From NCBI GenBank assembly GCA_009937025.1, contig JAACDG010000164.1:85-64084 (forward strand): a stretch of DNA of 64,000 bases, read 5' to 3'. This document shows positions 1 to 64,000 of the stretch, piece by piece. This DNA comes from Methanobacteriota archaeon. Its GTDB lineage: Archaea; Thermoplasmatota; Poseidoniia; Poseidoniales; Poseidoniaceae. The notes beneath the pieces are model-generated. The model was given only the letters and a program-made list of their open reading frames with translations. It was not told the DNA's origin and did no database searches. The number at the start of each line of letters is the position of its first letter. Within the stretch, counting starts at the first letter, position 1. The position numbers and the translations under genes were made by a program.

Positions 1-231
1 AGCACGAATTCCAACTTCAACGCCAATCAAGGCATCAAGGTCGAGTTTTCGGTCGATGTGAGCGACGTGGGCGAGTGGTGAATTGGTATTACCGAGAACA
101 GCATCGATTTTTCCGATGTAAATTCCAGATTCTGCGTTGATGATAATGGATTCAAGAGCGGGAGAGGAACCTGTAAAAGAAACCAGAAACCCTCCTTCAT
201 GGCTTTTTGACTCAATAACACCCGCGAACAT
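1..231 (-). CDS. Partial CDS (N-terminal 77 aa; continues beyond left edge). Small beta-barrel-like protein, possibly Gar1-like H/ACA RNP subunit
   Basis: Minus-strand ATG at 229-231 opens a frame with no stop to position 1 (MFAGVIESKSHEGGFLVSFTGSSPALESIIINAESGIYIGKIDAVLGNTNSPLAHVA...). The GFLV...P.L...IGKI..VLG...P...V pattern resembles archaeal Gar1. Absent from the ORF track because it is truncated at the edge. Confidence 0.35.
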   Translation of the reverse strand, partial: MFAGVIESKSHEGGFLVSFTGSSPALESIIINAESGIYIGKIDAVLGNTNSPLAHVAHIDRKLDLDALIGVEVGIRA

Positions 232-288
232 ACTTTCACCTGCTTAATGGGCCGAACCTCCCTCTTTTGAGGGTGTCGGTTGAAGCCA

Positions 289-2307
289 TCAGTCTCTTCG
301 GCTTCGGCCTGCAAAGGCTGCACCAAGAAGAGTAATGCTTAATGTTGCCAATAAAGAGATGGCTGGTAGCCCTTCTTCAGTTTCTTTAATAATCTGTGGA
401 TCCTCGTTGTTATCAGTGTCATCATTAGAATAAGGGTTGGGAACGAAGACAGCCAATGTCGTCATTGTTCCTGATTCATCTGTAGCAGTCAATATGACGT
501 CATACACTGTAACGGGTGGGTTTTGAGCTGAGCAAGAAACAATGGGGACATCGATTTCCCAACCACTCCCATCGCGTGAGAAGTCGTTGGTTGGGTAACC
601 ACAGAGGCTGAGGGAAAGCGTTACTTCTTCACCATCTGGGTCTAACACGTCCCCTTGTAGAGTAAATGTGAAGCCACTTGCATCCCAAGTTGCATTCATA
701 CCGTCAAGGTTTTTGTTGACCACAATCACCGGGGGAAGGCTTGCTTTTTCAAGTCCAAAGTCGAGCATGAAATCAAGGTCCAACATGGTCGAACTTTGTG
801 CTTGTCCCATTATCATGACCATGCCTGGTGATAATCCTTCTAGCGGCAGTGAAATTGTTGAAGCATCTGAAGCCAGCGTAATAGTACGCATTTCACCCAT
901 AGCATTCTTTTGATGTGCGTGCGCCGAGATTGTCATTTCATTGATCAATCCTGTCGGCGTCATTGTCAACTCAATACTATCTCCTGTTGGCGAGAGAATT
1001 GCAGTTGAGGTGAACACATTACCGAATGTCCAGTTTCGTGAATCAATGGATGTTGCATCGAACGGGTCAACAACATAACATTCGGCATCAGAAGAAGTTG
1101 CTTTTGGATTTGGCTTGGAGACAATCATGTTTCCATTTTTGTCAAGTGAGGAGGACCAACCGGTTTCAGAAAAAATACAATTCAATGTCCATCCAGTGTT
1201 ATCGCTTGCCCACGTTTCTGTTTGTTCACCATTGACGGCGATAATATCAGAACTTGTTCCATCAAGCATTGGGATTATAGTGCCATCTTCTGGAGCATTT
1301 GAACTCCATTCAGGAGCATCATTGCTTTCGGGTGGCATGGTTGTAAAATCAATAAACAATTCACGTAGAACCGGGTATTCAGAGGGTGCATAGGTGACCA
1401 CTTGGTTGACTTGTAGCCGGCCATCAGGGAGATACAGGGCTTCTGGACCACTCAACAACTCATTTTCAGTTACCGTAACCGTTCCATCAGAATTTACCAA
1501 CGTATCTTGGATTGAATAGTTCGCTAATCGCAAACCTTGCTTAAGTGGGAAGTTGAGTTCTAAATGTGCATACGACATGTTGGTAACATTCAATCCCAAT
1601 GTGAAATCTGAATCTCCATTATTTGGTAATTTGTCAAAACGAACATTGTTGCTTTCTCCATCGGCTAAGAACATCATAATCTGTAAATCATCTGTAATTT
1701 CTACAGGAACTTCTTTGCATCCCTGTGCAGCACCAAGATTCTGGCATGAGCGTTCTTGAGGGTGGTTTGTTGGCACCAAATCTATTTCCTCAAGTCCAAT
1801 TCCATCTTCGACAAAGGACATGTTATTCCAATCGGGTGAGCCGCGGTGAGCAATTCCTTCTTTCATTCCAATTCGGGTGTCCATTGCTCCGATGCATTTC
1901 GGCCCAATTGCTCGAACAGCATCACGTTCATCAGTACTGATGTGGCCGTTTGCTCCACCAGAGAGTCCTTCAAACAAGCCGTCAAGGTTTTCTCGAACCA
2001 CTGAGGATTTACTGCCATTAACGAAGGAGCCAGCGTCCATTTCTGCTGTTGCCCAATCGTCTCCAACATTAATAATGAAACTTGCAAAGTCATAGTCAAA
2101 AAGGTCTTCAAATTTCAACCCTTTACATTCATCCTCTATTGAAAGACCTTGGCGACCATCAGCAGGTGAAGGTTCACTAGAATCGAGAGAGACTTGAGCG
2201 TTAAAGAGCGGTGAAGTTCCCATAAGAAGCATCAAGAAAATTAATCCAATTGCTGTTGAACTGCGCGTCAAAAGGTGTGAGATTCCACATCGGGTGTGTC
2301 CTGCCAT
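289..2307 (-). CDS. Large secreted/cell-surface protein with N-terminal signal peptide and C-terminal TM anchor (hypothetical)
   Basis: 672-aa ORF. N-terminus MAGHTRCGISHLLTRSSTAIGLIFLMLLMGTSPLF is signal-like. Body is beta-rich and acidic. C-terminus ...EEGLPAISLLATLSITLLGAAFAGRSRRD is a hydrophobic helix plus basic tail. Confidence 0.6.
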   Translation of the reverse strand: MAGHTRCGISHLLTRSSTAIGLIFLMLLMGTSPLFNAQVSLDSSEPSPADGRQGLSIEDECKGLKFEDLFDYDFASFIINVGDDWATAEMDAGSFVNGSKSSVVRENLDGLFEGLSGGANGHISTDERDAVRAIGPKCIGAMDTRIGMKEGIAHRGSPDWNNMSFVEDGIGLEEIDLVPTNHPQERSCQNLGAAQGCKEVPVEITDDLQIMMFLADGESNNVRFDKLPNNGDSDFTLGLNVTNMSYAHLELNFPLKQGLRLANYSIQDTLVNSDGTVTVTENELLSGPEALYLPDGRLQVNQVVTYAPSEYPVLRELFIDFTTMPPESNDAPEWSSNAPEDGTIIPMLDGTSSDIIAVNGEQTETWASDNTGWTLNCIFSETGWSSSLDKNGNMIVSKPNPKATSSDAECYVVDPFDATSIDSRNWTFGNVFTSTAILSPTGDSIELTMTPTGLINEMTISAHAHQKNAMGEMRTITLASDASTISLPLEGLSPGMVMIMGQAQSSTMLDLDFMLDFGLEKASLPPVIVVNKNLDGMNATWDASGFTFTLQGDVLDPDGEEVTLSLSLCGYPTNDFSRDGSGWEIDVPIVSCSAQNPPVTVYDVILTATDESGTMTTLAVFVPNPYSNDDTDNNEDPQIIKETEEGLPAISLLATLSITLLGAAFAGRSRRD

Positions 2308-2372
2308 ACCTCTCCGTCGTCATCCAGCCTCAAAGAGGCTTTCGTTTGAAAATAACTTCATGGGCTAGTTCA

Positions 2373-3203
2373 TCAAGGAAGAATCTTCTCCATTCTTCGA
2401 ACAAAGAGCCATGATGGAAGAACTGTCCATACCAATGCCATGGCCCACGATTGCCATGCAGCGATTCCTCTGTCGATTTGCGGTAGGCGCGTTTCGAGTA
2501 GATGATGGTAGACGCCGTTGGGTGAAAGTAAATCCAAACCGCCTTCTAACATAATCCATGCAGCATTATTTTCTTGCCCAATCGAAACACCAGATGCATA
2601 CGCCACCATGGTCGTCACCAAAGCCCAAAGGAATGTAAAGAGGAACCAAAGACCAACACCAAAAGAGATTGCAGTTCCTTGTTCTCTCGTGTATGAAGAT
2701 GCCAAGAGAGTGAACAATACATACCAAAGTAGAATCAATGCTGTTGAAGTAAAATAAACCAAACAATCGGTAATGGATAACCATTCACCCATACGGTAGC
2801 GAACGATGAGGACAGAAAAGAGGAGAAGAACCCACGTCGGCCCCAAAATCGCTCGCCAAGAGCCAAGAATCATTGCAATAGCCTGATGAGACCGAGGCAT
2901 GGGTTGTGAAAGTCGTAATTCGAGCACTCCACTTGCTCGTTCTTTGCTCACTGAATCGTATGAAAGTAAAACTGCACACATAGTTGCACCAAAAACTACA
3001 CCTAGACTGGCATAGAAGAGAACTTCCATGGCCGTATCGGGTTGATGACCCCCGGGGAGAACAATGTTTGGGTCTGAAAAACCCCAAGCCATTCCAGGAA
3101 TAAACAACAACAAGATTGGAAGCATGATGTACATCCGTGTTGATAACAGTCGCTCTAGCATGAGGCGTTTTGCAAATAACATGATGCGTGAAAAATCACT
3201 CAT
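2373..3203 (-). CDS. ABC-2 type transporter permease
   Basis: 276-aa polytopic membrane protein with about 6 TM segments. Stop/start overlaps the upstream ABC ATPase gene (3200-3203). Confidence 0.6.
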   Translation of the reverse strand: MSDFSRIMLFAKRLMLERLLSTRMYIMLPILLLFIPGMAWGFSDPNIVLPGGHQPDTAMEVLFYASLGVVFGATMCAVLLSYDSVSKERASGVLELRLSQPMPRSHQAIAMILGSWRAILGPTWVLLLFSVLIVRYRMGEWLSITDCLVYFTSTALILLWYVLFTLLASSYTREQGTAISFGVGLWFLFTFLWALVTTMVAYASGVSIGQENNAAWIMLEGGLDLLSPNGVYHHLLETRLPQIDRGIAAWQSWAMALVWTVLPSWLFVRRMEKILP

Positions 3204-4225
3204 TCTTCTTCACCTCGAAATGTGCGAAGGGGTAGAACTGCGGTAGAAGATACTTCGAGTCCTACATCCTCAATGGATTGACCGGTTGCTGCACAGAGCA
3301 TTTCAATGACATTTGGTTGCCGAACATTCCATGAGATTACTTCGAATCCATCTTCGACTAATTTTTTCAACAGACCAGGTTCACTTTTAGCAAGAACTGC
3401 TTTCCAATCCTTGGAGAATTGTTCGATTTCAATGGACTTGTCGCTGACACCGTATTTGGAGAAGTCCGGTGCATCCCCCTCGCCAGTAATTTCTGTTTTT
3501 TTATCGAGATTAAGATATTGGGCAACTTCAATCATTGTCCCTTCTGTAAGGATTTGGCCACGATGCATAAGGGCTAATCGGTCAATGATTTCAACCAATC
3601 CTTCGACTTGATGGGAAGAGAGGACGATGGAAACACCCTTGTCCTTTAGTTTCCCGAGCAACACGACAAATGCTGCTGCTGCAACTGGGTCAAGGCCGTT
3701 GAGCGGTTCATCAAGCAAGAGAATCTTTGGCGAGCCAAGCAAAGCAGCAGCAAGAGTTAGACGTTGACGCATTCCTTGACTCAATTCATTCAAAGGTGCT
3801 TCAATTCGACTTTGCAAGCCGACCAGTTTGAGCAGTCCATCAATCCGTGATTCACTGACTTGCCGCATTTCACCAATTTCAAGTAAGGCATCTCGAACTG
3901 TTTTCCTTCCTTGCCAACGAACTTGTTCAGGCATATGTCCAACAAGTTTCCTTAAGTGTTCATCAGAAAGTACAGTTCCTCTATCTTCGTCATTGTCATG
4001 CACTGAACCGGATTGGAGAGGCAATATTCCAGCCATCATTCGCAAGAGCGTCGTTTTACCTGCACCGTTAGGACCGACCAGCCCCAAAATGGTGCCTTTG
4101 TGAAGTGAAAGGTTAGCTGAAAAAATCCCTTGGCCACGTATTCTACGCCATGGTTTGAACGTTCGTGGAGCGTACAAGGAATGCCTGTAGGTTGCATCCA
4201 TCAAATGCAATACTACCTCGTCCAT
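3200..4225 (-). CDS. ABC transporter ATP-binding protein
   Basis: Walker A GLVGPNGAGKTTLL, ABC signature LSQGMRQRL and Walker B ILLLDEPLNGLD. A C-terminal ~80-aa extension ends in EEE. The start may be the internal Met at 4201. Confidence 0.85.
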   Translation of the reverse strand: MDEVVLHLMDATYRHSLYAPRTFKPWRRIRGQGIFSANLSLHKGTILGLVGPNGAGKTTLLRMMAGILPLQSGSVHDNDEDRGTVLSDEHLRKLVGHMPEQVRWQGRKTVRDALLEIGEMRQVSESRIDGLLKLVGLQSRIEAPLNELSQGMRQRLTLAAALLGSPKILLLDEPLNGLDPVAAAAFVVLLGKLKDKGVSIVLSSHQVEGLVEIIDRLALMHRGQILTEGTMIEVAQYLNLDKKTEITGEGDAPDFSKYGVSDKSIEIEQFSKDWKAVLAKSEPGLLKKLVEDGFEVISWNVRQPNVIEMLCAATGQSIEDVGLEVSSTAVLPLRTFRGEEE

Positions 4226-4324
4226 GTCTCGGCGAAGCGGTCGAGGTTTGACAAACTACCGTTTGAACTGGGTTCAAACCCCAAGACTCTTGACACATAT
4301 CTTCTTTCCAAGGATGGGTTGAAG

Positions 4325-5221
4325 ATGATTGGATATCTTGTTCCGACACTTTTGCTCGCGTTGGGACTCGCCATTGCCATTTTCATCGAACGTCAAATTT
4401 CGAAAGAAGACGAACCTTTTGATTGGCGAACTGGGTTTGGTCCAATGGGTCTTGAAGCCCTCATTCTGACACTTATCTTGATATGGATTGTCCCAGGGGG
4501 AATCCTCCTCCTTGGCCCCGTTATGCTTATTCTCTCTGTTCTCAGTCCAGCTGGCCGTGTTGCTTGGAGCGACCACAAACGACCCCGTGTCATGGTGAGT
4601 ATTTGCTTAGCAGTGATGTTTACTGTTGGGGGGTTTACGCCGGTCTCTTCTCCAACCTCCCCTTCTGAATGGGGCCAACCGTTGTTTACCGAGAATCCCA
4701 ACGCACCACTTTATCCGGCAGGCGAACAGTATACTTGGCTAATGTTGCCCGAAGGATTTGGAAATGCAGATTTGGAAATCATCCAATCGTTATCTCTTCG
4801 ACTTCCCTATCAGTATGGTTCATTTGGTGCTGAATCCTCGGCATTTTGGCTTGCATCCCTGTTCAACATGGAGCAAGGTCGCCTGAATCAAGCAGTAGAA
4901 TTGTTGGACCAAGAAGTATCTGCTTTCCGTATTGATGTTAATGAAATGAAATTAGAACCAATTGCAATCGAAAACACACATCGATATGCCTCAACCGAAC
5001 AAGGCGTCGACCAAATTGTCAGTGTTCGGTTGTATGAATTGCGTAGCCTCTCTATTGGGGTCGATGAAGAGGGCATAAAAGTCGGTGAAGTTCTCTGTGT
5101 AGGAACAAGTAATTGGGGGGGAGAACTCGATGTTTTGGTCATTGTTCGACCCATCGGCCACTCTGGACTTTCGAACGATCGATATTCAGTACCTTTGGTT
5201 CTTGATTGGCTCTCTGCCTGA
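4325..5221 (+). CDS. Membrane protein (4 TM) with C-terminal soluble domain, hypothetical
   Basis: ORF 4130-5221. The start was placed at the internal Met (MIGYLVPTLLLALGLAIAIF) to avoid overlapping the divergent ABC ATPase. No recognisable motif. Confidence 0.4.
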   Translation: MIGYLVPTLLLALGLAIAIFIERQISKEDEPFDWRTGFGPMGLEALILTLILIWIVPGGILLLGPVMLILSVLSPAGRVAWSDHKRPRVMVSICLAVMFTVGGFTPVSSPTSPSEWGQPLFTENPNAPLYPAGEQYTWLMLPEGFGNADLEIIQSLSLRLPYQYGSFGAESSAFWLASLFNMEQGRLNQAVELLDQEVSAFRIDVNEMKLEPIAIENTHRYASTEQGVDQIVSVRLYELRSLSIGVDEEGIKVGEVLCVGTSNWGGELDVLVIVRPIGHSGLSNDRYSVPLVLDWLSA

Positions 5222-5266
5222 GCAGTTCCCCGTTTAACCTTCATTTGAAGAAGTGGCAAAAGGAGA

Positions 5267-5328
5267 TTTAGGGCGACCTAAACTTCATATACTTCGGGTT
5301 TTAGGGCCCCCTAAACCAGTAGGCCCTA
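5267..5328. promoter_or_regulatory. Two 16-bp palindromes (TTTAGGGCGACCTAAA, TTTAGGGCCCCCTAAA) plus a TAGGGCC/GGCCCTA pair flanking a TATA-like element immediately upstream of phnD
   Basis: Seen directly at 5267-5282, 5299-5314 and 5302-5328. catatac lies between them. The ATG is at 5331. Confidence 0.45.
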
Positions 5329-5330
5329 GC

Positions 5331-6479
5331 ATGAAGTTAAAAACGCTAAAATCAACATTGCTCGTATTCTTAATTGCCACAGCATCCCTAGCGGGATGTC
5401 TCGGAACTGAGGATGAAAAAGAAACCCCAGACTTAGAAGATTTTGTCATTGCTTACAGTGTCAAAGACGACTACACGAACGTCGATGAAAACCCTCAGCG
5501 ATTGGCGGATTATTTGGGTGAAGAACTCAACATGGATGTTTCACTCTATCCAATAGATTCCGAAGGGGCTGCTCTTGAAGCCCTTCGTTTCGGAAACGCA
5601 GACATGGCTTTCATGGATGGCGGCGCTGCTTGGGTCGGATGGCAACAATACGGTCTTGAAGCACTTGCAGCAGACCAAAAGTCCGATGGCCGAACTTATT
5701 ACAACGCTCATGCCGTTGTTTTGAACGGTTCAGATATCGCTAATGCTTATTTGGATGACGATGATTCAACTGATCCATTCGCAATGATGGAAGGTAAGAC
5801 ATCTTGCCACACAGGTTGGCTCAAATCAGCCGGTATGTTGCTCCCAATGGGACACCTGATTTCCCAAGGATATGCACCGGTTGTTGGTCCACAAGATGAC
5901 ATTGAATCTCTTCGAGATACCATTCATGCTTTCTTTAACGAAAATGCAAGCATTCCAGACTCAGGAACTCCATACTATTCCTACTCTGGCGCAGTCAAGT
6001 GCCTTACAGAAGGTGTAGGTGATGTTGCCTTTGCTAAGGATTCAACAGTCGCAAAGTATTGTGGTAATGACAATGCAAGCGCAAACGAGGCTTGGTGCCT
6101 ACCGGAGTCGGATTACATCCTACTCCCTTCATACGGTAACGCTCCATCCCACCCTGTCATGTATAATCCTGCAATGCTCGACGTTCAAACTCGAACAGCA
6201 ATCCTCAATGCTTTGCTTTCCTTGAATGGTCAAATGTATGTTGAAAACTATACAATGCAAGGGCAGACGTTCACTGGATGCTACAACATGGCAACGCATA
6301 TTGTTGACAGCACTTCGCCACAAAACCAGTGTGGAGATCAAATTCTAACGAATGTTCTCAACACCCCTGGACTTGTCGAAGCAAATACACAAGAACATCT
6401 TGGAAGCTATAGCGGCCTGATTAGTGCTATTCCTGGAATCTCTAACTACTTTGATACCAAGTTTGAAATTACAGAATAA
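5331..6479 (+). CDS. phnD: Phosphonate/phosphite ABC transporter substrate-binding protein (PhnD-like), lipobox-type signal
   Basis: Signal MKLKTLKSTLLVFLIATASLAGCLG ends in an archaeal lipobox-like Cys. It is followed directly by phnC/phnE homologues. SBP fold inferred from context and length. Confidence 0.6.
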   Translation: MKLKTLKSTLLVFLIATASLAGCLGTEDEKETPDLEDFVIAYSVKDDYTNVDENPQRLADYLGEELNMDVSLYPIDSEGAALEALRFGNADMAFMDGGAAWVGWQQYGLEALAADQKSDGRTYYNAHAVVLNGSDIANAYLDDDDSTDPFAMMEGKTSCHTGWLKSAGMLLPMGHLISQGYAPVVGPQDDIESLRDTIHAFFNENASIPDSGTPYYSYSGAVKCLTEGVGDVAFAKDSTVAKYCGNDNASANEAWCLPESDYILLPSYGNAPSHPVMYNPAMLDVQTRTAILNALLSLNGQMYVENYTMQGQTFTGCYNMATHIVDSTSPQNQCGDQILTNVLNTPGLVEANTQEHLGSYSGLISAIPGISNYFDTKFEITE

Positions 6480-6504
6480 ATGTAGAGGCTTTTTGAATTT
6501 AATC

Positions 6505-6596
6505 GGTGGAATGGTCCCCGTCCTCACCCTTTCTTGGGCCATTCCACCACCCTGTGCTTAGAAAAACAAACTGAAAATATACTCTTCATTCCACCA
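6505..6596. promoter_or_regulatory. 10-bp inverted repeat GGTGGAATGG-N24-CCATTCCACC with a third CATTCCACC copy, in the phnD-phnC intergenic region
   Basis: 6505-6514 pairs with 6539-6548. Additional copy at 6588-6596. Confidence 0.4.
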
Positions 6597-6642
6597 ACCG
6601 TTTCAAAAAGGAAAGGCATTACGATAGAATCGAGGGTTATCT

Positions 6643-7326
6643 ATGAAAGAGCCAGTACTCATTCTCAAGAACTTGAGTGTGGGCTATGATGAACCATTGA
6701 TTTCGAATATTAATGTAGAAGTTTTACCAGGTGAAGTTATCGCTATTCTCGGCACATCTGGAATTGGTAAAACCACATTACTTCGGACTGTTTCAGGTCT
6801 CGTTCGCCCCCTCTCGGGGTCGTTTGATTTGAACGTCAATAAACGTGGAGGTTTGGGATATATTCCTCAACGTTTAGGTTTGGTCCGACATGCTACAGTT
6901 ATTCACAATGTCTCACTTGGTGCTCGAGCGAATATTGGTTTTTCTCGAAACATGTGGAAGGAACGTTCTGAACGAACAATGCAAGCATTAGAACAGCTTG
7001 GGATTGCAGAGAAAGCGAATGAACCTGTTCGACGATTATCAGGTGGGCAACAACGAAGAGTTGCTACTGCACGTCCATTAGCTCAGAGGCCACAATTGTT
7101 ACTGGCTGATGAATTCCTTGGAGAACTTGACAATTTAAATGTTGAACTTGTCTTCGAATCAGTCGACCAATTGGTCGCGGAAGGGACTGCGGTAATCATG
7201 GTTGAACATCATGACGATAATGCTGTTAAGTTTGCTTCACGGATTTGGAATCTCAAAGATGGAGTGCTTCATGACATGACCATCGATGAATGGAAGCAGC
7301 AACCAAAAGGGGGCGAAGAAGAATGA
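6643..7326 (+). CDS. phnC: Phosphonate ABC transporter ATP-binding protein
   Basis: LKNLSVGY...GTSGIGKTTLLR (Walker A), LSGGQQRRVATAR (signature) and LLLADEFLGELD (Walker B). Confidence 0.8.
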   Translation: MKEPVLILKNLSVGYDEPLISNINVEVLPGEVIAILGTSGIGKTTLLRTVSGLVRPLSGSFDLNVNKRGGLGYIPQRLGLVRHATVIHNVSLGARANIGFSRNMWKERSERTMQALEQLGIAEKANEPVRRLSGGQQRRVATARPLAQRPQLLLADEFLGELDNLNVELVFESVDQLVAEGTAVIMVEHHDDNAVKFASRIWNLKDGVLHDMTIDEWKQQPKGGEEE

Positions 7327-8186
7327 AATATCGCCTGTTTGGAATCATCATCGTCTTGCTTCTGCTGGCTTGGCAAACTCTCGATGGTTTAATCGAAGGG
7401 GATTGGGGCAGACTTGAGGGTGGTTTTGGAAACCTTTCTATCTTTTTCTCTGAAAGTATGTGGCCTCCAGAATGGAGCATTCTCGAACCACGATCTTATC
7501 CAGTATGCGAATCAAACATTCAGTTTTTTTGTTCAGTTGGGTATATTGGAATGATGGAAACCATAAAAATCGCTTTTGTTGCTACAATTCTTGGTTTCAT
7601 AGGGGCTTTGTGCTTTTCATCACTTGCAGCCCGCAACTTAGTTCCGCTTTATGTCTCGATTCCAGTGAGAATCTTCCTTTCAGCAACGCGTAGTCTGCCA
7701 AGTTTGATTTGGGCGATTTTATTTGTCAACGTCATCGGTCTTGGTCCACTTTCCGGAGTATTAGCAATGACTTTCTACACCATTGGTTATCTTGGTAAGT
7801 TACAGTATGAGACCTTTGAAGGAATGGCAAATGACCCACTTGAAGCGAGTCGCGCAATGGGGCTTTCTCGAAGCAGCATCTTGTTGAATGTGGTGATTCC
7901 AGAAAACAGTAATCATCTTTTGAGTCAACTCATGTTTATGTTCGAATACAATGTTCGTCATGGAACAGTCATCGGAATTGTAGGTGCAGGAGGAATTGGC
8001 TATTACATCAGCACCTATCTCAAATTCCTTCAATATGAGAAAGTATTTGCACTTCTCATTCTGATTTTTGTCGTTGTGGTTTTCATTGATTTACTCTCAA
8101 TGATGATTCGCTCGTTTGTCAATGATGAAGGCGACGTTCGTCGTCCAACTTGGTTGAATCTTATCCTCTCTCCGAAAGAAGAATAA
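7323..8186 (+). CDS. phnE: Phosphonate ABC transporter permease
   Basis: ATGA overlap with the phnC stop. Polytopic membrane protein with an EAA-like loop EASRAMGLSRSSILLNVVIPE. Confidence 0.75.
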   Translation: MKYRLFGIIIVLLLLAWQTLDGLIEGDWGRLEGGFGNLSIFFSESMWPPEWSILEPRSYPVCESNIQFFCSVGYIGMMETIKIAFVATILGFIGALCFSSLAARNLVPLYVSIPVRIFLSATRSLPSLIWAILFVNVIGLGPLSGVLAMTFYTIGYLGKLQYETFEGMANDPLEASRAMGLSRSSILLNVVIPENSNHLLSQLMFMFEYNVRHGTVIGIVGAGGIGYYISTYLKFLQYEKVFALLILIFVVVVFIDLLSMMIRSFVNDEGDVRRPTWLNLILSPKEE

Positions 8187-8203
8187 TTCGACGAATTCAA
8201 GAA

Positions 8204-8419
8204 TCACTCTGCAGCGATGTGCAGCGAACCGTCTTTGTAAAACACTTGAATTCGGTCCGGAACTTTGCGCGTTAATGCCGCAACTGCTTCATAGACCTCA
8301 TCTTCTTTGACTTTGAAAGACTTGGCTGCCTTTGGAGTTGACCAAGCGACGGTTTCGAAATCGGATTGTCGAATCCATTCAAAGATACGCGCTTCCAGTT
8401 CAGTCAATTCCTCCGCCAT
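8204..8419 (-). CDS. Small winged-helix-like protein (hypothetical, 71 aa)
   Basis: Internal Met of ORF 8204-8662, downstream of the gpsA stop. MAEELTELEARIFEWIRQSD...KVKEDEVYEAVAALTRK...RIQVFYKDGSLHI has helix-helix-wing character. Speculative. Confidence 0.3.
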   Translation of the reverse strand: MAEELTELEARIFEWIRQSDFETVAWSTPKAAKSFKVKEDEVYEAVAALTRKVPDRIQVFYKDGSLHIAAE

Positions 8420-8483
8420 GAATACCGCAGAGCGACTACCCTCAAAACTGCACCGCTTCAACAGCGGCAAAAAAACAACCGGT

Positions 8484-9491
8484 TCAATGAAGTGCAACCA
8501 TTCTTCTGCAGCATTCTTCTGCATCAATAAAGCCGTCCAGCAAGGTGTTAAGGGCCTTTGTGAATGGAATTTCGATTCCGAAATCTTCTGCTCTTTCACC
8601 AAACATGCGAGCCGCACGTACACCTTCTGCGACCATGTGCATTTCTTCGAGAGCCTGTTCAATGGTGAGTCCAGTTCCTAACTTTTCACCCATCGAACGG
8701 TTTCTCCCATGAGGTGAAGTTGCCGTTACATACAAATCTCCCAAGCCTGCAGGTCCGAAAGCAACTTCTGCTTTTGCTCCCAGTTGTGGCAGTAAGAGGC
8801 AACCTTCTTTGAATCCAGCCATAAAAATAGCCGCCTTGAGATTATCTCCACCAAGAGACCCAACCTGCTTCAAACCATCGACGAGCCCACAAGCAAGTGC
8901 TACGACGTTCTTGAACGCCCCCCACAATTCTGCTCCAGCAGGGTCAGCTGCAGGATGAAGGATGAAGGTTTGAGTTGTTAACGTCGTTGCGAGTTGTTGT
9001 GCTACAGAGACATCTTCACTCGCTACGAGTGCGGTGGTCATTACGCCACTTGCTGCTTCTGGAGCAATGGTGGGCCCAGTTACTACAGCCAGTGTGTTGC
9101 TTGTTCCAGCATCGTTTAACTTCTGCTGAATGGCTTCTGAAATCGATTTGTTTCCATCTGCTAAACCTTTGGCTAAGTCGAGTAATACGTGGCCGGGTCG
9201 AAGATGGGGGATAATTTGATCGACGACTCCAAGAATAACCGATGAGGGAACTGCTAAGACAATGATTTCAACGCCTTCCAATGCTTCCTCGATATGCATT
9301 GTTGCTTCAAGTCCTTCAACAGGATGATTTGGGAGATATTTAGCATTAACAGAATCCATTGTTATTGATTCGTAGACTTCTTGTTCAATGGTCCAACCTT
9401 TGACTCGGTGGTTATCTGCTAACCACATCCGAGCAATTGCTGTTCCCCAATTTCCCAAACCCAAAATCGCAATGTGTGCCATAGAGACCAA
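8484..9491 (-). CDS. gpsA: NAD(P)H-dependent glycerol-3-phosphate dehydrogenase (bacterial-type GpsA)
   Basis: N-terminal Rossmann IAILGLGNWGTAIA, then NAKYLP, and a C-terminal GpsA-type domain. 335 aa. Confidence 0.85.
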   Translation of the reverse strand: MVSMAHIAILGLGNWGTAIARMWLADNHRVKGWTIEQEVYESITMDSVNAKYLPNHPVEGLEATMHIEEALEGVEIIVLAVPSSVILGVVDQIIPHLRPGHVLLDLAKGLADGNKSISEAIQQKLNDAGTSNTLAVVTGPTIAPEAASGVMTTALVASEDVSVAQQLATTLTTQTFILHPAADPAGAELWGAFKNVVALACGLVDGLKQVGSLGGDNLKAAIFMAGFKEGCLLLPQLGAKAEVAFGPAGLGDLYVTATSPHGRNRSMGEKLGTGLTIEQALEEMHMVAEGVRAARMFGERAEDFGIEIPFTKALNTLLDGFIDAEECCRRMVALH

Positions 9492-9580
9492 GTGGAACGC
9501 CGCTCACTTTACTTATGTTAATTGCCACTCTTCGAAGGTGTAAGGGTGGGGTTTTGAATGGGAATGAGCGTCTTCAAAGT

Positions 9581-10771
9581 TCAGAATAAATCGTCATCGT
9601 CTTCTTCATCAAGGTCGAAAACATTGTCATCTTCTTTCTTTGCTGCCTTCTTGGCAGGAGCCTTCTTCTTGGCAGGAGCCTTCTTTTTTGCAGGAGCTTT
9701 CTTTTCAGCAGGAGCCTTCTTTTCAGCAGGTTTTTCTTCCTCTGCAGTTTCCTCGCTCGCCTTTCCTTCTTCGGATTCTTCACGAAGTTTTGCTTGCTCT
9801 TCTTCACGAGCGGCCAAGGCAGCAGGTGTTGTTCCTGTTTGAGCAGCAAGTGCTCGACGTCGGTCTTCACGGGCTTTACGTTCGAGTTGGCGATGGCGGG
9901 ATTTTTCGATGTTTTGCAACATATACATTGCATCGTGTTCCAAAAGCGGAGAATCAGAAATGAGGGTGATGTCAAGCCATCCTCCGTCTTCAACAATAAA
10001 TTCAGCAAGTGGCTCGAAGTTCAAATCCGACTTCTTGATTTGTGTGTAGTGCATAGCGTTACCAGAACGGTGCTCAACACCAGAGAAGTGGCAATAGAAT
10101 TCTTTTGTTCCGATGGTTTCGCGCACTTCATCAAACAATTCTCCATAGTCTTCCGAAGTTCGCATCTTTCCATGACCACGAGCGTGAATGTGTGCGATAT
10201 TGAGCACAGGAATGGTTCCTTCGACGTGATTGACAACTTCCAAGACTTCTTCGAGACTGCCCCATAATTCTTGGCGACCTGATGTTTCAACGCCTATTTT
10301 TGAGGGAGTTCCATCTTTAATCCAAGGGAATACTGGGAATTCGTCTTCATCATCATGCCAAATCTCGTGTACACGGTCAACAATCCCTGCGAAGACATTT
10401 GCTACTTGTTCATTTGCTGCACTACCCGGATGCATGCCTCCGTAGTGGCCTGCGTGAAGCGTAATGTGTCGGGCATTGATTGTTCGGGCAGCCTGAAGCG
10501 TTGTTTCGATTTTTGTCATCGAACGCCCACGTTCAACACGGTTGCCAAGAAGTTCGGAATAGTACGGTCCGTGAATATTCATCTCAAATTCGGTTTTATT
10601 AGCAAGAACGCCCGCTTGCCAATATTGTTCAAAGTGTTGTGGAGCGACCATTCGGACGGTTTGGACCTCCATTGTTTCTAAACCAAGTGAGATGATATCG
10701 TCCATTCCTTCAACGATTGTACGACCTTTACAAGACAAAGGAACGCCCGCAGGTCCGAGTTTAATTGGCAT
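9581..10771 (-). CDS. Xylose-isomerase-like TIM-barrel protein, probable AP endonuclease family 2 (endonuclease IV-like) with C-terminal Lys/Ala/Pro-rich histone-like tail
   Basis: His/Glu-rich metal-ligand motifs (RHITLHAGHYGG, VETSGRQE, NIAHIHARGHG, CHFSGVEH, ITLISDSP) consistent with the Nfo fold. C-terminal AEKKAPAEKKAPAKKKAPAKKKAPAKKAAKK followed by an acidic DLDEEDDDDLF end. Confidence 0.55.
   Translation of the reverse strand: MPIKLGPAGVPLSCKGRTIVEGMDDIISLGLETMEVQTVRMVAPQHFEQYWQAGVLANKTEFEMNIHGPYYSELLGNRVERGRSMTKIETTLQAARTINARHITLHAGHYGGMHPGSAANEQVANVFAGIVDRVHEIWHDDEDEFPVFPWIKDGTPSKIGVETSGRQELWGSLEEVLEVVNHVEGTIPVLNIAHIHARGHGKMRTSEDYGELFDEVRETIGTKEFYCHFSGVEHRSGNAMHYTQIKKSDLNFEPLAEFIVEDGGWLDITLISDSPLLEHDAMYMLQNIEKSRHRQLERKAREDRRRALAAQTGTTPAALAAREEEQAKLREESEEGKASEETAEEEKPAEKKAPAEKKAPAKKKAPAKKKAPAKKAAKKEDDNVFDLDEEDDDDLF
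9600..9760. repeat. Tandem ~15-nt repeat (ggcaggagccttctt x ~5) encoding the KKAPA tail
   Basis: Direct repeats visible at 9640-9740. They generate spurious antisense ORFs 9558-9842 and 9640-9963. Confidence 0.7.
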
Positions 10772-10912
10772 AATTCACATCCCCGCAGGAACGACCCAAG
10801 GGTCTTCCTATGATAACCCCTTTCCGTTGGCTGTCCGCTAAAATTGTTTTTTTCTTCCCACTCATCGTTAGAATATCCCATACGACCATTCATGAACTCC
10901 TGCGGTTGAGGC

Positions 10913-11632
10913 TTGGTTATGGACGAACAAGTCGCGGCCGCAGTAGACGCTTTCCAGAACGGAATGCCGGTTTGTTTGTTTGACTCTGAAAAAAGAGAAG
11001 GCGAAACGGATTTATTGTTTCCTGGCCAAAGCGCAGTACCCGCAACAATGCGTCAATTGAGAATGGATTGTGGCGGCTTGTTATTTCTGGCGATTGGCCA
11101 TGAAATAGGAGAGTTGTTTTCCTTGCCGTTTCTTCAAGACCTCCATACTCAAGATTCTCTATTAGAAGAATTTCCAGTACTCAATCATTTGGTGACCAAT
11201 GATTTACGATACGATGCTCGTTCAGCATTTACCTTGTCTTTGAATCATCGTGAAACATATACCGGTATCACCGACCATGACCGTGCGCTTACAACTCGCC
11301 GTTTTGCTGAATTATCAGCGGAATTAACCAAAGCCGGAATCTCAGGTAAAGATGCACAAGCGGCATTGGGTCAAGAATTCCGAACTCCAGGACACATACC
11401 AGTTTGCCGTGAGACCGAAGGTGGACTTTCTCGAAGACAAGGCCATACTGAGTTAGCAGTCGGTCTTTCACGGCTTGCAGGAATGACGCCAGTCGTCATA
11501 GGAGCCGAGATGCTACAGAGCGATGGAGATAATGCTCTTGCTGTTAATGATGCCCGAACTTGGGCGCACGAGCGAGGCATACCTTTCCTTGAAGGGGCTC
11601 AATTGATTGAAGCCTTGAACATACAAAATTAG
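10913..11632 (+). CDS. ribB: 3,4-dihydroxy-2-butanone 4-phosphate synthase
   Basis: REGETDLLFP, GHTE and RTPGHI motifs typical of DHBP synthase. TAG stop. Confidence 0.85.
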   Translation: MVMDEQVAAAVDAFQNGMPVCLFDSEKREGETDLLFPGQSAVPATMRQLRMDCGGLLFLAIGHEIGELFSLPFLQDLHTQDSLLEEFPVLNHLVTNDLRYDARSAFTLSLNHRETYTGITDHDRALTTRRFAELSAELTKAGISGKDAQAALGQEFRTPGHIPVCRETEGGLSRRQGHTELAVGLSRLAGMTPVVIGAEMLQSDGDNALAVNDARTWAHERGIPFLEGAQLIEALNIQN

Positions 11633-11692
11633 GTCAGTAGTTCAGCCGGTAAAACCTTGAGGGACTATACTTTCACAACAACAGGTGAGCAG

Positions 11693-12145
11693 ATGAAGCG
11701 AGTTATGGCAGTCGGGGTTTTTGACTTACTTCATGCAGGTCATTTGCACTATTTAGAGCAAGCCAAATCACTTGGGGAACACCTCACGGTTGTCGTCGCT
11801 CATGATGACACGGTTCGTGTGCGTAAGCATGAACCCGTTACAGGTCAAGATTTACGCCGAAGGATGGTTGAAGGCTTAAAACCAGTCGATGAAGCGATTA
11901 TTGGAAACCCCCCAGATGTTCCAATTTTCGACATTTTACCTCATGTTCAACCAGATATCATCGCTTTAGGATACGACCAAGAACATGCAGAAGACCGAAT
12001 TCGTACAAAACTTGACCAACTTGGATTTGACCATATTCAGGTCACTCGTGTTGAAGGATTATCTGATGATTTAGATGGAACTCGTAAGATTATCGCTCGA
12101 ATTCTTCAGCTTTCTTCAGAATCTCAAAAGGAGAATGATGCTTGA
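11693..12145 (+). CDS. ribL: FAD synthetase, archaeal CTP-dependent cytidylyltransferase type
   Basis: MKRVMAVGVFDLLHAGHLHYL is the HxGH nucleotidyltransferase motif. About 150 aa, as for MJ RibL. Confidence 0.8.
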   Translation: MKRVMAVGVFDLLHAGHLHYLEQAKSLGEHLTVVVAHDDTVRVRKHEPVTGQDLRRRMVEGLKPVDEAIIGNPPDVPIFDILPHVQPDIIALGYDQEHAEDRIRTKLDQLGFDHIQVTRVEGLSDDLDGTRKIIARILQLSSESQKENDA

Positions 12146-12750
12146 TGTTTACAGGTATTATTCAAGGCACTGGGGCGGTTCTTAACATCGTGGAAAAACC
12201 AAGTATTCACACCTTACAAATCAAATTGCCGAACACCAAAGGTTTGGAAACAGGGGCGAGCGTTTCGATTGATGGTGTGTGCCTAACCGCCGTATCGATC
12301 AATGATTCAGTTGTCGACTTCGATGTCATCACTGAAACATTGACCAGAACCACGCTCGGTCAACTCTCCATTGGCCAGCATGTGAACATTGAGCGTTCAT
12401 TGAAGTTTGGCGATGAAATCGGTGGGCATTTGCTTTCAGGACACATTATGTCAACTGGAATTTTACATTCAATAGAAAAACAAGGCGAAGGTATGGATTA
12501 CGATGTTCTTGTCCCTGCTGAACTTCACAAGTATGTCATTGAGAAAGGCTACATTGCCGTCGATGGCATTTCACTCACCGTTGGAAAGGTACTTGATGGA
12601 AAGTTTTCCCTGCACATCATCCCAGAAACTCTTCGTTTGACAACATTGGTTGGAAAGGAAGTCGGTGATGCAGTAAACCTTGAAATCGACTCTACAACAC
12701 AAACAATTGTCGCAACAGTGGAACGTGTTCTTGAAGAGAAAAGGAGTTAA
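12145..12750 (+). CDS. ribE: Riboflavin synthase, bacterial/eukaryotic-type (RibE/RibC)
   Basis: MFTGIIQGTG...ETGASVSIDGVCLT...NIERSLKFGDEIGGHLLSGHIM...IDGISLTV closely matches E. coli riboflavin synthase. TGATG overlap with the ribL stop. Confidence 0.9.
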   Translation: MFTGIIQGTGAVLNIVEKPSIHTLQIKLPNTKGLETGASVSIDGVCLTAVSINDSVVDFDVITETLTRTTLGQLSIGQHVNIERSLKFGDEIGGHLLSGHIMSTGILHSIEKQGEGMDYDVLVPAELHKYVIEKGYIAVDGISLTVGKVLDGKFSLHIIPETLRLTTLVGKEVGDAVNLEIDSTTQTIVATVERVLEEKRS

Positions 12751-12754
12751 TCAA

Positions 12755-13153
12755 ATGTCAAAAATTGCCCTCGTATGTGGTTCATTCCACCGCTCAGAAA
12801 TCGAACGTATGCTCTCATGGGCACGTGAAGAAGCTGCGGTTCATGGACTTGAGATTCTCGATGTCGTTTGGGTCCCTGGGGCAATGGAGGTCCCGCTTGC
12901 TCTTGACCGTCTGTTGGCCGATGACGATATTCTCGGGGTTGCTTGTCTTGGTATCATCGAAAAAGGACAAACCCAACATGGGTTGGCAATGGGTCAGGCC
13001 GTAATCAAAACCATCATTGAATTACAACTCGTCCATGAAAAACCAGTCGGCTTGGGAATCATCGGCCCTGGTGCTCAACCCGAACATATTGAACCTCGAC
13101 TTGAATCACATGCTCGTGCTGCCGTCGCTGCGATTGCTTCAATGCTTCAATGA
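12755..13153 (+). CDS. ribH: 6,7-dimethyl-8-ribityllumazine synthase
   Basis: MSKIALVCGSFHRSEIERML...VVWVPGAMEVPLA...GVACLGII matches the lumazine synthase pattern. Confidence 0.85.
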   Translation: MSKIALVCGSFHRSEIERMLSWAREEAAVHGLEILDVVWVPGAMEVPLALDRLLADDDILGVACLGIIEKGQTQHGLAMGQAVIKTIIELQLVHEKPVGLGIIGPGAQPEHIEPRLESHARAAVAAIASMLQ

Positions 13154-13175
13154 ATGAATCATTGGAGGTCCCAAA

Positions 13176-13424
13176 ATGGCAGATTCCAAGATTCAAAAAG
13201 CACTTGGCAATCCTGTTGTTCGTTCATTCATCGCTTTTTCTGTATTCCGCGCTTTTTACGGTGCTGGAATCCTTCTCGTCACCTATTTTCTCTCAACATC
13301 CGCTGAAGCACCGTGGCCTGTATCCGTTGGTTTCCTTGTATTCTCGATGGTCTTTTCTCGCTGGATCTTCAAACGAATAAAAGGTCGTAAAAATTCTGCT
13401 GAGCAACCAGAACCGGGCGAATAA
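13176..13424 (+). CDS. Small membrane protein (2 TM), hypothetical
   Basis: 82-aa ORF with two hydrophobic helices and a basic C-terminus. Confidence 0.35.
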   Translation: MADSKIQKALGNPVVRSFIAFSVFRAFYGAGILLVTYFLSTSAEAPWPVSVGFLVFSMVFSRWIFKRIKGRKNSAEQPEPGE

Positions 13425-13457
13425 TATCTAATGCTTTGATGTCAATGTTCAAGTGGT

Positions 13458-13489
13458 GAATCCCCCCGTAACAAGTTTGTAGGGGATTC
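13458..13489. terminator. Stem-loop gaatcccc-N16-ggggattc between the small membrane gene and trxB
   Basis: Perfect 8-bp inverted repeat. Not followed by a clear T-tract. Confidence 0.3.
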
Positions 13490-13494
13490 TTTCC

Positions 13495-14421
13495 ATGTCA
13501 ACAATTCACAACGTCATCATCATTGGTTCAGGTCCTGCTGGATATACCGCAGGCCTCTACGCTGCAAGAGCAATGCTTGAACCACTTATGTTCGCAGGTT
13601 ATATGTCTGGGGGTCAGTTAATGCTTACTTCCGATATAGAGAACTTTCCGGGCTATCCAAAGGGCATCGGTGGCCCCGAGATGATGATGGAATTACGAGA
13701 ACAATCAGAACGATTTGGACTTGAAGTACGAGACCAAAACGTCGAATCTGTCGACCTTTCAGAACGGCCTTACAAAGTCGTGGTAGAAGGCGAGACCTTT
13801 CTGACCCATGCTATCATCGTCTCGACCGGCGCAGAATCAATTTGGTTGAATGCCCCGGGTGAAGAACAACAGAAAGGCAGAGGAATTTCAACTTGTGCAA
13901 CCTGTGATGGTGCCTTTTTCAAGAACGAAGAAGTCATGGTTATCGGTGGCGGCGATTCTGCTTGTGAAGAAGCAACCTTCTTGACACGATTTGCATCAAA
14001 GGTAACACTTGTTCACCGCAGAGATGTGTTCCGAGCGTCAACTATCATGTATGAACGTGCATTAAATCATGACAAAATCGAAATCAAAACCTTCCGACAA
14101 GTAAAGGAATGGCTTTCTGATGAAAAAGGCTTGACAGGAGCAGTTCTTGAGGACCCTCGAGACGGTGCAACAGAAAACATCAACGTCACTGGAGCGTTCA
14201 TTGCGATAGGACATAAACCGATTACTGGATTCCTTGGAGGGCAAGTTGAGGTTGATGAAGAAGGATACATCCTTCACAAGAAACACACAATGACATCGGT
14301 CGAGGGCGTTTTTGCTGCGGGGGATGTCGTAGATACCCGTTACAAGCAAGCAATTACTGCTGCTGGAATGGGTTGTCAAGCCGCTATGGACGTTGAAAAG
14401 TGGCTCGAAGACCAACATTGA
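13495..14421 (+). CDS. trxB: Thioredoxin reductase
   Basis: IIIGSGPAGYTAG FAD motif, CATCDG redox centre, second Rossmann VIGGGDSA. Confidence 0.9.
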   Translation: MSTIHNVIIIGSGPAGYTAGLYAARAMLEPLMFAGYMSGGQLMLTSDIENFPGYPKGIGGPEMMMELREQSERFGLEVRDQNVESVDLSERPYKVVVEGETFLTHAIIVSTGAESIWLNAPGEEQQKGRGISTCATCDGAFFKNEEVMVIGGGDSACEEATFLTRFASKVTLVHRRDVFRASTIMYERALNHDKIEIKTFRQVKEWLSDEKGLTGAVLEDPRDGATENINVTGAFIAIGHKPITGFLGGQVEVDEEGYILHKKHTMTSVEGVFAAGDVVDTRYKQAITAAGMGCQAAMDVEKWLEDQH

Positions 14422-14436
14422 CCTCTCAATGAGTTT

Positions 14437-15642
14437 ATGTTTGGGCCTTGCTTGGACGGCTTGGGATTGCTTGTAGATATCGATGTTCAGCGTTACGCTC
14501 GTCACATTTCATTACCTCAAGTAGGTCGAGATGGACAGCATCTCCTCAATCGATCAAGAGTTCTGGTTATCGGTGCAGGGGGGCTTGGAAGTCCGGTTCT
14601 GCTCTACCTTGCCGCTGCTGGAATTGGACATATTGGAATCGTTGATGATGATAGAGTCGACTTGTCAAACTTACAACGGCAAGTCATCCATTCAACCGCA
14701 GCCATTGGTGGATCAAAAGTAGAATCAGCACGCAATCGCCTTCGAGACTTGAATCCCGAATTGAAGATATCCACTTATGATGTGCGATTAGCTCCAGAAA
14801 ATATTGACTCAATTTTTGCAGAAGGTTGGGATGTTGTGGTTGACGGAACCGACAACCTACCGACTCGATATCTCCTTGACGATGCTTGTTTCCTGAAAGG
14901 TATACCTTGGGTCTACGGTTCTATATATCGTTTTGAAGGGCAAGTCAGCGTTTTTAATCTACAGCAAGGCCCTTGTTATCGTGATTTATTTTCAGAACCA
15001 CCACCGCCTCAATCGGTCCCTTCATGCGCAGAAGGTGGTGTTCTGGGTGTATTACCTGGCGTCATCGGTTCATTACAAGCCAATGAAGTCATCAAAATTA
15101 TTCTTGACCTTGGAGAAGTACTCAGCGGACGACTTCTCATTTATGATGCAGAAGCAATGACCTTTGAAACACTGCGCTATTCTCATAATCCTGAACGTCA
15201 AGTGGTTACTGATTTATCGCTGAGCAGGGCTATGTTTGATGATGAAGCATGGTGTATGAGGAGAACCAGAATGGGTGATGTTGAAGAAGGAGAAACCTCT
15301 CATCGTGAAACAATGTTTAATTCGATTTCGATGAAGAGTTATGTCGAACGCCGAAATACTGGTTGGAACCCGTTCATCTTAGATGTTCGTTCTGAAGGAG
15401 AATATCAACAAGCCCATGTTGCTTCCAACGACTTACAAATCAATCACGAAGCCGTGCTTTCGATGGTCGATTCGATACCGAAAAATCGAGAAATATTGGT
15501 AATGTGCCGCAGTGGAATGCGTTCTCAGATGGCAGCGATGTGTTTGATTAAAGCAGGCTATCAAGGCTCATCCTTGTATAACCTTGAAGGTGGTATTATC
15601 GCTTGGCAATCGGTACTTCCTGACGAAATCATTCACGGTTGA
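14437..15642 (+). CDS. moeB: ThiF/MoeB-family E1-like adenylyltransferase fused to C-terminal rhodanese domain
   Basis: VLVIGAGGLGSPVLLYLAAAGIGHIGIVDDDRVDLSNLQRQ, then a rhodanese with active-site Cys (VMCRSGMRS). Confidence 0.85.
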   Translation: MFGPCLDGLGLLVDIDVQRYARHISLPQVGRDGQHLLNRSRVLVIGAGGLGSPVLLYLAAAGIGHIGIVDDDRVDLSNLQRQVIHSTAAIGGSKVESARNRLRDLNPELKISTYDVRLAPENIDSIFAEGWDVVVDGTDNLPTRYLLDDACFLKGIPWVYGSIYRFEGQVSVFNLQQGPCYRDLFSEPPPPQSVPSCAEGGVLGVLPGVIGSLQANEVIKIILDLGEVLSGRLLIYDAEAMTFETLRYSHNPERQVVTDLSLSRAMFDDEAWCMRRTRMGDVEEGETSHRETMFNSISMKSYVERRNTGWNPFILDVRSEGEYQQAHVASNDLQINHEAVLSMVDSIPKNREILVMCRSGMRSQMAAMCLIKAGYQGSSLYNLEGGIIAWQSVLPDEIIHG

Positions 15643-15742
15643 CGGCTTCTGCGTCGTCCTCGTGAACCGTCCGAACTCCGCCTCCATGAAGGGTGAGGTT
15701 CAAGTCTCTACAGCCATCCCTGCAGTTGAAGGGAGGGATTTT

Positions 15743-16828
15743 ATGGCCAAAGTCATCGTTGCAGACGAAAATGAAGGTCGCCGTTCTCTTCTAGCAAATA
15801 CACTTGAGCGTGAGGGTTTCGATATAACCCGTGCTGCAACTCTTCGACAGGCTGAGGGAACTGCTTTAGCAATCATGCCGGAAGTGGTTCTCATCGATGG
15901 AGAATGGAAAAACGGCGACGCTATCGATGCATCTCAACGTTTGATGGCCGACCCAGAATTTGCTTTCAAATGCCGAATTGTCATTTTGACACGGAATTCT
16001 TCTCAAGAATATCGAGTGAGTGCGGCCCAATCGGGTGTTTCTGAAGTCATAGCAAAACCCGTTGACATGAACGTACTTATTCAACAATTGAATAAACACA
16101 CACGGAAGCAATTTGTTCCACCTCCTGCAGATGTTTCCAGTGGCCAAACAGGAGGAGGGACTTTCGACGTTTCAATGACCATGGGCGACAGCACATGGGC
16201 TCTACCTATGCTGAAAGGTCTTGTTGGTCCTGAAAAAATCAATACGGACTTTATTGATGAAATTCTTTCTCAAATGGACGAAGAAGGTTTGGAAGTTGAT
16301 TCCGAAATCGACTCCTCAGCAATGTCTTCAATGCTCCGTTTAGCCCTTAATAAATTGGTTGACCAAGCGAGTGCCGATGGCCAACTTCTCCCTCCAGAAC
16401 AAGGTGGCGAAGGTTCTGCTCCCCAAAAACCACCTTCTGGTCCCTCGTCGCCAAGCCAAGCCAAACGTGGAACTACACTTGGTGGTCTTCAAGCAGATAA
16501 AATGAAGCAAGGAATCTCTTCATCTATGGAGGGTATTCTTGAAGCACAAGCTCAAGGAATTGCCGACGAAGTCGAAGGAAAGATGGATTCCATCCTTGAT
16601 GAACAACCTGACCTTGTTGCTTTGCACAGTTTGGAAACGATGGTTCCTATCGACCCTGAAGTTCTTGAAATGACTCGATTAACAACAGAAGTCGTTTCTG
16701 AACTGATGTGGAGTCTTGGACGCCCGGGTGCTGTATCTGACCTTACTTTAATCACTCAAATCGAAGATGCTACGCAGATGCTTGGTGATGTTTTGACTGC
16801 TTTACCTAAGGCTGAAGAAGAGGAATAA
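15743..16828 (+). CDS. Response-regulator receiver domain protein with long acidic low-complexity C-terminal region (no recognisable output domain)
   Basis: MAKVIVADENEGRRSLL...VVLIDGEWKNGD...CRIVILT is a CheY-like fold. The tail is rich in E/D/S/G/Q and ends AEEEE. Confidence 0.65.
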   Translation: MAKVIVADENEGRRSLLANTLEREGFDITRAATLRQAEGTALAIMPEVVLIDGEWKNGDAIDASQRLMADPEFAFKCRIVILTRNSSQEYRVSAAQSGVSEVIAKPVDMNVLIQQLNKHTRKQFVPPPADVSSGQTGGGTFDVSMTMGDSTWALPMLKGLVGPEKINTDFIDEILSQMDEEGLEVDSEIDSSAMSSMLRLALNKLVDQASADGQLLPPEQGGEGSAPQKPPSGPSSPSQAKRGTTLGGLQADKMKQGISSSMEGILEAQAQGIADEVEGKMDSILDEQPDLVALHSLETMVPIDPEVLEMTRLTTEVVSELMWSLGRPGAVSDLTLITQIEDATQMLGDVLTALPKAEEEE

Positions 16829-16830
16829 AC

Positions 16831-17610
16831 ATGGCGAAATACCCAATTCCTCGACCAAATGAATTGATGCTTGTCGACCAGAAATCCGAATTAGAACAAC
16901 TCAAACAGAACCAACCGAAACTCTATCGCTGGCGTGCATTGTTTGGCTTGGTCATGCTCGCCTTCTGTGCAATATGCGGATTTTTACTGTTTAGAGATGC
17001 TCAAAATATTCTGTTTTGGTTTGAAGACTTAGGGCCGATGGGGCCGATTGTCTTCACCCTTGGATTATCTCTAGCAGTTGTCATCATGCTTCCGACCCAA
17101 CTCATCAAAGTTTCAGCAGGAGCAATTTTTCCGTTTTGGATCGCTGCTGCTGCCAATTTCGTTGCATCTTTACTGGGTGGATTGATTGCCTTTCTTCTTG
17201 GCAGATGGTTGTTTAGAGAGAGTATCCAGAATTCGATTGCCAACGATACACGATTGAAAAATATCGAACACGCGCTCACTGTTGATGCGATGAAAATCTC
17301 TGTTCTTGTTCGCCTTTCCCCTCTTATTCCTGATGAATGGCTCAATTATTTGATGTCAGCAACTCCAGTCAGCCTCCGAGTCTACATGATTTCGAATTGT
17401 TCAGGTATTGTTTATTCATTGGCGTATGCTTACTATGGCCATGCACTTGGACGCTTTGCCCTCAATTCTTCAGGCATCGAGGGTATGAGTTCAACACCAA
17501 TGGGAAACGCCATGCTCATTCTTGGAATAATCGCCTCAATCTTGGCTACAGTTATGGTCACTCGTGCATCAATGAAGGCACTTAAGGATGCAATTCCAGA
17601 AGAAGAATGA
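16831..17610 (+). CDS. DedA / TVP38-TMEM64 family membrane protein
   Basis: Polytopic. Motif region LGPMGPIVFTLGLSLAVVIMLPTQLIKVSAGAIFPFWIA is typical of the SNARE-associated/DedA family. Confidence 0.7.
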   Translation: MAKYPIPRPNELMLVDQKSELEQLKQNQPKLYRWRALFGLVMLAFCAICGFLLFRDAQNILFWFEDLGPMGPIVFTLGLSLAVVIMLPTQLIKVSAGAIFPFWIAAAANFVASLLGGLIAFLLGRWLFRESIQNSIANDTRLKNIEHALTVDAMKISVLVRLSPLIPDEWLNYLMSATPVSLRVYMISNCSGIVYSLAYAYYGHALGRFALNSSGIEGMSSTPMGNAMLILGIIASILATVMVTRASMKALKDAIPEEE

Positions 17611-17680
17611 GAATTGATTGAAAAAGTGCCTCTTCTCATCTAGCCGTTGTGTTTGTATGTGGGTGGCCTTTGGCTAAACC

Positions 17681-20284
17681 ATGAGCCAAGGAGATTTACC
17701 CGTTATCCATGGGGCCGATTGGACTCCAAAAGAGTCATTGGTATTCTCTCAACCTTTGCTGGCAGATGCAGCGAGAAGAGAAATTTTGCGTTTTATCGCT
17801 CAACGACACGACGGCCATCTTTTCCTTGTAGCCAATGTTTGGGATGTTTTGATTGAGAATGAACCTCAACAATTTGAGGGTCCTGCGTGGCATAAGTTCA
17901 GTCAACGTTTTGTTGAAGCAGTCAAACGTGGTTTGATTGCACAAGTCGATGCAAAAATGGAAAATGATGCTGATGTCGAAGTAATTCCACGTCGAAGTTT
18001 GAAAGATTTTTTAGAGCGCCGGTCTCAACATTTTGTACTTGATTTGCACCTTGTATTCCGTCGATTAGCCCACTACATGTCGGTCTCGATGGAGCAACGT
18101 ATTGAATGGCAAACCATGATGACTCGAACCCGTATGTTGGATACTGAGTTGAAATCGATTTATACCGATGGAATTGAGACTCCAGACGGTTCTTCATTCG
18201 GAGGCAAAGGTTTTCGTTCAACATGGCAAGAAGGTGTTGTTGCAGTTGCAACAGCCCTCAAACGCCAACCGGATGCACCTCGTGATGCTCGTCCTGGAAA
18301 GGGCTACGATGGAGACCTTGTGGCTCCGATGATTCGAGACATCGGTCTTGGATTAGCGATGGGAGATACGCCATTAGACGTCATGGCCGCAAATTTGGGT
18401 AAAGTCGGTTCGAATCAAAATGGAGGTTGGGAAGATGCAGGTGGACGCGACCTCCACGTTGGAGCATGGCATGTGGGTGTTTTACCGCCAACTGCACCTC
18501 TGCCAATTGCCAGTGTCACAATGACAGGTCTTGCTTTTGCTGCATGGAAACAAAACCTCAATCGATTCCAAGTTGCTTGTATTGGCGAAGGAGCCTCCTC
18601 ATCTGGTGAATTTTGGGAAGCGATGAATCTTGCTGGAGCACGTGGCCTACCAATTACCTATATTCTTCAAAACAATCAAATCGCTTTAGACACCTCACCG
18701 GTTAAGCAATCCGGTGTCGAGATTTGGGCCGATAAAGCCGATGCTATGGGATTCCCTGCTTGGACCATCGACGGCTCCGACCCTGCTGCGTGGTATGCAA
18801 GTACCGCATGTGCTCGAGAATTTGCCTTGAATGGAGGCGGACCAACCCTCATCCATGTTGAAACGATGCGTGGATGTGGCCATGCACACCATCACGATGA
18901 TTTGTATCTCGGCAATGAATCAGGAACGCCCCCTGGGTATGTTGATCGTGATTTACTTGCTTACTGGGGAGCGAAAGACCCCTTGCCGACTCACCGTCAA
19001 TTGCTTCTTGACCTTGGTCTTGAAGAATCATCGTTGATTGAAATGGAGGCTCAAGAGCAACAAGACATTGAAACTGCCCGAGAAAATCTTGAGCAGATGG
19101 CATGGCCAGAACCAGAAACTGTGACCAAAGGTGTAACACTGCTGAATGATGCAGAAACTCATGAACAACGCTTAATCCGTTTGTCCCAAAATCAAGAAGT
19201 AGAAGTGTTCGATTCGTTGCTCAATGTCGGTGAATCAACTCTTACTTATGCCGAACAAGGTGGCTGGACGTATGCTCGTGCGATTCAACAAGCAATGGCA
19301 GATATCGCAACACGCCATGGAGATGATTGTATTTTCATCGGCGAAGATATGGAAGTAGCGGGTGCCTTCGGAATGAATATGGCATTAAAGAACGCAGGTC
19401 ATACCGACAAACTTCTTGATATGCCATTATGTGAAGCAGCAATCGTTCACACGGGTGTTGGTACCGCTCTTTCTGGTATGCGCCCAATGGTTGAGATTCA
19501 ATTCGGTGGATTTGCTGCACTTGGATACAACGCTTTAGTCAATAATGCTGCGATGCTTCGTTGGCGCTGGGGTGCCGATTGTCCAATGACGATTCGTATC
19601 CCATTAGGTGGGCGTACGCGTTCAGGACCGTTCCATGCAAACATGATTGAATCTTGGTTTGCCAATGACCCTGGATTGGTTGTTGTAGCAGCAGGTACAC
19701 CTCAAGATGCATACGACCTGTTGATGGAAGGTGCAGAATTGAACGACCCTGTCTTATTCTTAGAACACATAGGTTTGTATGGCCTACGTGGAGGATTAAC
19801 CGGTTGGGGCCAAAACATCAACCAAGAGGTAGATACTGAAACTGTCAAGCAAGCGATTGCAAACGGTGAACGCTACAAACTTGGAAAGGCTGCTGTAGTA
19901 CGTGGTGGCCGTGATGTTACTTTGGTGACATGGGGCTCGATGCTTCATGTCGCTCAACAAGCTGCTGAACAACTTGCTTCTGAAGAGATTGAAGTCGAAA
20001 TTGTAGACCTACGCACCTTGCTTCCATTCGATGCACAGACCTGTATTGAATCCGTTCAGCGAACAGGTCGCTTGGTCATCCTTCAAGAAGGTCAATGGTG
20101 TGGAGGATTAGGGCACAGCATTCAAAGTCGAATATTGGAATCCTGTTTCTATTCACTCGAAGCAGCCCCTCTGGTAATCGGAGCTTTGGATACACCTGTT
20201 CCATTTTCACCACCTTTGGAAGATTTCACAATCCCTTCACTTGAACATGTTGTCAAGGTATTGCGTCTGACCGTTCAATCTTGA
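17681..20284 (+). CDS. 2-oxoacid dehydrogenase E1 component, fused alpha-beta subunits (TPP-dependent)
   Basis: Alpha part (...CIGEGASSSGEFWEAMNLAGARGLPITYILQNNQIALDT) and beta part (IFIGEDMEVAGAFGMNMALK...MVEIQFGGF...RIPLGG) in one 867-aa ORF, with a ~200-aa N-terminal extension. Confidence 0.8.
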   Translation: MSQGDLPVIHGADWTPKESLVFSQPLLADAARREILRFIAQRHDGHLFLVANVWDVLIENEPQQFEGPAWHKFSQRFVEAVKRGLIAQVDAKMENDADVEVIPRRSLKDFLERRSQHFVLDLHLVFRRLAHYMSVSMEQRIEWQTMMTRTRMLDTELKSIYTDGIETPDGSSFGGKGFRSTWQEGVVAVATALKRQPDAPRDARPGKGYDGDLVAPMIRDIGLGLAMGDTPLDVMAANLGKVGSNQNGGWEDAGGRDLHVGAWHVGVLPPTAPLPIASVTMTGLAFAAWKQNLNRFQVACIGEGASSSGEFWEAMNLAGARGLPITYILQNNQIALDTSPVKQSGVEIWADKADAMGFPAWTIDGSDPAAWYASTACAREFALNGGGPTLIHVETMRGCGHAHHHDDLYLGNESGTPPGYVDRDLLAYWGAKDPLPTHRQLLLDLGLEESSLIEMEAQEQQDIETARENLEQMAWPEPETVTKGVTLLNDAETHEQRLIRLSQNQEVEVFDSLLNVGESTLTYAEQGGWTYARAIQQAMADIATRHGDDCIFIGEDMEVAGAFGMNMALKNAGHTDKLLDMPLCEAAIVHTGVGTALSGMRPMVEIQFGGFAALGYNALVNNAAMLRWRWGADCPMTIRIPLGGRTRSGPFHANMIESWFANDPGLVVVAAGTPQDAYDLLMEGAELNDPVLFLEHIGLYGLRGGLTGWGQNINQEVDTETVKQAIANGERYKLGKAAVVRGGRDVTLVTWGSMLHVAQQAAEQLASEEIEVEIVDLRTLLPFDAQTCIESVQRTGRLVILQEGQWCGGLGHSIQSRILESCFYSLEAAPLVIGALDTPVPFSPPLEDFTIPSLEHVVKVLRLTVQS

Positions 20285-20892
20285 GACTCATCGTTGGTCT
20301 TTCCTAGTTTCATTCGAACAAAAGCCTCGGCCGCAATGCAAGCGCCAAGTGCTGTAGTAAAACTATAGAATGGGATGCTAGAAGCCTCTCCAGAGATTAG
20401 ATTGGGTCCAAAAGTCCGAGCTGGATTCATTGATGCACCGGTGAAAGGTCCAAACCAAAAAGCCAGAAGAGCAACGACACAGCCCACAAAAATCGCAATA
20501 GAGATATGGGTTTGAGAACGCAATACTATCCAATAAATACTGGCCATGAGTGAAAAGGTGATGAACACTTCAATGAGTCCTGCAGCAGGTAGCGACACAT
20601 CTTCAGCAATTTTTGTTGGTCCAACGCCTTGAAGTAGATATGCGGCAACTGTTGCTCCGCTTAATTGAGCAACGATATAAGGTAACAAAGCCTCTTTTTC
20701 AAGATGCCCACTTCTGTAAAAAGCAAGTGAGACGGCGGGATTGATATGTGCTCCACTTATTGGTTGAAATATCAAGATAGCAATCATGACAGCAATCCCA
20801 AATGAGAGTGAAATGACGAGTTCTGAAGCACCCATGGCAATACTACCGCACCCAACACCAACCATAAGAGCGGTGCCGAAGAATTCAGCCAT
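20275..20892 (-). CDS. aqpM: Aquaporin / MIP-family channel
   Basis: Two NPA boxes (GAHINPAVSLAF and ASMNPARTFGP) and about 6 TM segments. Confidence 0.85.
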   Translation of the reverse strand: MAEFFGTALMVGVGCGSIAMGASELVISLSFGIAVMIAILIFQPISGAHINPAVSLAFYRSGHLEKEALLPYIVAQLSGATVAAYLLQGVGPTKIAEDVSLPAAGLIEVFITFSLMASIYWIVLRSQTHISIAIFVGCVVALLAFWFGPFTGASMNPARTFGPNLISGEASSIPFYSFTTALGACIAAEAFVRMKLGKTNDESQD

Positions 20893-20978
20893 CCCCCTAC
20901 GCCACATGATTTGTCGTTCCGTCTCCGCATTATGTTCTTTACTAAATAGACACTCTTGAGAAGAGGTAAGAGGTAAGC

Positions 20979-22133
20979 ATGAAGAAGGACCAGTTGTTGG
21001 TTGAACTCATGGGGTCCGAGGACAAAGTGATGGGTATCGCTCAACTCCTCCACTTTCAAACATTGGTGACCACTGGTGCTTTATTCCTCGGAATTATTGC
21101 GGTTCGTTTTCTGTCCTCTACAATGGGCAATAACAGTATTGCACTTACGTTGGTCATCGCATGTTTGGCACTCGGTTTGTTGATTTTTTCTGCAGATTTT
21201 TTTATCGAAGGGGCTAAGGGACTTGCTCGGCGAGGCGGCTTACCAGAAGTCGTGATTGGATTGACAATCGTTTCGATTGGAACTTCATTACCTGAGATAT
21301 TGGTTACGACCACCGCCGCTGCAGATGTGGCAGCGAAACCCGAAGTAGCAGATTTCGCAATTGGGGGCATTCTTGGTTCAATCTTTGTTCAAATCACACT
21401 GGTATTGGGTATCGTTGTTGTCAATAAAGGCCTCAAGATTCGAGAATCATGGTTGAAGCGCGACGGCCTTATTATGTTGCTTTCAGTCCTCGTTCTAACC
21501 TTTTTCTTACTCACCGAACACACCTTGCAACGTTGGGAATCAGGGATCTTAGTGTTGTTGTATATCATCTATATTTCATGGTTGTTAATGCATCGAAAAG
21601 TCATACTGCTGGAAGAAGGAATCGAAGAAGATGTTGCTGTTCGCGGTTCCAGTTGGAGTGTTGCAGCCTACATCATCATGGTTGTATTCGGTCTTGCATT
21701 TGCTGTTTTTGCAGCCCATCATTTGGTAGAATACGCACGACTTATTGCGATTGAATTGAATGTCCCGCACGCTATTGTTGGAACAACAGTATCTGGTATT
21801 GGGACCTCATTACCTGAACTCACTATTGCTTTGATGGCAGCAAAACGTAGCCAAGGTGTTGCTATTGGGACACTCATTGGCTCCAATATTACCGACCCCT
21901 TACTTTCAATTGGTTTGGCGGGATTAGTTCATCCTTTGGCAATCTCAGATGCAGGCTTTGGACTGATTGTTTACATCATCATACCGTTCACGATTCTCGG
22001 ATGTTTTGTCGCATTGTTAATGATGAGAACTTCATATGAATTTAAGAAATGGGAGGGATATACCTTGATTCTCTTATACATTATTTTCATTCTGATACTC
22101 GAGGCATACAACCGTTCATGGATTACCTTCTAA
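20979..22133 (+). CDS. Ca2+/cation antiporter (CaCA, YrbG-like)
   Basis: Two alpha-repeats, GLTIVSIGTSLPEILVT and GTTVSGIGTSLPELTIALMAA. Confidence 0.8.
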   Translation: MKKDQLLVELMGSEDKVMGIAQLLHFQTLVTTGALFLGIIAVRFLSSTMGNNSIALTLVIACLALGLLIFSADFFIEGAKGLARRGGLPEVVIGLTIVSIGTSLPEILVTTTAAADVAAKPEVADFAIGGILGSIFVQITLVLGIVVVNKGLKIRESWLKRDGLIMLLSVLVLTFFLLTEHTLQRWESGILVLLYIIYISWLLMHRKVILLEEGIEEDVAVRGSSWSVAAYIIMVVFGLAFAVFAAHHLVEYARLIAIELNVPHAIVGTTVSGIGTSLPELTIALMAAKRSQGVAIGTLIGSNITDPLLSIGLAGLVHPLAISDAGFGLIVYIIIPFTILGCFVALLMMRTSYEFKKWEGYTLILLYIIFILILEAYNRSWITF

Positions 22134-22173
22134 GAACAATGAAGAGATAAGGGGCGACTTCTTCGCCTTCTTC

Positions 22174-23322
22174 ATGGTGAACTTCCAACTCGACGAAACG
22201 CAGGAGATGTTAAGGGAACTTGCCCATGAAGTTGCGGTTGAGGAAATTCGGCCAAATGCTGAACATTGGGATACCGAATCGGTTTACCCAAAAGAAGCCA
22301 TACAAGCCGCTCATGAAATGGGCTTGCTCAATCTTCACATTTCAGAAGACTATGGGGGGCCGGGCTTGGGTTCCATGGAAGAAGTTCTCGTCAATGAAGA
22401 ATTGGCTTGGGGAGACCCGGGTTTTGCAACAGCGGCATATGCGACTTCACTTGCATGTGCGCCAATTATCACCGGTGGGACCGAGGAACAAAAGCAAAAG
22501 TGGCTCCGAATGGTTGCAGAAGACGGAGCATTGGCTTCGTATGCCGTAACCGAGCCTGGTGCTGGTTCAGATGTTGCAGCGTGTAAAACAAGTGCTACAC
22601 GTGATGGAGATGATTACATTATCAACGGTTCCAAAATGTGGATTACCGGTGCGGGTTATGCTGACTTCTTCTTTGTTTTAGCAAAAACTGACGTGGATGC
22701 TGGATACAAAGGAATGTCGGGTTTTATCGTTGAGAAAGATGCTGAAGGTTTCTCACTTGGTAAGAAGGAAACCAACATGGGGCAACGTTGTTCTGATACC
22801 CGTTCAATTCAGTTTGATGATGTTCGCGTGTCTGCCGACCAACTTATCGGCGGTTCCGAATCAGGCGGCTGGATGAACGCCATGAAAGCCTTTGACATGA
22901 GCCGGCCCAACATTGCCGCTCATGCAACGGGACTTGCTCGCGCTGCCTATGAACACGCACTCCAATATTCAGGTGAGAGGTCAACCTTTGGCAAGCCTCT
23001 TCATCGCCATCAAGCCATCCAATTCATGTTGGCTGATATGAAAACAAAAATCGAAGCCTCAAGACTGTTGACTTGGAGGTCTGCAGCAGATTCAGATGCA
23101 GGTGTTCAAAACACCGAATCTGCAGCCCATGCTAAACGATTTGCAGCTGATACAGCAATGGAAGTTTCGACTGATGCAGTTCAAGTTTATGGCGGGTACG
23201 GTTATTCTGAAGAGTATCCTGTTGCTCGTCTTATGCGAGCAGCAAAGGTCATGCAAATCTATGAAGGTTCTTCACAAGTTCAGCGAATGATCATTGGAAG
23301 AGAGATTACCAAGGATTTGTAA
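22174..23322 (+). CDS. Acyl-CoA dehydrogenase
   Basis: 382 aa. Conserved ACAD architecture, including YAVTEPGAGSD, GSKMWITG and a C-terminal catalytic Glu region (QIYEGSSQVQR). Confidence 0.9.
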   Translation: MVNFQLDETQEMLRELAHEVAVEEIRPNAEHWDTESVYPKEAIQAAHEMGLLNLHISEDYGGPGLGSMEEVLVNEELAWGDPGFATAAYATSLACAPIITGGTEEQKQKWLRMVAEDGALASYAVTEPGAGSDVAACKTSATRDGDDYIINGSKMWITGAGYADFFFVLAKTDVDAGYKGMSGFIVEKDAEGFSLGKKETNMGQRCSDTRSIQFDDVRVSADQLIGGSESGGWMNAMKAFDMSRPNIAAHATGLARAAYEHALQYSGERSTFGKPLHRHQAIQFMLADMKTKIEASRLLTWRSAADSDAGVQNTESAAHAKRFAADTAMEVSTDAVQVYGGYGYSEEYPVARLMRAAKVMQIYEGSSQVQRMIIGREITKDL

Positions 23323-24111
23323 TTACTTATCGAGTACTTTATCGGTCATGAATCCCCAGAAATCGATGAGTTCCTGCTCTTCTTTTTCTCCCTTTTCAGT
23401 AGCGTTTTCGATTACCTGATTTTGTAAATCAGTGAACTCTTGAATTTCATCTTCCCACGATTGGTGGAGGGCTGCCATTTCGTTGGATGAAACTCCAATG
23501 ACATCTCTTTCAAATGACTCATACATCTCCATTTCTTCCTCTTCATGGTTGTCCATTTCATCCCATTCACCAGGGAATTCTTCGCTCCCACCGTCAATCA
23601 TATCTTCAGTGACAATCATGGTGTCTTGAAAGATGACAATCTCTTTCAACATATCACGATGACAGACAATGAATTGTGCCAACATCGGAATTTTCAGTGC
23701 TGTTTTGATGTCGTTATACAGTGCGAGTACGAGCGAAACGATTCGGTCTCCAATCGGTAAATTCTGGTTTTTTGAATGTAAGCAAAGGCTAACAGAATAA
23801 TTGTTCTCCACAGCAACATCATTTTGCCATCTTCCAGCAGTCACCGAAAGGGACCATTCCGTAGGACCAGCCATGAAGATATCCGTTTCTGATGAATGGT
23901 ATTGAGATTCAATTTGGTACCATCTACGTGATTCTCCTTGAACACGAACTTTGATCGCCTCATTGGTCAACATGATGATGTTGACATTCGGGGTGTCTTT
24001 TGCAACCGATAGCAACAAATCTACTGAACGGATTTCGGGCTCAGACATACGGTATTTTCCTTCTGACATACGCATTGACCAAATCGAGTCTATATCAAGA
24101 GTAAAGAACAA
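23323..24111 (-). CDS. Acidic cytoplasmic protein, hypothetical
   Basis: 262-aa ORF with no recognisable motif. Very acidic C-terminal half. Confidence 0.4.
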   Translation of the reverse strand: MFFTLDIDSIWSMRMSEGKYRMSEPEIRSVDLLLSVAKDTPNVNIIMLTNEAIKVRVQGESRRWYQIESQYHSSETDIFMAGPTEWSLSVTAGRWQNDVAVENNYSVSLCLHSKNQNLPIGDRIVSLVLALYNDIKTALKIPMLAQFIVCHRDMLKEIVIFQDTMIVTEDMIDGGSEEFPGEWDEMDNHEEEEMEMYESFERDVIGVSSNEMAALHQSWEDEIQEFTDLQNQVIENATEKGEKEEQELIDFWGFMTDKVLDK

Positions 24112-24135
24112 AACCTAGGGCTTTGAATTCACGGT

Positions 24136-24729
24136 ATGGCCAAACTTTGCCCCGCCGTAATTCTGGCTGCTGGAGCCAGTCAGCGCCTTGGGCAACCGAA
24201 ATCATTGGTTGAGATAGGGAACTCAACATTGGTAGGACTCGCCTATAAAAAATTGATAAAAGCAGGTTGTTCACCTGTTATCATCGTGACGCGCAGTGAA
24301 CTTTCAGTCCCAATAATGCAATCAACTCTCGGCTCGACCGTAATTGTGAATTCCGCTCCTGAAGAGGGAAGGACTGGAAGTATTCAATGCGGCATCATGT
24401 CTCTTGCTGGAGATAAAGGAAGAATGCCCAAACAAGTCATCATCGCTCCCGTAGACCGTCCAGGATGGGCAGTAGAGCATATCAAAACACTTGCCTTGGC
24501 CAAAACAAGTTCTACTCTTTCATCAAACGGTCGCCGAGGCCACCCTTTACTCCTCGACCAAGATGCCATTCAAACGGTTCTTGCAGCACCACCTCAAACA
24601 TCTCTACGTGAGTTGATTTCTTTCGATGAAGTCTACGTTGATGCACCTCTTCTTGGATTGAATATCGATCATCCCGAAGATTTGGAACTGTTGAAACAAC
24701 ATGAAATTGTTTTGATGGAAACAGGCTGA
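24136..24729 (+). CDS. mocA: MobA-like NTP transferase (molybdenum cofactor cytidylyltransferase MocA-like)
   Basis: AVILAAGASQRLGQPKSL nucleotide-binding motif. Adjacent to xdhC. Confidence 0.7.
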   Translation: MAKLCPAVILAAGASQRLGQPKSLVEIGNSTLVGLAYKKLIKAGCSPVIIVTRSELSVPIMQSTLGSTVIVNSAPEEGRTGSIQCGIMSLAGDKGRMPKQVIIAPVDRPGWAVEHIKTLALAKTSSTLSSNGRRGHPLLLDQDAIQTVLAAPPQTSLRELISFDEVYVDAPLLGLNIDHPEDLELLKQHEIVLMETG

Positions 24730-24768
24730 AACTCACAGGGCAAAGGGTATGTGTCACCTCCTTGAGGG

Positions 24769-25641
24769 ATGTACATGACTGCGGCGGTGATGGCTTGGGC
24801 CCTTTCCCGTCTTGCTTTGGGGCAACGTGTTGTTCTTGCCAGCGTTGTTGAAACTGCAGGGAGCGTTCCTGGAAAAGTTGGAGCACGCTTGGCTATGGCT
24901 TCCGATGAACAATGGTCGGGAACGGTTGGAGGCGCTGGTTTGGAAATGAAAGTACTTCAGCGTTGTAGAGAACATCTTTCCACTCAACATCATCCATTTG
25001 GAGAAGTTATACGGTACGGTTTGAACAAAGGGGCGAAGGGCTATCAAGTGACACCGCTTGATTCATTATGCGGCGGTCAAGTTACGCTTGCGATCGAGGT
25101 GATGATTCCGATGCCACATGTATTGTTGATGGGTGGAGGTCATTGCGGTCAAGCGATTGCAAACACATTGGATGCCTTGGGTTGGCACCATTCCGTTCAT
25201 GATACTCGGCCTGAATTTTCTGCTGTCAAAATGTATCCCAGTGCTGAACAACTGTCTTCTGTTTCTGTTTCCGAGTTTCTTCAAACAGAAAGTCTCGAAT
25301 CTCTTCGTCGATTTTCAGATGTATTACTTCTCGGACATGACTGGGCTGAAGACGAAGAACGATTGTTGGGTCTCCTGCATTTATATCGTGAAGGAAAAGC
25401 CATTCCAGATGGACATCAAGGTCCTCGAATTGGTGTGATCGGCAGTCGTTCCAAATGGCAGTCGTTTGAAAAAACATGTCTTGAACAGGGCATTGGACAA
25501 CCAATATTGGATGCTATTGTTTGCCCGATTGGATTGAATATCGGCGCAGAATCACCCGAAGAAATCGCTGTGGCAGTCGTTGCTCAAATCATGGCTTCGT
25601 TCAAAGGAGTCGATGCAGAAGCACCGACTTGGAGAACCTGA
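24769..25641 (+). CDS. xdhC: XdhC/CoxI-family Mo-cofactor insertion accessory protein
   Basis: N-terminal XdhC_CoxI domain (VVLASVVETAGSVPGKVGARLAM) and a C-terminal Rossmann-like domain (VLLMGGGHCGQAIAN). Confidence 0.7.
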   Translation: MYMTAAVMAWALSRLALGQRVVLASVVETAGSVPGKVGARLAMASDEQWSGTVGGAGLEMKVLQRCREHLSTQHHPFGEVIRYGLNKGAKGYQVTPLDSLCGGQVTLAIEVMIPMPHVLLMGGGHCGQAIANTLDALGWHHSVHDTRPEFSAVKMYPSAEQLSSVSVSEFLQTESLESLRRFSDVLLLGHDWAEDEERLLGLLHLYREGKAIPDGHQGPRIGVIGSRSKWQSFEKTCLEQGIGQPILDAIVCPIGLNIGAESPEEIAVAVVAQIMASFKGVDAEAPTWRT

Positions 25642-26187
25642 TTATTCAGGTAAAAAAATCCGTTCTCTAAAAAATCGAAGTTCTTCAATTGATTCAAGAA
25701 TATCGTCCAATGCCAAGTGAGCACCTTTCTTTTCATATCGGCCGGTATCAGGATACCATCTTCGAGCTAATTCTTTGACAGTTGAAACATCGATCATTCG
25801 ATAATGCAGGTATTCAACAAGAAGGGGCATTTCCTTTTCCATGAATTTTTTGTCATTCCATACACTGTTTCCGCACAATGGAGCAGAACCCTGTGGCACC
25901 CATTGTTTGAGAAAGGCCAAAGTTTCGGCTTCTGCTTGTTGACATGAAACACTTGCTGTTCGAACGCGTTCGACCAATCCACTTGCTGTATGATGGGAGG
26001 TGTTCCATTCATCCATTCCTGCTAAGAGTTCTTCAGAAACAGATACAGCAAGATTTGGTCCAGTGGCAAGAATGTTGAGTTCTCCATCAGTGACAACTGT
26101 TGCAATTTCAATGATGGATTCTCTCGTAATATCCAATCCAGTCATTTCAAGGTCAATCCAAACCAAGCGTTCGTTACTTTCACCCAT
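25642..26187 (-). CDS. orn: Oligoribonuclease (DEDDh 3'-5' exonuclease)
   Basis: LVWIDLEMTGLD...IIEIATVVTDGEL matches the Orn exo I motif. 181 aa. Confidence 0.85.
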   Translation of the reverse strand: MGESNERLVWIDLEMTGLDITRESIIEIATVVTDGELNILATGPNLAVSVSEELLAGMDEWNTSHHTASGLVERVRTASVSCQQAEAETLAFLKQWVPQGSAPLCGNSVWNDKKFMEKEMPLLVEYLHYRMIDVSTVKELARRWYPDTGRYEKKGAHLALDDILESIEELRFFRERIFLPE

Positions 26188-26256
26188 GTTTTCGCCAAGA
26201 GGCGGGGGTTTTTCAATTGGGCGTAGGGTTATGAAGTCCTTTTTGGACGGCAGACT

Positions 26257-27636
26257 ATGGCGGATGAGATAGGGGGCGAAGCGATTCCAACTCCTTTGGA
26301 CACCTCTTCCTTGATGGAACCCAAGGCCCTCATCGCAGTAGGTATCCTCACCTTTCTCCTGATTTTTTCATTCTTTGCTCTTGCGTTAACCGGTGATTCA
26401 TCACCGTTGCCAACGACCCAAGAACCAGAGGATAACGATGGTTGGCGGGCCTTTTCGGTCGTTGCTCCAGTTGATACTGGTATCAATGTCTATCACGACC
26501 ATTTCCGTACCAATGAAACCTTTCCATCTTGGCTTTTAGACGAACTTGGCGTAAACAAAATTTGTGAACTGACCTTTAACGGAACTTGGCAGGAACGCTA
26601 TGATGCTGACAAAGAGGCCTGCTGGGATACCTTGATTGCCAGCGATATCGTTTACTTTCCAGGGACAAAAATCATTGGCACTTCACCAGATGGCGACAGT
26701 GAAATTTTGATTTTAGATGACCCCAGTGATGGGCACGGGTCGGCAGTTACGGGGGCTGTTTTGAACGCAAACCCCAACGCAGTCATCTTCTTTGTCGAAG
26801 GATTTAGCACTGAAGCAGTACTTGCTGCAGCCAATCAACCTCTTGTCGACGTCATCACGACATCGTTTGGAGCGCCGGGTTCAGTGCCAATTTCTGGTAT
26901 TGAACGAGGAACTGAAGTTGCTGTTGTGGAACAAGGAAAAATGCACGCCGGTGCTGCCGATAACAGTCCTTCACCCGCCATACAAGATTCAACTGCTGGT
27001 CCGCCTTGGTCGATTGGAATTGCAGGATATGCGGAAGAAGGCGATGACCAAAAAGAAATCATGTCAGGTTCTTATCCAGATATTTCTGCGGATTGGACCC
27101 AATATCTCCCCAACCACGATGATATTGATGGTTACCATGAAACATCCGGAACCTCATTTGCCACACCTCGAACTGCAGGTATTCTTTCCTCGGTTTTGGA
27201 ATCTTTACGTTTTGAATTTAATGACGATGGGGCAGGTGCCTCTCCAGACATGCGTCAAGGGATGTTAGTGAATGGCACAGACTCGGATGGAAATCCTTTC
27301 CTCGTTTCAAATTCAGATGTCCGTGAAGCCCTCAATCGCTCTGCATGGTACCCCGATTTAGGGTGGGACCCAACATCAGGAACAATGCCTATCTCTCCGG
27401 TAGCTCCATGCACACAAACCGGCTGGGGTTTGGTCAACCTTTCCAATATCGAACCGATGATTGCACACCTGAACCAATCGTCTGAACTTACTCAAAGGCC
27501 CGGAGATGTTGTCGCATGTATGAATGCTAATCAAGAAATGCGAGAGGCGTATTGGAATGCCTACCCTTCAACTCCAGATGCATTCAGCGAACTGTATGTT
27601 ACGGGCTCAGAAGGTGTTGAGCGTCGATTGTATTGA
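26257..27636 (+). CDS. Subtilisin-like serine protease (S8) with N-terminal TM anchor
   Basis: Asp DTGINVYHDHF, His DGHGSAVTGAVL, Ser GTSFATPRTAG. N-terminal TM LIAVGILTFLLIFSFFALALTG. Confidence 0.7.
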   Translation: MADEIGGEAIPTPLDTSSLMEPKALIAVGILTFLLIFSFFALALTGDSSPLPTTQEPEDNDGWRAFSVVAPVDTGINVYHDHFRTNETFPSWLLDELGVNKICELTFNGTWQERYDADKEACWDTLIASDIVYFPGTKIIGTSPDGDSEILILDDPSDGHGSAVTGAVLNANPNAVIFFVEGFSTEAVLAAANQPLVDVITTSFGAPGSVPISGIERGTEVAVVEQGKMHAGAADNSPSPAIQDSTAGPPWSIGIAGYAEEGDDQKEIMSGSYPDISADWTQYLPNHDDIDGYHETSGTSFATPRTAGILSSVLESLRFEFNDDGAGASPDMRQGMLVNGTDSDGNPFLVSNSDVREALNRSAWYPDLGWDPTSGTMPISPVAPCTQTGWGLVNLSNIEPMIAHLNQSSELTQRPGDVVACMNANQEMREAYWNAYPSTPDAFSELYVTGSEGVERRLY

Positions 27637-27637
27637 A

Positions 27638-30600
27638 TCAGAGACTGACCCAATCAATAATGATTTGACCGTTTGCATTCAATCCAACAACAGGTTTGAA
27701 ACCGTCATGAGGCGTAATTTCAATCGATTTCAAAATCGCTTCTAACTTACCTGGAGGCAGGCGGATTTCAAACCCTTGTGAGGTTGAAATTGTTTCAGGC
27801 ATTGGGACGAATACTTCCTCGACAACAACTTCTTCGACTTCTTCGGCCTCTTCTTCAACGATTTCAAAAACTTCTTCAACTTCTTCAACTTCTTCGGCCT
27901 GTCCTTTAACGATTTCAGGAAGTTCTTCCCCAGGGGGCAGTTTTTCCACTTCCTTCAAGAGTGAGGCTTGTTGAATAGTTGCTTGAGGAGCCTGTTGAAC
28001 TTCACCTGTTTCATAAATTCCATCATCATCATCCAACCTTTGCATGGTGAGGAATCCCCAACCTAAAGCAATCAAACCGACTCCAACAAATGAAAGTGCT
28101 TGCATTGTTGTGCTGTCAACATCAATACTGAAGGCGACAAAGGAAAGAATTGAGCCGTAGCCTCCAAGAATTCGTCTCCAACGTGCTTCATAATCAGGAG
28201 CATACCCTTGGATACCAATAGCAATGAGAACAACTGTGGTGAGCACCCAAGCCAGAGACCATTGATCAAGTTCACCAAAGGTGAAGAAAATACCAGCAAG
28301 TGCACTCAAGACTCCCGCCATTCCTAATCGGTCAAGGAAGTCAAGGAAGTCATCATCATTGTCCCATTCAAAGAATTCGAACTCATACACTTTGTCGTTT
28401 TGTAGGGAGAGCCAAGAAATACTCAACCCTTCAATCAGAAGGAACAAGCCGATTGGAATGCCAATTGGTATTGAATCGATTTCCAACTGTATGATGAGAT
28501 TCGCCAGTGCAATTGCATGAATTGCTGGCACGAAGAACAATGCATTTGCATAGCCCTTGAGGAGAATATCGCGAGTAAGTAATACTGCTCCAGCCAATGT
28601 TCCTAGTCCAAGTAATGCTTCAAAACTGAGAATAAAGAAGACATAGGTAGTGATGTAGAGTGTGTCGACAATCCCTTCTCTCTTTTCTTGTGTCAATTCC
28701 TTGTCTTGTTCATTTGAAACATATTTGAAAAGAAGGTCTTTACTGTTCATTAAGGTAAACGTCAGAGCTGAACATGCTGTAAGCAAAGCACTCCATGAAA
28801 AGGCCATAGTGAAATCATCGAATATTTCTTCATAGCCCATTCCAATCAAAAGGCTAATCATGAATCCAATATGGAGGGCTACAATGGTCTCGAGTTTCCC
28901 ATTGATCCACGAATTAATGATGAGATAGGCAAACATAATTGCTGGAATCCAACCGACGCTTGAACTTGCTCCAATCACGCCGACAAGCGCCCAACCCCAC
29001 ACTCCAAACCAAGGCAACGGTTCACGTTCACTGTTACTTTGTTGGACATATTTGTTGTCCATAATAAGGACATATATCATTTGCAGTGTGATGAAAATTC
29101 CACCCAACCGGGTAAGAGATAAAAATCCAAATTCCACAAAGTCATAGGTTGAAGGGTCGGTCATTTCAATGAGATATCTCGCAATTCCCGCTGATTCGAT
29201 CCAATGAGAATTGACGATGAAAAAGGCTACCGGTGAAAGCATCAATGGCCAAACATGGCGATGTTTGACACATCGTACTGTGACCAAACCTATCATCGAT
29301 AGAATCAGCAATCCACCTGAAGTATCAAGACAAGCCAAACCTAACAGCCCAAGCATGGCCCAAGCATCAGCATTGACCGAAAGATGGTCATCATCAATTC
29401 CGCGTTTCGTGATGAGGCTGTTGACATAAAGCGGTGCACTTAGAATCATAATATCGAACAGTATAGGAATAGGAGCCCAAGAGGTGTTTTCATACTCCGC
29501 TAAATATTGCATTTGGCTTCGCAGTATATTGAGACTGATACTCAGAGGAAGCGCGATTGTGAACAACACCCACACACCGGCAGAACGAACGACAGAGGAG
29601 ATAACATCCATATTTTTTATTTCAAGAACCAATCCCATTATCGGCACAAGGAGAAGCAGTGCCCATGGGTAAGAAATCAATGATTCAGCACCATCCCAAT
29701 CGAACTCATTGCCCCATGGATTTACCATTGTTATGAGACTGAAACTCATCATGAAAAACGGAAGAAGAAGGGAGATACGGGTTAATTGACTCCAACTGTT
29801 CTTTTCAACCCAATTCTCAGTTTCTCTGGCCTCTCCATTATTTGGAACATTCCAAGAGTTGGTTTCAGCATCATATATTGGTGCACTTACAGCAAAACGT
29901 TTTGTCCAATTGAATAACAGACCCAAATCCAATTCAATTTCCCGAGATGCATAGAGTGCCCAATACCCCAATGCTCCAAGAATAAAGATTTGATAATTGA
30001 AATATTCAGGCAATGGTACTTGTTCAAAAGCCACAGGAACATCGATGCGGTCGAGGATGGTGAGGATAATCATCGAAGTAAAGGCGATGAACGATACAAG
30101 GGTCGCTTGCATTTTCTCCTCCCAAGAACTGTCGATCGTAAGGTTGCTAAACGTGTTTCGTGCAAGATATAGCATATAGCCGATGAAAATCCATGGCATA
30201 AACCAGTCTTCTGCTTGAAGAATAGTTCGAGAGAGAACAAGTGAACCAAGCATAACTAAATGTGTCCATGTCGAAATTTTGTCGTTTTGTCGAGCGAATT
30301 CGGAAATACAAAACAAAGCAATCGGAATAATGACTTGCATGCCATCATATCCGAAAGTCTCAGAAAGAGGCGTATTGTTGATATTAGCAAAAACATCGGT
30401 GAAAAAGAAAGCGAGTGCTAATGCGCTAAAGGTGTAATCAGCAACCCATCGCCGGGTTGCTTTAGCGATAAACAACATGTATGGCACCATCAAGAGTGTG
30501 ATGGCCCAAGGAATGACGCTCCCATCATTTGGTAACATGACCAGGGCCGCAGCCAAGCCAATAGGCATCCATGGCACTCTGCGCTGTTGTACTGCTGGGA

Positions 30601-31750
30601 AATAGAATATCAAAACAGCAATCCAAAGAGCGACACTCAGTCCAAAGATATTTTCAATACCTAATTCTGCAGATTTTATTGGTCCAATATGCAAATTTAA
30701 GTTTTCAACATTGGCGATATACATAGCGAAGACGATTTCTCCAACCAGCACAATCGATGCTTTTTGAATTAATTCTGAACGCAATTCTTTTCGAGAGGCA
30801 TAATAGCCTTGGATTGCTATGATGAAGATGAGAAGAGAAATTGCTCCACCTGCGCCGTTTGATTCTGCATTGGTGTTGAATACTTCAAAAAGAATGGGTA
30901 TGAATCCCGAAACAACGGCTACAACGACAAAGTTGAGAGCTTTATTGGACCGCAACGCCATTTCCATGGCTGCAAAGCAAAGAAGAATAAGAGAAAGCCC
31001 CATTTCATAGGAAATGATGTTATCAGTCCATTTCATCCAAGGGCCCATACCTGCAGCAAGCAAGACCAATATCGGGGCATAGGCAGCGACTGCACGTCCA
31101 AAACCAGTGGCGCCTTTGAAGCGTTTCAAAAGTTGAAGTTCAGCAAAAATCAAAGCAAGCATTGCTGCTGTTTGAACATAGATTGCTTTTGCATTTGGAT
31201 GCCAGTCCACCCATGTTCCAGTTGATTCATCAATCCATCCCATGTTATTGAATTGAGTTTGTGAGCCAAAAATGTCAGTCCAACCTTCTCCTGTTACGAA
31301 TCCAATCAACCATCGTGAACCCCAAATGGTGCCCACTGTCGCAAAAAAGAATCCAATCCCGAGCATATAATCTTGAACTTCATACAACACATGGTCATTC
31401 TTTTTACTTTGAGCCTCAATCCATCCAATCGCAATTCCTGCCGATAAAAACCCACCTAAAAACAAGATTAAGAAATCGGAATTCGTTGCGTCATCTGCAA
31501 ATGCTATTTGAAACAGTCCACCCCAAATAGCCGCTAAAGCAATACACATCATTATGAGTTGTGAAAATTTCATCAATGTACGATTTGAATCTGAAATTAC
31601 ACCCCCCGGTGCTCGAACAACCATTGGCTGTTCAATCGGTTTCGAATCGGTAAAAATGGTACCCGTGGGTGTTGGTGTATTGGCTTTTGCCAATAATCCG
31701 TGAGGTTGTTCATTCATTCTTCGAGGTGCAGAACGTCGTGGAGCCGCCAT
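27638..31750 (-). CDS. Giant polytopic membrane protein (~1370 aa, ~35-40 TM), hypothetical, with acidic EEVEEV-repeat C-terminal domain
   Basis: Continuous 1403-codon ORF. The start is uncertain (31849, 31750 or 31717). Dozens of hydrophobic helices and no AglB WWDYG motif. C-terminal ...EEVEEVEEVFEIVEEEAEEVEEVVVEEVF.... Confidence 0.6.
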   Translation of the reverse strand: MAAPRRSAPRRMNEQPHGLLAKANTPTPTGTIFTDSKPIEQPMVVRAPGGVISDSNRTLMKFSQLIMMCIALAAIWGGLFQIAFADDATNSDFLILFLGGFLSAGIAIGWIEAQSKKNDHVLYEVQDYMLGIGFFFATVGTIWGSRWLIGFVTGEGWTDIFGSQTQFNNMGWIDESTGTWVDWHPNAKAIYVQTAAMLALIFAELQLLKRFKGATGFGRAVAAYAPILVLLAAGMGPWMKWTDNIISYEMGLSLILLCFAAMEMALRSNKALNFVVVAVVSGFIPILFEVFNTNAESNGAGGAISLLIFIIAIQGYYASRKELRSELIQKASIVLVGEIVFAMYIANVENLNLHIGPIKSAELGIENIFGLSVALWIAVLIFYFPAVQQRRVPWMPIGLAAALVMLPNDGSVIPWAITLLMVPYMLFIAKATRRWVADYTFSALALAFFFTDVFANINNTPLSETFGYDGMQVIIPIALFCISEFARQNDKISTWTHLVMLGSLVLSRTILQAEDWFMPWIFIGYMLYLARNTFSNLTIDSSWEEKMQATLVSFIAFTSMIILTILDRIDVPVAFEQVPLPEYFNYQIFILGALGYWALYASREIELDLGLLFNWTKRFAVSAPIYDAETNSWNVPNNGEARETENWVEKNSWSQLTRISLLLPFFMMSFSLITMVNPWGNEFDWDGAESLISYPWALLLLVPIMGLVLEIKNMDVISSVVRSAGVWVLFTIALPLSISLNILRSQMQYLAEYENTSWAPIPILFDIMILSAPLYVNSLITKRGIDDDHLSVNADAWAMLGLLGLACLDTSGGLLILSMIGLVTVRCVKHRHVWPLMLSPVAFFIVNSHWIESAGIARYLIEMTDPSTYDFVEFGFLSLTRLGGIFITLQMIYVLIMDNKYVQQSNSEREPLPWFGVWGWALVGVIGASSSVGWIPAIMFAYLIINSWINGKLETIVALHIGFMISLLIGMGYEEIFDDFTMAFSWSALLTACSALTFTLMNSKDLLFKYVSNEQDKELTQEKREGIVDTLYITTYVFFILSFEALLGLGTLAGAVLLTRDILLKGYANALFFVPAIHAIALANLIIQLEIDSIPIGIPIGLFLLIEGLSISWLSLQNDKVYEFEFFEWDNDDDFLDFLDRLGMAGVLSALAGIFFTFGELDQWSLAWVLTTVVLIAIGIQGYAPDYEARWRRILGGYGSILSFVAFSIDVDSTTMQALSFVGVGLIALGWGFLTMQRLDDDDGIYETGEVQQAPQATIQQASLLKEVEKLPPGEELPEIVKGQAEEVEEVEEVFEIVEEEAEEVEEVVVEEVFVPMPETISTSQGFEIRLPPGKLEAILKSIEITPHDGFKPVVGLNANGQIIIDWVSL

Positions 31751-31907
31751 ATCAATCAATGAGACTATTCCCATTGAGGACTTAATGCTTGACCCGTTTA
31801 CAGAACTCAAGAACCTGTATCTAGCATCAATTTTCTTCTTCAACACCACTGCACTTTATTTCAATGGGTTCAAATGCCGGAGGCGATTGGATAGATTTGG
31901 TGAAAAG

Positions 31908-33806
31908 ATGTTTGCAACACGAAAAGCAATAACTTTACTCTGCTTAGGAATCATGGTACTTCCAACTTTAGCTATGGCTGCCCCAGTCTCTATCTCCTCC
32001 GAGTCTTCCGAAGAAGTGGGTTGGTGGGTTGACACAACCGTTGACCGTAACGGCAACGGAATTGGAGACATGATTGAAGTTCACAAAGACAGTCCGTATT
32101 TCCTTGATGAAGATAACACACTACCACTGATTATAGATTTTGACCATACGCCTGGCGAGGTTGAAATCGCCCTGCTTGAGCGTGAAATTGATTTCCAACA
32201 TCAATGGACTCTCGAAGGAATTGATGCATTAGCAGGTCGAGTTCCTGTCGATCACATTCTCGATGCTACTACGCTTCCAGGAGTCGTCATGCTCGAACTC
32301 GATGGTATTCTAACGACCACCAACGGCGATGCTGCGGTTCTTCACGGTGTTGATACGGTGTGGGCAGATACAGGATACGATGGAGCGGGTTCTGCTGTCG
32401 CAATTATTGACACTGGAATCGATGGGGCCCATGCCAGTCTTGATGACTTAGATGATGACAATTCAACCAATGACCCAAAGGTCATAGCATTCTACGACCC
32501 AGTCAACAATCCGAGTCTCGTCAACGGTACTGAAGTCTTCCCATACGACGACCAAGGCCACGGTTCACACTGTGCAGGAACAACCGCTGGAACCGGCGCT
32601 CCGATTTACGAGCATGTTGGAATGGCACCTCAAGCATTCCTTGTCGGCGTCAAAGTCCTTGATGCTGGTGGTTCAGGTTCTTTCGCTGTTGTTATGGCTG
32701 GAATGGAATGGACCGTTGAGAATCGCTACAAATTCAATATTCGAGCAGCATCGATGAGCCTTGGAGGTCCAGGAGCGATTGAATGGACATCTTCGGAAGA
32801 AGACAGCGTGAACCGCTACGCCAATGAAATGATGGCCGCTGGAGTGGCTATCTTTATCGCAGCAGGTAATAGTGCAGTTTCAGCTCAAATCGGAACGCCA
32901 GGTTCTGCTGAAGACGCTATTACTGTGGGTGCCCTCGACAAGAACTCTGCTATCGCAGTTTATTCGAGTCAAGGTCCTACTGAAGAAGGTCGCGTCAAAC
33001 CAAATGTTGCATATGTTGGTAGTAACGTGATGTCGGTTGCTTTCAACACTGGCGACCAATACACCGACATGTCAGGAACCTCAATGGCGACACCTGGAGC
33101 AGCTGGAGTTGCTGCTTTAATGTATCAAGCCAATCCTGACCTTTCACCGTTTGACATTCGTAATATCATGCAGGAGACTGCGACGTACCGAATGTGCAAC
33201 TACATGTTTGCAAACGAGCCCTGTTTGGAAGATCTGATTCCAAAAAATCGCCAAAACAACGTCTATGGCCATGGTGAAGTTCGAGCTCTTGATTCAGTCT
33301 ATGAAGCCGCAGAACGAGATTATGCGTTCGATAAATCCCTCGATATTTCACTCACAACCGAAATTGGAATGGATAATCGAATCCATATGTTCCCTGAAGA
33401 CAGCTTATCCTATTCTGCTCTTGGCGATGTTGACACGGTTCAATGGCGCAGCAACCACCTTCGAGATGATTGGTCGAACATTCACAGTTTTGGCCATGGC
33501 GATAGCAGTGGAACTTTGGCAGCCATTGATATCATTCACCAACTCGAGCACTTACCAGGTACCGAGCTTGAAGGGAACCATACCATTTCGCTTCGTGGAA
33601 TCAAAGCAAATGACTCAGGCGGCCACACATCATCACCGTTGATTTCAGCGAACATCATGCTCATGGATACTGATTCTGCATTCGATACTATGTCAAAAGA
33701 TACAGACAGATTACCGTTCCTCTCTGCAGCTTCAATGGTTGCTGTTCTTGTTCTTGCTGGCGTTGTATCTGGAAGTCGAAGAGACGAAAACCAAGATGAA
33801 AAGTGA
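31908..33806 (+). CDS. Subtilisin-like serine protease (S8) with signal peptide and C-terminal TM anchor
   Basis: Signal MFATRKAITLLCLGIMVLPTLAMAAP. Asp DTGIDGAHASL, His HGSHCAGT, Ser GTSMATPGAAG. C-terminus RLPFLSAASMVAVLVLAGVVSGSRRDENQDEK. Confidence 0.85.
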   Translation: MFATRKAITLLCLGIMVLPTLAMAAPVSISSESSEEVGWWVDTTVDRNGNGIGDMIEVHKDSPYFLDEDNTLPLIIDFDHTPGEVEIALLEREIDFQHQWTLEGIDALAGRVPVDHILDATTLPGVVMLELDGILTTTNGDAAVLHGVDTVWADTGYDGAGSAVAIIDTGIDGAHASLDDLDDDNSTNDPKVIAFYDPVNNPSLVNGTEVFPYDDQGHGSHCAGTTAGTGAPIYEHVGMAPQAFLVGVKVLDAGGSGSFAVVMAGMEWTVENRYKFNIRAASMSLGGPGAIEWTSSEEDSVNRYANEMMAAGVAIFIAAGNSAVSAQIGTPGSAEDAITVGALDKNSAIAVYSSQGPTEEGRVKPNVAYVGSNVMSVAFNTGDQYTDMSGTSMATPGAAGVAALMYQANPDLSPFDIRNIMQETATYRMCNYMFANEPCLEDLIPKNRQNNVYGHGEVRALDSVYEAAERDYAFDKSLDISLTTEIGMDNRIHMFPEDSLSYSALGDVDTVQWRSNHLRDDWSNIHSFGHGDSSGTLAAIDIIHQLEHLPGTELEGNHTISLRGIKANDSGGHTSSPLISANIMLMDTDSAFDTMSKDTDRLPFLSAASMVAVLVLAGVVSGSRRDENQDEK

Positions 33807-33903
33807 ATGATTTGGTTTCGATAATGATGACTCGTCATTTCGTTTTGGAATACTCATTCTTGCTCATTTCCGGAGATGAACTCAAAAGTTAGAACATACC
33901 GGT

Positions 33904-35511
33904 TTGTTCATGCGCTGGCCCAAAGACCCTTCCGGAAAAGGCCATCCACGCATGAATCGTGTGTATCGCTTCCTTCGTCGATTTTCCAGATCGTTGGTCA
34001 GCATCTGGTTTCGAGAAATCAATATTGTCGATGATGAAAACATTCCTCCCGAAGGCGGCGTAATTTTCATTTCTTGGCATCCAAGTGGACTGATTGACCC
34101 GATGCTCATGCACGCATCATTGCCCGGTAAACTTTCGATGATTGCCAAACATACGCTATTCAAAATCCCAATATTGGGCCGGTTGATTCGAAGTGCTGGT
34201 GCAGTACCAATCGAACGTGCCCAAGACAGTTCAGACAAAACCGGTTCAAAAAATCGAAATAAGAAACAATTGGACTCTGTGGCATCTGTTGTAGCGGATG
34301 GTGGTCGATTGATTATTTTCCCTGAAGGGACGACACATACTGATTCGTCAGTCAAACGCGCCCGTTCTGGTGCTGCTCGTATTCTTCTTGCTGCAATTCG
34401 AAAAGCACATGAAGAGGGAAAGCCTACTCCACATTTGGTTCCAATAGGCCTCCATTATTCAGAATCTCAAACTTTCAGGGAAAGAGCGGCAGTTATCGTC
34501 GAACGGGTCATGGAGTTCGATGCCATTCCAAAAGTGATGGCAGATGAAGAGGAGCAAGACAAACTCGAAAGAGCCTGGGTTTCTTCGGTTACCGATGCCA
34601 TCGGAACTGAACTCAAGCGAGCAAGCCTTTCAAAGACCACATGGCGAGAACGAACACTCATATGGAAAGGTAGAAGTTTAGCTTATGCCGAAAAAATTCG
34701 CCAAACAGGTGGTAAATTGGTTAAACCCACCTATGCTGAATCGGTAATGGGTGCTCGTCGCATTCGGGCAGGGTGGGAATATTTGGCTGAAAATAGGCCT
34801 GCTTTGACAAAACAGTTAGTCGAAGATTGCGACAAACACTTTGAGCAGTTGGAGCAACGAAATTTAGTACCACTGGATGTCGATGCACGTCCTGAACGTC
34901 TTACAAGGGGTGCGTCAGCGAAATTACTCCTCTCTTGGTCATGGGCTGCAGTATGGATGTTTGGCCTCATAACATGGAGTGCGGTTATTGGTAACCTTAT
35001 TCCTTATCGTGGAAATGCACTCGCTGTTAAAATCATGAAAAAGAAAGGTGCTGAACAATCGATTATTGGTACCTTGAAGGTGGTTACAGCCGTGATATTC
35101 TTCCCTCTTTGGTGGATTGTTATATCAGCGGCAATCACTTGGTTGTTGTTGGTTGAAGCCAGCCCAGTGAATGAACTGCTGCAGATGCATTGGTTGTTGG
35201 CATTACTCACGAATCTACCCTTCATTTTGGTCTTCCTCATTCTGTTTATTTGGTGGCCGAATTCAGCGAAACTCCACATGAAGTTATACGCTCGCCTAGT
35301 CATTAAAACACGTCAAATACGCCGGTGGAACGCATGGAAAGTTGATGAGCATAACTGGGATGAATTGGTCCATAATCAACGTCAACTTGCTGGACGATTA
35401 GTCGGTTTAGGAGAAGGCCTCATTCTGCCTGGCGATGAAGATTGGGTCAACCCTCCAGCAGGCAAAGACGATGTCGTCTCGGTAAAAATGAGAAGCACGA
35501 CCACGCTTTGA
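33904..35511 (+). CDS. plsC: Lysophospholipid (1-acyl-sn-glycerol-3-phosphate) acyltransferase PlsC-like, with C-terminal membrane extension
   Basis: HX4D (WHPSGLID), FPEGT and VPIERA acyltransferase motifs. The C-terminal ~200 aa contains 3-4 TM helices. Confidence 0.75.
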   Translation: MFMRWPKDPSGKGHPRMNRVYRFLRRFSRSLVSIWFREINIVDDENIPPEGGVIFISWHPSGLIDPMLMHASLPGKLSMIAKHTLFKIPILGRLIRSAGAVPIERAQDSSDKTGSKNRNKKQLDSVASVVADGGRLIIFPEGTTHTDSSVKRARSGAARILLAAIRKAHEEGKPTPHLVPIGLHYSESQTFRERAAVIVERVMEFDAIPKVMADEEEQDKLERAWVSSVTDAIGTELKRASLSKTTWRERTLIWKGRSLAYAEKIRQTGGKLVKPTYAESVMGARRIRAGWEYLAENRPALTKQLVEDCDKHFEQLEQRNLVPLDVDARPERLTRGASAKLLLSWSWAAVWMFGLITWSAVIGNLIPYRGNALAVKIMKKKGAEQSIIGTLKVVTAVIFFPLWWIVISAAITWLLLVEASPVNELLQMHWLLALLTNLPFILVFLILFIWWPNSAKLHMKLYARLVIKTRQIRRWNAWKVDEHNWDELVHNQRQLAGRLVGLGEGLILPGDEDWVNPPAGKDDVVSVKMRSTTTL

Positions 35512-35597
35512 TACGAATCATAACTTGGCAATCCCTCAACCAGTGCATACCCTATGTTGATATGCGGGCTCCACCACGTCGCCTTTGGCGACTGATT

Positions 35598-36200
35598 ATG
35601 GTAGGCAGCGAACACATCAAAATGATACCCGCTCCTGACAAGAATATTTGGTCTGCTGAAGTGAATGGGGCTCCTGTGGAAGTCCTCGTCGCTTCGAATG
35701 CAATTCTTCTTGATGTGCTTCGCGACAAAGTCGGGACGCTTGGCGTAAAACGTGGATGCGACATGGGCACTTGTGGCTGTTGTACGGTCATGGTCGATGG
35801 AGCCCCTCGCCTCTCTTGCCTGTGTTTGGCTGGACAAGTTGAAGGCTCTGAAATTACAACGGTTGAAGGTTTGGCAGACGGTGCTCACCTGGCTCCAATT
35901 CAATCGTGTTTTGCCGAATATGGTGGCTCACAGTGTGGCTTTTGTACACCTGGTTTCTTGATAAGCGCCCAAGCACTATTGAATGAGAACGATACGCCGA
36001 CAGAGCAAGAAATCGCCTGTGCAATCGAAGGGAACCTTTGCCGTTGCACTGGCTATCAACAAATCATCGAATCCATTCAAGGAGCAGCTGCGATACATCG
36101 CGGCGAAGTCGCAGCAGCAGCCCCTGCAAGCGATGCTCATCCTGACCCTCATCCAGATGGACCTGATGAGCCAAATATGCCTCCTGGCCACGCTCGGTGA
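35598..36200 (+). CDS. coxS: Molybdenum hydroxylase small subunit, 2x[2Fe-2S] (CoxS/XdhA-like)
   Basis: CDMGTCGCCTV (plant-type cluster), then CGFCTPG and CRCTGY (second cluster). The start is an internal Met of ORF 35442. Confidence 0.9.
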   Translation: MVGSEHIKMIPAPDKNIWSAEVNGAPVEVLVASNAILLDVLRDKVGTLGVKRGCDMGTCGCCTVMVDGAPRLSCLCLAGQVEGSEITTVEGLADGAHLAPIQSCFAEYGGSQCGFCTPGFLISAQALLNENDTPTEQEIACAIEGNLCRCTGYQQIIESIQGAAAIHRGEVAAAAPASDAHPDPHPDGPDEPNMPPGHAR

Positions 36201-36206
36201 TGTTTC

Positions 36207-38627
36207 ATGTCTGGAGGATACCGTCAACAACCCGGGGGTTCTGGCCCCACGACCCGTAAAGACGGTAAGCGCGTAGCAGGAAAGCAAGCATTCCCTCCAC
36301 CTGGCTCTGGAGGCTCCAAGCCAAAGATGGCCACTCGAGACCTTGATTTTATCCCTGAATCGGTCGGTGGAAAAGAACCACAACCTGCCGGCTCCCACAT
36401 CCACGACCGAGTTCGAACAGGAACCAGTGTCGGAAAAGAAATGCCTTTGGTTGATTCAAATGCTAAAGTGACTGGTCAAGCATGGTATGGAGATGATGTA
36501 CGATTGCCCAATGAAGTGATTGGCAAGATACTTCGTTCCCCTCACCATTATGCCAGAATTAAATCAATTGACACAACACGTGTCGAAGCCCTTCCTGGTG
36601 TGCTGGCAGTTGCCACAGGTGCTGACTCTCCTCACCGTTTTGGTGTCCTTCCTGTGACCAAAGACGAACACGCAATGGCAGTCGAGAAAGTTCGGCATGT
36701 TGGCGATTTAGTGGCATGTGTTGCTGCAATTGATGAATCAACCGCACTTGAGGCACTCAATTTATTCGATATTGAATGGGAAATCCTAGAACCGGTATTC
36801 GACCCGAAAAAGGGACTTGAAGATGCTGATGAACCGATTCATTGGCGAGGAAAGTATCATTTGGCAAAAACCAATGTGCAAAAGCGAGTCTTTCAAGAAT
36901 TTGGCGACCGCTCTTTGGTCGAAAAACCTCATGCTGAGTCCCATGGAAAATGGAAAATGGCAGGCGTCCATCATGGTTTCACTGAACCACATGCTGTTGT
37001 GGCTCACTGGGACCCAAACGGCCGATTACAACTTTACACGCCTCAGCAAGTTCCGCATTATACTCACCGAGCCCTTTCGACAGTTCTCGATGTTCCAATG
37101 CATCAAATCAACGTTATTCGAACATTTGTTGGCGGGGGTTTTGGTGGAAAATCAGATCCGTTCCCACATGAAATGTGTGCAGCGATTTTGTCGCGTAAAT
37201 CCGGACGCCCAGTCCGCATCACCTTCGACCGAGAAGAAGTCTACTGGATTAACCGAGGACGGCATCCAAGCCATATCGAAGTCAAGATGACTGCAGATGA
37301 AGATGCTCGAATTTCTGGTTTTGATATCGATGCACTCATCGATGGAGGCGGTTTTGCATCTTTTGGACACGTCACTTCGTATTACAATGGAGTCTTAGCA
37401 ACTGCACCGTATGAATTGGGTTCATTCCATTATACAGGTGCAAGAGTTTGGACAAACAAACCCGCTTCAGGTGCCATGCGTGGACACGGAGCCGTCAATA
37501 CCCGATGTGCTGTTGAAGTCGGTTTGGATGAAATGGCAGAAACAATGCAAGTTGACCCAATCGATTTGCGTTTAGCGAACCTCCTTCCACCACACAGTCG
37601 AACAATCAGTGGTTTTCGAATTACTTCAAACGGTATGCGTGAAGCTCTGGAAAAGGTACGAACAGGTTCAAATTGGGATGAAAAATTCCGTAAGTTGCCG
37701 CTGGGCAAGGGCATTGGTATCGGTTGTGGCTTCTTCATATCGGGTTCAGGTTTGCCGATTCATTGGGACCCTAACCGATTCCCGCATGCAACCGTCCACA
37801 TGCAAGTTGACATGGACGGTGGTGTTACTGTTCACACTGGAGCAGCCGACATCGGCCAGGGTTCGACTACAGCAGTTGCCCAAGTCGTTTCAGAAGTTCT
37901 CGCCCTTCCAATTGAGATGATTCATGTCCGAAGCCATGAAAGCGACACCTCTCCAGTCGATTTGGGTTCCTATTCCAGCCGAGTCACATTCATGAATGCC
38001 AATGCTGCAATTCGTGCTGCGCTCGAGATACGTGAACAACTGCTCAATGCGGCTTGGGAAATGCTTGGCTATCATCCAAACAATTTAGTTTTGAATGACC
38101 GTAGGATATACTACAAACACGACCCAGCAGTGGGAGTATCATACCTCAAAGCACTACATAAAGCCCAGGAGGACAAGGGTGCATTGATTGCAAGCGGTGC
38201 CTACCGCTCTCCACCAATGGGTGGCGTTCACAAGGGTGCTGCTGCCGGTTTGGCACCAGCGTATTCCTTTTCGGCCTATGTTGCTGAAGTCGACGTCGAT
38301 GTCGAAACTGGAATAATTCGTTGTACCAATGTATGGGCCGCTCACGATTGTGGAAAAGCACTCAATCCATTAGCCGTGAAAGGTCAAATCATTGGTTCTT
38401 GCCATATGGGATTGGGCCAAGTACTTTCGGAACAGATGGTCTATGGTCGAACAGGTCATTTGCAAAACGCCAACCTTCTCGATTACAAAATCCCCTCCGT
38501 CCATGAAATGCCTCATGTTGAACCCATCATCATCGAATCGTGCGACCCAGAAGGGCCATTCGGGGCGAAAGAGGCTGGAGAAGGCCCCTTACTTCCAATT
38601 CTACCTGCTGTTGTCAACGCAGTATAG
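36207..38627 (+). CDS. coxL: Xanthine-dehydrogenase-family molybdopterin-binding large subunit (CoxL-like), terminated by an in-frame TAG about 25 codons before the canonical C-terminus
   Basis: N-terminus ...RSPHHYARIKSIDTTRVEALPGVLAVATG. Overall ~800-aa Mo-binding architecture. No AYRCSFR (form I CODH) loop seen. Ends GEGPLLPILPAVVNAV-TAG; the family consensus ...NA[IV][FY]DA[TI]G.R...LP.TP continues in-frame after the TAG. Confidence 0.85.
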   Translation: MSGGYRQQPGGSGPTTRKDGKRVAGKQAFPPPGSGGSKPKMATRDLDFIPESVGGKEPQPAGSHIHDRVRTGTSVGKEMPLVDSNAKVTGQAWYGDDVRLPNEVIGKILRSPHHYARIKSIDTTRVEALPGVLAVATGADSPHRFGVLPVTKDEHAMAVEKVRHVGDLVACVAAIDESTALEALNLFDIEWEILEPVFDPKKGLEDADEPIHWRGKYHLAKTNVQKRVFQEFGDRSLVEKPHAESHGKWKMAGVHHGFTEPHAVVAHWDPNGRLQLYTPQQVPHYTHRALSTVLDVPMHQINVIRTFVGGGFGGKSDPFPHEMCAAILSRKSGRPVRITFDREEVYWINRGRHPSHIEVKMTADEDARISGFDIDALIDGGGFASFGHVTSYYNGVLATAPYELGSFHYTGARVWTNKPASGAMRGHGAVNTRCAVEVGLDEMAETMQVDPIDLRLANLLPPHSRTISGFRITSNGMREALEKVRTGSNWDEKFRKLPLGKGIGIGCGFFISGSGLPIHWDPNRFPHATVHMQVDMDGGVTVHTGAADIGQGSTTAVAQVVSEVLALPIEMIHVRSHESDTSPVDLGSYSSRVTFMNANAAIRAALEIREQLLNAAWEMLGYHPNNLVLNDRRIYYKHDPAVGVSYLKALHKAQEDKGALIASGAYRSPPMGGVHKGAAAGLAPAYSFSAYVAEVDVDVETGIIRCTNVWAAHDCGKALNPLAVKGQIIGSCHMGLGQVLSEQMVYGRTGHLQNANLLDYKIPSVHEMPHVEPIIIESCDPEGPFGAKEAGEGPLLPILPAVVNAV

Positions 38628-39011
38628 GATGCGATTGGAATCCGTTTGCGAAGCCTCCCTCTTACACCTGATGTGGTTTTCAAAGGTATTGAAAAAGCCC
38701 TCAAGGCTTCAGAATTTGATGATCCAACCGATTTGCCTTCACCAACGCTCTCCTTTAGTTCAATGCAACCAAAATTGGTTGCCCGAGCACAAGAACATAA
38801 AATTCGGGACAAAGCACGTCAACGAACCGAAGATACAAGTCCCTATGTCAATGGAGTTTTGTTTGGGTTTGACCCAACGATTCCATTGGAAGACCAAGTC
38901 GAAGGTTGGCGTACTGCTACTGAACCCGACCCTGAACAACTCGCAGAACTCGGACTTGCAGGCCGTGCTTGGTTGAAGAAAGAACAACGCCAGATGGATG
39001 GTGAGAATTGA
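38628..39011 (+). other. In-frame continuation after the TAG: canonical large-subunit C-terminus (DAIGIRLRSLPLTPDVVFKGIEKAL) plus a ~100-aa unusual extension. Stop TGA overlaps coxM ATG (TGATG)
   Basis: Same reading frame as coxL, since (38628-36207) is divisible by 3. No ATG until 38763. The ORF track calls it only from a TTG at 38646. Ends at 39011, overlapping the coxM start by 1 nt. Confidence 0.6.
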
Positions 39012-39985
39012 TGTTAATGCCACCGTTTACACTTCATAATCCGACGACGGTCGAAGAAGCATGCACTCTTGCAGGTGCATTGCTCGAAAAAGGCGAAACA
39101 TTCGATTGGGTTGCTGGAGGCACAGACCTTCTTCCAAATTACAAATGGCACCTCAATCCAAAACCGCATGTGATTTCACTCGCTCGTATCGAAGGCGTTG
39201 ACACGCTTTCCCTCCATGAGATTGGTTGTATGGCGAGACTTTGTGATCTGACGGTCGAAAATGGCATTCACCCCTTGATTGTCGAAGCGGCAGGAAAAGT
39301 TGCCTCTACCTTGATTCGACGCAACGCAACACTTGGTGGCAATCTTTGTCTCGATACTCGATGTTTCTGGTATAACCAAGGCGAAGATTGGCGCCGCTCT
39401 ATCGACTGGTGCCACAAAGCAGACTGTGGGACTGGAGCTGATTGCCGGGTCATTCCAAATCAAAACACATTATGTGTTGCAACCTACCAAGGAGATATTG
39501 CTCCAACATTGATGGTACTCGATGCCGAGGTCCATCTCATCGGGCCCAATGGATTGCGAGTCATTCCACTTACAGAATTCTATCAACTTGATGGAATGAA
39601 GAAAAACGTCCTTGAAGAAGGCGAGTTTTTACTCAAAGTTACGCTCTCAAAAGAAGCGGCAGGTCGTTCAGGTTCATACCAAAAGTTGCGTGTTCGCGAC
39701 TCATGGGATTTCCCTGAAGCAGGCGTTGCAGCATCTTGGATTCCAGGGGATGTATCTTCCCTTCAAATTGCAACAACAGCAGTTGAATCGATCCCTCGCT
39801 GCCATCCAGAAGAAGTATCGGCTGTACTCGGGGATGGCTGGGACGGAATGAAATCGGTCAAAGCACTTGCAGCAGGCGTTCGAAAGAGCGTTCAACCCGT
39901 GAACAACACTTCATTACCTCCACGCTACCGTAAATCGATGGTACGGGTTTTGACCAAGAGAGCGGTCGAGAAAATGATTGATTGA
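39011..39985 (+). CDS. coxM: Molybdenum hydroxylase FAD-binding subunit (CoxM-like)
   Basis: FDWVAGGTDLLP FAD motif. CO-dehydrogenase flavoprotein fold, 324 aa. Confidence 0.85.
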   Translation: MLMPPFTLHNPTTVEEACTLAGALLEKGETFDWVAGGTDLLPNYKWHLNPKPHVISLARIEGVDTLSLHEIGCMARLCDLTVENGIHPLIVEAAGKVASTLIRRNATLGGNLCLDTRCFWYNQGEDWRRSIDWCHKADCGTGADCRVIPNQNTLCVATYQGDIAPTLMVLDAEVHLIGPNGLRVIPLTEFYQLDGMKKNVLEEGEFLLKVTLSKEAAGRSGSYQKLRVRDSWDFPEAGVAASWIPGDVSSLQIATTAVESIPRCHPEEVSAVLGDGWDGMKSVKALAAGVRKSVQPVNNTSLPPRYRKSMVRVLTKRAVEKMID

Positions 39986-39994
39986 AGTGATACA

Positions 39995-40969
39995 ATGAAA
40001 AGAACTCCACTGGCTTTATTGATGACTGTCCTTTTCAGTCTCTCTGCTTTGAGCAGTATGCCTGCTCATGCCCAAAGCCCGATTGATGGGCCATCATGGA
40101 CTCTAGGGTGGGCGACCGATATGGATTCAACATACCTCATTGAGATGGACATTGATTGGGATGCAGATGGAGAAATCGTTGCATATGTCGAAAATAACCG
40201 AATGACACAACTTGAACTTGATTTGACCTATGAGTTCGACAGTTGGGTTCCGTTTTCATTCAGTGGCCCCGACACGTTTTCAGTTGCTGCCAATGGCAAT
40301 GAAACATTTTCCATCACCTTTTCTTCAATTAATGATGACGATGCTCGAGAATACAGCCCAGATAACACTTCGAAATTGACGATTACGGCAGATGAAAAAG
40401 TTGGAGACACTTCTGCGAGCACTCAAGAACTTGAAGGAGATGTGAGTGTACCACGTATTTTCGATTTACGTCCAGAAGTCACCTTGCCCGACGAATCGTT
40501 GCATGCAGGTTCATGGATTGAACTTTCAGCCCAACTCGTCAACAGCGGGAATGCTCGTGATGCAGTGAAACAAGCGTCTGTGCAATTCCGCAGTTGCCCT
40601 CATTTGACCATGCCAGGTCTGGAAGACCTTGCAAATACTTTGGTCGATACCACCGGTGCTCAAAGTGGAAAAGATACCTTTGTCGCTCTCCGTCTTGAAG
40701 CCTCGGAAAGTCAACCAAACCGCGTCTGCGAAGCTACCTTATCGTTCACTTCAGAAGGCGATGATGCATCCCGTAGCACGACCTTTGAAATTGAAGTCAT
40801 GGCTGTTGAAAATATTGATGACAATCCGCCCCCCTCAAATCCAGATAATCCGGATGATGGAGATAGCCTTTCACAGGAATCCAACACTTTGCCTTGGATT
40901 GGCGGTGTTGAACTTGTTATGGCGTTGAGTTTTGCGGCTCTTGGCAGAAGCATGAAACAAAAGAACTGA
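39995..40969 (+). CDS. Secreted acidic protein with signal peptide and C-terminal TM anchor (hypothetical)
   Basis: Signal MKRTPLALLMTVLFSLSALSSMPAHA. C-terminus TLPWIGGVELVMALSFAALGRSMKQKN. Confidence 0.5.
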   Translation: MKRTPLALLMTVLFSLSALSSMPAHAQSPIDGPSWTLGWATDMDSTYLIEMDIDWDADGEIVAYVENNRMTQLELDLTYEFDSWVPFSFSGPDTFSVAANGNETFSITFSSINDDDAREYSPDNTSKLTITADEKVGDTSASTQELEGDVSVPRIFDLRPEVTLPDESLHAGSWIELSAQLVNSGNARDAVKQASVQFRSCPHLTMPGLEDLANTLVDTTGAQSGKDTFVALRLEASESQPNRVCEATLSFTSEGDDASRSTTFEIEVMAVENIDDNPPPSNPDNPDDGDSLSQESNTLPWIGGVELVMALSFAALGRSMKQKN

Positions 40970-41120
40970 ATAGTGCTTTTTTGATATTTTTCGGGGCATT
41001 TGCCACCTATTTTTGACTTGTATTCGTTTTGTAATAAATTGTTTTCCACCCCATATTAACCTGTGGCTTCAAATCATGCATGAACAAGCATTAAGTGTGG
41101 AGCGAGGTTCCGACGGTTGT

Positions 41121-41158
41121 TTATACTGTTCAAGAGTACCGCAAGCGCACAAGGAGGG
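41121..41158 (+). promoter_or_regulatory. Putative archaeal promoter (TATA-like tttata) plus strong SD (aggaggga) upstream of the MoxR-module first gene
   Basis: AT-rich intergenic 40970-41164. tttatactg lies ~40 nt upstream of the ATG at 41165, and ggaggg lies 7 nt upstream. Confidence 0.35.
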
Positions 41159-41164
41159 AGAAAA

Positions 41165-42745
41165 ATGACAGACACTGAATCAACAAAAATCTCCATCGAA
41201 ACTTGGCTTAAAGTTGGTCTTGTGTCCTCGCTTTTCCTTTCTGTTGTCGTCATCAGTATTGTGAGCTGGGATAAGACCACAGTGCTTTCACCTTACAACA
41301 ATGCAGCAGATGAATATTCTATGCAACAATTGACTGAAATGCGCAATGTAATCGAGTCCGATGATTTCAGTATTGCCAACACCATGTCAACACCGATGTT
41401 GGTCAACGATTGGAACGACCCTCACCGAACCATGCTTATCATTGCTGGACCTGAAAAACCATTTGATGCTGCTGAAGCCTCTGCCCTCCACGACTTTGTT
41501 ACCAAAAAGGGTGGAAAAGTCATTCTTGCAGCAAGTTCGACCAACGCTCAACTTGTCGCCACTGAATTCGGTGTCAAGTATTTCGATGCACCAGTGTATG
41601 ATGACCAGCGATTCTACGAAGTTGAAGACGACTTGGGTGTTCTCCAACCTGCTGATTATCGACGTCTTTGGTCTGCAGCCAGTATCAATCAAAACATCAG
41701 CGAAATGGGTGATGAAAGATTAATTCCTTGTTCTCAAGCCAACATTGCACTCGCTCAAGTCGACAATTGCCGAATGCCTGTTCTTTTCCACCGCCCTACC
41801 GCAATTCAAGTTCTCGATGAACAAACTGAATCAGAACGTGAAATCAGTATTCTTGCAGCAGCATCAACTTCAACACGTGTTGCAAAATTCCCAGACAACA
41901 TCGACAGTGAACTAAACCCAACACTTGGTGAAGGAATGACTGGACTCATCATCCGAATCGATTACCCAGTTAGTGATGTTCTCGATGTCAAACCGAACAA
42001 TGACTACGGCAAAATCGATGTTACGGGTTCCATTGTTTTCGTTTCAGATCACTCGGTTCTCGCCAATCATCTTTGGGATGCTGACTTAGCCGAAGAACAA
42101 GGGTATTTGCAGTGCACCTCTCCAGCCTATGTGGAAAACGGGCACAATTGCTGGGATACTGACCCCGATGGTCTCTCATCTGCTCAAGGCGACACCTCTT
42201 GGAATGGAAACAGCCAATATTTCTCTGCTTTGATTTATGACATGATGGAATTTGATAATCCTGAATTATCAACAACAATCACTCGTTCCCCATCTGAATT
42301 TTATGTTGTCTTTGACGAGAGCCGTCATATTTCGAGTGCTCTTACCTCTCCATTCACAGAGGCTATGGGCGCTATTGTGTTGCTGACCAGTGATGTTGTG
42401 CTCAAGTGGCTTATTATTCTCAATTTGTTTGCTTTGCTTGCAATTGCCATCATGGTTGTTCCTGAAAAAGAAAACTGGCGCCACGTGTTTGACTTGACTC
42501 GATTTAGAGAACGTCCAACAAAATTAGACCCATCTCAATACCAACTTCGTACCCGAGAGGCACTTCTCTCGAAGGTGCGACAGTTCAATGACTTAACGCG
42601 TGATGAATTCATGCGTAAATCCCCTGCGGAGATCATGCAAATGGTCCGTGATCCGCGCTTGGTCGAGCTCATCAGCTCAACCCGTTCCTACTCCAACGAA
42701 GAACTGCGGGACATAATTCCGCAAATACGACGTTGGGGAAATTGA
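41165..42745 (+). CDS. Membrane-anchored (N- and C-terminal TM) extracytoplasmic protein, DUF4350-like, first gene of MoxR module
   Basis: Start moved to the Met after the SD (MTDTESTKIS...). MLIIAGPEKPFDAAEASALHDFVTKKGGKVILAASS resembles the GldG/DUF4350 family. C-terminal TM plus basic tail. Confidence 0.5.
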   Translation: MTDTESTKISIETWLKVGLVSSLFLSVVVISIVSWDKTTVLSPYNNAADEYSMQQLTEMRNVIESDDFSIANTMSTPMLVNDWNDPHRTMLIIAGPEKPFDAAEASALHDFVTKKGGKVILAASSTNAQLVATEFGVKYFDAPVYDDQRFYEVEDDLGVLQPADYRRLWSAASINQNISEMGDERLIPCSQANIALAQVDNCRMPVLFHRPTAIQVLDEQTESEREISILAAASTSTRVAKFPDNIDSELNPTLGEGMTGLIIRIDYPVSDVLDVKPNNDYGKIDVTGSIVFVSDHSVLANHLWDADLAEEQGYLQCTSPAYVENGHNCWDTDPDGLSSAQGDTSWNGNSQYFSALIYDMMEFDNPELSTTITRSPSEFYVVFDESRHISSALTSPFTEAMGAIVLLTSDVVLKWLIILNLFALLAIAIMVVPEKENWRHVFDLTRFRERPTKLDPSQYQLRTREALLSKVRQFNDLTRDEFMRKSPAEIMQMVRDPRLVELISSTRSYSNEELRDIIPQIRRWGN

Positions 42746-42764
42746 TAATTGGAGGAAAATAGAC

Positions 42765-43943
42765 ATGCAACCCCCCGCACCACCAGCAGCCCCGCCCGCG
42801 CCAGCGCCAGCAGCTCCTGTGGCCCCAGCAGCACCTGCAATGCCTGCACCAGCAGCGCCAATGCCTGCGGCACCTATGCCAGCAGCACCAGCGCCTATGC
42901 CAGCAGCACCAGCAGCACCTGCCCCAGCCCCAGCAGCACCAGCAGCACCGGCCGCTCCGGCCCAGCCGAAGCACCAGACCAGCCCAGAAAACAAAGAGAA
43001 ATTGAAGGCCGTCGGCTCGATTGCAAGCGCAATTAGTGCCGAAGTCCAGAAAGTAATTATCGGTAAAGCACACGTTATCGATAATGTTCTGATCAATATT
43101 CTTTCCAATGGTAACCTTCTGTTCGAAGATTACCCAGGTCTGGCAAAGACATTGATGACCAACACCTTTGCAGATGCACTTGGTTGTGATTTCAAGCGTG
43201 TTCAATTTACGCCTGACTTGCTCCCAGCTGATATCACAGGTACCAACATCTATGACGCAAAGAAAGGTGAATTTACGTTCAAACCAGGACCTCTATTCTG
43301 TAACCTTCTTCTTGCTGACGAGATTAACCGTGCTCCTCCAAAGACTCAAGCAGCTTTGCTTGAGGCTATGCAAGAGAAGCAAGTTACCATTGGTACTGTT
43401 ACGCACAAGCTTCCAGCACCGTTCATTGTTATGGCAACTCAAAACCCTGTCGAACAAGAAGGTACTTACCCACTTCCAGAAGCACAACTTGACCGTTTCA
43501 TGTTCAAGATGTCCGTCGGATATCCAGACCGCGCTGATGAAGACGAGATTCTTGCTCGTCGTATCGCCCGTGGAAAGGATGCAGTCGAAGTCGAAGTCAT
43601 CACTCATCCTGAGATGGTGATTAACATGCAACAAGCATGTGAATTCGTTTACGTCGACCCTGCTCTCCGAATGTATATGGTTGAAGTTGTTTCCCGAACC
43701 CGTGAAGATCCACGTGTTTTGGTCGGCGCTTCTCCTCGTGGTTCCCAAGCATTGCTCAAGACCTCCCGTGCTGCAGCAGCACTTCGAGGCCGAGACTTCG
43801 TCACCCCTGATGATATCAAAGCAATCGCTGAACTCGCACTTGCACACCGAATTATTCTCAAGCCTGAGCATCAAATCAAAGGCCTTGAGTCTGGTGAAGT
43901 GATTCAAGCTATTCTACGAGAAGTCCCAGTCCCTACAGTTTGA
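42765..43943 (+). CDS. moxR: MoxR-family AAA+ ATPase with ~75-aa N-terminal Pro/Ala/Met-rich low-complexity extension
   Basis: Walker A variant EDYPGLAKT, Walker B LLADEINRAPPKTQAALLEAMQE, and sensor/arginine-finger regions. N-terminus MQPPAPPAAPPAPAPAAPVAPAAPAMPAPAAPMPAAPMPAAPAPMPAAPAAPAPAPAAPAAPAAPAQP. Confidence 0.9.
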   Translation: MQPPAPPAAPPAPAPAAPVAPAAPAMPAPAAPMPAAPMPAAPAPMPAAPAAPAPAPAAPAAPAAPAQPKHQTSPENKEKLKAVGSIASAISAEVQKVIIGKAHVIDNVLINILSNGNLLFEDYPGLAKTLMTNTFADALGCDFKRVQFTPDLLPADITGTNIYDAKKGEFTFKPGPLFCNLLLADEINRAPPKTQAALLEAMQEKQVTIGTVTHKLPAPFIVMATQNPVEQEGTYPLPEAQLDRFMFKMSVGYPDRADEDEILARRIARGKDAVEVEVITHPEMVINMQQACEFVYVDPALRMYMVEVVSRTREDPRVLVGASPRGSQALLKTSRAAAALRGRDFVTPDDIKAIAELALAHRIILKPEHQIKGLESGEVIQAILREVPVPTV

Positions 43944-43967
43944 TTGTAGTACTGAACTTATTTTGAG

Positions 43968-45290
43968 GTGAGAATGATGTGGAGTCGTAAATCTGCTATG
44001 TTAGGAAGTTTGGCTATTGCCATGTATTTGCTTGGTTTGACCTTGCGAAATTCCCAACTTGTCACGATTGCGGTTGTCATCTTCGTTTTCCTAACTTGGG
44101 CTGCCTTGTTTGGCGGCCATGCTGACGTTGCCGCTACCGGCCGTCGAGCAGACGAGTGGTCTGGAGAAGAAGGTGCAGCACTGAACAGTGTAAGCGCAAT
44201 GCGTAAATTGTCCAGTGCCCGTATTTTTGAAGACGGAGAACTCAACATCACCTTGAGGATGCAAAACCATTCCTCTCTTGCCAAAATACTTGAAGTGCGA
44301 GACCGAGTTCCAGAAGTAATGCGCATCAAAGATGGTGCGAATTACATTTTGATGGAATTAGGTCCGCGCCGTGAAACATTCATCGAATACACTGTTGAAT
44401 GTCCACTTCGAGGTTTCTATAGTGTTGGTCCTGTGGCTGTCAGGATTCAAGACCCATTCGGATTATTCCACAAGGAAAAAGAATTGCATGTCTACAATGA
44501 TTTCCTTGTGTTCCCGAAAATGGAAGACCTCAAAGAGACGTTCGTCAAATCCCGTGTTCCGAAAATTTTCACTGGTGCGGTCAACATTCGTCAACCTGGT
44601 CCAGGTTCAGAATTTTATTCCCTTCGTGAGTATTTCGAAGGCGATTCATTCCGAGCCATTAACTGGTCTGCGTATGCTCGCTCTGGGAAGTTGATGGTCA
44701 ACGAGCGTGAACGTGATGCAGTTTCTGACATCATTATCATCGTTGACTCACGTTCTGTTGCAGAAACAGGTCCAGTTTCTCGTAATGCATTGGTCTATTC
44801 GACCCGTGCAGCGGCATCCTTGGCAAAATATTTCCTTGGTCGCCGAGACTCCGTCGGTATCATCGTTTACGGTGATGAAGTCGTTAGTGTTGACCGAGAT
44901 ACAGGGAAGAAGCAACTCTATGTCATCTTAACCAAACTTGCTGGTGCTGTTGCAAGAGGGAACATCCCACTTCAAGTGGTTGTCAACCGTATTTTGCCGC
45001 ACATCAACAAGGGTAGTCCGATTATATTCTTGTCCAATCTTGAAGATGATCCAACAATTGTCAACGCTCTGCGTGATTTCCGTGCTCGAAACTTCGATGT
45101 TACGGTTCTCACCCCCTCGTCGCTTGAGTTTGAATTCGATGCACGTCGCATTGACCGAACCGGCTACGAAGTCATGAAGACCGAGCGAGATGTTCTCATC
45201 AGCGAACTTCGTGGACTTGGTGTCAATATTATGGATTGGGAGCCAGATATGCTGCTCTCAACAGCACTTGCAGGCGCAAGAGGATTCTGA
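43968..45290 (+). CDS. DUF58-domain protein (vWA-like, MoxR partner)
   Basis: RQPGPGSEFYSLREYFEGDSFRAINWSAYARSGKLMVNERE is the DUF58 signature. Two N-terminal TM helices. Confidence 0.8.
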   Translation: MRMMWSRKSAMLGSLAIAMYLLGLTLRNSQLVTIAVVIFVFLTWAALFGGHADVAATGRRADEWSGEEGAALNSVSAMRKLSSARIFEDGELNITLRMQNHSSLAKILEVRDRVPEVMRIKDGANYILMELGPRRETFIEYTVECPLRGFYSVGPVAVRIQDPFGLFHKEKELHVYNDFLVFPKMEDLKETFVKSRVPKIFTGAVNIRQPGPGSEFYSLREYFEGDSFRAINWSAYARSGKLMVNERERDAVSDIIIIVDSRSVAETGPVSRNALVYSTRAAASLAKYFLGRRDSVGIIVYGDEVVSVDRDTGKKQLYVILTKLAGAVARGNIPLQVVVNRILPHINKGSPIIFLSNLEDDPTIVNALRDFRARNFDVTVLTPSSLEFEFDARRIDRTGYEVMKTERDVLISELRGLGVNIMDWEPDMLLSTALAGARGF

Positions 45291-45299
45291 GGTGAGAAA

Positions 45300-46226
45300 A
45301 TGACTGTATCCCGACCATCCAGCGACACTGCCCACTTGTATGATGGAAAGACTGTTCGTTCAGCAGCACCATCTCGAAAGAAGATTGCAGGTCAAATTGG
45401 CTCTGGAACTGAAATTCCAAAAGATGCGATTCCTCAAGTTGAAATTCCTTCCTTTATCGAAAGTCTTCTTGGAGGGCCTTTGGTCCCAAAGACGAAATTC
45501 TTGCCACCGGCAAAGATGGTCCAAAACCTTCAACTCGGTGTTTATGGTATTCTTGTGGCCTTGGCTTTGATGACCTACATGATTTCACCTGCTGAAGGCA
45601 CTCTTTGGTACATGATTACGGGTAGTTTAGGAATCGCAACGATTCTACAATTGGTGCTTATTGCAGGAGCAACTGGAACTGGCTTTTGGGGAACCTTCCA
45701 ACGTGATGGGCGCTTCACACTTGCCAGCAATTTGATGTTTATTCTCGCTATCCTGCGCTTTGCTTCCTCAAAGGTTACTCTTTCGAGCGACCTCTTTGGT
45801 CTTCAAGACAAGCCGTTTTTACTTTCAGCACTCGTTGTTATCTATTCGGTACTTTTGATTATGTATTTCGAACTGACCAATGGTGTGCTTCGTTATTCGA
45901 TGCTTGACACAAGTATTCGTACCAATGAAGTGTATGTCATGAACCCTCAGAAGATCGTCGGCAAATACCACCGATCTCTACTCATTAATCCAATCATCGC
46001 CACCCTCTTGGCAACCATTGTTCTCTCTGCAAATACAATCCTTCCATTCTTTGTAGGTATTCTTTCGAAAGACACCGCTCTTAGAATGGAAGAATCAGTT
46101 GAACTGATTTCGGTCTATGGTGTAGCGCTCGGAACGTTCTTTGTGTTCTGTGTGGTTGGTGGATTGTTTGCTTTGAACCTTCCAACGCATTTGCAAAGTT
46201 TCCGTGAGAAGCGTGCTGAGGATTGA
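45300..46226 (+). CDS. Polytopic membrane protein, fourth gene of MoxR module (hypothetical)
   Basis: 308 aa with about 6 TM helices. 9-nt gap after the DUF58 gene. Confidence 0.5.
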   Translation: MTVSRPSSDTAHLYDGKTVRSAAPSRKKIAGQIGSGTEIPKDAIPQVEIPSFIESLLGGPLVPKTKFLPPAKMVQNLQLGVYGILVALALMTYMISPAEGTLWYMITGSLGIATILQLVLIAGATGTGFWGTFQRDGRFTLASNLMFILAILRFASSKVTLSSDLFGLQDKPFLLSALVVIYSVLLIMYFELTNGVLRYSMLDTSIRTNEVYVMNPQKIVGKYHRSLLINPIIATLLATIVLSANTILPFFVGILSKDTALRMEESVELISVYGVALGTFFVFCVVGGLFALNLPTHLQSFREKRAED

Positions 46227-46228
46227 AT

Positions 46229-47551
46229 CTAAACTTCAATGCTGAGATTCAAATATTCTGCTAATACTTCAAGCATTGAGTGTATTTCTTTCTTTTTAGA
46301 GAGCAGGCGAATCGCATGATCGGTTGCTGAAAGAACCTCCACATCAAGGAGTGTTTGTATTTCATGAATGATAGATAATTCCGAGTCTTCAGGTAGTTTA
46401 TTTCCGACCAATGAGAACATAACGCCATATTCTTCCGTCTCAGGTGTAGAGAAATGTGCTGAAACGATTGAATTCGCTTTTCCAATATCGTGTTGTGAGA
46501 TAACCCATACTATTTCTCCATGGGTTGAATCCAGGTGCCAACAAGGAATGTTTTCATGTGCAAATTCGATGAGGACACGTCCAAGTTGCTCATTCTGACT
46601 TTCAAGAGATGGAGCGCGAGCGCGTATCCGAATGATGTTCGGCAAGCACCCTATGGCTTTCACTCGTCGAGTTTGATGTAAATCTGGACCGATGATTGTC
46701 GCCGCTTTTGTACTTTGAACTCCACGAAGGTCTCGAATCTCAAGTGGAATTCCGACACTGCGAAGAGGTTCAACCGTTGCTGGGTGAAGTACAGGCGTAT
46801 CCAATCTTGCAAGTTCAATGGCTTCCCCATAGCCAAGGTATGGTATTGGAGAGGATTGAATCCCCCATCGAGGATTGAGCGGTAATACGCCGTCAACATC
46901 TTTCCACAATATGACTCGGTCAGCATCGATGAGGTGGGCAATGGATGTTGCTGTATGGTCGCTCCCTCCACGTCCGAGAAGAGCTAATTCACCGTCCGCA
47001 CCTTCACCAAACCATCCAGTGATGACGGGTGTCCCATGGAGCGCAGTCCGGTCCAATTCTTTCATTGAACTCTCTAAATCAACAACCGGTGCTCTGTTGC
47101 TTCCTTTCAACTTCAAACTGATATCTTCAGCACCAACAGGATGGGCTTGAATACCACATTCTTGCAAACGATGTGCAACAACCAAAGCAGAAAGGCGTTC
47201 ACCAGCAGCCAACAATCGGTTCGATGCCTTCCAATCGCTGGAGTTTCGAGATAAAATTTCTAACGCTTGTTCTATTCCATTTAATACAGCGTTGAAGACC
47301 CCTCCATTCTCACTTTCAAGAATGCCAGGAGCAAAGCGTAAATGTTGTCTTGAAAGGTCATTTACCAATCGGCTTGCATAACGTGGCTCTTGACTTGCTC
47401 GCATCAAACGGTCGGTTGTACCCCAAAGTGCTGAGACGACGATGACGGATTGTCCTGGCCAAAACCGAATCACTTCAGCAATGCGGTTTAAATCTGAAAT
47501 ATCTCGAAGGCAAGAGCCACCGAATTTGTGAACAGTGATTTTTTTACTCAT
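46229..47551 (-). CDS. lysC: Aspartate kinase
   Basis: VHKFGGSCL, VVSALWGTTDRL, GERLSALVV and LGRGGSDHTATS motifs, plus C-terminal ACT-like domains. Start at MSKKITV (an internal Met of ORF 47659). Confidence 0.85.
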   Translation of the reverse strand: MSKKITVHKFGGSCLRDISDLNRIAEVIRFWPGQSVIVVSALWGTTDRLMRASQEPRYASRLVNDLSRQHLRFAPGILESENGGVFNAVLNGIEQALEILSRNSSDWKASNRLLAAGERLSALVVAHRLQECGIQAHPVGAEDISLKLKGSNRAPVVDLESSMKELDRTALHGTPVITGWFGEGADGELALLGRGGSDHTATSIAHLIDADRVILWKDVDGVLPLNPRWGIQSSPIPYLGYGEAIELARLDTPVLHPATVEPLRSVGIPLEIRDLRGVQSTKAATIIGPDLHQTRRVKAIGCLPNIIRIRARAPSLESQNEQLGRVLIEFAHENIPCWHLDSTHGEIVWVISQHDIGKANSIVSAHFSTPETEEYGVMFSLVGNKLPEDSELSIIHEIQTLLDVEVLSATDHAIRLLSKKKEIHSMLEVLAEYLNLSIEV

Positions 47552-48620
47552 CGTAGAAACCTCCACGCATTGCAAGGTCACACAGAACAAGTTTTGCCAT
47601 TGCTTCAACAACAGCAACCGCTCTTGGCCCCAAGACAGGGTCATGTCGACCACCGACAACCAAGGGTTGAATTGAATCGGTTGCTAAATTGAGAGTGTGT
47701 TGCTCCGCAGCAATACTGGATGGTGGTTTGAAAGCAACAGAAACATGAATCGGAGAGCCGGTTGCAAGACCAGCCAGCACACCGTCCGGATTCTCACCAA
47801 GTAATGTGGGATGTTCAGCAGTTCCACCCCATGGATCATTATGCTCTTTCCCTGTCATTCCGACAACATCGAAACCTCGTCCAAAAGTGACGCCGCGAGC
47901 AGCAGGTATGGCCACCATTGCTCGTGCCAGGGCCGGTTCCAACCCATCAAACCAAGGTTCACCTAATCCCAATGGCACTCCTGTTATACGAAGGTCAACA
48001 CGACTTCCAATCGAATTGCGGTCCATTCGATGCTGTTCTACAGTTTCGATCATTGCAAGTGCAGCAAGAGGGTCTCTGCATCGCATTTCTTTACATGCAT
48101 CTGTGTCCCATCGAGGGGGGCATTTTTCCATTGGTAACGCTTGTATTTGGCCTATGGCGCCGACCTGCGCTTCACATTCAATGCCCAATGTTTTGAGAAG
48201 TGGAGAAAGTAAGGCAGCAGAAGCGACTAATGCTGCGGTTAAGCGAGCACTTGAACTCCCTCCACCGCGAAGGTCAGCCTCGCCGTTGGTACGCTTGTGC
48301 ATTACCATGTCCTGATGCCCTGGACGAGGATGGTCGGGTAAGAAACTGTAATCTTTGGATTTTGCATCTTTGTTGGCAATTGAAATTTCTATTTCTTCAC
48401 CGTTAGTTTTGCCATTTGCTACACCTGTTCGGAATTCCACAATATCGGGTTCTCTACGTTTGCTGGCATAGCGCCCTCCAGGGCGCCGAGATGCCATTGC
48501 AAGTTCAATCGCTAAAGAATCAATTTCAATTCCAGCGGGTACACCTGTTAGAATTACTCCAACACGTGGGCCATGACTTGTCCCAAAAAGGGTGAGACGA
48601 ATCCATTCTCCGAGGTGCAT
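47544..48620 (-). CDS. aroC: Chorismate synthase
   Basis: LTLFGTSHGPRVGVILTGVPAGIEI (the GESHG region), with further conserved motifs (RRPGGRYASKRREPD) downstream. Overlaps the aspartokinase start by 8 nt. Confidence 0.85.
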   Translation of the reverse strand: MHLGEWIRLTLFGTSHGPRVGVILTGVPAGIEIDSLAIELAMASRRPGGRYASKRREPDIVEFRTGVANGKTNGEEIEISIANKDAKSKDYSFLPDHPRPGHQDMVMHKRTNGEADLRGGGSSSARLTAALVASAALLSPLLKTLGIECEAQVGAIGQIQALPMEKCPPRWDTDACKEMRCRDPLAALAMIETVEQHRMDRNSIGSRVDLRITGVPLGLGEPWFDGLEPALARAMVAIPAARGVTFGRGFDVVGMTGKEHNDPWGGTAEHPTLLGENPDGVLAGLATGSPIHVSVAFKPPSSIAAEQHTLNLATDSIQPLVVGGRHDPVLGPRAVAVVEAMAKLVLCDLAMRGGFYDE

Positions 48621-48670
48621 ATGCATTGGACTCAGCAGAACGAGCCGTCCTCCCCTCAAGAAGGTGTGTC

Positions 48671-49561
48671 TCACATCTCTTCTTCTTCGATGCTCAAAAA
48701 CGATGTTTCGATTACTTTTACGACATCTGGATTTCTATCAAAAAGTTTCAGTAACCGGTCACAAGTGGGCTGGCTTACTTTTGGAGCAACCACAATAATA
48801 GCGTTCCCGGAACCTGTCATTCCCGCAGCACGTGCACCATTGAGAATTGCATCATTGGTGATTTTTTTCCCTTGAACATCATTCATGACGGCAACTGTCC
48901 CTCGTCCATTCCAAGTCAAGGCAACCAATTCATTCATTTCTTGTAAAGCTGAAAGTGAATTTTGATAGGAGGCGACGTGGGGGATGAAATCTTCGAGTTC
49001 TGGCCGTTTGGAACGTTCTCCACGGCAAACAACCATGACAACCCAATCCTCGGATTTCGGGCCATTTCCTTCAAATAAAACACCTTCAGTGATGCTGGTT
49101 GCCTGAGGGTCGATAAGTTTCCACCCAGGGGTAAGACAAGCCCAAGCATCATCAATCGAACCAGTGAGTGATACATTTGCTTCTAATTGTGCTTGAGCAG
49201 CCATAGCCACGAATTCTTCATCACTGACTTCTGATTTGGTTGACTCAGCAAGTGCCCGAAGTGCACCTATTGCCGTTGCTGCACTCGATTTGAGACCCTG
49301 GCGCGGAGGGATTTGGCTTTTGACAGCCCAATGCAAACCTTCTTTGGAAAGTTCGTTAGGAAGCTGAAACCCTCCAGCAAGCCAAGCATCAATGACAGCA
49401 GGAAGGAGTTCATCAGGGTCATCGACAGGACGCTTACTTGGCTTGTCAAGTAAACGAACAGCTAATGGTAAGTCAAGACCAATACTTGCTCCGTATCCAG
49501 TGCCAGCAGCATGCAAGAGGCTACAGCCACCATTCGCATTTCCAGAACCTAATACGGCCAT
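48671..49561 (-). CDS. aroK: Shikimate kinase, archaeal GHMP-kinase type
   Basis: MAVLGSGNANGGCSLLHAAGTGYGASIGLDLP resembles the MJ1440-type N-terminus. GHMP fold and operon context. Confidence 0.65.
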   Translation of the reverse strand: MAVLGSGNANGGCSLLHAAGTGYGASIGLDLPLAVRLLDKPSKRPVDDPDELLPAVIDAWLAGGFQLPNELSKEGLHWAVKSQIPPRQGLKSSAATAIGALRALAESTKSEVSDEEFVAMAAQAQLEANVSLTGSIDDAWACLTPGWKLIDPQATSITEGVLFEGNGPKSEDWVVMVVCRGERSKRPELEDFIPHVASYQNSLSALQEMNELVALTWNGRGTVAVMNDVQGKKITNDAILNGARAAGMTGSGNAIIVVAPKVSQPTCDRLLKLFDRNPDVVKVIETSFLSIEEEEM

Positions 49562-49565
49562 TTCA

Positions 49566-50594
49566 TCATCTCTCAGTAACGGCACTTGAGATTGAGGCAC
49601 CGATGTGCCTCGCTCCTATGTCGCTCCATCCTATGACTTCCTCACCTATTTTCAATTTTGTAATTGATTTGATTTGTTTGTCAAAGCCCACGACGCGTAC
49701 CGTCTCTGCTTGTTGCAAGAACATGCTCCCTTCTTTATCGTTTTCATCAATCCATTTTATCAAAATCATGGGCCGAATCTCGATTTTTAATCGACCGATT
49801 GAGGCACTGCGTTGTAAACCTTCAGTGTTTACCAAAAGGATTTCATCACCAGATTGAAGTTCTGAGAGATATTTTGTTTTTCCATCGGCCATGCGGACAT
49901 AAGCGTGTGGGGGCCCAGCATTGACACGGAATGGGCGTGTAGGTACAAATTCCGATTCAAGTGTTTCACCGTGTACGAAAAGAAAACTCGATGCGTTGGA
50001 ACCGAGTAATAACCCCTCGCCTTGGTCCAACAAACGGGTCATATCAATGCAATAACGTTCTGCAGTCCCTCCTGACTCAATTGAAGTAATGGTGAGTTTC
50101 CCAATACCAATCTTACTTGCAGAGAAGCGTACTTCATCGACTTTAGGAGTTGCATGTTCCAAACGCTGTGCTTTGACAATCAACGCAACCTCGACCATGG
50201 AGGGGGTATTTTGTACAACTAAGGCATCAACACCTTGCTCCAATGCAAAACCTGCACCTTGGGCCTGTTCTGGAGAAGTAATAACCGCCGCAATCTTTGT
50301 CGGTGTTCCTTCACATGCGGCAATAATATTTTCAATTGGTATCATCGACCAATCTGTGAATTCGAGAACCAACCATTCGACACTTCCAACCAGCGAGCGA
50401 GCCTGTTCCTGTGAAGTATCTGAATCAATAGTCACTAAACTTCCAATCAAATGTTCTCGATTCATCAAGCGATTTCCATCAATAAAATAATCTCTTGTAG
50501 AATCTGAATATTGTGGAAAAAGAATTCTGTCTATTCCAGAGTCTAAAGAAGCAAATGCTTCTATAGATTTGCGACCATCAAGCCAGACTTCCAT
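49566..50594 (-). CDS. aroB': 3-dehydroquinate synthase II (archaeal AroB')
   Basis: 342 aa. Position between aroA' and the shikimate kinase, with size matching the MJ1249 family. No explicit motif verified. Confidence 0.55.
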   Translation of the reverse strand: MEVWLDGRKSIEAFASLDSGIDRILFPQYSDSTRDYFIDGNRLMNREHLIGSLVTIDSDTSQEQARSLVGSVEWLVLEFTDWSMIPIENIIAACEGTPTKIAAVITSPEQAQGAGFALEQGVDALVVQNTPSMVEVALIVKAQRLEHATPKVDEVRFSASKIGIGKLTITSIESGGTAERYCIDMTRLLDQGEGLLLGSNASSFLFVHGETLESEFVPTRPFRVNAGPPHAYVRMADGKTKYLSELQSGDEILLVNTEGLQRSASIGRLKIEIRPMILIKWIDENDKEGSMFLQQAETVRVVGFDKQIKSITKLKIGEEVIGWSDIGARHIGASISSAVTER

Positions 50595-50603
50595 ATCGAC
50601 CCC

Positions 50604-51401
50604 TCAAAGTTCACAGGCATTCATCGCTTCTTCTACAGTAGCGTCCTCATGGACAAGCATAACCAATGCTTTGGCAATTGCTTCAATGTTTGGATGTGCA
50701 AACACTTGCCGCCCCATACAAACACCTGATGCACCAGCGTCAAGCGCCTTTCTCACCATGGTCAAAATGGCTTTTGAATCACCAGTTGATGGACCACCAG
50801 CAACCAGTACCGGAATCGGAGCTGCAGATGTGATTTTTCTGAAACTTTCCATATCTCCGGTCCATGTGGTCTTTGCAGCATCACAGCCTAACTCAAAGGC
50901 GAGCCGAACAGCGTGAGCATTAGCGTTGGTATCGTCCCCCTCCATCACAGAGAGATGTTCGCCACGGGCATAGACCATGCCAAACATGGGTAATTGATGA
51001 TGAAGTGCTGCTCTGCTCATTTGACCCATGCGTTCAATCATGGTGGCTTCATTCGGACTCCCCATATTGACTTGGCAAGAAACACCGATACCACCTCTTG
51101 GAAGAACTTCATCCGCATTACCTACCAGTACTTTGTTTGCAGAATCTGGACCTGCGTGTCGTGTTGAGACTGAAAAGTGAACAACCATGTCTGTCGATGA
51201 GGACGCACACAAATGGTGGTAATGTCCAACAACTCCTTTTTGGGCAACAATCGCATCAACACCTGCTCGAACAAGCGATTGAATGACATGCTTGGTATCA
51301 GTTAGGCCGTCAACAGGGAAATCTGAGGCGCCATGATCGATTGGAATCCAAACACCACGTCCATTTGGAAGCAATGAGTCCATGCGAGATGCCTTGTCCA
51401 T
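50604..51401 (-). CDS. aroA': 2-amino-3,7-dideoxy-D-threo-hept-6-ulosonate synthase / DhnA-type class I aldolase (AroA')
   Basis: DhnA-family TIM barrel (GRGVWIPIDHGASDFPVDGL...). Operon context with aroB'. Confidence 0.75.
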   Translation of the reverse strand: MDKASRMDSLLPNGRGVWIPIDHGASDFPVDGLTDTKHVIQSLVRAGVDAIVAQKGVVGHYHHLCASSSTDMVVHFSVSTRHAGPDSANKVLVGNADEVLPRGGIGVSCQVNMGSPNEATMIERMGQMSRAALHHQLPMFGMVYARGEHLSVMEGDDTNANAHAVRLAFELGCDAAKTTWTGDMESFRKITSAAPIPVLVAGGPSTGDSKAILTMVRKALDAGASGVCMGRQVFAHPNIEAIAKALVMLVHEDATVEEAMNACEL

Positions 51402-51442
51402 GCTACGCCGAAAACTCGCTTGTTCTCAAGGTTTTGCACATC

Positions 51443-52117
51443 TCAATTGGAATCGATTTGCTCACTTGACCATTTCATCATGGCTAATTCAGCCCTATTC
51501 AGATGTTCTTGCAAGGTCGAGCGAGGTATTTTCATCAATTCAGAAAGTTCACGCAATTTGATTTGTTTTGGATGGTCGTAATATCCCGAAGCTGCTGCTA
51601 CTTTTACACACTCTATTTGCCGTGGAGTAAGTATATTTTCAATCAGGCTTTGATTATCACCCATTTCAACAACTTTGACTATATCTGGTGGAAGTAATGC
51701 TCTACACGTTTTCAAAAAGAGAGAGATACCCTCGGGAACACCTCGAACAGTGATGTTGATTCCTTCTCCTCCGTAGGTGTATGGTGGGAGTATATGGATA
51801 TTTGAAAAACGAATTGCTGCAATGGAAAGTGGATGTGCATTCCAAACGACCAAATAGCCGCTCTGTCCTCCTTCAAGTTCTGATTCAACGGTCAAAAAGG
51901 GAACTTCATTCAGGTCCTTTGCACTCTTTCCTTCACAGAAATGTGGTAAAAGCAGTTGTCGAATGCCTTTGTCTCCAATATCAAGGTGGCCAACAACCTC
52001 CAAAGAATGCGCAATATTAGCAATTGGGGCATATTCTGAGTTTGCTACGGTCTCAGCCGTCCACTTCAGATGAATTTCGCGCACAAACAGACCACAGCGT
52101 AATGTGATATAAAACAA
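51443..52117 (-). CDS. Transcriptional regulator with C-terminal HTH_10 (Bat-type) DNA-binding domain
   Basis: C-terminus LTPRQIECVKVAAASGYYDHPKQIKLRELSELMKIPRSTLQEHLNRAE. First gene of the aro operon. Confidence 0.6.
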   Translation of the reverse strand: MFYITLRCGLFVREIHLKWTAETVANSEYAPIANIAHSLEVVGHLDIGDKGIRQLLLPHFCEGKSAKDLNEVPFLTVESELEGGQSGYLVVWNAHPLSIAAIRFSNIHILPPYTYGGEGINITVRGVPEGISLFLKTCRALLPPDIVKVVEMGDNQSLIENILTPRQIECVKVAAASGYYDHPKQIKLRELSELMKIPRSTLQEHLNRAELAMMKWSSEQIDSN

Positions 52118-52157
52118 AAGCCAATATGAACACCTCCGTCAATTTAGTGGCAATATC

Positions 52158-53477
52158 ATGATTGAAAATAATCTCTTTTCCCAAACACGACCAACCGATG
52201 CTACAAAAGGCTACCACTCTCTGCGAGTTCTAATGGGACTTGAAACCGTCTTGACTTCGATTGCCCTTGTCGGGGGTTTTATTGTTGGATTATGGTACAT
52301 TTTTACCCGTAAAGACGTAACTGTTTCGGCTCGCCAAGGTATGAGTCCTGAAGGCTTGCGATACGGTTCAGGCTCTCCGGGTTTTGGAAATGCGAAGAAA
52401 GAAATCGATCGAAAGTTAGCTATTGTTGAAAACCGCCGACGGCGGCAAGAAGCAATTGCAGGGCGGCTCGCCTTGGAAAACGCAGAGCGTCAAGCACAAG
52501 AGCAACTTGAACAAACTCGAGCCCAGCAAGATGCTGAACGCGAACAAATGGTGCAAGAAGCTAGAGAAAAGGCTCTTGAAGAGGCTCGGCTGGCTTCCGA
52601 AGCAGAACAAAAGGTTCGAGAGGAGCAAGAAGAGGCTCGTCGCCGAGAAGAAGAAGAAGCACGTCTTGCAGCAGAACGCGAAAATCAGCGTCAATCAGAC
52701 TTCTTGGCAGCAGAAGAGGCTCGTCTCGCCGAAATTGCCGCAGCACAGCAATCTCAAATCGCTTCAAACAATGCCAATTCGAAAGCCATCAAAGAACTTC
52801 AAGCCCGTTTGGAGCGAGAAGGTGCAAAATCATCCGATGTCCAAGTCTCCTTAATGTGGAACAATTACAATGACCTTGATTTGCACATTGTTTGTCCATC
52901 AGGCGAACGTATTCACGGTGGAAACAAAATTTCAGCCTGCAAAGGAGAACTCGATGTCGATGCGAATGTTAGAGCAGAAACACGTAAACCGGTCGAGAAT
53001 GTATTCTGGCCAGAAGGGACTGCTCCTGGGGGCACATATCATGTCTATGTGCATTATTACAAAAAGCACAACAAACGCCGTTCTAAAGACCCAACAAAGT
53101 TCCAAATCATGGTGAGCAGCGGTGGAGAATTAACCGAATATTCATCCGAACTCAGTAAGGGCTACCCAATCATGCAAGTCTGTTCCTTTGAGGTGGCTTC
53201 CAAAGCAGAACGAGAGCGCTTGAAGGTGGAACTTGAATCTGAATTGGAAGCACTCAAAAACAAATTTTCCGCTGCTGCTGATGGCAGTTCCCAACTCTCT
53301 GTCGAAGAACTTGCATCGGCTACAGGAATGTCATTGGAAGAGGCAGAAGCCATTCACAAGAAAGCAGACAAAGACGGCGATGGTTCGGTTTCACTTGATG
53401 AATTCCTTTCCGTTAGCGATGTTCCAAGCGCCCCTGATTTGGAATCATTGAGTAGCGAAGAAGAGACTGCTGATTGA
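52158..53477 (+). CDS. Membrane-anchored protein: N-terminal TM, ~150-aa E/R/A/Q-rich coiled coil, conserved globular domain, C-terminal EF-hand
   Basis: TM LMGLETVLTSIALVGGFIVGLWYIF. Coiled coil ...EEARRREEEEARLAAERENQRQ.... Globular domain VSLMWNNYNDLDLHIVCPSGERIHGGN...GTYHVYVHYY. EF-hand loop DKDGDGSVSLDEF. Confidence 0.6.
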   Translation: MIENNLFSQTRPTDATKGYHSLRVLMGLETVLTSIALVGGFIVGLWYIFTRKDVTVSARQGMSPEGLRYGSGSPGFGNAKKEIDRKLAIVENRRRRQEAIAGRLALENAERQAQEQLEQTRAQQDAEREQMVQEAREKALEEARLASEAEQKVREEQEEARRREEEEARLAAERENQRQSDFLAAEEARLAEIAAAQQSQIASNNANSKAIKELQARLEREGAKSSDVQVSLMWNNYNDLDLHIVCPSGERIHGGNKISACKGELDVDANVRAETRKPVENVFWPEGTAPGGTYHVYVHYYKKHNKRRSKDPTKFQIMVSSGGELTEYSSELSKGYPIMQVCSFEVASKAERERLKVELESELEALKNKFSAAADGSSQLSVEELASATGMSLEEAEAIHKKADKDGDGSVSLDEFLSVSDVPSAPDLESLSSEEETAD

Positions 53478-53538
53478 ATCTGAATCGTCTGAGACGAGGA
53501 ACGTTTCACGTCCGTGGCACCCATGTTACAATCTGCTC

Positions 53539-54651
53539 TCAAGAGAGGATGTCTTCCAAACAATTGTTTTGGGATGCTTTGCGAATTGAACGGGCAATAC
53601 GGCGTCCTGTCGACATCCGCTCTTCGTTGATGTCCGAGTAAGGAGAACCTCCGACAAAGGGATTTGAACCTGCAACAATGCGTGCACTGATTTCAAAAAC
53701 TTTGAACTCAAGTGTATCTGTGACAATTGTTTCAAGACAGAAAGGTCCAATCATTCCACGAGAGCCTTCTTCCAATTCAAAAGATTCAGCGACCGTTCCT
53801 TCCGCCATTTCAAAAGCTCTCGGAAGCAGCGATTCACGAATCACAACAGGTTGATTGCCCGTGACTACGAAAGAGGGCTCGAGTTCCATTTCTCGCAAGT
53901 CGCGAAGTGAGCCTAATTTGTAGAATTCATCAACATTTGATTCGTCTCTGCGATCCATCGAAAGGAGTTCCAAACGGCCAAGGTTCTTTCCAGCATTCGA
54001 ACCTTTGCCACGAACTTGGAAACCATCTGTCGCTGTTGGGTCAAAGAAAAAGTGCAGATAATATCTGCAACCTAGAACGTATTCTTGAATCGTAAATTCT
54101 TCTTCGATATCTACATTTCTTCGAAAATCCCGATAATTTCGAGCGATGAAGTATCCTCTGCCACCTTTTGCTCCAGCATATTTGACAATGACCGGGCCAT
54201 CGATGTCATGAGGGTCTTCAAGCACCTTTGGCATTGTACAGCCGCCCGCTTCAAGCCATTGACGTTGGCGCTCACGGCTACTTTCCCAATGGAGGATTCC
54301 ACGATTACCAAAAGTAGGAACTTTCAGTTCACGATAGTTGGACGAGCCAAGATATTCAACCAATGAACCGTGAGGGATAATGACCACGTTTCGTTCACGA
54401 AACCATTCTGCATGGTCAAGCATTTCTCGGTAATTATCAAGCATGAGCCACTCATCGGGTTCGGCACCAGGGAATGCCTGATAGAAACGACGACGATTTT
54501 CTCCAACCGCAATACCGAGTGTTCGGAAACCTTCAATACGCGCGCCATGCAAAATTTGCAGAGAAGAATGAGATGCAACAACACCGATTGTGATGTTGTC
54601 TCGGTCGTAGTCAGCGAGCCATCCCGCCAGTGTATTCGAATCTACGCCCAT
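53539..54651 (-). CDS. purP: 5-formaminoimidazole-4-carboxamide ribonucleotide synthetase (archaeal PurP, ATP-grasp)
   Basis: ITIGVVASHSSLQILHGARIEGFRTLGIAV matches the PurP consensus (IATLGSHSALQIL.GAK.EGF). Start placed at an internal Met (MGVDSN). Confidence 0.75.
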   Translation of the reverse strand: MGVDSNTLAGWLADYDRDNITIGVVASHSSLQILHGARIEGFRTLGIAVGENRRRFYQAFPGAEPDEWLMLDNYREMLDHAEWFRERNVVIIPHGSLVEYLGSSNYRELKVPTFGNRGILHWESSRERQRQWLEAGGCTMPKVLEDPHDIDGPVIVKYAGAKGGRGYFIARNYRDFRRNVDIEEEFTIQEYVLGCRYYLHFFFDPTATDGFQVRGKGSNAGKNLGRLELLSMDRRDESNVDEFYKLGSLRDLREMELEPSFVVTGNQPVVIRESLLPRAFEMAEGTVAESFELEEGSRGMIGPFCLETIVTDTLEFKVFEISARIVAGSNPFVGGSPYSDINEERMSTGRRIARSIRKASQNNCLEDILS

Positions 54652-54799
54652 GTCGAGGGGTTCAGTATGTGTGATATGAGTGTTATGATTGGAATCCATA
54701 GCAGTACGGAATTTTGGATATTTCAATCGCCTTTCAAGAGTGAAGCGAAACCCTCTGTTTGGCCACAACAACGACAAGCCCTCTGCTCAAAGACCCTGT

Positions 54800-55150
54800 A
54801 TGGCATGGTTCCAACTTGTAGTTCGTCTTGTTCTCTCAGGGGGGTTGATTGTTGGTGCGAGTGAAATTGCTAAGAAAAATGATGTTTTTGGCGCTCTCAT
54901 TGCTTCTCTCCCATTAATTTCGATCTTTGCTATGATTTGGTTGTATAATGATACAGGCGATACCGAGCAAATTTCAACTTTCAGCACAGATATATTTTGG
55001 TTGGTCATACCATCGCTTGTTCTTTTTCTCACCTCGCCGGTATTTCTTCAAAGGGGAATGGATTTTTGGCCAGCACTCAGTCTTGCGATTCTTCTCACTG
55101 TTCTCGCCTATATTTTTGGTCTAAAAATTGCCAACGCCTCAACATCTTAA
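54800..55150 (+). CDS. Small membrane protein (DUF3147-like, 3-4 TM), hypothetical
   Basis: An internal Met of ORF 54689 that avoids overlapping the purP start. Hydrophobic helices throughout. Confidence 0.45.
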   Translation: MAWFQLVVRLVLSGGLIVGASEIAKKNDVFGALIASLPLISIFAMIWLYNDTGDTEQISTFSTDIFWLVIPSLVLFLTSPVFLQRGMDFWPALSLAILLTVLAYIFGLKIANASTS

Positions 55151-55220
55151 GGCTTGAAGTCGAATCAAATCCATCTGTGAATGAGTGAAGAGTTCAAGGG
55201 CTTGGCACCTATCCAAAACC

Positions 55221-56315
55221 ATGACCGACGACGCACCAACGCATCGAATGACCTACGGCGGATATTTGCAGTTGGAATCGTTATTGACTTTACAGGACGG
55301 TCCTGAGGGATACAGTCCGGCTCCTTCAAACGATGAACAACACTTCATCATCGTCCACCAAGCATTTGAATTATGGTTCAAACTCATTTTACGAGAACTC
55401 AAAGAAACGCATGCTCTTCTTCACCAAGAACACGTCCCTGAAGAGAAACTCCCCCAAATCGTTCATCATTTGGACCGAGTAACTGAAATCTTTCGCCTTC
55501 TCTCGAATCAATGGAAAGTAATGGAAACACTCACCCCACAAGGATTCTTGGCGTTCCGAGATAAACTTGGCACTTCATCAGGTTTCGAATCTTGGCAAAT
55601 GAGAGAACTTGAGGTGCTTCTCGGCCTCGATAATGCTCAACGAATGGGAGGCATGGACCCTCTTCTTCACATGAAAAAATTGGCGAAAGAAGGAAAAGTA
55701 TCCGCTTCTGTTTTGTCTGATTTTGAATTTACATCAAGCCAACCATCACTTCGAGAAGCCCTCTCTGCCTGGTTGGCCCGTACACCAATCAACGGCTCAC
55801 TTGCTGGTTCAGCAGGCGATGACGCTGTTATCGAAGCATTTGTTGATGGCCATGTTGCTGCTATGCGTACTCATGGAGAGGAAGTCATTGCTCATATTGT
55901 GGCGATTGGACATGGTGAAGAAGCCCCCGTTCGTGCCCGAATTGAATCTGCAACTGAACAGGCAGCAGAATTCCTTCGCCCGAACGGTGAAGTATCTCGT
56001 TCAAGGGCGGGATTGTTATTCATTGAATCGTATCGAGAACTACCTTTGCTGTCATGGCCTCGAAAACTCATCGATTCTTTTGTGGGACTTGAACAATCAA
56101 TGTTACTGTTCCGTTCTGCCCATGCACGAATGGTCGAGCGAATGATTGGACGTCGAATGGGAACGGGTGGCTCAAGCGGTGTAGATTATCTTGATGCTAC
56201 AACCAAATACAGAGTCTTTGTCGACCTGTGGGCAGTTCGAACAATGCTTGTCAAGCGTGATGCCTTACCAGATGTAGAACAAGCCAATTTTTACGGCTTT
56301 GCCGCAAATGATTGA
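55221..56315 (+). CDS. kynA: Tryptophan 2,3-dioxygenase
   Basis: MTYGGYLQLESLL...GYSPAPSNDEQHFIIVHQAFELWFKLILRELKE is near-identical to the TDO signature (HDEHLFI.THQAYELWFKQIL). Confidence 0.85.
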   Translation: MTDDAPTHRMTYGGYLQLESLLTLQDGPEGYSPAPSNDEQHFIIVHQAFELWFKLILRELKETHALLHQEHVPEEKLPQIVHHLDRVTEIFRLLSNQWKVMETLTPQGFLAFRDKLGTSSGFESWQMRELEVLLGLDNAQRMGGMDPLLHMKKLAKEGKVSASVLSDFEFTSSQPSLREALSAWLARTPINGSLAGSAGDDAVIEAFVDGHVAAMRTHGEEVIAHIVAIGHGEEAPVRARIESATEQAAEFLRPNGEVSRSRAGLLFIESYRELPLLSWPRKLIDSFVGLEQSMLLFRSAHARMVERMIGRRMGTGGSSGVDYLDATTKYRVFVDLWAVRTMLVKRDALPDVEQANFYGFAAND

Positions 56316-56317
56316 TT

Positions 56318-56572
56318 TCAGTCGAGATGCGGGTCAATATCGATTGGAATGAGTTCATGTTCATACTCATACAATGCGATCTTTAGTGGGTCAAGAACGA
56401 ATCGAACAGATGCTTCTTCAAGTCCGTAGAGTGAGATAAGTTCGTCCATAAACGCTTCACGAAGGACTTCTTCATTTGCATAAAGAGGAGCGCCCATTCC
56501 AATTTGGAGTGCGCGTGCGCCAATAATTCGAGCTCGTTCAAATCGTGTGTGGAGTCGTGCTGGTTTGACCAT
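56318..56572 (-). CDS. rpoK: DNA-directed RNA polymerase subunit K (Rpb6/omega family) with C-terminal extension
   Basis: LTRFERARIIGARALQIGMGAP is the Rpb6 core. 85 aa from MVKPARL. Confidence 0.7.
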   Translation of the reverse strand: MVKPARLHTRFERARIIGARALQIGMGAPLYANEEVLREAFMDELISLYGLEEASVRFVLDPLKIALYEYEHELIPIDIDPHLD

Positions 56573-56627
56573 GAGATACACCTGCGAGTTCACCCGCAAT
56601 TGGGCGACCTGCCTACTGTTCTTGAAC

Positions 56628-57551
56628 CTAACCCTTGATACTCTCAGCCAAGAAAGCCTCTTCTTCCTCGTGAATCACCTGTTTTGAGAGCTTCCATCGC
56701 ATGTATATTGCAGGTACTAATGTTGCGACGAGAAGAGCCGTCCAAAGACTCGCTCTTTCACCGGGAGACATACCTTGAGTACCTATTTTGACACCGGTAT
56801 CTTGATTTTCATTCAATTCAAATCCACCTGTTGGATTCTCTGAATCACTCACCAATCGATAGACGCCAGACTGTTCTAAAATCAGAACTAAACTGCCGTT
56901 CAAACCTTCAAGAAGTTCCGACACATTTCCTGAGCCATTTGATGCATCGAATTGCATCATGTCAGTCGCAAGGGTCGGATGCGTCCTGTTTCGGTTTGTA
57001 TGCTCTATTGCTTCGATACGCCAAACGCTTACTCGGTCGCCTTTGGATGCCTCCCAGGTAAGAGTTCCATTGCTGAGTTCAACATCTGAAAAACCCTCGT
57101 AAGAAGTGGAACGTTCGCTGAGAACATTCGAAAGTTCAAGCCCTTGACTTGAGCCGGTTAGGAGCCCTTCTCCATCGATGACAAGACTTGGCAAAAACAA
57201 CAACCGGTGTTCATTATCAAATCGCATTTTAGAGGCGCTAAGGAATGATGCATCAACCACAGAAGGATGATGTTGCATCACAAAGGTTCCCGTTCGGTTC
57301 AAAGCATCGATTTCCTGCTCGATTAATTCACAAGGTTCACACCAATCTGCGCCATAATACTCAACCAGATGCTCGACCCGTTCGCCGATGCATGAAGTAG
57401 AATTTAGGCAAGAGGAATCGAAAAGTAACACATCATGCATGGTTGCAAAAACAGGTTCGTCTGTAGAGGCGTGTGCCGTTGAAGGTAATATGGATACCAT
57501 CATCATTGCGAGAATCAGTATCGGCAACACCTGTTGATGAATTCTCGCCAC
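56628..57551 (-). CDS. Membrane-anchored thioredoxin-fold thiol:disulfide oxidoreductase (extracytoplasmic)
   Basis: WCEPC (the thioredoxin CxxC). Probable GTG start giving the signal VARIHQQVLPILILAMMMVSILPSTAHA. C-terminal TM helix. The ORF as listed (to 57941) overlaps ctaA and is probably over-extended. Confidence 0.55.
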   Translation of the reverse strand: MARIHQQVLPILILAMMMVSILPSTAHASTDEPVFATMHDVLLFDSSCLNSTSCIGERVEHLVEYYGADWCEPCELIEQEIDALNRTGTFVMQHHPSVVDASFLSASKMRFDNEHRLLFLPSLVIDGEGLLTGSSQGLELSNVLSERSTSYEGFSDVELSNGTLTWEASKGDRVSVWRIEAIEHTNRNRTHPTLATDMMQFDASNGSGNVSELLEGLNGSLVLILEQSGVYRLVSDSENPTGGFELNENQDTGVKIGTQGMSPGERASLWTALLVATLVPAIYMRWKLSKQVIHEEEEAFLAESIKG

Positions 57552-57603
57552 AGTTGACGGGTGTAGGAATGTGTTCAAAAGGGGTCTGCTCCCACCATCA
57601 CCC

Positions 57604-58662
57604 ATGGGGCAGGTATGGTGGCGTCGACCGTCGACCCTCCCCGTTGCCCTTGTGATTATGTCACTCTGTATCGTCATCGCAGGTGGCACTATTCGCATCA
57701 ACGACGCAGGTGAATCATGTCCTGATTGGCCGCAGTGCTTTGGCACATGGGGTTTTGATATCTCACCAGATGAGCAAGGTGCCTTTTGGGCTGAAAATCC
57801 TGATGAAATTGATACAAGAGGTGTCGACCATCGATACACAACATTCGAAATATTCTCGGAATGGTTCCACCGACTCTTGGTTGGTATCATCGCAATACCG
57901 GTTCTTTTCAACGCTCTTCTCGCCCGGCGAATGATCGGCACATATGGTTCAACAGTGTATCGCTCGACCTTGTTGTCAGGTGTACTTTTGATTGCTCAGG
58001 CATTGGTTGGCGCACTCACAGTTTCAATGGATAATGTCGACTGGTCGGTCGCTTTACACCTCTCTCTTGCCAGTATTTTTACCTCCACATTTTTGTTCCA
58101 GTACTTTGCAATGCGGAAAGCTGAAGGTTCGAAATTCGAAGCCTTTACGCTGAATTCAGAATTTGTTTCCGCCAATCAAAAACGGGTCGATGCGATGATG
58201 GGTGCCGTTTTCACGCTCATGATTCTTGGCGCTTGGGTTTCTTCAACTGCCGGCGGACAATACAATCAAGGTTGTTCGGTAGGGTTCCCAAACGGTTGGC
58301 CAAAGTGCAATGGCACTTTGCTTCCTTCATTTGATGGACCGGGTGTCTTGGTTCAAATGATTCATCGTTTTGGGGCTGTTCTGGTTGGATTGGTCTTGGT
58401 ATCGGGTTCTGCTCGCATTCGAAGCGATGCCCTAGCAAACGAGGTCACACCTTTGATTGGACGCATTACTGACTTTACTGCAGGTTTATGGATACTTAAT
58501 GTCCTTGTTGGCGGCTCGTACATCGTCTTGGCAGAAATGGAAAACTTCCCTGAATGGGTTTCTCTACTTCACTTGATGTTCGGTATCAGTTGTTTCCTTG
58601 TTGCCATTTCTGCATCGTTCTTGATGCGATTAAGCACACCACCGACCAATGAGGAGGAATAA
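57604..58662 (+). CDS. ctaA: Heme A synthase (CtaA/COX15)
   Basis: CPDWPQCFG Cys pair in the first extracytoplasmic loop. 8 TM segments with conserved His residues. Confidence 0.8.
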   Translation: MGQVWWRRPSTLPVALVIMSLCIVIAGGTIRINDAGESCPDWPQCFGTWGFDISPDEQGAFWAENPDEIDTRGVDHRYTTFEIFSEWFHRLLVGIIAIPVLFNALLARRMIGTYGSTVYRSTLLSGVLLIAQALVGALTVSMDNVDWSVALHLSLASIFTSTFLFQYFAMRKAEGSKFEAFTLNSEFVSANQKRVDAMMGAVFTLMILGAWVSSTAGGQYNQGCSVGFPNGWPKCNGTLLPSFDGPGVLVQMIHRFGAVLVGLVLVSGSARIRSDALANEVTPLIGRITDFTAGLWILNVLVGGSYIVLAEMENFPEWVSLLHLMFGISCFLVAISASFLMRLSTPPTNEEE

Positions 58663-58664
58663 AC

Positions 58665-59681
58665 ATGGTCGAAGATGGAGTGTTAGATACAGTACCTCAT
58701 CCTGGTTGGTTCAAAGTTTTCACGCAATTGATGAAACTTCGCGTTATTGTTTTGCTCCAAGTTACCGCTGTTTGTGCGATTTTGGTTCACGATCTGTTAG
58801 CGCGTCATGGGCTTATCGATGTTGATAGAACTTGGACGGACACGATGTATACAATCGCACTTACGGTCGTTGCAGGAACTCTCTCAGCAGGCGGTTCTAA
58901 TTCGATTAATATGTGGTATGATGCGGATATCGACCCACATATGCGCCGAACAATGAACCGGCCCGTTCCTTTAGGGCACATTTCTGCTCGAGGAGCACTC
59001 ATCTTTGGACTGTTCTTGGCAATATTGGGGTCTTCTTTGTTCTTCTTGGTTCACTGGAAAGCGGCTTTCTGGTCTTTCTTTTCTGTTGCCTTTTACGTCC
59101 TCGTTTATTCGATATTGTTGAAACGCCGTACGCCTCAAAATATCGTAATTGGTGGGATTGCTGGTGCGACTCCTCCGCTGATTGGTTGGGCAGCCGCTGC
59201 AGCCTCTTCCATTGATTCAAACAATCCTTTTGATTTGGGCTCACCTATTCCATGGATGCTCTTTTTGTTGATTTTCCTGTGGACTCCACCTCACTTTTGG
59301 GCCTTGGCACTTTATCGTTCAGGCGAATACGGCAAAGTCAACGTTCCAATGTTGAATGAAGTAAAAGGTCCTGAACACACGGTATTTCAATCAAAAGTCT
59401 ACTGCGTTCTTCTCTTGATGCTCGGCTCAGTGCCATGCTTTTGGCCAGAATGTGGTCTTCCACTTCTTTGGGCTTTCCTCGCAGGCGGACTGACAATTTG
59501 GTATTCAAAATCGGTCTGGGATATCGATCCGCTTGAAGATCTTGATGAAAATGGACGAATGCCGAAAGCTGCTCGCTCTTTTTTCCGGTCAATATACTAC
59601 CTGGGATGGATGCATGTTGCATTGGTGGCAGTTTGCTTCATTCCTCCTGAATGGCTTGGTATTCTTGGTCCTTTGATTTGA
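58665..59681 (+). CDS. ctaB: Protoheme IX farnesyltransferase (heme O synthase, UbiA family)
   Basis: NMWYDADIDPHMRRTMNRPVP (UbiA NxxxDxxxD). 9 TM segments. Confidence 0.85.
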   Translation: MVEDGVLDTVPHPGWFKVFTQLMKLRVIVLLQVTAVCAILVHDLLARHGLIDVDRTWTDTMYTIALTVVAGTLSAGGSNSINMWYDADIDPHMRRTMNRPVPLGHISARGALIFGLFLAILGSSLFFLVHWKAAFWSFFSVAFYVLVYSILLKRRTPQNIVIGGIAGATPPLIGWAAAAASSIDSNNPFDLGSPIPWMLFLLIFLWTPPHFWALALYRSGEYGKVNVPMLNEVKGPEHTVFQSKVYCVLLLMLGSVPCFWPECGLPLLWAFLAGGLTIWYSKSVWDIDPLEDLDENGRMPKAARSFFRSIYYLGWMHVALVAVCFIPPEWLGILGPLI

Positions 59682-59760
59682 GTGCCACGGTTTTGTAGTG
59701 TATTCGTGAACAGTGTCAACCGTCATGTTCATGACTGCCTCGACGGTCGCCGAGTTTACT

Positions 59761-59847
59761 GCGGCAGTCGCATAGCCTGGCCATTGCGCTGGATTGCTAA
59801 TCCAGTGGTGTTTCACCTCGGGAGTTCAAATCTCCCCTGCCGCGCCA
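59761..59847 (+). tRNA. tRNA-Ser (anticodon GCU), long variable arm, genomically encoded CCA
   Basis: Acceptor GCGGCAG/CTGCCGC. Anticodon stem CTGGA/TCCAG with loop TTGCTAA, giving anticodon GCT. Variable hairpin GGTGTTTCACC. T-arm GGGAG-TTCAAAT-CTCCC. Discriminator G plus CCA. Confidence 0.85.
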
Positions 59848-59853
59848 TTCTTT

Positions 59854-62820
59854 TCAATCAAAGAAGTCATCGAATTCATCTGCAGTTCCAAGAGCACCTT
59901 GGCGTCGTTTTCGTGCATTCATGACACGAGATAATCGCTTTCTCTTCTTAAGGAGAATCGGTAAAGCAATCATACTGATGACCAGTGTAATCAAGGCGAC
60001 AATTCCAGTTGTTTGGAACTCATTTACTTCCATGTAATCGGTGAGTGTTCCGAGCCATTCAACGCCAAGAGGCGGTTCCGGTTCAGGAGGTGGAATCGGT
60101 ATCAAGTGCTGGTTATAGTCCCACCATTGGTCGTCAATAACAATGTGCAGAGAATTGGTTGGATAATTGACTTCCATGAATTGATTGCCTACCGAGTCTA
60201 CTGGCGAGAGTACGTAATAGAACGCTCTCATAGGTCGGATGTTTTCGTCATAAACGCCGCTTTGGTTGTAGTATCCAGTTTCACCGGGCACTCCTGACAA
60301 ATCAGTTTCAATCGGAGAAAGGAATTTCAAATCAATTCCTTGTGGTCGCTGATCGATTCTGTAAAGATTCCAAGAGACGTTGCCAGTAGTTTCTTGTTCT
60401 GGCCAAACCCATGACATGTTCAAATCATAACACATCGACCAATCATTTTCAATTTTATAGCAGTCGGTATCGTTGGTAAAAGAAACTTCGTATTGCATAT
60501 TGGAGACGGTTTTGTCTGGTGCAATGGCGTCTCCACAGAAAGCAGTAGCTTGTTCCGCTTCATCTCGTGAGATTTCGATATGAAGGGTGTCAGGCGCTCC
60601 CTCCCGGTCTGCAGGCATGATGGCATAGGATGCACAAGTTCCTGTTCCTAGAGGCACTGGGTCTACCCATGAGGTGTCATCCTTCGGAACTGAAGCCACG
60701 AGGGTCTCTTGAGTCAATTGTTCCCATACAAAACTGTTGAACTCGGGATATGGGTCTGGGAAAATTGTTCCTGCATTGTTTGCGAGGGTCAGTTTGTAAA
60801 TATTCCAAGAACCGATGTATGGATTACTTGTGTCCCCAGTTGGGCTCCATTGAAGTTCTAAACTTCCTCCTTCAAGTTGAGCGAATCCTAGTGGCCCACT
60901 GCTGATATTTACTGAAGGTGTTTCACCGATGATGAGGATGACTCCATTTTGAGGAAGAATCACGTCAAATGAATGGTCCACGTTTTTGGTATACTGTTCC
61001 AAAGTGGTCCAAATGTTATCATCGAGCGTTGGTAAGAAGCGAAGGTCAACCGTTTCAAGCGGGATATTCGACGGCAAGAGTGCAGAAGTGTTCAAATGAA
61101 TCTCCATGTATTCCATGCCTGTGTTGTTTGAGTTATCTTCATCTGCTAATACATAAAACGAAAGCAACATCAACGGGTTGCGTCCTTCACCAATTCCGTA
61201 TTGTGTGCCAATAACGGGCAATATTGATTCATGTTCGAGATGCGATAACGAACGAGTTACTGCTTCTCCGGTGAAGAAGGGTTCATTGTCAAGGGAAACA
61301 TAATTGTAAAGTGTAATCTCGACGTGAGCCGACTCAAGTTCTCCAAAGGTATCGGTTACACGCAAGGTGATGGTGTGGTCACCAAGTCCAAGAACCGAGC
61401 CTGAAATATTGAGCAATTGGCCATGTCCGATGTTAATGATGCCTGATATCCACCATGAATAATTGAGTGGAGCAGCAGCAGTTGAACTTGTTCGTGCCAC
61501 AAATTCGATGTATTCTCCAGTTGTGTAGGTCCCCTGAGAATTACTTTGGAATATCGTTGGATTAATGTCTCCGACAAGGATATTCGTTTCTTCACTTAGG
61601 CTGTTATCGCCTGTTTTCGCATCTGAACCTTCTGCAAAATTACTCGGAATTCCAATGGTTAAAGTTCGATCCGCACCTACCGTTGTTAGATTGAACCCAC
61701 ACGTTCGTATCTCACTGGGTTTGAAATTCGTGAGTACGCATTGAGTTTCTTGTTCAACTTCTCCAACTGGGTCATACACTTGGAATGAAACAATAACTGT
61801 TTGAATCGTTAAGTTACCCTTGTTGGTGATTGTAGAATGTACCATGTCTTCTCCGTAATAGTAATCACTTGACAACGGGTCATGCCCTGGAATCATAGAA
61901 GTTGCTTGTAGGTCGATAGTGTCATCAAAGACGATGATAATCTCTGAAAGGTCGTTTGTAGGGTTCAAATCAGCATAAGGAGTTCCAGTGCTGTTGAAGA
62001 GTCCCCAAACGAGAGTAAATGTTCCTTGGGAAGAGTGATTGAATTCAGGCATTGAACGTGAAAAAGACGACACTCCGCCCCATGAAGGGAGATTTGATAC
62101 ATTGGTGTAGGATTCTGAAAGCATTGTCGATTTGTCTTCAGACCAAAGTTGCCAACCGAGTTGAGCTACAAAATTACATGTTCCACATGCAGTCACTGAG
62201 CCTGTGATTTGCATATCATAGTCTGTATCTGTGTTGAGAATCGATTGGCCATTGTAGGTGGCAAGATCTGTTAAGATGCTTGTTGGGTCGTATGAAGTAT
62301 CAACTGAAAGGTCAACAAATGAGCGCGTGAGGTTGATGTGGAACAGGTAAACATCATCCGAAGGGTCTTGGTCTTGTAAATCAAAAGCATAAACGATGGT
62401 AAATGTTCCTTCATCTCCTGAAGGATTCCAAGCACCTGTTGCTGTGAAGTTTTCTGCTGTGCCTGGGTACATAATTGGTAATGAGAAACTTCCCCGGTCG
62501 TCAAAGTTCGATTTACAAATTGAAGCCTCAACCTCTCCTTGACAAACATACCACCACATTCCACGGTTTGAGATGGATTGAAGTCCTTCATTCGAAATGG
62601 ATACATTGAATTGAATCGGGTCCCATGACGAGCCCCATGAATCTTCAAGTGGGAAATTGGTCGCCTGAATCGACAAATCACCCGATTCAGAAGCAGATGC
62701 CGCTGGAATGGTCAGTAGCCCCGTGAAGGACGCGAAGAAAAGGAGGAAAACCAACGAAATACTTCCGCTTTTCCGCCTCGAATCACTGGGTGCATAGCGC
62801 GACATTGACAGGTGCCTCAC
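59854..62820 (-). CDS. Large (988 aa) secreted cell-surface protein with signal peptide and C-terminal TM anchor plus basic cytoplasmic tail (hypothetical; S-layer/adhesin-like)
   Basis: Signal ...ISLVFLLFFASFTGLLTIPAASASE. Long beta-rich, Asn/Ser/Thr-rich ectodomain. C-terminus TGIVALITLVISMIALPILLKKRKRLSRVMNARKRRQ...DDFFD. Confidence 0.6.
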   Translation of the reverse strand: MRHLSMSRYAPSDSRRKSGSISLVFLLFFASFTGLLTIPAASASESGDLSIQATNFPLEDSWGSSWDPIQFNVSISNEGLQSISNRGMWWYVCQGEVEASICKSNFDDRGSFSLPIMYPGTAENFTATGAWNPSGDEGTFTIVYAFDLQDQDPSDDVYLFHINLTRSFVDLSVDTSYDPTSILTDLATYNGQSILNTDTDYDMQITGSVTACGTCNFVAQLGWQLWSEDKSTMLSESYTNVSNLPSWGGVSSFSRSMPEFNHSSQGTFTLVWGLFNSTGTPYADLNPTNDLSEIIIVFDDTIDLQATSMIPGHDPLSSDYYYGEDMVHSTITNKGNLTIQTVIVSFQVYDPVGEVEQETQCVLTNFKPSEIRTCGFNLTTVGADRTLTIGIPSNFAEGSDAKTGDNSLSEETNILVGDINPTIFQSNSQGTYTTGEYIEFVARTSSTAAAPLNYSWWISGIINIGHGQLLNISGSVLGLGDHTITLRVTDTFGELESAHVEITLYNYVSLDNEPFFTGEAVTRSLSHLEHESILPVIGTQYGIGEGRNPLMLLSFYVLADEDNSNNTGMEYMEIHLNTSALLPSNIPLETVDLRFLPTLDDNIWTTLEQYTKNVDHSFDVILPQNGVILIIGETPSVNISSGPLGFAQLEGGSLELQWSPTGDTSNPYIGSWNIYKLTLANNAGTIFPDPYPEFNSFVWEQLTQETLVASVPKDDTSWVDPVPLGTGTCASYAIMPADREGAPDTLHIEISRDEAEQATAFCGDAIAPDKTVSNMQYEVSFTNDTDCYKIENDWSMCYDLNMSWVWPEQETTGNVSWNLYRIDQRPQGIDLKFLSPIETDLSGVPGETGYYNQSGVYDENIRPMRAFYYVLSPVDSVGNQFMEVNYPTNSLHIVIDDQWWDYNQHLIPIPPPEPEPPLGVEWLGTLTDYMEVNEFQTTGIVALITLVISMIALPILLKKRKRLSRVMNARKRRQGALGTADEFDDFFD

Positions 62821-62926
62821 ATCGGGGCTTCAAAGACTCATCGCCCCCGAAGGGGGCAGACTTGCGATAATTCGATGATTTACATCATCTCCATGCGGCA
62901 ACCTCTTCAATCGTCGAATACCACCG

Positions 62927-64000
62927 ATGTTCATGCGCGATGAGGCTGTTCGTTGTCTTAAAAGAGACGAAAATGCACTTACCGCAGTCATTGAATTCCT
63001 TTCTGCATTTACTTTATTCCTCATGATTCTCACTGCATTTTTATCTCTTGCACAACTTCAAATGGGTTCCAATGACCCGAATGTAGACCGAATTGATCGT
63101 TCTGCTGTCCAGGGCTTAGACCGTTTGACCTCTGATGGCGGCTGGTTTGTTCCGATGGGTGAAGGCGGGTTAGATTATGCGAATTCAACATCGGAATGGC
63201 ATTTGTTTGATGTTCTGGAACTGAATGATGGCCGCGTACAAACAGGATTGGTAAAGGACGGGATTCTCGACCATCAACGTATTCACGCACTCCGAAATGT
63301 TTCAGAAGAAAGCATGGCATTAGGGCTTGGTCTTGATGTTGGATATACTCTATTTTTATCCATTGAGGTGATTGAATCTAACAATTCCTCCCGGATTGGA
63401 TTCGAAGTCTTCACTGGGGGTACAGAACGCTCAACTGCTTCTGCATCTTCTACAGCCAGCCGTCAATTTTCTCAAGATGGAGAAATCCTTCAAGTTATCT
63501 TTGAAGTTCACAAAGGCGGCGATAAGAATAATGATCTCTTTTTGACAGAGGTTATGGTGCGTCCAATCGACTCTGGTCCGGAGTGGATTGAAATCTATAA
63601 TCCGAATGACTTCGCCCTCTCTTTGTATGGTTGGTCGTTAAATCATACCTACGGTTCAACCTCAAATAATCTGTTGTTTAAAGAAGGAATTATTTCTGGC
63701 CATTCGACCATCATATTGTCCGGAGATGCATCTTCGCAAGATTCAGGAAATGCTTCTCAAGTGTTCGACCTTTCTCAAGAATCTTTCCTTGGCGTTGGCT
63801 CCATCAATCTGCTTAACGACGCCAATGGTGAACTCACATTACGTTATACACAACTCAATTCAGTGAAGTCGTATGATGTTATGGACGTTAAATGGGGGGG
63901 TTCTTCTAACCTGTTCACATCACTTGGGCAATCGTTAGAAGCTGACCAAATCGATGGGGGATTTAGTGCAAATTGGAGTGTCCAGTCCAATCCTACTCCA
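62927..64000 (+). CDS. Partial CDS (N-terminal ~358 aa; continues past right edge): signal-anchored protein with lamin-tail-domain (LTD)-like motif
   Basis: Open frame from the ATG at 62927 to the window end (MFMRDEAVRCLKRDENALTAVIEFLSAFTLFLMILTAFL...). PEWIEIYNPNDFALSLYGWSL matches the LTD signature (EWIELYNP...L.GW.L). Confidence 0.55.
   Translation, partial: MFMRDEAVRCLKRDENALTAVIEFLSAFTLFLMILTAFLSLAQLQMGSNDPNVDRIDRSAVQGLDRLTSDGGWFVPMGEGGLDYANSTSEWHLFDVLELNDGRVQTGLVKDGILDHQRIHALRNVSEESMALGLGLDVGYTLFLSIEVIESNNSSRIGFEVFTGGTERSTASASSTASRQFSQDGEILQVIFEVHKGGDKNNDLFLTEVMVRPIDSGPEWIEIYNPNDFALSLYGWSLNHTYGSTSNNLLFKEGIISGHSTIILSGDASSQDSGNASQVFDLSQESFLGVGSINLLNDANGELTLRYTQLNSVKSYDVMDVKWGGSSNLFTSLGQSLEADQIDGGFSANWSVQSNPTP

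What the first reader, a model, noticed from the sequence alone, without database searches (positions are those of the whole stretch)
26257..33806. Giant ~35-40-TM membrane protein bracketed by two membrane-anchored subtilases
A single ~1370-codon ORF (27638-31750, minus strand) encodes dozens of hydrophobic helices with no recognisable transporter or AglB motif. Its C-terminal tail is acidic (EEVEEVEEVFEIVEEEAEEVEEVVVEEVF), followed by ...QGFEIRLPPGKLEAILKSIEITPHDGFKPVVGL.

It is convergent (2-nt gap) with an N-terminally anchored S8 protease. It is divergent from a second S8 protease that carries a signal peptide and a C-terminal anchor. Proteins of this size and TM count are rare. The arrangement suggests a protease-associated envelope machine, possibly peptide uptake or processing, or a scaffold.
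Basis: seen in the sequence. Interest (0 to 1): 0.55.

Follow-up and report, generated by a model that had tools for sequence, protein, structure and literature searches.

The report
Giant 38-helix orphan archaeal membrane protein
This is a real 1370-residue membrane protein with about 38 membrane-spanning helices, found only in the abundant marine Group II archaea (Poseidoniales), that resembles no known protein family or solved structure; its two neighbouring proteases joined it only in one branch of the group.

Summary
ORF 27638-31750 (-) is one intact 1370-codon gene, and full-length relatives occur in at least 194 Poseidoniales species representatives.

- **Structure:** AlphaFold2 gives confident models (residues 50-600: pLDDT 90.8, pTM 0.87; residues 50-1245: pLDDT 82.2, pTM 0.67) with 38 transmembrane helices.
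- **Topology:** The positive-inside rule fits N-in/C-in. The acidic tail and a conserved ~50-residue C-terminal domain are therefore cytoplasmic, and outside loops are at most 33 residues.
- **Homology:** Nothing matches in Pfam, NCBIfam, PADLOC or PDB sequences, nor by Foldseek against PDB or BFVD. No internal repeats were found.
- **Proteases:** Both neighbours are S8 proteases with invariant catalytic residues. The divergent one is adjacent in 67 of 71 loci with enough upstream flank; all four exceptions lack it, and two of those are Thalassarchaeaceae or more distant relatives. The convergent one is adjacent in 40 of 75. All six Thalassarchaeaceae (MGIIb) loci examined lack both.

The "protease machine" reading is only partly supported. 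My best guess, at low confidence, is a new transporter- or channel-like membrane module with a cytoplasmic coupling domain. Function remains untested. I file it as a new family and fold.

The parts
27638..31750 (-). Giant membrane protein gene, 1370 codons plus stop (27638-27640). It belongs to an orphan family restricted to Poseidoniales.
   Evidence: ORF. 192 homologues, most of them full length. 194 GTDB species representatives encode a relative. No Pfam or NCBIfam match.
31592..31750 (-). N-terminal cytoplasmic tail, residues 1-53, with the conserved MAAPxR..P.R start and a net positive charge.
   Evidence: family mean K+R 4.4 against D+E 1.9.
30371..31591 (-). Conserved N-terminal core, TM1-TM13 (residues 54-460). 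It is the best conserved part and the part best shared with the most distant relatives.
   Evidence: Column conservation 0.66 against 0.50 for the rest. The best HMM stretch in distant members covers profile positions 14-403. AF2 pLDDT is about 90-97 here.
30446..30586 (-). Short-helix hairpin TM11-TM12 (residues 389-435). It is proline-rich and flanked by the invariant cytoplasmic residues R391/P393 and R433/W435.
   Evidence: The AF2 helices are 12 and 17 residues long. These residues are invariant across the order.
28031..30370 (-). TM14-TM38 (residues 461-1240). This part is less conserved. It includes a 60-residue cytoplasmic loop (599-658) and the conserved W1191-R-R motif.
29261..29377 (-). 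Short-helix hairpin TM23-TM24 (residues 792-830), with the order-wide conserved tip L-D809-x-S811-G812-G813.
   Evidence: The AF2 helices are 15 and 17 residues long. D809, S811, G812 and G813 are at least 94% conserved in both families.
27806..28030 (-). Acidic, low-complexity cytoplasmic linker (residues 1241-1315), variable in length and sequence.
   Evidence: Conservation 0.27. The whole cytoplasmic tail (1241-1370) has a family mean D+E of 25 against K+R of 5.9.
27641..27805 (-). Conserved C-terminal cytoplasmic domain (residues 1316-1370), with the pattern GFxIRLPxxxxxxIxxxIxxTPHxGFxPVVxFxxxGxIxLxFE. The sequence pattern suggests strand-helix-strand-strand; no structure was predicted for it.
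   Evidence: It is present in every family member, including the most distant. It was found in no other protein context.
26257..27636 (+). Convergent, divergent-sequence S8 serine protease (459 aa) with an N-terminal signal-anchor. It is present in only about half of the Poseidoniaceae-type lineages.
   Evidence: Peptidase_S8 at 24.8 bits against a 21.8 cut-off. D73/H160/S300 and the oxyanion Asn are invariant in 38 of 38 orthologues. Adjacent in 40 of 75 loci. No PDB sequence relative.
31908..33806 (+). Divergent S8 subtilase (632 aa from the likely start; the ORF opens at 31785) with a signal peptide and a C-terminal TM anchor.
   Evidence: Peptidase_S8 at E 4e-49. The closest solved relative is entry 3afg, a subtilisin-like serine protease, at E 4e-48. 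The triad is invariant in 68 of 68 orthologues. Adjacent in 67 of 71 loci.
31751..31907 (.). 157-bp divergent intergenic region between the giant gene and the S8 gene, presumably holding both promoters.
   Evidence: Sequence read directly. No promoter test was made, because the available scan does not cover archaeal promoters.

Best explanation
**Shown.** The ORF is a genuine single-copy gene for a 1370-residue integral membrane protein. It belongs to an orphan family confined to the archaeal order Poseidoniales (Marine Group II, both Poseidoniaceae and Thalassarchaeaceae).
- It has 38 predicted transmembrane helices, with both termini in the cytoplasm and only short outside loops.
- It has a strongly conserved N-terminal 13-helix core.
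- A conserved ~50-residue cytoplasmic C-terminal domain hangs on a variable acidic linker.
- It has no detectable sequence or structural relative among described families or solved structures.
- The two flanking S8 proteases are active-type, membrane-anchored extracellular enzymes. They became its neighbours only in Poseidoniaceae.

**Inferred, at low confidence.** The protein works on its own as a membrane-intrinsic translocation module, that is, a new type of transporter or channel for an ion or small solute.
- The pathway would be built around three cytoplasm-anchored hairpins of unusually short helices (TM11-12, TM23-24, TM27-28). Their conserved polar, Gly- and Pro-rich tips (LPxDxS, L-D-x-S-G-G, SSxxGW) would sit within the bilayer. 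Conserved intramembrane R146 and interface arginines (R391, R433, R722, R1192, R1193) would contribute.
- The tethered C-terminal domain would couple it to a cytoplasmic partner or regulate it.
- In Poseidoniaceae the shared divergent promoter region with the subtilase may co-regulate the two genes, but the protease is not an obligate part of the mechanism.
For: **Real and conserved.**
- Full-length relatives of 1290-1470 aa extend down to 33% identity.
- 194 species representatives encode a relative, and the 80 best listed are nearly all named as Poseidoniales or unclassified euryarchaeotes (two look mis-binned).
- Thalassarchaeaceae members are 1230-1290 aa.
- Only 181 hits appear among 1.84 billion cluster representatives.

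**Architecture.**
- AF2 of residues 50-1245 gives pLDDT 82.2 and pTM 0.67, with 38 helices. AF2 of residues 50-600 gives pLDDT 90.8 and pTM 0.87.
- Family-mean K+R is 22.7 in the 'in' loops against 4.1 in the 'out' loops.

**Orphan status.**
- No family matches in Pfam, NCBIfam or PADLOC. This includes all 31 diverse members scanned against Pfam at E<=10.
- The PDB profile search finds only low-complexity noise.
- Foldseek against PDB and BFVD gives no hit better than E about 0.04 for the high-confidence N-half. For the long model, only soluble alpha-solenoids appear, at TM-scores of 0.1-0.3.

**Transport-like features.**
- Three hairpins have helices of 12-17 residues against 20-32 for the others.
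- D809/S811/G812/G813, R146, R391, R433, R722 and R1192/R1193 are conserved order-wide.

**Independence from the proteases.**
- No S8 gene lies next to the gene in L084 and L086-L091, or next to P0156 (L085).
- The convergent S8 gene is present in 40 of 75 loci.
Against: - There is no positive evidence of transport. No transporter family or fold matches, although most transporter folds are represented in the PDB.
- No internal or inverted repeat was detectable.
- Conserved intramembrane acidic residues are few.
- 38 helices are far more than any known transport mechanism needs.
- I could not inspect model coordinates. The re-entrant nature of the short hairpins and the existence of a cavity are therefore inferred from helix lengths only.
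- The near-constant adjacency of the divergent subtilase in the Poseidoniaceae-type loci, kept even after an orientation change in L072, could mean a real functional link.
Confidence: 0.4

Rival explanations
1. Protease-associated envelope machine. The giant protein would be the membrane platform for the two anchored subtilases, docking their TM anchors. It might also take up or process the peptides they release.
For: - The divergent S8 gene is adjacent in 67 of 71 loci with enough upstream flank, and 77 of the 78 adjacent copies found share a short divergent intergenic region.
- In L072 the S8 gene sits co-directionally 18 nt upstream, an operon-like arrangement.
- Both proteases carry single TM anchors and invariant catalytic residues.
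- MGII archaea are known protein degraders, and subtilase genes are highly transcribed (PMC6336850, PMC9723583).
Against: - The giant gene occurs without any adjacent S8 gene in all six Thalassarchaeaceae loci and in P0156, L076 and L082.
- The convergent S8 gene is missing from about half of the loci with enough downstream flank.
- The whole region is syntenic, so adjacency can be inherited without any functional link.
- The giant protein's conserved soluble parts are cytoplasmic, and its outside loops are at most 33 residues.
- The proteases are about 75% identical across loci where the giant protein is about 38% identical, so there is no sign of matched evolutionary rates.
- Most MGII genomes already have an oligopeptide transporter (PMC6336850).
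Confidence: 0.2
2. Structural or mechanical membrane protein. It would be a very large in-plane scaffold that organises or stabilises the membrane of these archaea, or senses membrane tension. This would be analogous to Piezo in function, not related to it by descent.
For: - It has 38 TM helices, almost no extramembrane mass outside the cell, and a very large membrane footprint.
- The conserved residues are mostly Trp, Arg, Pro and Gly at the membrane interfaces rather than catalytic-type residues.
- The TM region diverges fast (38% against 75% identity for the neighbouring protease), as expected for lipid-facing helices.
- The only Foldseek hits are helical solenoids and toroids. This hints at sequential up-down helix packing, but the hint is weak because TM-scores are at most 0.3.
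Against: - There is no similarity to Piezo or any mechanosensitive channel by Pfam or Foldseek, and no repeated 4-helix units.
- A pure scaffold would not obviously need the conserved short-helix hairpins with polar tips, or a conserved tethered cytoplasmic domain.
Confidence: 0.2
3. Enzyme or flippase acting on a lipid-linked substrate, such as a GT-C-like glycosyltransferase, a glycan polymerase or ligase, or a polyprenyl-phosphate handling protein.
For: - Large polytopic proteins with conserved interface arginines and re-entrant helix-loop-helix elements occur among such enzymes (my own knowledge of the GT-C and UppP families, not tested here).
- A PlsC-type acyltransferase gene lies next to the S8 gene in many loci.
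Against: - No Pfam hit to STT3, PMT_2, DUF2298, Wzy_C or MOP families, even at E<=10 in 31 members.
- The first outside loop is 6 residues long, and no outside loop exceeds 33 residues.
- WWDxG occurs in 2 of 178 members.
- D809 is the only acidic residue assigned to an outside loop that is conserved order-wide.
- Foldseek finds no GT-C, SEDS or flippase structures.
Confidence: 0.08
4. Partner of the neighbouring CoxSLM/xanthine-dehydrogenase-type molybdenum hydroxylase, as substrate importer or membrane anchor. The reason is that the gene sits between the hydroxylase structural genes and xdhC in both families of the order.
For: - The gene is bracketed by the Fer2 (CoxS-like) subunit gene and xdhC in L001-L004 (Poseidoniaceae) and in L087/L088, L089 and L091 (Thalassarchaeaceae). 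In the Thalassarchaeaceae loci no protease lies in between.
- This association is therefore older than the one with the proteases.
Against: - The gene is on the opposite strand to the hydroxylase genes.
- Other members (L084, L085, L086, L090) lie in unrelated contexts.
- No conserved His or Cys is available for haem or metal binding.
- The association can be explained by an inherited chromosomal position.
Confidence: 0.07
5. Artefact: several genes fused by frameshifts or assembly error, or a non-coding ORF.
For: None found. The window does differ from the public contig by 18 SNPs in 24 kb, one of them inside this gene.
Against: - More than 115 independently assembled full-length orthologues have the same length and are collinear end to end.
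- AF2 models are confident and continuous.
- The C-terminal domain is conserved in all members.
Confidence: 0.01

Closest known systems
Piezo mechanosensitive channels (eukaryotes)
   Same: A single chain with 38 predicted transmembrane helices and a very large in-plane membrane footprint. The Piezo helix count is from my own knowledge.
   Different: - No Pfam Piezo hit and no Piezo structure among the listed top-50 Foldseek hits.
- No repeated 4-helix units by profile self-comparison.
- No large extracellular cap.
- It is archaeal and about half the length.
GT-C glycosyltransferases / oligosaccharyltransferases (AglB/STT3, DUF2298, PMT_2)
   Same: Large archaeal polytopic membrane proteins. 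The conserved N-terminal core here has 13 helices, like the STT3 core (my own knowledge).
   Different: - No Pfam match at E<=10 in 31 members.
- The first outside loop is 6 residues rather than a long loop carrying a DxD/ExD motif.
- No WWDxG motif and no soluble outside domain.
- No Foldseek match.
RND/MMPL transporters
   Same: Large membrane proteins with 12 or more helices.
   Different: No Pfam or NCBIfam match. No large periplasmic loops. No internal duplication. No Foldseek match.
Antiporter-like subunits of complex I / Mrp (NuoL/ND5, MBS subunit H)
   Same: They are the only membrane proteins among the listed top Foldseek hits of the N-half (6q9b_D5 at E 0.064, 6u8y_H at E 0.22, 6zku_L at E 0.59). 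They also contain discontinuous helices (my own knowledge).
   Different: TM-scores are 0.15-0.18 and E-values are not significant. No Proton_antipo_M Pfam hit. The conserved Lys/Glu chain was not looked for.
Subtilisin-like serine protease of PDB entry 3afg and other S8 subtilases (for the flanking genes only)
   Same: The divergent neighbour matches Peptidase_S8 over the full model (E 4e-49) and matches 3afg at E 4e-48, with an invariant Asp/His/Ser triad.
   Different: It carries a C-terminal TM anchor. The convergent neighbour is a very divergent S8 (24.8 bits, no PDB sequence hit) with an N-terminal signal-anchor. The two are not close paralogues.

Membership tests
RND / MMPL transporters | Match to the family profiles (Pfam ACR_tran or MMPL). 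| tested here: not met
   No Pfam or NCBIfam hit for the window protein, nor for 31 diverse members at E<=10.
RND / MMPL transporters | 12-TM architecture made of two 6-TM repeats, each with a large extracytoplasmic loop. | tested here: not met
   38 helices, the largest outside loop is 33 residues, and no internal repeat.
GT-C / OST (STT3/AglB, DUF2298, PMT_2) | Match to the family profiles. | tested here: not met
   No hit at E<=10 in 31 members. No Foldseek hit to any GT-C structure among the listed matches.
GT-C / OST (STT3/AglB, DUF2298, PMT_2) | A long first external loop with an acidic DxD/ExD motif, plus the WWDxG motif and a C-terminal soluble outside domain (for STT3/AglB). | tested here: not met
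   The first outside loop is 6 residues (FADDAT). WWDxG occurs in 2 of 178 members and not in the window protein. The C-terminal domain is predicted to be cytoplasmic.
Piezo | About 38 TM helices. | tested here: met
   38 helices in the AF2 model, consistent with the positive-inside rule.
Piezo | Nine repeated 4-TM units plus a C-terminal pore module and cap, with sequence or structure similarity to Piezo. | tested here: not met
   No internal repeats. No Pfam hit. No Piezo chain among the listed Foldseek hits.
Secondary-transporter superfamilies (MFS, APC/LeuT, DMT and others) | Profile match or fold match; internal (inverted) structural repeats. | tested here: not met
   No Pfam hit. Pfam does not reproduce the JGI label 'DMT superfamily YnfA' on P0002. 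No Foldseek match. No sequence repeat. Structural repeats could not be examined without coordinates.
Peptidase S8 (divergent neighbour, 31908-33806) | Pfam PF00082 match above the gathering score, and an Asp/His/Ser triad in DTG / HGT(S) / GTSxA motifs. | tested here: met
   167.9 bits against 21.8. The triad and oxyanion Asn are invariant in 68 of 68 orthologues. Matches 3afg at E 4e-48.
Peptidase S8 (convergent neighbour, 26257-27636) | Pfam PF00082 match above the gathering score, and an Asp/His/Ser triad. | tested here: met
   24.8 bits against 21.8, a marginal pass. The VDTGI, DGHGS and SGTSFATP motifs are invariant in 38 of 38 orthologues. No PDB sequence hit.
Ribbon-helix-helix DNA-binding domain (considered for the C-terminal domain) | Strand, helix A, helix B, with a significant profile match. 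| tested here: not met
   Only a 19-residue match to AmrZ at E 0.19. The segment after the helix is rich in beta-branched residues with a conserved Gly turn, unlike a second helix. No structure was predicted for this domain.

The most novel reading that the evidence does not exclude
The family is a previously undescribed class of giant single-chain membrane machine with a new fold, specific to one of the most abundant archaeal groups in the surface ocean. It would be either a new transporter or channel architecture, or a Piezo-scale tension- or curvature-sensing protein that arose independently in archaea. Its tethered cytoplasmic domain would relay the signal.
Probability: 0.2. Interest if true: 0.8.

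Novelty: categorically new. Interest (0 to 1): 0.58.

Why it matters
Poseidoniales are among the most abundant planktonic archaea and have never been cultured. A single-copy gene conserved across the order, encoding about 38 membrane helices, must do something basic at the cell surface of these organisms. With these tools it falls outside every described protein family and solved fold. The high-confidence predicted structure (pLDDT 91 for the conserved half) makes it a concrete target for structural and transport studies. Either a new transport or channel architecture, or a prokaryotic protein on the scale of Piezo, would be of general interest to membrane biology. The work also shows that the eye-catching protease-giant-protease trio is a lineage-specific gene arrangement and not a conserved three-part system.

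Tried and rejected
- **Internal duplication.** Profile self-comparison and N-half against C-half gave at best 8.6% probability, so I rejected it.
- **Known families.**
  - Pfam, NCBIfam and PADLOC on the window protein.
  - Pfam on distant relatives.
  - Pfam on 31 members at E<=10, looking for consistent weak hits.
  - Nothing was found. The JGI name 'DMT superfamily YnfA' on P0002 was not reproduced.
- **Solved structures by sequence.** Whole-family and C-domain profiles gave only acidic low-complexity noise and a 19-residue RHH-like match at E 0.19. I rejected the RHH reading because the second half of the domain looks like a beta-hairpin.
- **Fold search.** The full TM region against PDB, and the N-half against PDB and BFVD, returned only soluble helical repeats and noise-level NuoL-like hits.
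- **C-terminal domain in other proteins.** The search returned only fragments of the same family.
- **Whole-protein structure prediction.** I therefore modelled residues 50-1245 and 50-600. The C-terminal domain itself was not modelled.
- **Defence-system reading of the subtilase.** The matches to a generic PADLOC 'subtilase' model and to IetS models lie in the S8 catalytic domain, and neither the giant protein nor the other protease matches any PADLOC model. I rejected it.
- **Literature.** Searches for a described giant MGII membrane protein found nothing specific.

Full report
**1. The observation**

The window carries an uninterrupted minus-strand ORF at 27638..31849. The ATG at 31750 gives 1370 residues and begins MAAPRR, which is the conserved start of the family. 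The public gene call on a near-identical contig starts eight codons earlier.

The convergent gene 26257-27636 ends one base before the giant gene's stop codon, so the gap is 1 nt rather than 2. The divergent ORF opens at 31785, but its likely start is 31908 (MFATRKAITLLCLGIMVLPTLAMA). That leaves 157 bp between the two start codons.

Both neighbours are S8 subtilases.
- The divergent one matches Peptidase_S8 at E 4e-49. Its closest solved relative is entry 3afg, a subtilisin-like serine protease.
- The convergent one only just passes the Pfam cut-off (24.8 against 21.8 bits) and has no PDB sequence relative.
- In both, the Asp/His/Ser motifs and the oxyanion Asn are invariant in all orthologues recovered: 68 of 68 and 38 of 38.
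- They are not close paralogues of each other.

**2. A real gene, not a fusion**

A search of 5.8 billion proteins returned 192 relatives. The 120 best are almost all 1300-1400 residues and align over the full length, down to 33% identity. Where a source names them, they are called hypothetical proteins of Candidatus Poseidoniaceae or Poseidonia.

A scan of GTDB species representatives found 194 stretches encoding a relative. The 80 kept are nearly all named as Poseidoniales or unclassified euryarchaeotes, and two look mis-binned. An exhaustive HMM search of 1.84 billion cluster representatives found only 181 hits, so the family is small and taxonomically closed.

The most distant full-length members are 1218-1290 residues and 18-26% identical, and belong to Candidatus Thalassarchaeaceae. 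One member is 1812 residues long. The family therefore spans both families of the order.

**3. Architecture**

AlphaFold2 was run with 116-141 family sequences.

| Residues modelled | Mean pLDDT | pTM |
|---|---|---|
| 50-1245 | 82.2 | 0.67 |
| 50-600 | 90.8 | 0.87 |

Both models give the same helices, 38 membrane-spanning helices in all. The unmodelled ends have no hydrophobic segment.

Taking the helices in order with the N-terminus inside, the family-mean K+R content is 22.7 in the 'in' loops and 4.1 in the 'out' loops. This is a strong positive-inside signal for an N-in/C-in topology.

- Outside loops are short (at most 33 residues) and acidic.
- The largest non-membrane parts are all cytoplasmic. 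They are the 53-residue N-tail, a 60-residue loop (599-658) and the 130-residue C-terminal tail.

Conservation is uneven.

| Region (residues) | Column conservation |
|---|---|
| TM1-13 (54-460) | 0.66 |
| Later TM region (661-1240) | 0.50 |
| Acidic linker (1241-1315) | 0.27 |
| Last 55 residues (1316-1370) | 0.62 |

That last segment has the pattern GFxIRLPxxxxxxIxxxIxxTPHxGFxPVVxFxxxGxIxLxFE. The sequence suggests strand-helix-strand-strand, but I did not model it. It is present in every member, including the most distant, and was found in no other protein.

Residues conserved in both families are mostly Trp, Arg, Pro and Gly:
- R146, inside TM3;
- R391/P393 and R433/W435, on the cytoplasmic flanks of TM11-12;
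- E710 and R722;
- D809-x-S811-G812-G813, at the tip between TM23 and TM24;
- W1191-R1192-R1193.

Three hairpins are made of unusually short helices of 12-17 residues: TM11-12, TM23-24 and TM27-28. Their cytoplasmic ends are basic and their tips are conserved, polar or Gly/Pro-rich. From helix length alone I infer that they may not cross the bilayer fully. I could not look at the coordinates.

**4. What it is not**

- No Pfam, NCBIfam or PADLOC family matches the window protein or distant members.
- No Pfam family recurs among 31 diverse members scanned at E<=10. This covers MMPL/RND, STT3, DUF2298, PMT_2, Piezo, Proton_antipo_M and the large polytopic DUFs.
- A JGI label, 'DMT superfamily protein YnfA', on one homologue is not reproduced.
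- Profile searches of PDB sequences give only acidic low-complexity noise.
- Foldseek of the 1196-residue model against the PDB returns soluble alpha-solenoids at TM-scores of 0.1-0.25.
- Foldseek of the high-confidence N-half returns nothing below E 0.05. The hits are TPR proteins, designed toroids and NuoL-like subunits, all at TM-scores of 0.3 or less. BFVD gives nothing either.
- Profile self-comparison finds no internal repeat.
- There is no WWDxG motif, and the first outside loop is six residues long.

No AlphaFold-DB search and no HHpred were available. The 'no relative' statement is limited to Pfam, NCBIfam, PADLOC, PDB and BFVD.

**5. The protease association**

On the contig of the window, and in three relatives at 35-42% identity, the gene order is:

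Mo-hydroxylase (FAD, MoCo, Fer2 subunits), [acyltransferase], S8, giant, [S8-like], RNase T, XdhC, MobA-like

Brackets mark genes that are not always present. Over the 88 loci held:

| Neighbour | Adjacent | Orientation |
|---|---|---|
| Divergent S8 | 67 of 71 loci with at least 2 kb upstream | 77 of 78 copies divergent, 1 co-directional |
| Convergent S8 | 40 of 75 loci with at least 1.5 kb downstream | all 43 copies convergent |

- The four loci without the divergent S8 gene are L076, L082, L085 (P0156) and L087 (Thalassarchaeaceae).
- The co-directional case is L072, where the S8 gene lies 18 nt upstream in an operon-like arrangement.
- The convergent S8 gene is absent from the whole Poseidonia clade.
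- In L076 and L082 an LVIVD-repeat protein occupies the S8 position.

Thalassarchaeaceae loci show a different picture. In L087/L088, L089 and L091 the giant gene lies directly between the Fer2 subunit gene and xdhC, with no protease at all. L084, L086 and L090 are in other contexts, again without a protease.

The giant gene is therefore the ancient, order-wide element. The trio is a Poseidoniaceae arrangement, and the convergent protease is an even narrower addition.

Across the loci, the divergent protease is a median 75% identical to the window copy, while the giant protein is 38% identical. The window genes cannot be co-transcribed. The protease catalytic domains are extracellular, whereas the giant protein's conserved soluble parts are cytoplasmic.

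Published work reports an oligopeptide transporter in most MGII genomes and high subtilase transcription in both families (PMC6336850, PMC9723583). A regulatory or physical link with the divergent subtilase in Poseidoniaceae remains possible, but the protein does not depend on it.

**6. Most likely mechanism**

The following are shown:
- an order-specific, single-copy, 38-TM protein with N-in/C-in topology;
- a conserved 13-helix N-terminal core;
- a conserved tethered cytoplasmic domain;
- no known relative.

The following is inferred, at low confidence (about 0.3-0.4 for the function itself). It is a membrane-intrinsic translocation module, a new kind of transporter or channel. Its functional site would be formed by the short-helix hairpins with conserved polar tips, by intramembrane R146, and by the ring of conserved interface arginines. 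The C-terminal domain, on its flexible acidic linker, would couple it to a cytoplasmic partner.

Four points count against this:
- there is no transporter homology or fold match;
- there is no detectable internal symmetry;
- there are few conserved intramembrane charges;
- the helix count far exceeds what known mechanisms need.

The rivals are:
- a protease platform (0.2);
- a structural or tension-sensing scaffold (0.2);
- an enzyme or flippase for a lipid-linked substrate (0.08);
- a partner of the adjacent Mo-hydroxylase, whose genes bracket it in both families (0.07);
- an artefact (0.01, refuted).

**7. Novelty and score**

By every comparison available here, the family and its confidently predicted fold lie outside described families, so I file it as categorically new. 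The caveat is that HHpred and AlphaFold-DB searches are still needed. Interest is moderate to high (0.58). The protein is a core, very unusual membrane protein of a globally abundant uncultured archaeal order, and a good structural model now exists. No function has been demonstrated.

Noticed in passing
window 38625-38627 (ORFs 36207-38627 and 38646-39011): The Mo-hydroxylase large-subunit gene is split by an in-frame TAG in the window. The near-identical public contig (L001) has TAC there and an intact 934-aa ORF. It is one of 18 SNPs in 24,137 shared bases, so it is either a nonsense variant or an assembly error.
   Followed up: partly
window 24136-25641 and 35562-41000; L087-L089, L091: The giant gene lies antisense inside a CoxSLM/xanthine-dehydrogenase-type gene string (FAD, MoCo and Fer2 subunits on one side, XdhC and a MobA-like gene on the other). 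This holds in both Poseidoniaceae and Thalassarchaeaceae, so the association is older than the one with the proteases.
   Followed up: partly
L072:1994-7909: In one lineage (MAG Guaymas_28) the S8 protease gene is co-directional and ends 18 nt before the giant gene. A ceramidase-like gene and a thiolase gene lie downstream.
   Followed up: partly
L076:43-3791 and L082:10-3890: Two lineages have a 669-aa LVIVD-repeat protein gene and a 242-aa gene without a Pfam match upstream of the giant gene, instead of the S8 protease. In L076 the next ORF upstream also carries a thrombospondin type-3 repeat.
   Followed up: no
L085:5381-10819 (P0156): One family member is 1812 aa, about 450 residues longer than the rest. 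It sits in an unrelated context next to a DUF3754 protein. The extra region was not examined.
   Followed up: no
L007 and L014 (MAG SI034_bin128): The same MAG carries two copies of the giant gene on two contigs, 66-68% identical to the window protein. They are either paralogues or two strains in one bin.
   Followed up: no
window 33904-35511: A 535-aa PlsC-type acyltransferase (Pfam Acyltransferase, E 2e-22) lies next to the divergent S8 gene in many, but not all, Poseidoniaceae loci.
   Followed up: no
window 23323-24111: A conserved 241-262-aa gene without any Pfam match lies between the MobA-like and acyl-CoA dehydrogenase genes in the four loci with called genes, L001-L004.
   Followed up: no

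Follow-up and report, generated by a model that had tools for sequence, protein, structure and literature searches.

The closest solved structure to the enzyme encoded at this locus is 1rm6, the 4-hydroxybenzoyl-CoA reductase HcrCAB of Thauera aromatica (PDB 1rm6/1sb3), whose genes are ordered gamma ([2Fe-2S]), alpha (Mo), and beta (FAD). Aerobic CO dehydrogenase (CoxL/CoxM/CoxS) is a member of the same superfamily, with a matching three-subunit architecture and the same Pfam domains. Because the large-subunit gene of our locus contains an in-frame TAG, two other kinds of precedent are relevant. In the pyrrolysine decoding of Methanosarcinales and Methanomassiliicoccales, orthologues share the UAG, and the pylTSBCD genes are present in the genome. 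Also, draft genomes (MAGs or single cells) can contain consensus errors or “pseudogenes” with internal stops.

We analyzed a stretch of 64,000 nucleotides (the window), in which the three subunit genes are in the same order as in HcrCAB (Table 1). A sequence-only reading of this DNA had reported a TAG within the large subunit of a Mo-hydroxylase, and the TAG is indeed there: the window reads GTT GTC AAC GCA GTA TAG GAT GCG ATT GGA, just downstream of a segment encoding AKEAGEG. The ORF that is stopped by the TAG (36207-38627) encodes 806 amino acids. Past the TAG, this frame stays open (DAIGIRLRSLPLTPDVVFKGIEKAL...) through 127 sense codons, until a TGA at 39009-39011. This TGA shares one base with the start codon of the FAD subunit (ATG at 39011-39013), which gives a TGATG overlap. 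The earlier description of the open frame and of the overlap was thus accurate except for its figure of 128 further codons, which counts the stop. Beyond the TAG, the gene encodes the final ~27 residues of the conserved fold, followed by a lineage-specific C-terminal extension of about 100 amino acids.

Table 1. Coordinates of the features discussed in the text (positions within the window)
Feature	Position	Strand	Details
[2Fe-2S] small (gamma) subunit gene	35562..36200	+	Fer2_2, Fer2_3, Fer2 (Pfam); scaffold gene call L004 6552-7190
Large (alpha) subunit, first 806 codons, molybdopterin-binding	36207..38624	+	Ald_Xan_dh_C, MoCoBD_1, MoCoBD_2 (Pfam)
In-frame TAG	38625..38627	+	TAC (Tyr) to TAG, a single C>G at 38627, private to the record
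Large-subunit remainder, 127 codons plus TGA	38628..39011	+	Intact coding sequence
FAD-binding (beta) subunit gene	39011..39985	+	FAD_binding_5, CO_deh_flav_C (Pfam)
Second window-private nonsense change	17675	+	CAA>TAA at codon 7 of an E1_dh/transketolase-type gene (17657-20284)

The large subunit belongs to the xanthine-oxidase / molybdenum-hydroxylase family (E = 2e-24 for PF01315, 5e-62 for PF02738, and 1e-71 for PF20256). The best NCBIfam models for the gamma, alpha, and beta subunits are TIGR03193, TIGR03194, and TIGR03195, which describe the corresponding subunits of 4-hydroxybenzoyl-CoA reductase. The scores are 177.2 bits for gamma (cut-off 257.8), 785.5 bits for alpha (cut-off 994.6), and 236.2 bits for beta (cut-off 404.6). 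As all three subunits fall below the equivalog cut-offs, we do not assign a substrate from this resemblance. The labels coxL and coxM in the sequence-only reading were loose, given that the subunits score best on the 4-hydroxybenzoyl-CoA reductase models. We rejected an identity as CoxL because the large subunit is far below the cut-offs of both CoxL models (282 bits against 991 for TIGR02416, and 314 against 950 for NF040766). Also, the large subunit has the motif GAMRGHG where, we presume, the AYXCSFR active-site loop of form I CoxL would lie. Judging from its sequence, the enzyme resembles 4-hydroxybenzoyl-CoA reductase and not CoxL.

The structural comparison points the same way. The C-terminal region of the large subunit matches 1rm6_A with E = 1e-36, and the alignment of the beta subunit to 1rm6_B runs over the full length (E = 1e-49). 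This alignment includes the Cys-rich insertion known from HcrB, with GGNLCLDTRCFWYNQ...WCHKADCGTGADCRVIPNQNTLCVATY of the beta subunit opposite the matching segment of 1rm6_B. In HcrB, this insertion binds a [4Fe-4S] cluster. Unlike HcrA (769 amino acids), the alpha subunits of Poseidoniales have an N-terminal extension of about 75 amino acids and a C-terminal extension of about 100 amino acids.

To see what relatives encode at the position of the TAG, as the sequence-only reading had proposed, we compared orthologues and found TAC or TAT in every one of them. At the protein level, the best matches are full-length proteins of 934-937 amino acids that are 96-97% identical to the window's product; their sources are named as Candidatus Poseidoniaceae archaea, which is to say marine group II. 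Among the best 120 homologues, the aligned residue is tyrosine in 117, histidine in two, and phenylalanine in one, and none of the 120 chains ends there. At the nucleotide level, we examined 80 Poseidoniales-type loci from species-representative genomes: 53 have TAC, 27 have TAT, and none has a stop codon at this position. In 72 of the 80, exactly 127 codons follow the tyrosine codon. In the closest solved relative, Tyr741 of the alpha subunit of 4-hydroxybenzoyl-CoA reductase (1rm6_A) aligns to the TAG, and that chain ends 28 residues later. The other family members in our alignments have glutamate (nicotinate dehydrogenase), valine (a CoxL, 8uem_A), or aspartate (7dqx_A) at this position. 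So, the position was correctly described as a conserved aromatic one for this clade, but not for the family as a whole.

The codon is also TAC in the most similar sequences available. A look-up of the window's FAD-subunit protein, which is unaltered, found the identical protein on four other contigs (L004-L007), whose identity to the window is 99.65-99.96%. Two of these contigs are from ENA assemblies (of different samples), and the other two are from Logan assemblies. SRR6441338, ERR14025382, and ERR14025319 are among the runs with Logan assemblies that yielded near-identical contigs. L004 and L007 are identical at all covered positions, and scaffold_74 and the Logan run SRR6441338 perhaps share a sample, which means that L004 and L007 are possibly not independent of each other. 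Besides this pair, TAC was found in three separate sources: L005 (ERR14025382), L006 (sample SAMN08290290), and L003, a JGI metagenome contig that matches 9.9 kb of the window at 96.3% identity. (L003 was the sole match when we scanned the JGI metagenomes for the exact pattern AACGCAGTATANGATGCGATTGGAATC; the same pattern had no match in the species-representative genomes.) Finally, exact look-ups of the 806-amino-acid product, of a 766-amino-acid product from an alternative start, and of the 121-amino-acid ORF downstream of the TAG found none of them on record, which implies that no other assembly gave a product that ends or restarts at the TAG.

We considered whether the UAG might be decoded, either by programmed or leaky read-through with a near-cognate tRNA or as pyrrolysine. 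This would yield a 934-amino-acid subunit and would keep the TGATG coupling, and the sequence-only reading had offered read-through as one of its options. The frame does stay open for the 127 codons, with the overlap with the next start codon preserved. Also, TAG is the rarest stop codon in the window, although it is in normal use: the 47 complete genes end with TGA in 32 cases, TAA in 11, and TAG in four. But those genes also show that TAG ends at least four ordinary genes of the window. One of these is the ribB (DHBP-synthase) gene at 10919-11632, whose TAG at 11630-11632 had been correctly cited as a genuine stop. Also, none of the other sequences that we examined has the TAG, not even the contigs with 99.65-99.96% identity to the window, and because it is not conserved, there is no recoding site that selection has kept. 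The open frame downstream is fully explained if the change is recent. The window's second private nonsense codon is a TAA, which decoding of UAG cannot explain. We found no stable RNA structure 3' of the TAG (the predicted fold of 38615-38740 has -26.1 kcal/mol, as compared to a mean of -26.4 for shuffled sequences; z = 0.10). There is no tRNA-Pyl in the 64-kb window, whose sole tRNA is Ser(GCT). The literature search gave no link between Poseidoniales and pyrrolysine, with the Poseidoniales passages that it covered being concerned with membrane lipids. The likeness to known pyrrolysine decoding is limited to the in-frame UAG in an otherwise intact archaeal gene; unlike in those systems, the UAG is missing from all orthologues, and TAG serves as a normal stop codon. 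Overall, programmed read-through or pyrrolysine is effectively excluded, and we consider any decoding of this UAG to be extremely improbable.

A variant of this idea is that the TAG is real, that termination at UAG-G is leaky, and that a near-cognate tRNA-Tyr restores the original residue, so that both the enzyme and the coupling to the FAD subunit would survive. If true, an uncultured marine archaeon would be a natural example of nonsense suppression that preserves function. We give this scenario hardly any credence.

If the gene were a decaying pseudogene, then the segment beyond the TAG should show relaxed selection or further lesions, and it shows neither. As compared to L003, the gene has 62 synonymous and five non-synonymous differences upstream of the TAG, and five synonymous and no non-synonymous differences downstream. 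As compared to L001, which is 82% identical to the window at the nucleotide level (so that synonymous sites are near saturation), the part upstream of the TAG has an omega of 0.011 and the part downstream has one of 0.012. There are no frameshifts in the large-subunit gene in the comparison with the scaffold. We therefore rejected decay. The absence of decay downstream implies that the lesion is either extremely young or not real. Either of these would also account for the intact frame and the TGATG overlap, which the sequence-only reading had taken as a hint that translation continues past the TAG.

A lesion that is young but real would be a very recent nonsense mutation in the strain or cell that was sequenced, and given what else we found in the window, this genome would have to carry a high load of new mutations, as in a mutator lineage. 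The gene would then be a new pseudogene whose product is cut after residue 806, with the loss of both the end of the conserved fold and the C-terminal extension. The TAG base is present in the record, and the lack of decay is as expected for a very young lesion.

We compared the window to scaffold_74 of the ENA assembly SONG20-1_SAMN08290289. This scaffold is 84.9 kb, and the pieces that we used (L013, L004, and L008) cover 55.9 kb of the window; positions 1-3494 and 24422-29010 of the window are outside of this comparison. There were 36 substitutions and no indels in the 55.9 kb, or about six private changes per 10 kb. According to the gene calls of the scaffold, 24 of these are missense, two are nonsense, nine are synonymous, and one is intergenic. 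The gamma-subunit gene, for example, has one private missense change (GAC>GAG, D>E) at 36005. The other nonsense change, at 17675, turns MWVAFGQTMSQ in the scaffold into MWVAFG, a stop, and TMSQ in the window, and seven other contigs have the C at this site.

The split of the private changes fits what would be expected from random substitutions. When we simulated random substitutions in the same genes with the observed spectrum, 69% were missense, 2% were nonsense, and 29% were synonymous; with a uniform spectrum, these were 72.5%, 4%, and 23%. Natural variation in this population is of a very different kind, as seen when scaffold_74 is compared to other near-identical contigs (40 synonymous, two missense, and no nonsense differences) and to relatives at 97.7% identity (250 synonymous and 68 missense differences). 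Similarly, the ratio of non-synonymous to synonymous changes is 26:9 for the private changes versus 5:67 for the large-subunit gene between the window and L003 (P = 1e-12, Fisher's exact test). The TAG thus belongs to a class of private changes with no sign of having been filtered by selection. New mutations that selection has yet to filter would likewise fall at random into non-synonymous and synonymous ones, so the observed ratio is also compatible with a real mutation.

Exact look-ups of the window's proteins at 7290-8186, 24769-25641, and 39995-40969 found no match. Two of the three look-ups failed because the genes carry window-private missense changes. The gene for the remaining protein is in a stretch with no reference sequence.

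We could compare 32 of the 36 sites with other contigs, and at 30 of the 32, the base in the window is unique. The other contigs side with the window at just two sites (7759 and 14091). From this asymmetry (30 versus 2), we infer that the branch leading to the window is about 15 times longer than the branch leading to its sister sequence. The private changes are also clustered: of the 35 gaps between successive changes, 10 are 50 bp or less, as compared to 1.1 expected (P = 9e-8). Examples of clusters are 7729/7740/7759, 22199/22203/22231/22242, and 52281-52284. The TAG is isolated and lies outside of these clusters (the nearest private changes are at 36005 and 40734). By a hand tally, 26 of the 36 changes are from A/T to G/C.

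Several of these features are difficult to reconcile with a real mutation. The window has ~6e-4 private changes per base, which are mostly non-synonymous and include two nonsense codons in 56 kb; extrapolating from the window, such a genome would carry from several hundred to over 1,000 damaging changes. A clock-like split between two natural strains would not leave the sister branch almost unchanged, as it is here. Tight clusters of changes within 30-50 bp are unusual for spontaneous mutation. Also, at the covered sites, the alleles of the window are not present in any other sample. For these reasons, we view a real and recent nonsense mutation as unlikely, but still more plausible than the decoding of the UAG.

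Overall, our comparisons show that the TAG is found in this record alone, that the private changes as a group are random-like by statistical criteria, and that all relatives have an intact gene. The TAG is most likely a consensus error, with its technical origin being our interpretation of these patterns. We judge that the private changes are most likely consensus errors because they show no sign of filtering by selection, and because the sister sequence has almost no such changes, this is also the simplest reading. The change from TAC to TAG would then be one C>G substitution among ~36 single-base errors that arose during sequencing or assembly, for example from an assembly with low coverage. 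The organism itself, a marine group II archaeon (Poseidoniaceae), would have an ordinary and intact large subunit of 934 codons with tyrosine at this site, and no recoding mechanism would be in play at the TAG. Of the options that the sequence-only reading listed, error is the one favored by the ~36 unfiltered private changes and by the second nonsense codon, while read-through fares poorly given that the TAG is not conserved and that no RNA structure was found.

As to how such errors might arise, we rejected two explanations. Errors in long reads at homopolymers do not fit, as there are no indels in 55.9 kb. Mixing of natural strains in a co-assembly does not fit either, because no contig from another strain has the window's alleles and because the private changes divide into non-synonymous and synonymous ones as random changes would. 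The locus is like the consensus errors and internal-stop “pseudogenes” of draft MAGs or single-cell genomes in that the stop is isolated, the gene is intact in relatives, and the private changes are unfiltered; it differs from them in having substitutions only.

Some points count against an error. The TAG is not part of any of the clusters. The differences are exclusively substitutions and are biased from AT to GC, which fits no single error process that we could verify. Also, the same pattern would be expected from a real lineage or single cell with hypermutation.

For those who work with this record, the lesson is about data quality: it contains about six unfiltered private substitutions per 10 kb, and two of these are premature stops. 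Since these changes are unfiltered, single-base oddities in the window (such as in-frame stops, unusual residues at conserved positions, or altered start codons) need to be checked against near-identical public contigs. As for the biology, the TAG has little import: the gene encodes an ordinary subunit, strongly conserved among marine group II archaea, of a molybdenum hydroxylase that resembles 4-hydroxybenzoyl-CoA reductase.

Substitutions private to the window, scored against the near-identical 84.9-kb scaffold_74, were A/T>G/C in 26 of 36 cases. Some of them fall in tight clusters (see table), where the changes are missense for the most part. At these clustered sites the window base was found in no other contig, except at 7759, where it is common to the 97% relatives. 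The in-frame TAG in the large-subunit gene of the molybdenum hydroxylase is not the only premature stop private to the window: a second one lies at 17675, where CAA has become TAA in codon 7 of a gene of the E1_dh/transketolase type (875 aa). As a result, the ORF in the window seems to begin at ATG 17681 rather than at 17657.

The phosphonate-binding/transferrin-type gene encodes 408 aa in both the window and scaffold_74, versus 704–730 aa, with the domain doubled, in five of the ~97% relatives (L014–L017 and L019). In the region flanking this gene, identity to these relatives falls to ~92% and indels are present. Judging from the length difference and these flanks, the gene is a strain-level structural variant.

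Coordinates of features in the window
Feature	Coordinates	Remark
Phosphonate-binding/transferrin-type gene	in 4425-6479	
Private-substitution cluster	7729-7759	
Private-substitution cluster	9103/9145	
E1_dh/transketolase-type gene	17657-20284	+ strand
Private-substitution cluster	18969/18988	
Private-substitution cluster	22199-22242	
Large subunit, N-terminal extension	36207-36430	
Large subunit, C-terminal extension	38700-39008	
FAD subunit	39011-39985	
324-aa gene	in 39995-46226	without family match
DUF4350 gene	in 39995-46226	
392-aa gene	in 39995-46226	no recorded family
DUF58 gene	in 39995-46226	
308-aa gene	in 39995-46226	no recorded family
Private-substitution cluster	52256-52284	
Private-substitution cluster	54987/55035	

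The block of five genes at 39995-46226 (see table), immediately downstream of the hydroxylase operon, keeps its order in L001, an 82%-identical relative. A Poseidoniaceae-type large-subunit gene (87% amino-acid identity) was also found in contigs L071 (CAXQWT010000088.1) and L087 (CALDQY010000030.1), whose MAGs are labelled Salipiger bermudensis and Rhodobiaceae bacterium; this placement probably reflects binning contamination of those records.

The large subunit of Poseidoniales has a Gly/Pro/Lys-rich N-terminal extension of ~75 aa and a C-terminal extension of ~100 aa (including ...SPYVNGVLFGFDP...EGWR...LAELGLAGRAWLKKEQR), both of which are absent from the solved alpha chain of 4-hydroxybenzoyl-CoA reductase (769 aa). 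No Pfam family matches the C-terminal extension. Its length is unchanged in 72 of 80 species, and it evolves under strong purifying selection (omega ~0.012).

All three hydroxylase subunits score under the equivalog cut-offs for HcrCAB (4-hydroxybenzoyl-CoA reductase). In the FAD subunit, residues ~110–160 preserve HcrB's Cys-rich insertion, with the pattern C..C......C...C....C.......C. The motif suggests that the enzyme, like 4-hydroxybenzoyl-CoA reductase, has an additional Fe-S cluster, and in this predicted cluster the subunit differs from CoxM, the FAD subunit of CO dehydrogenase.
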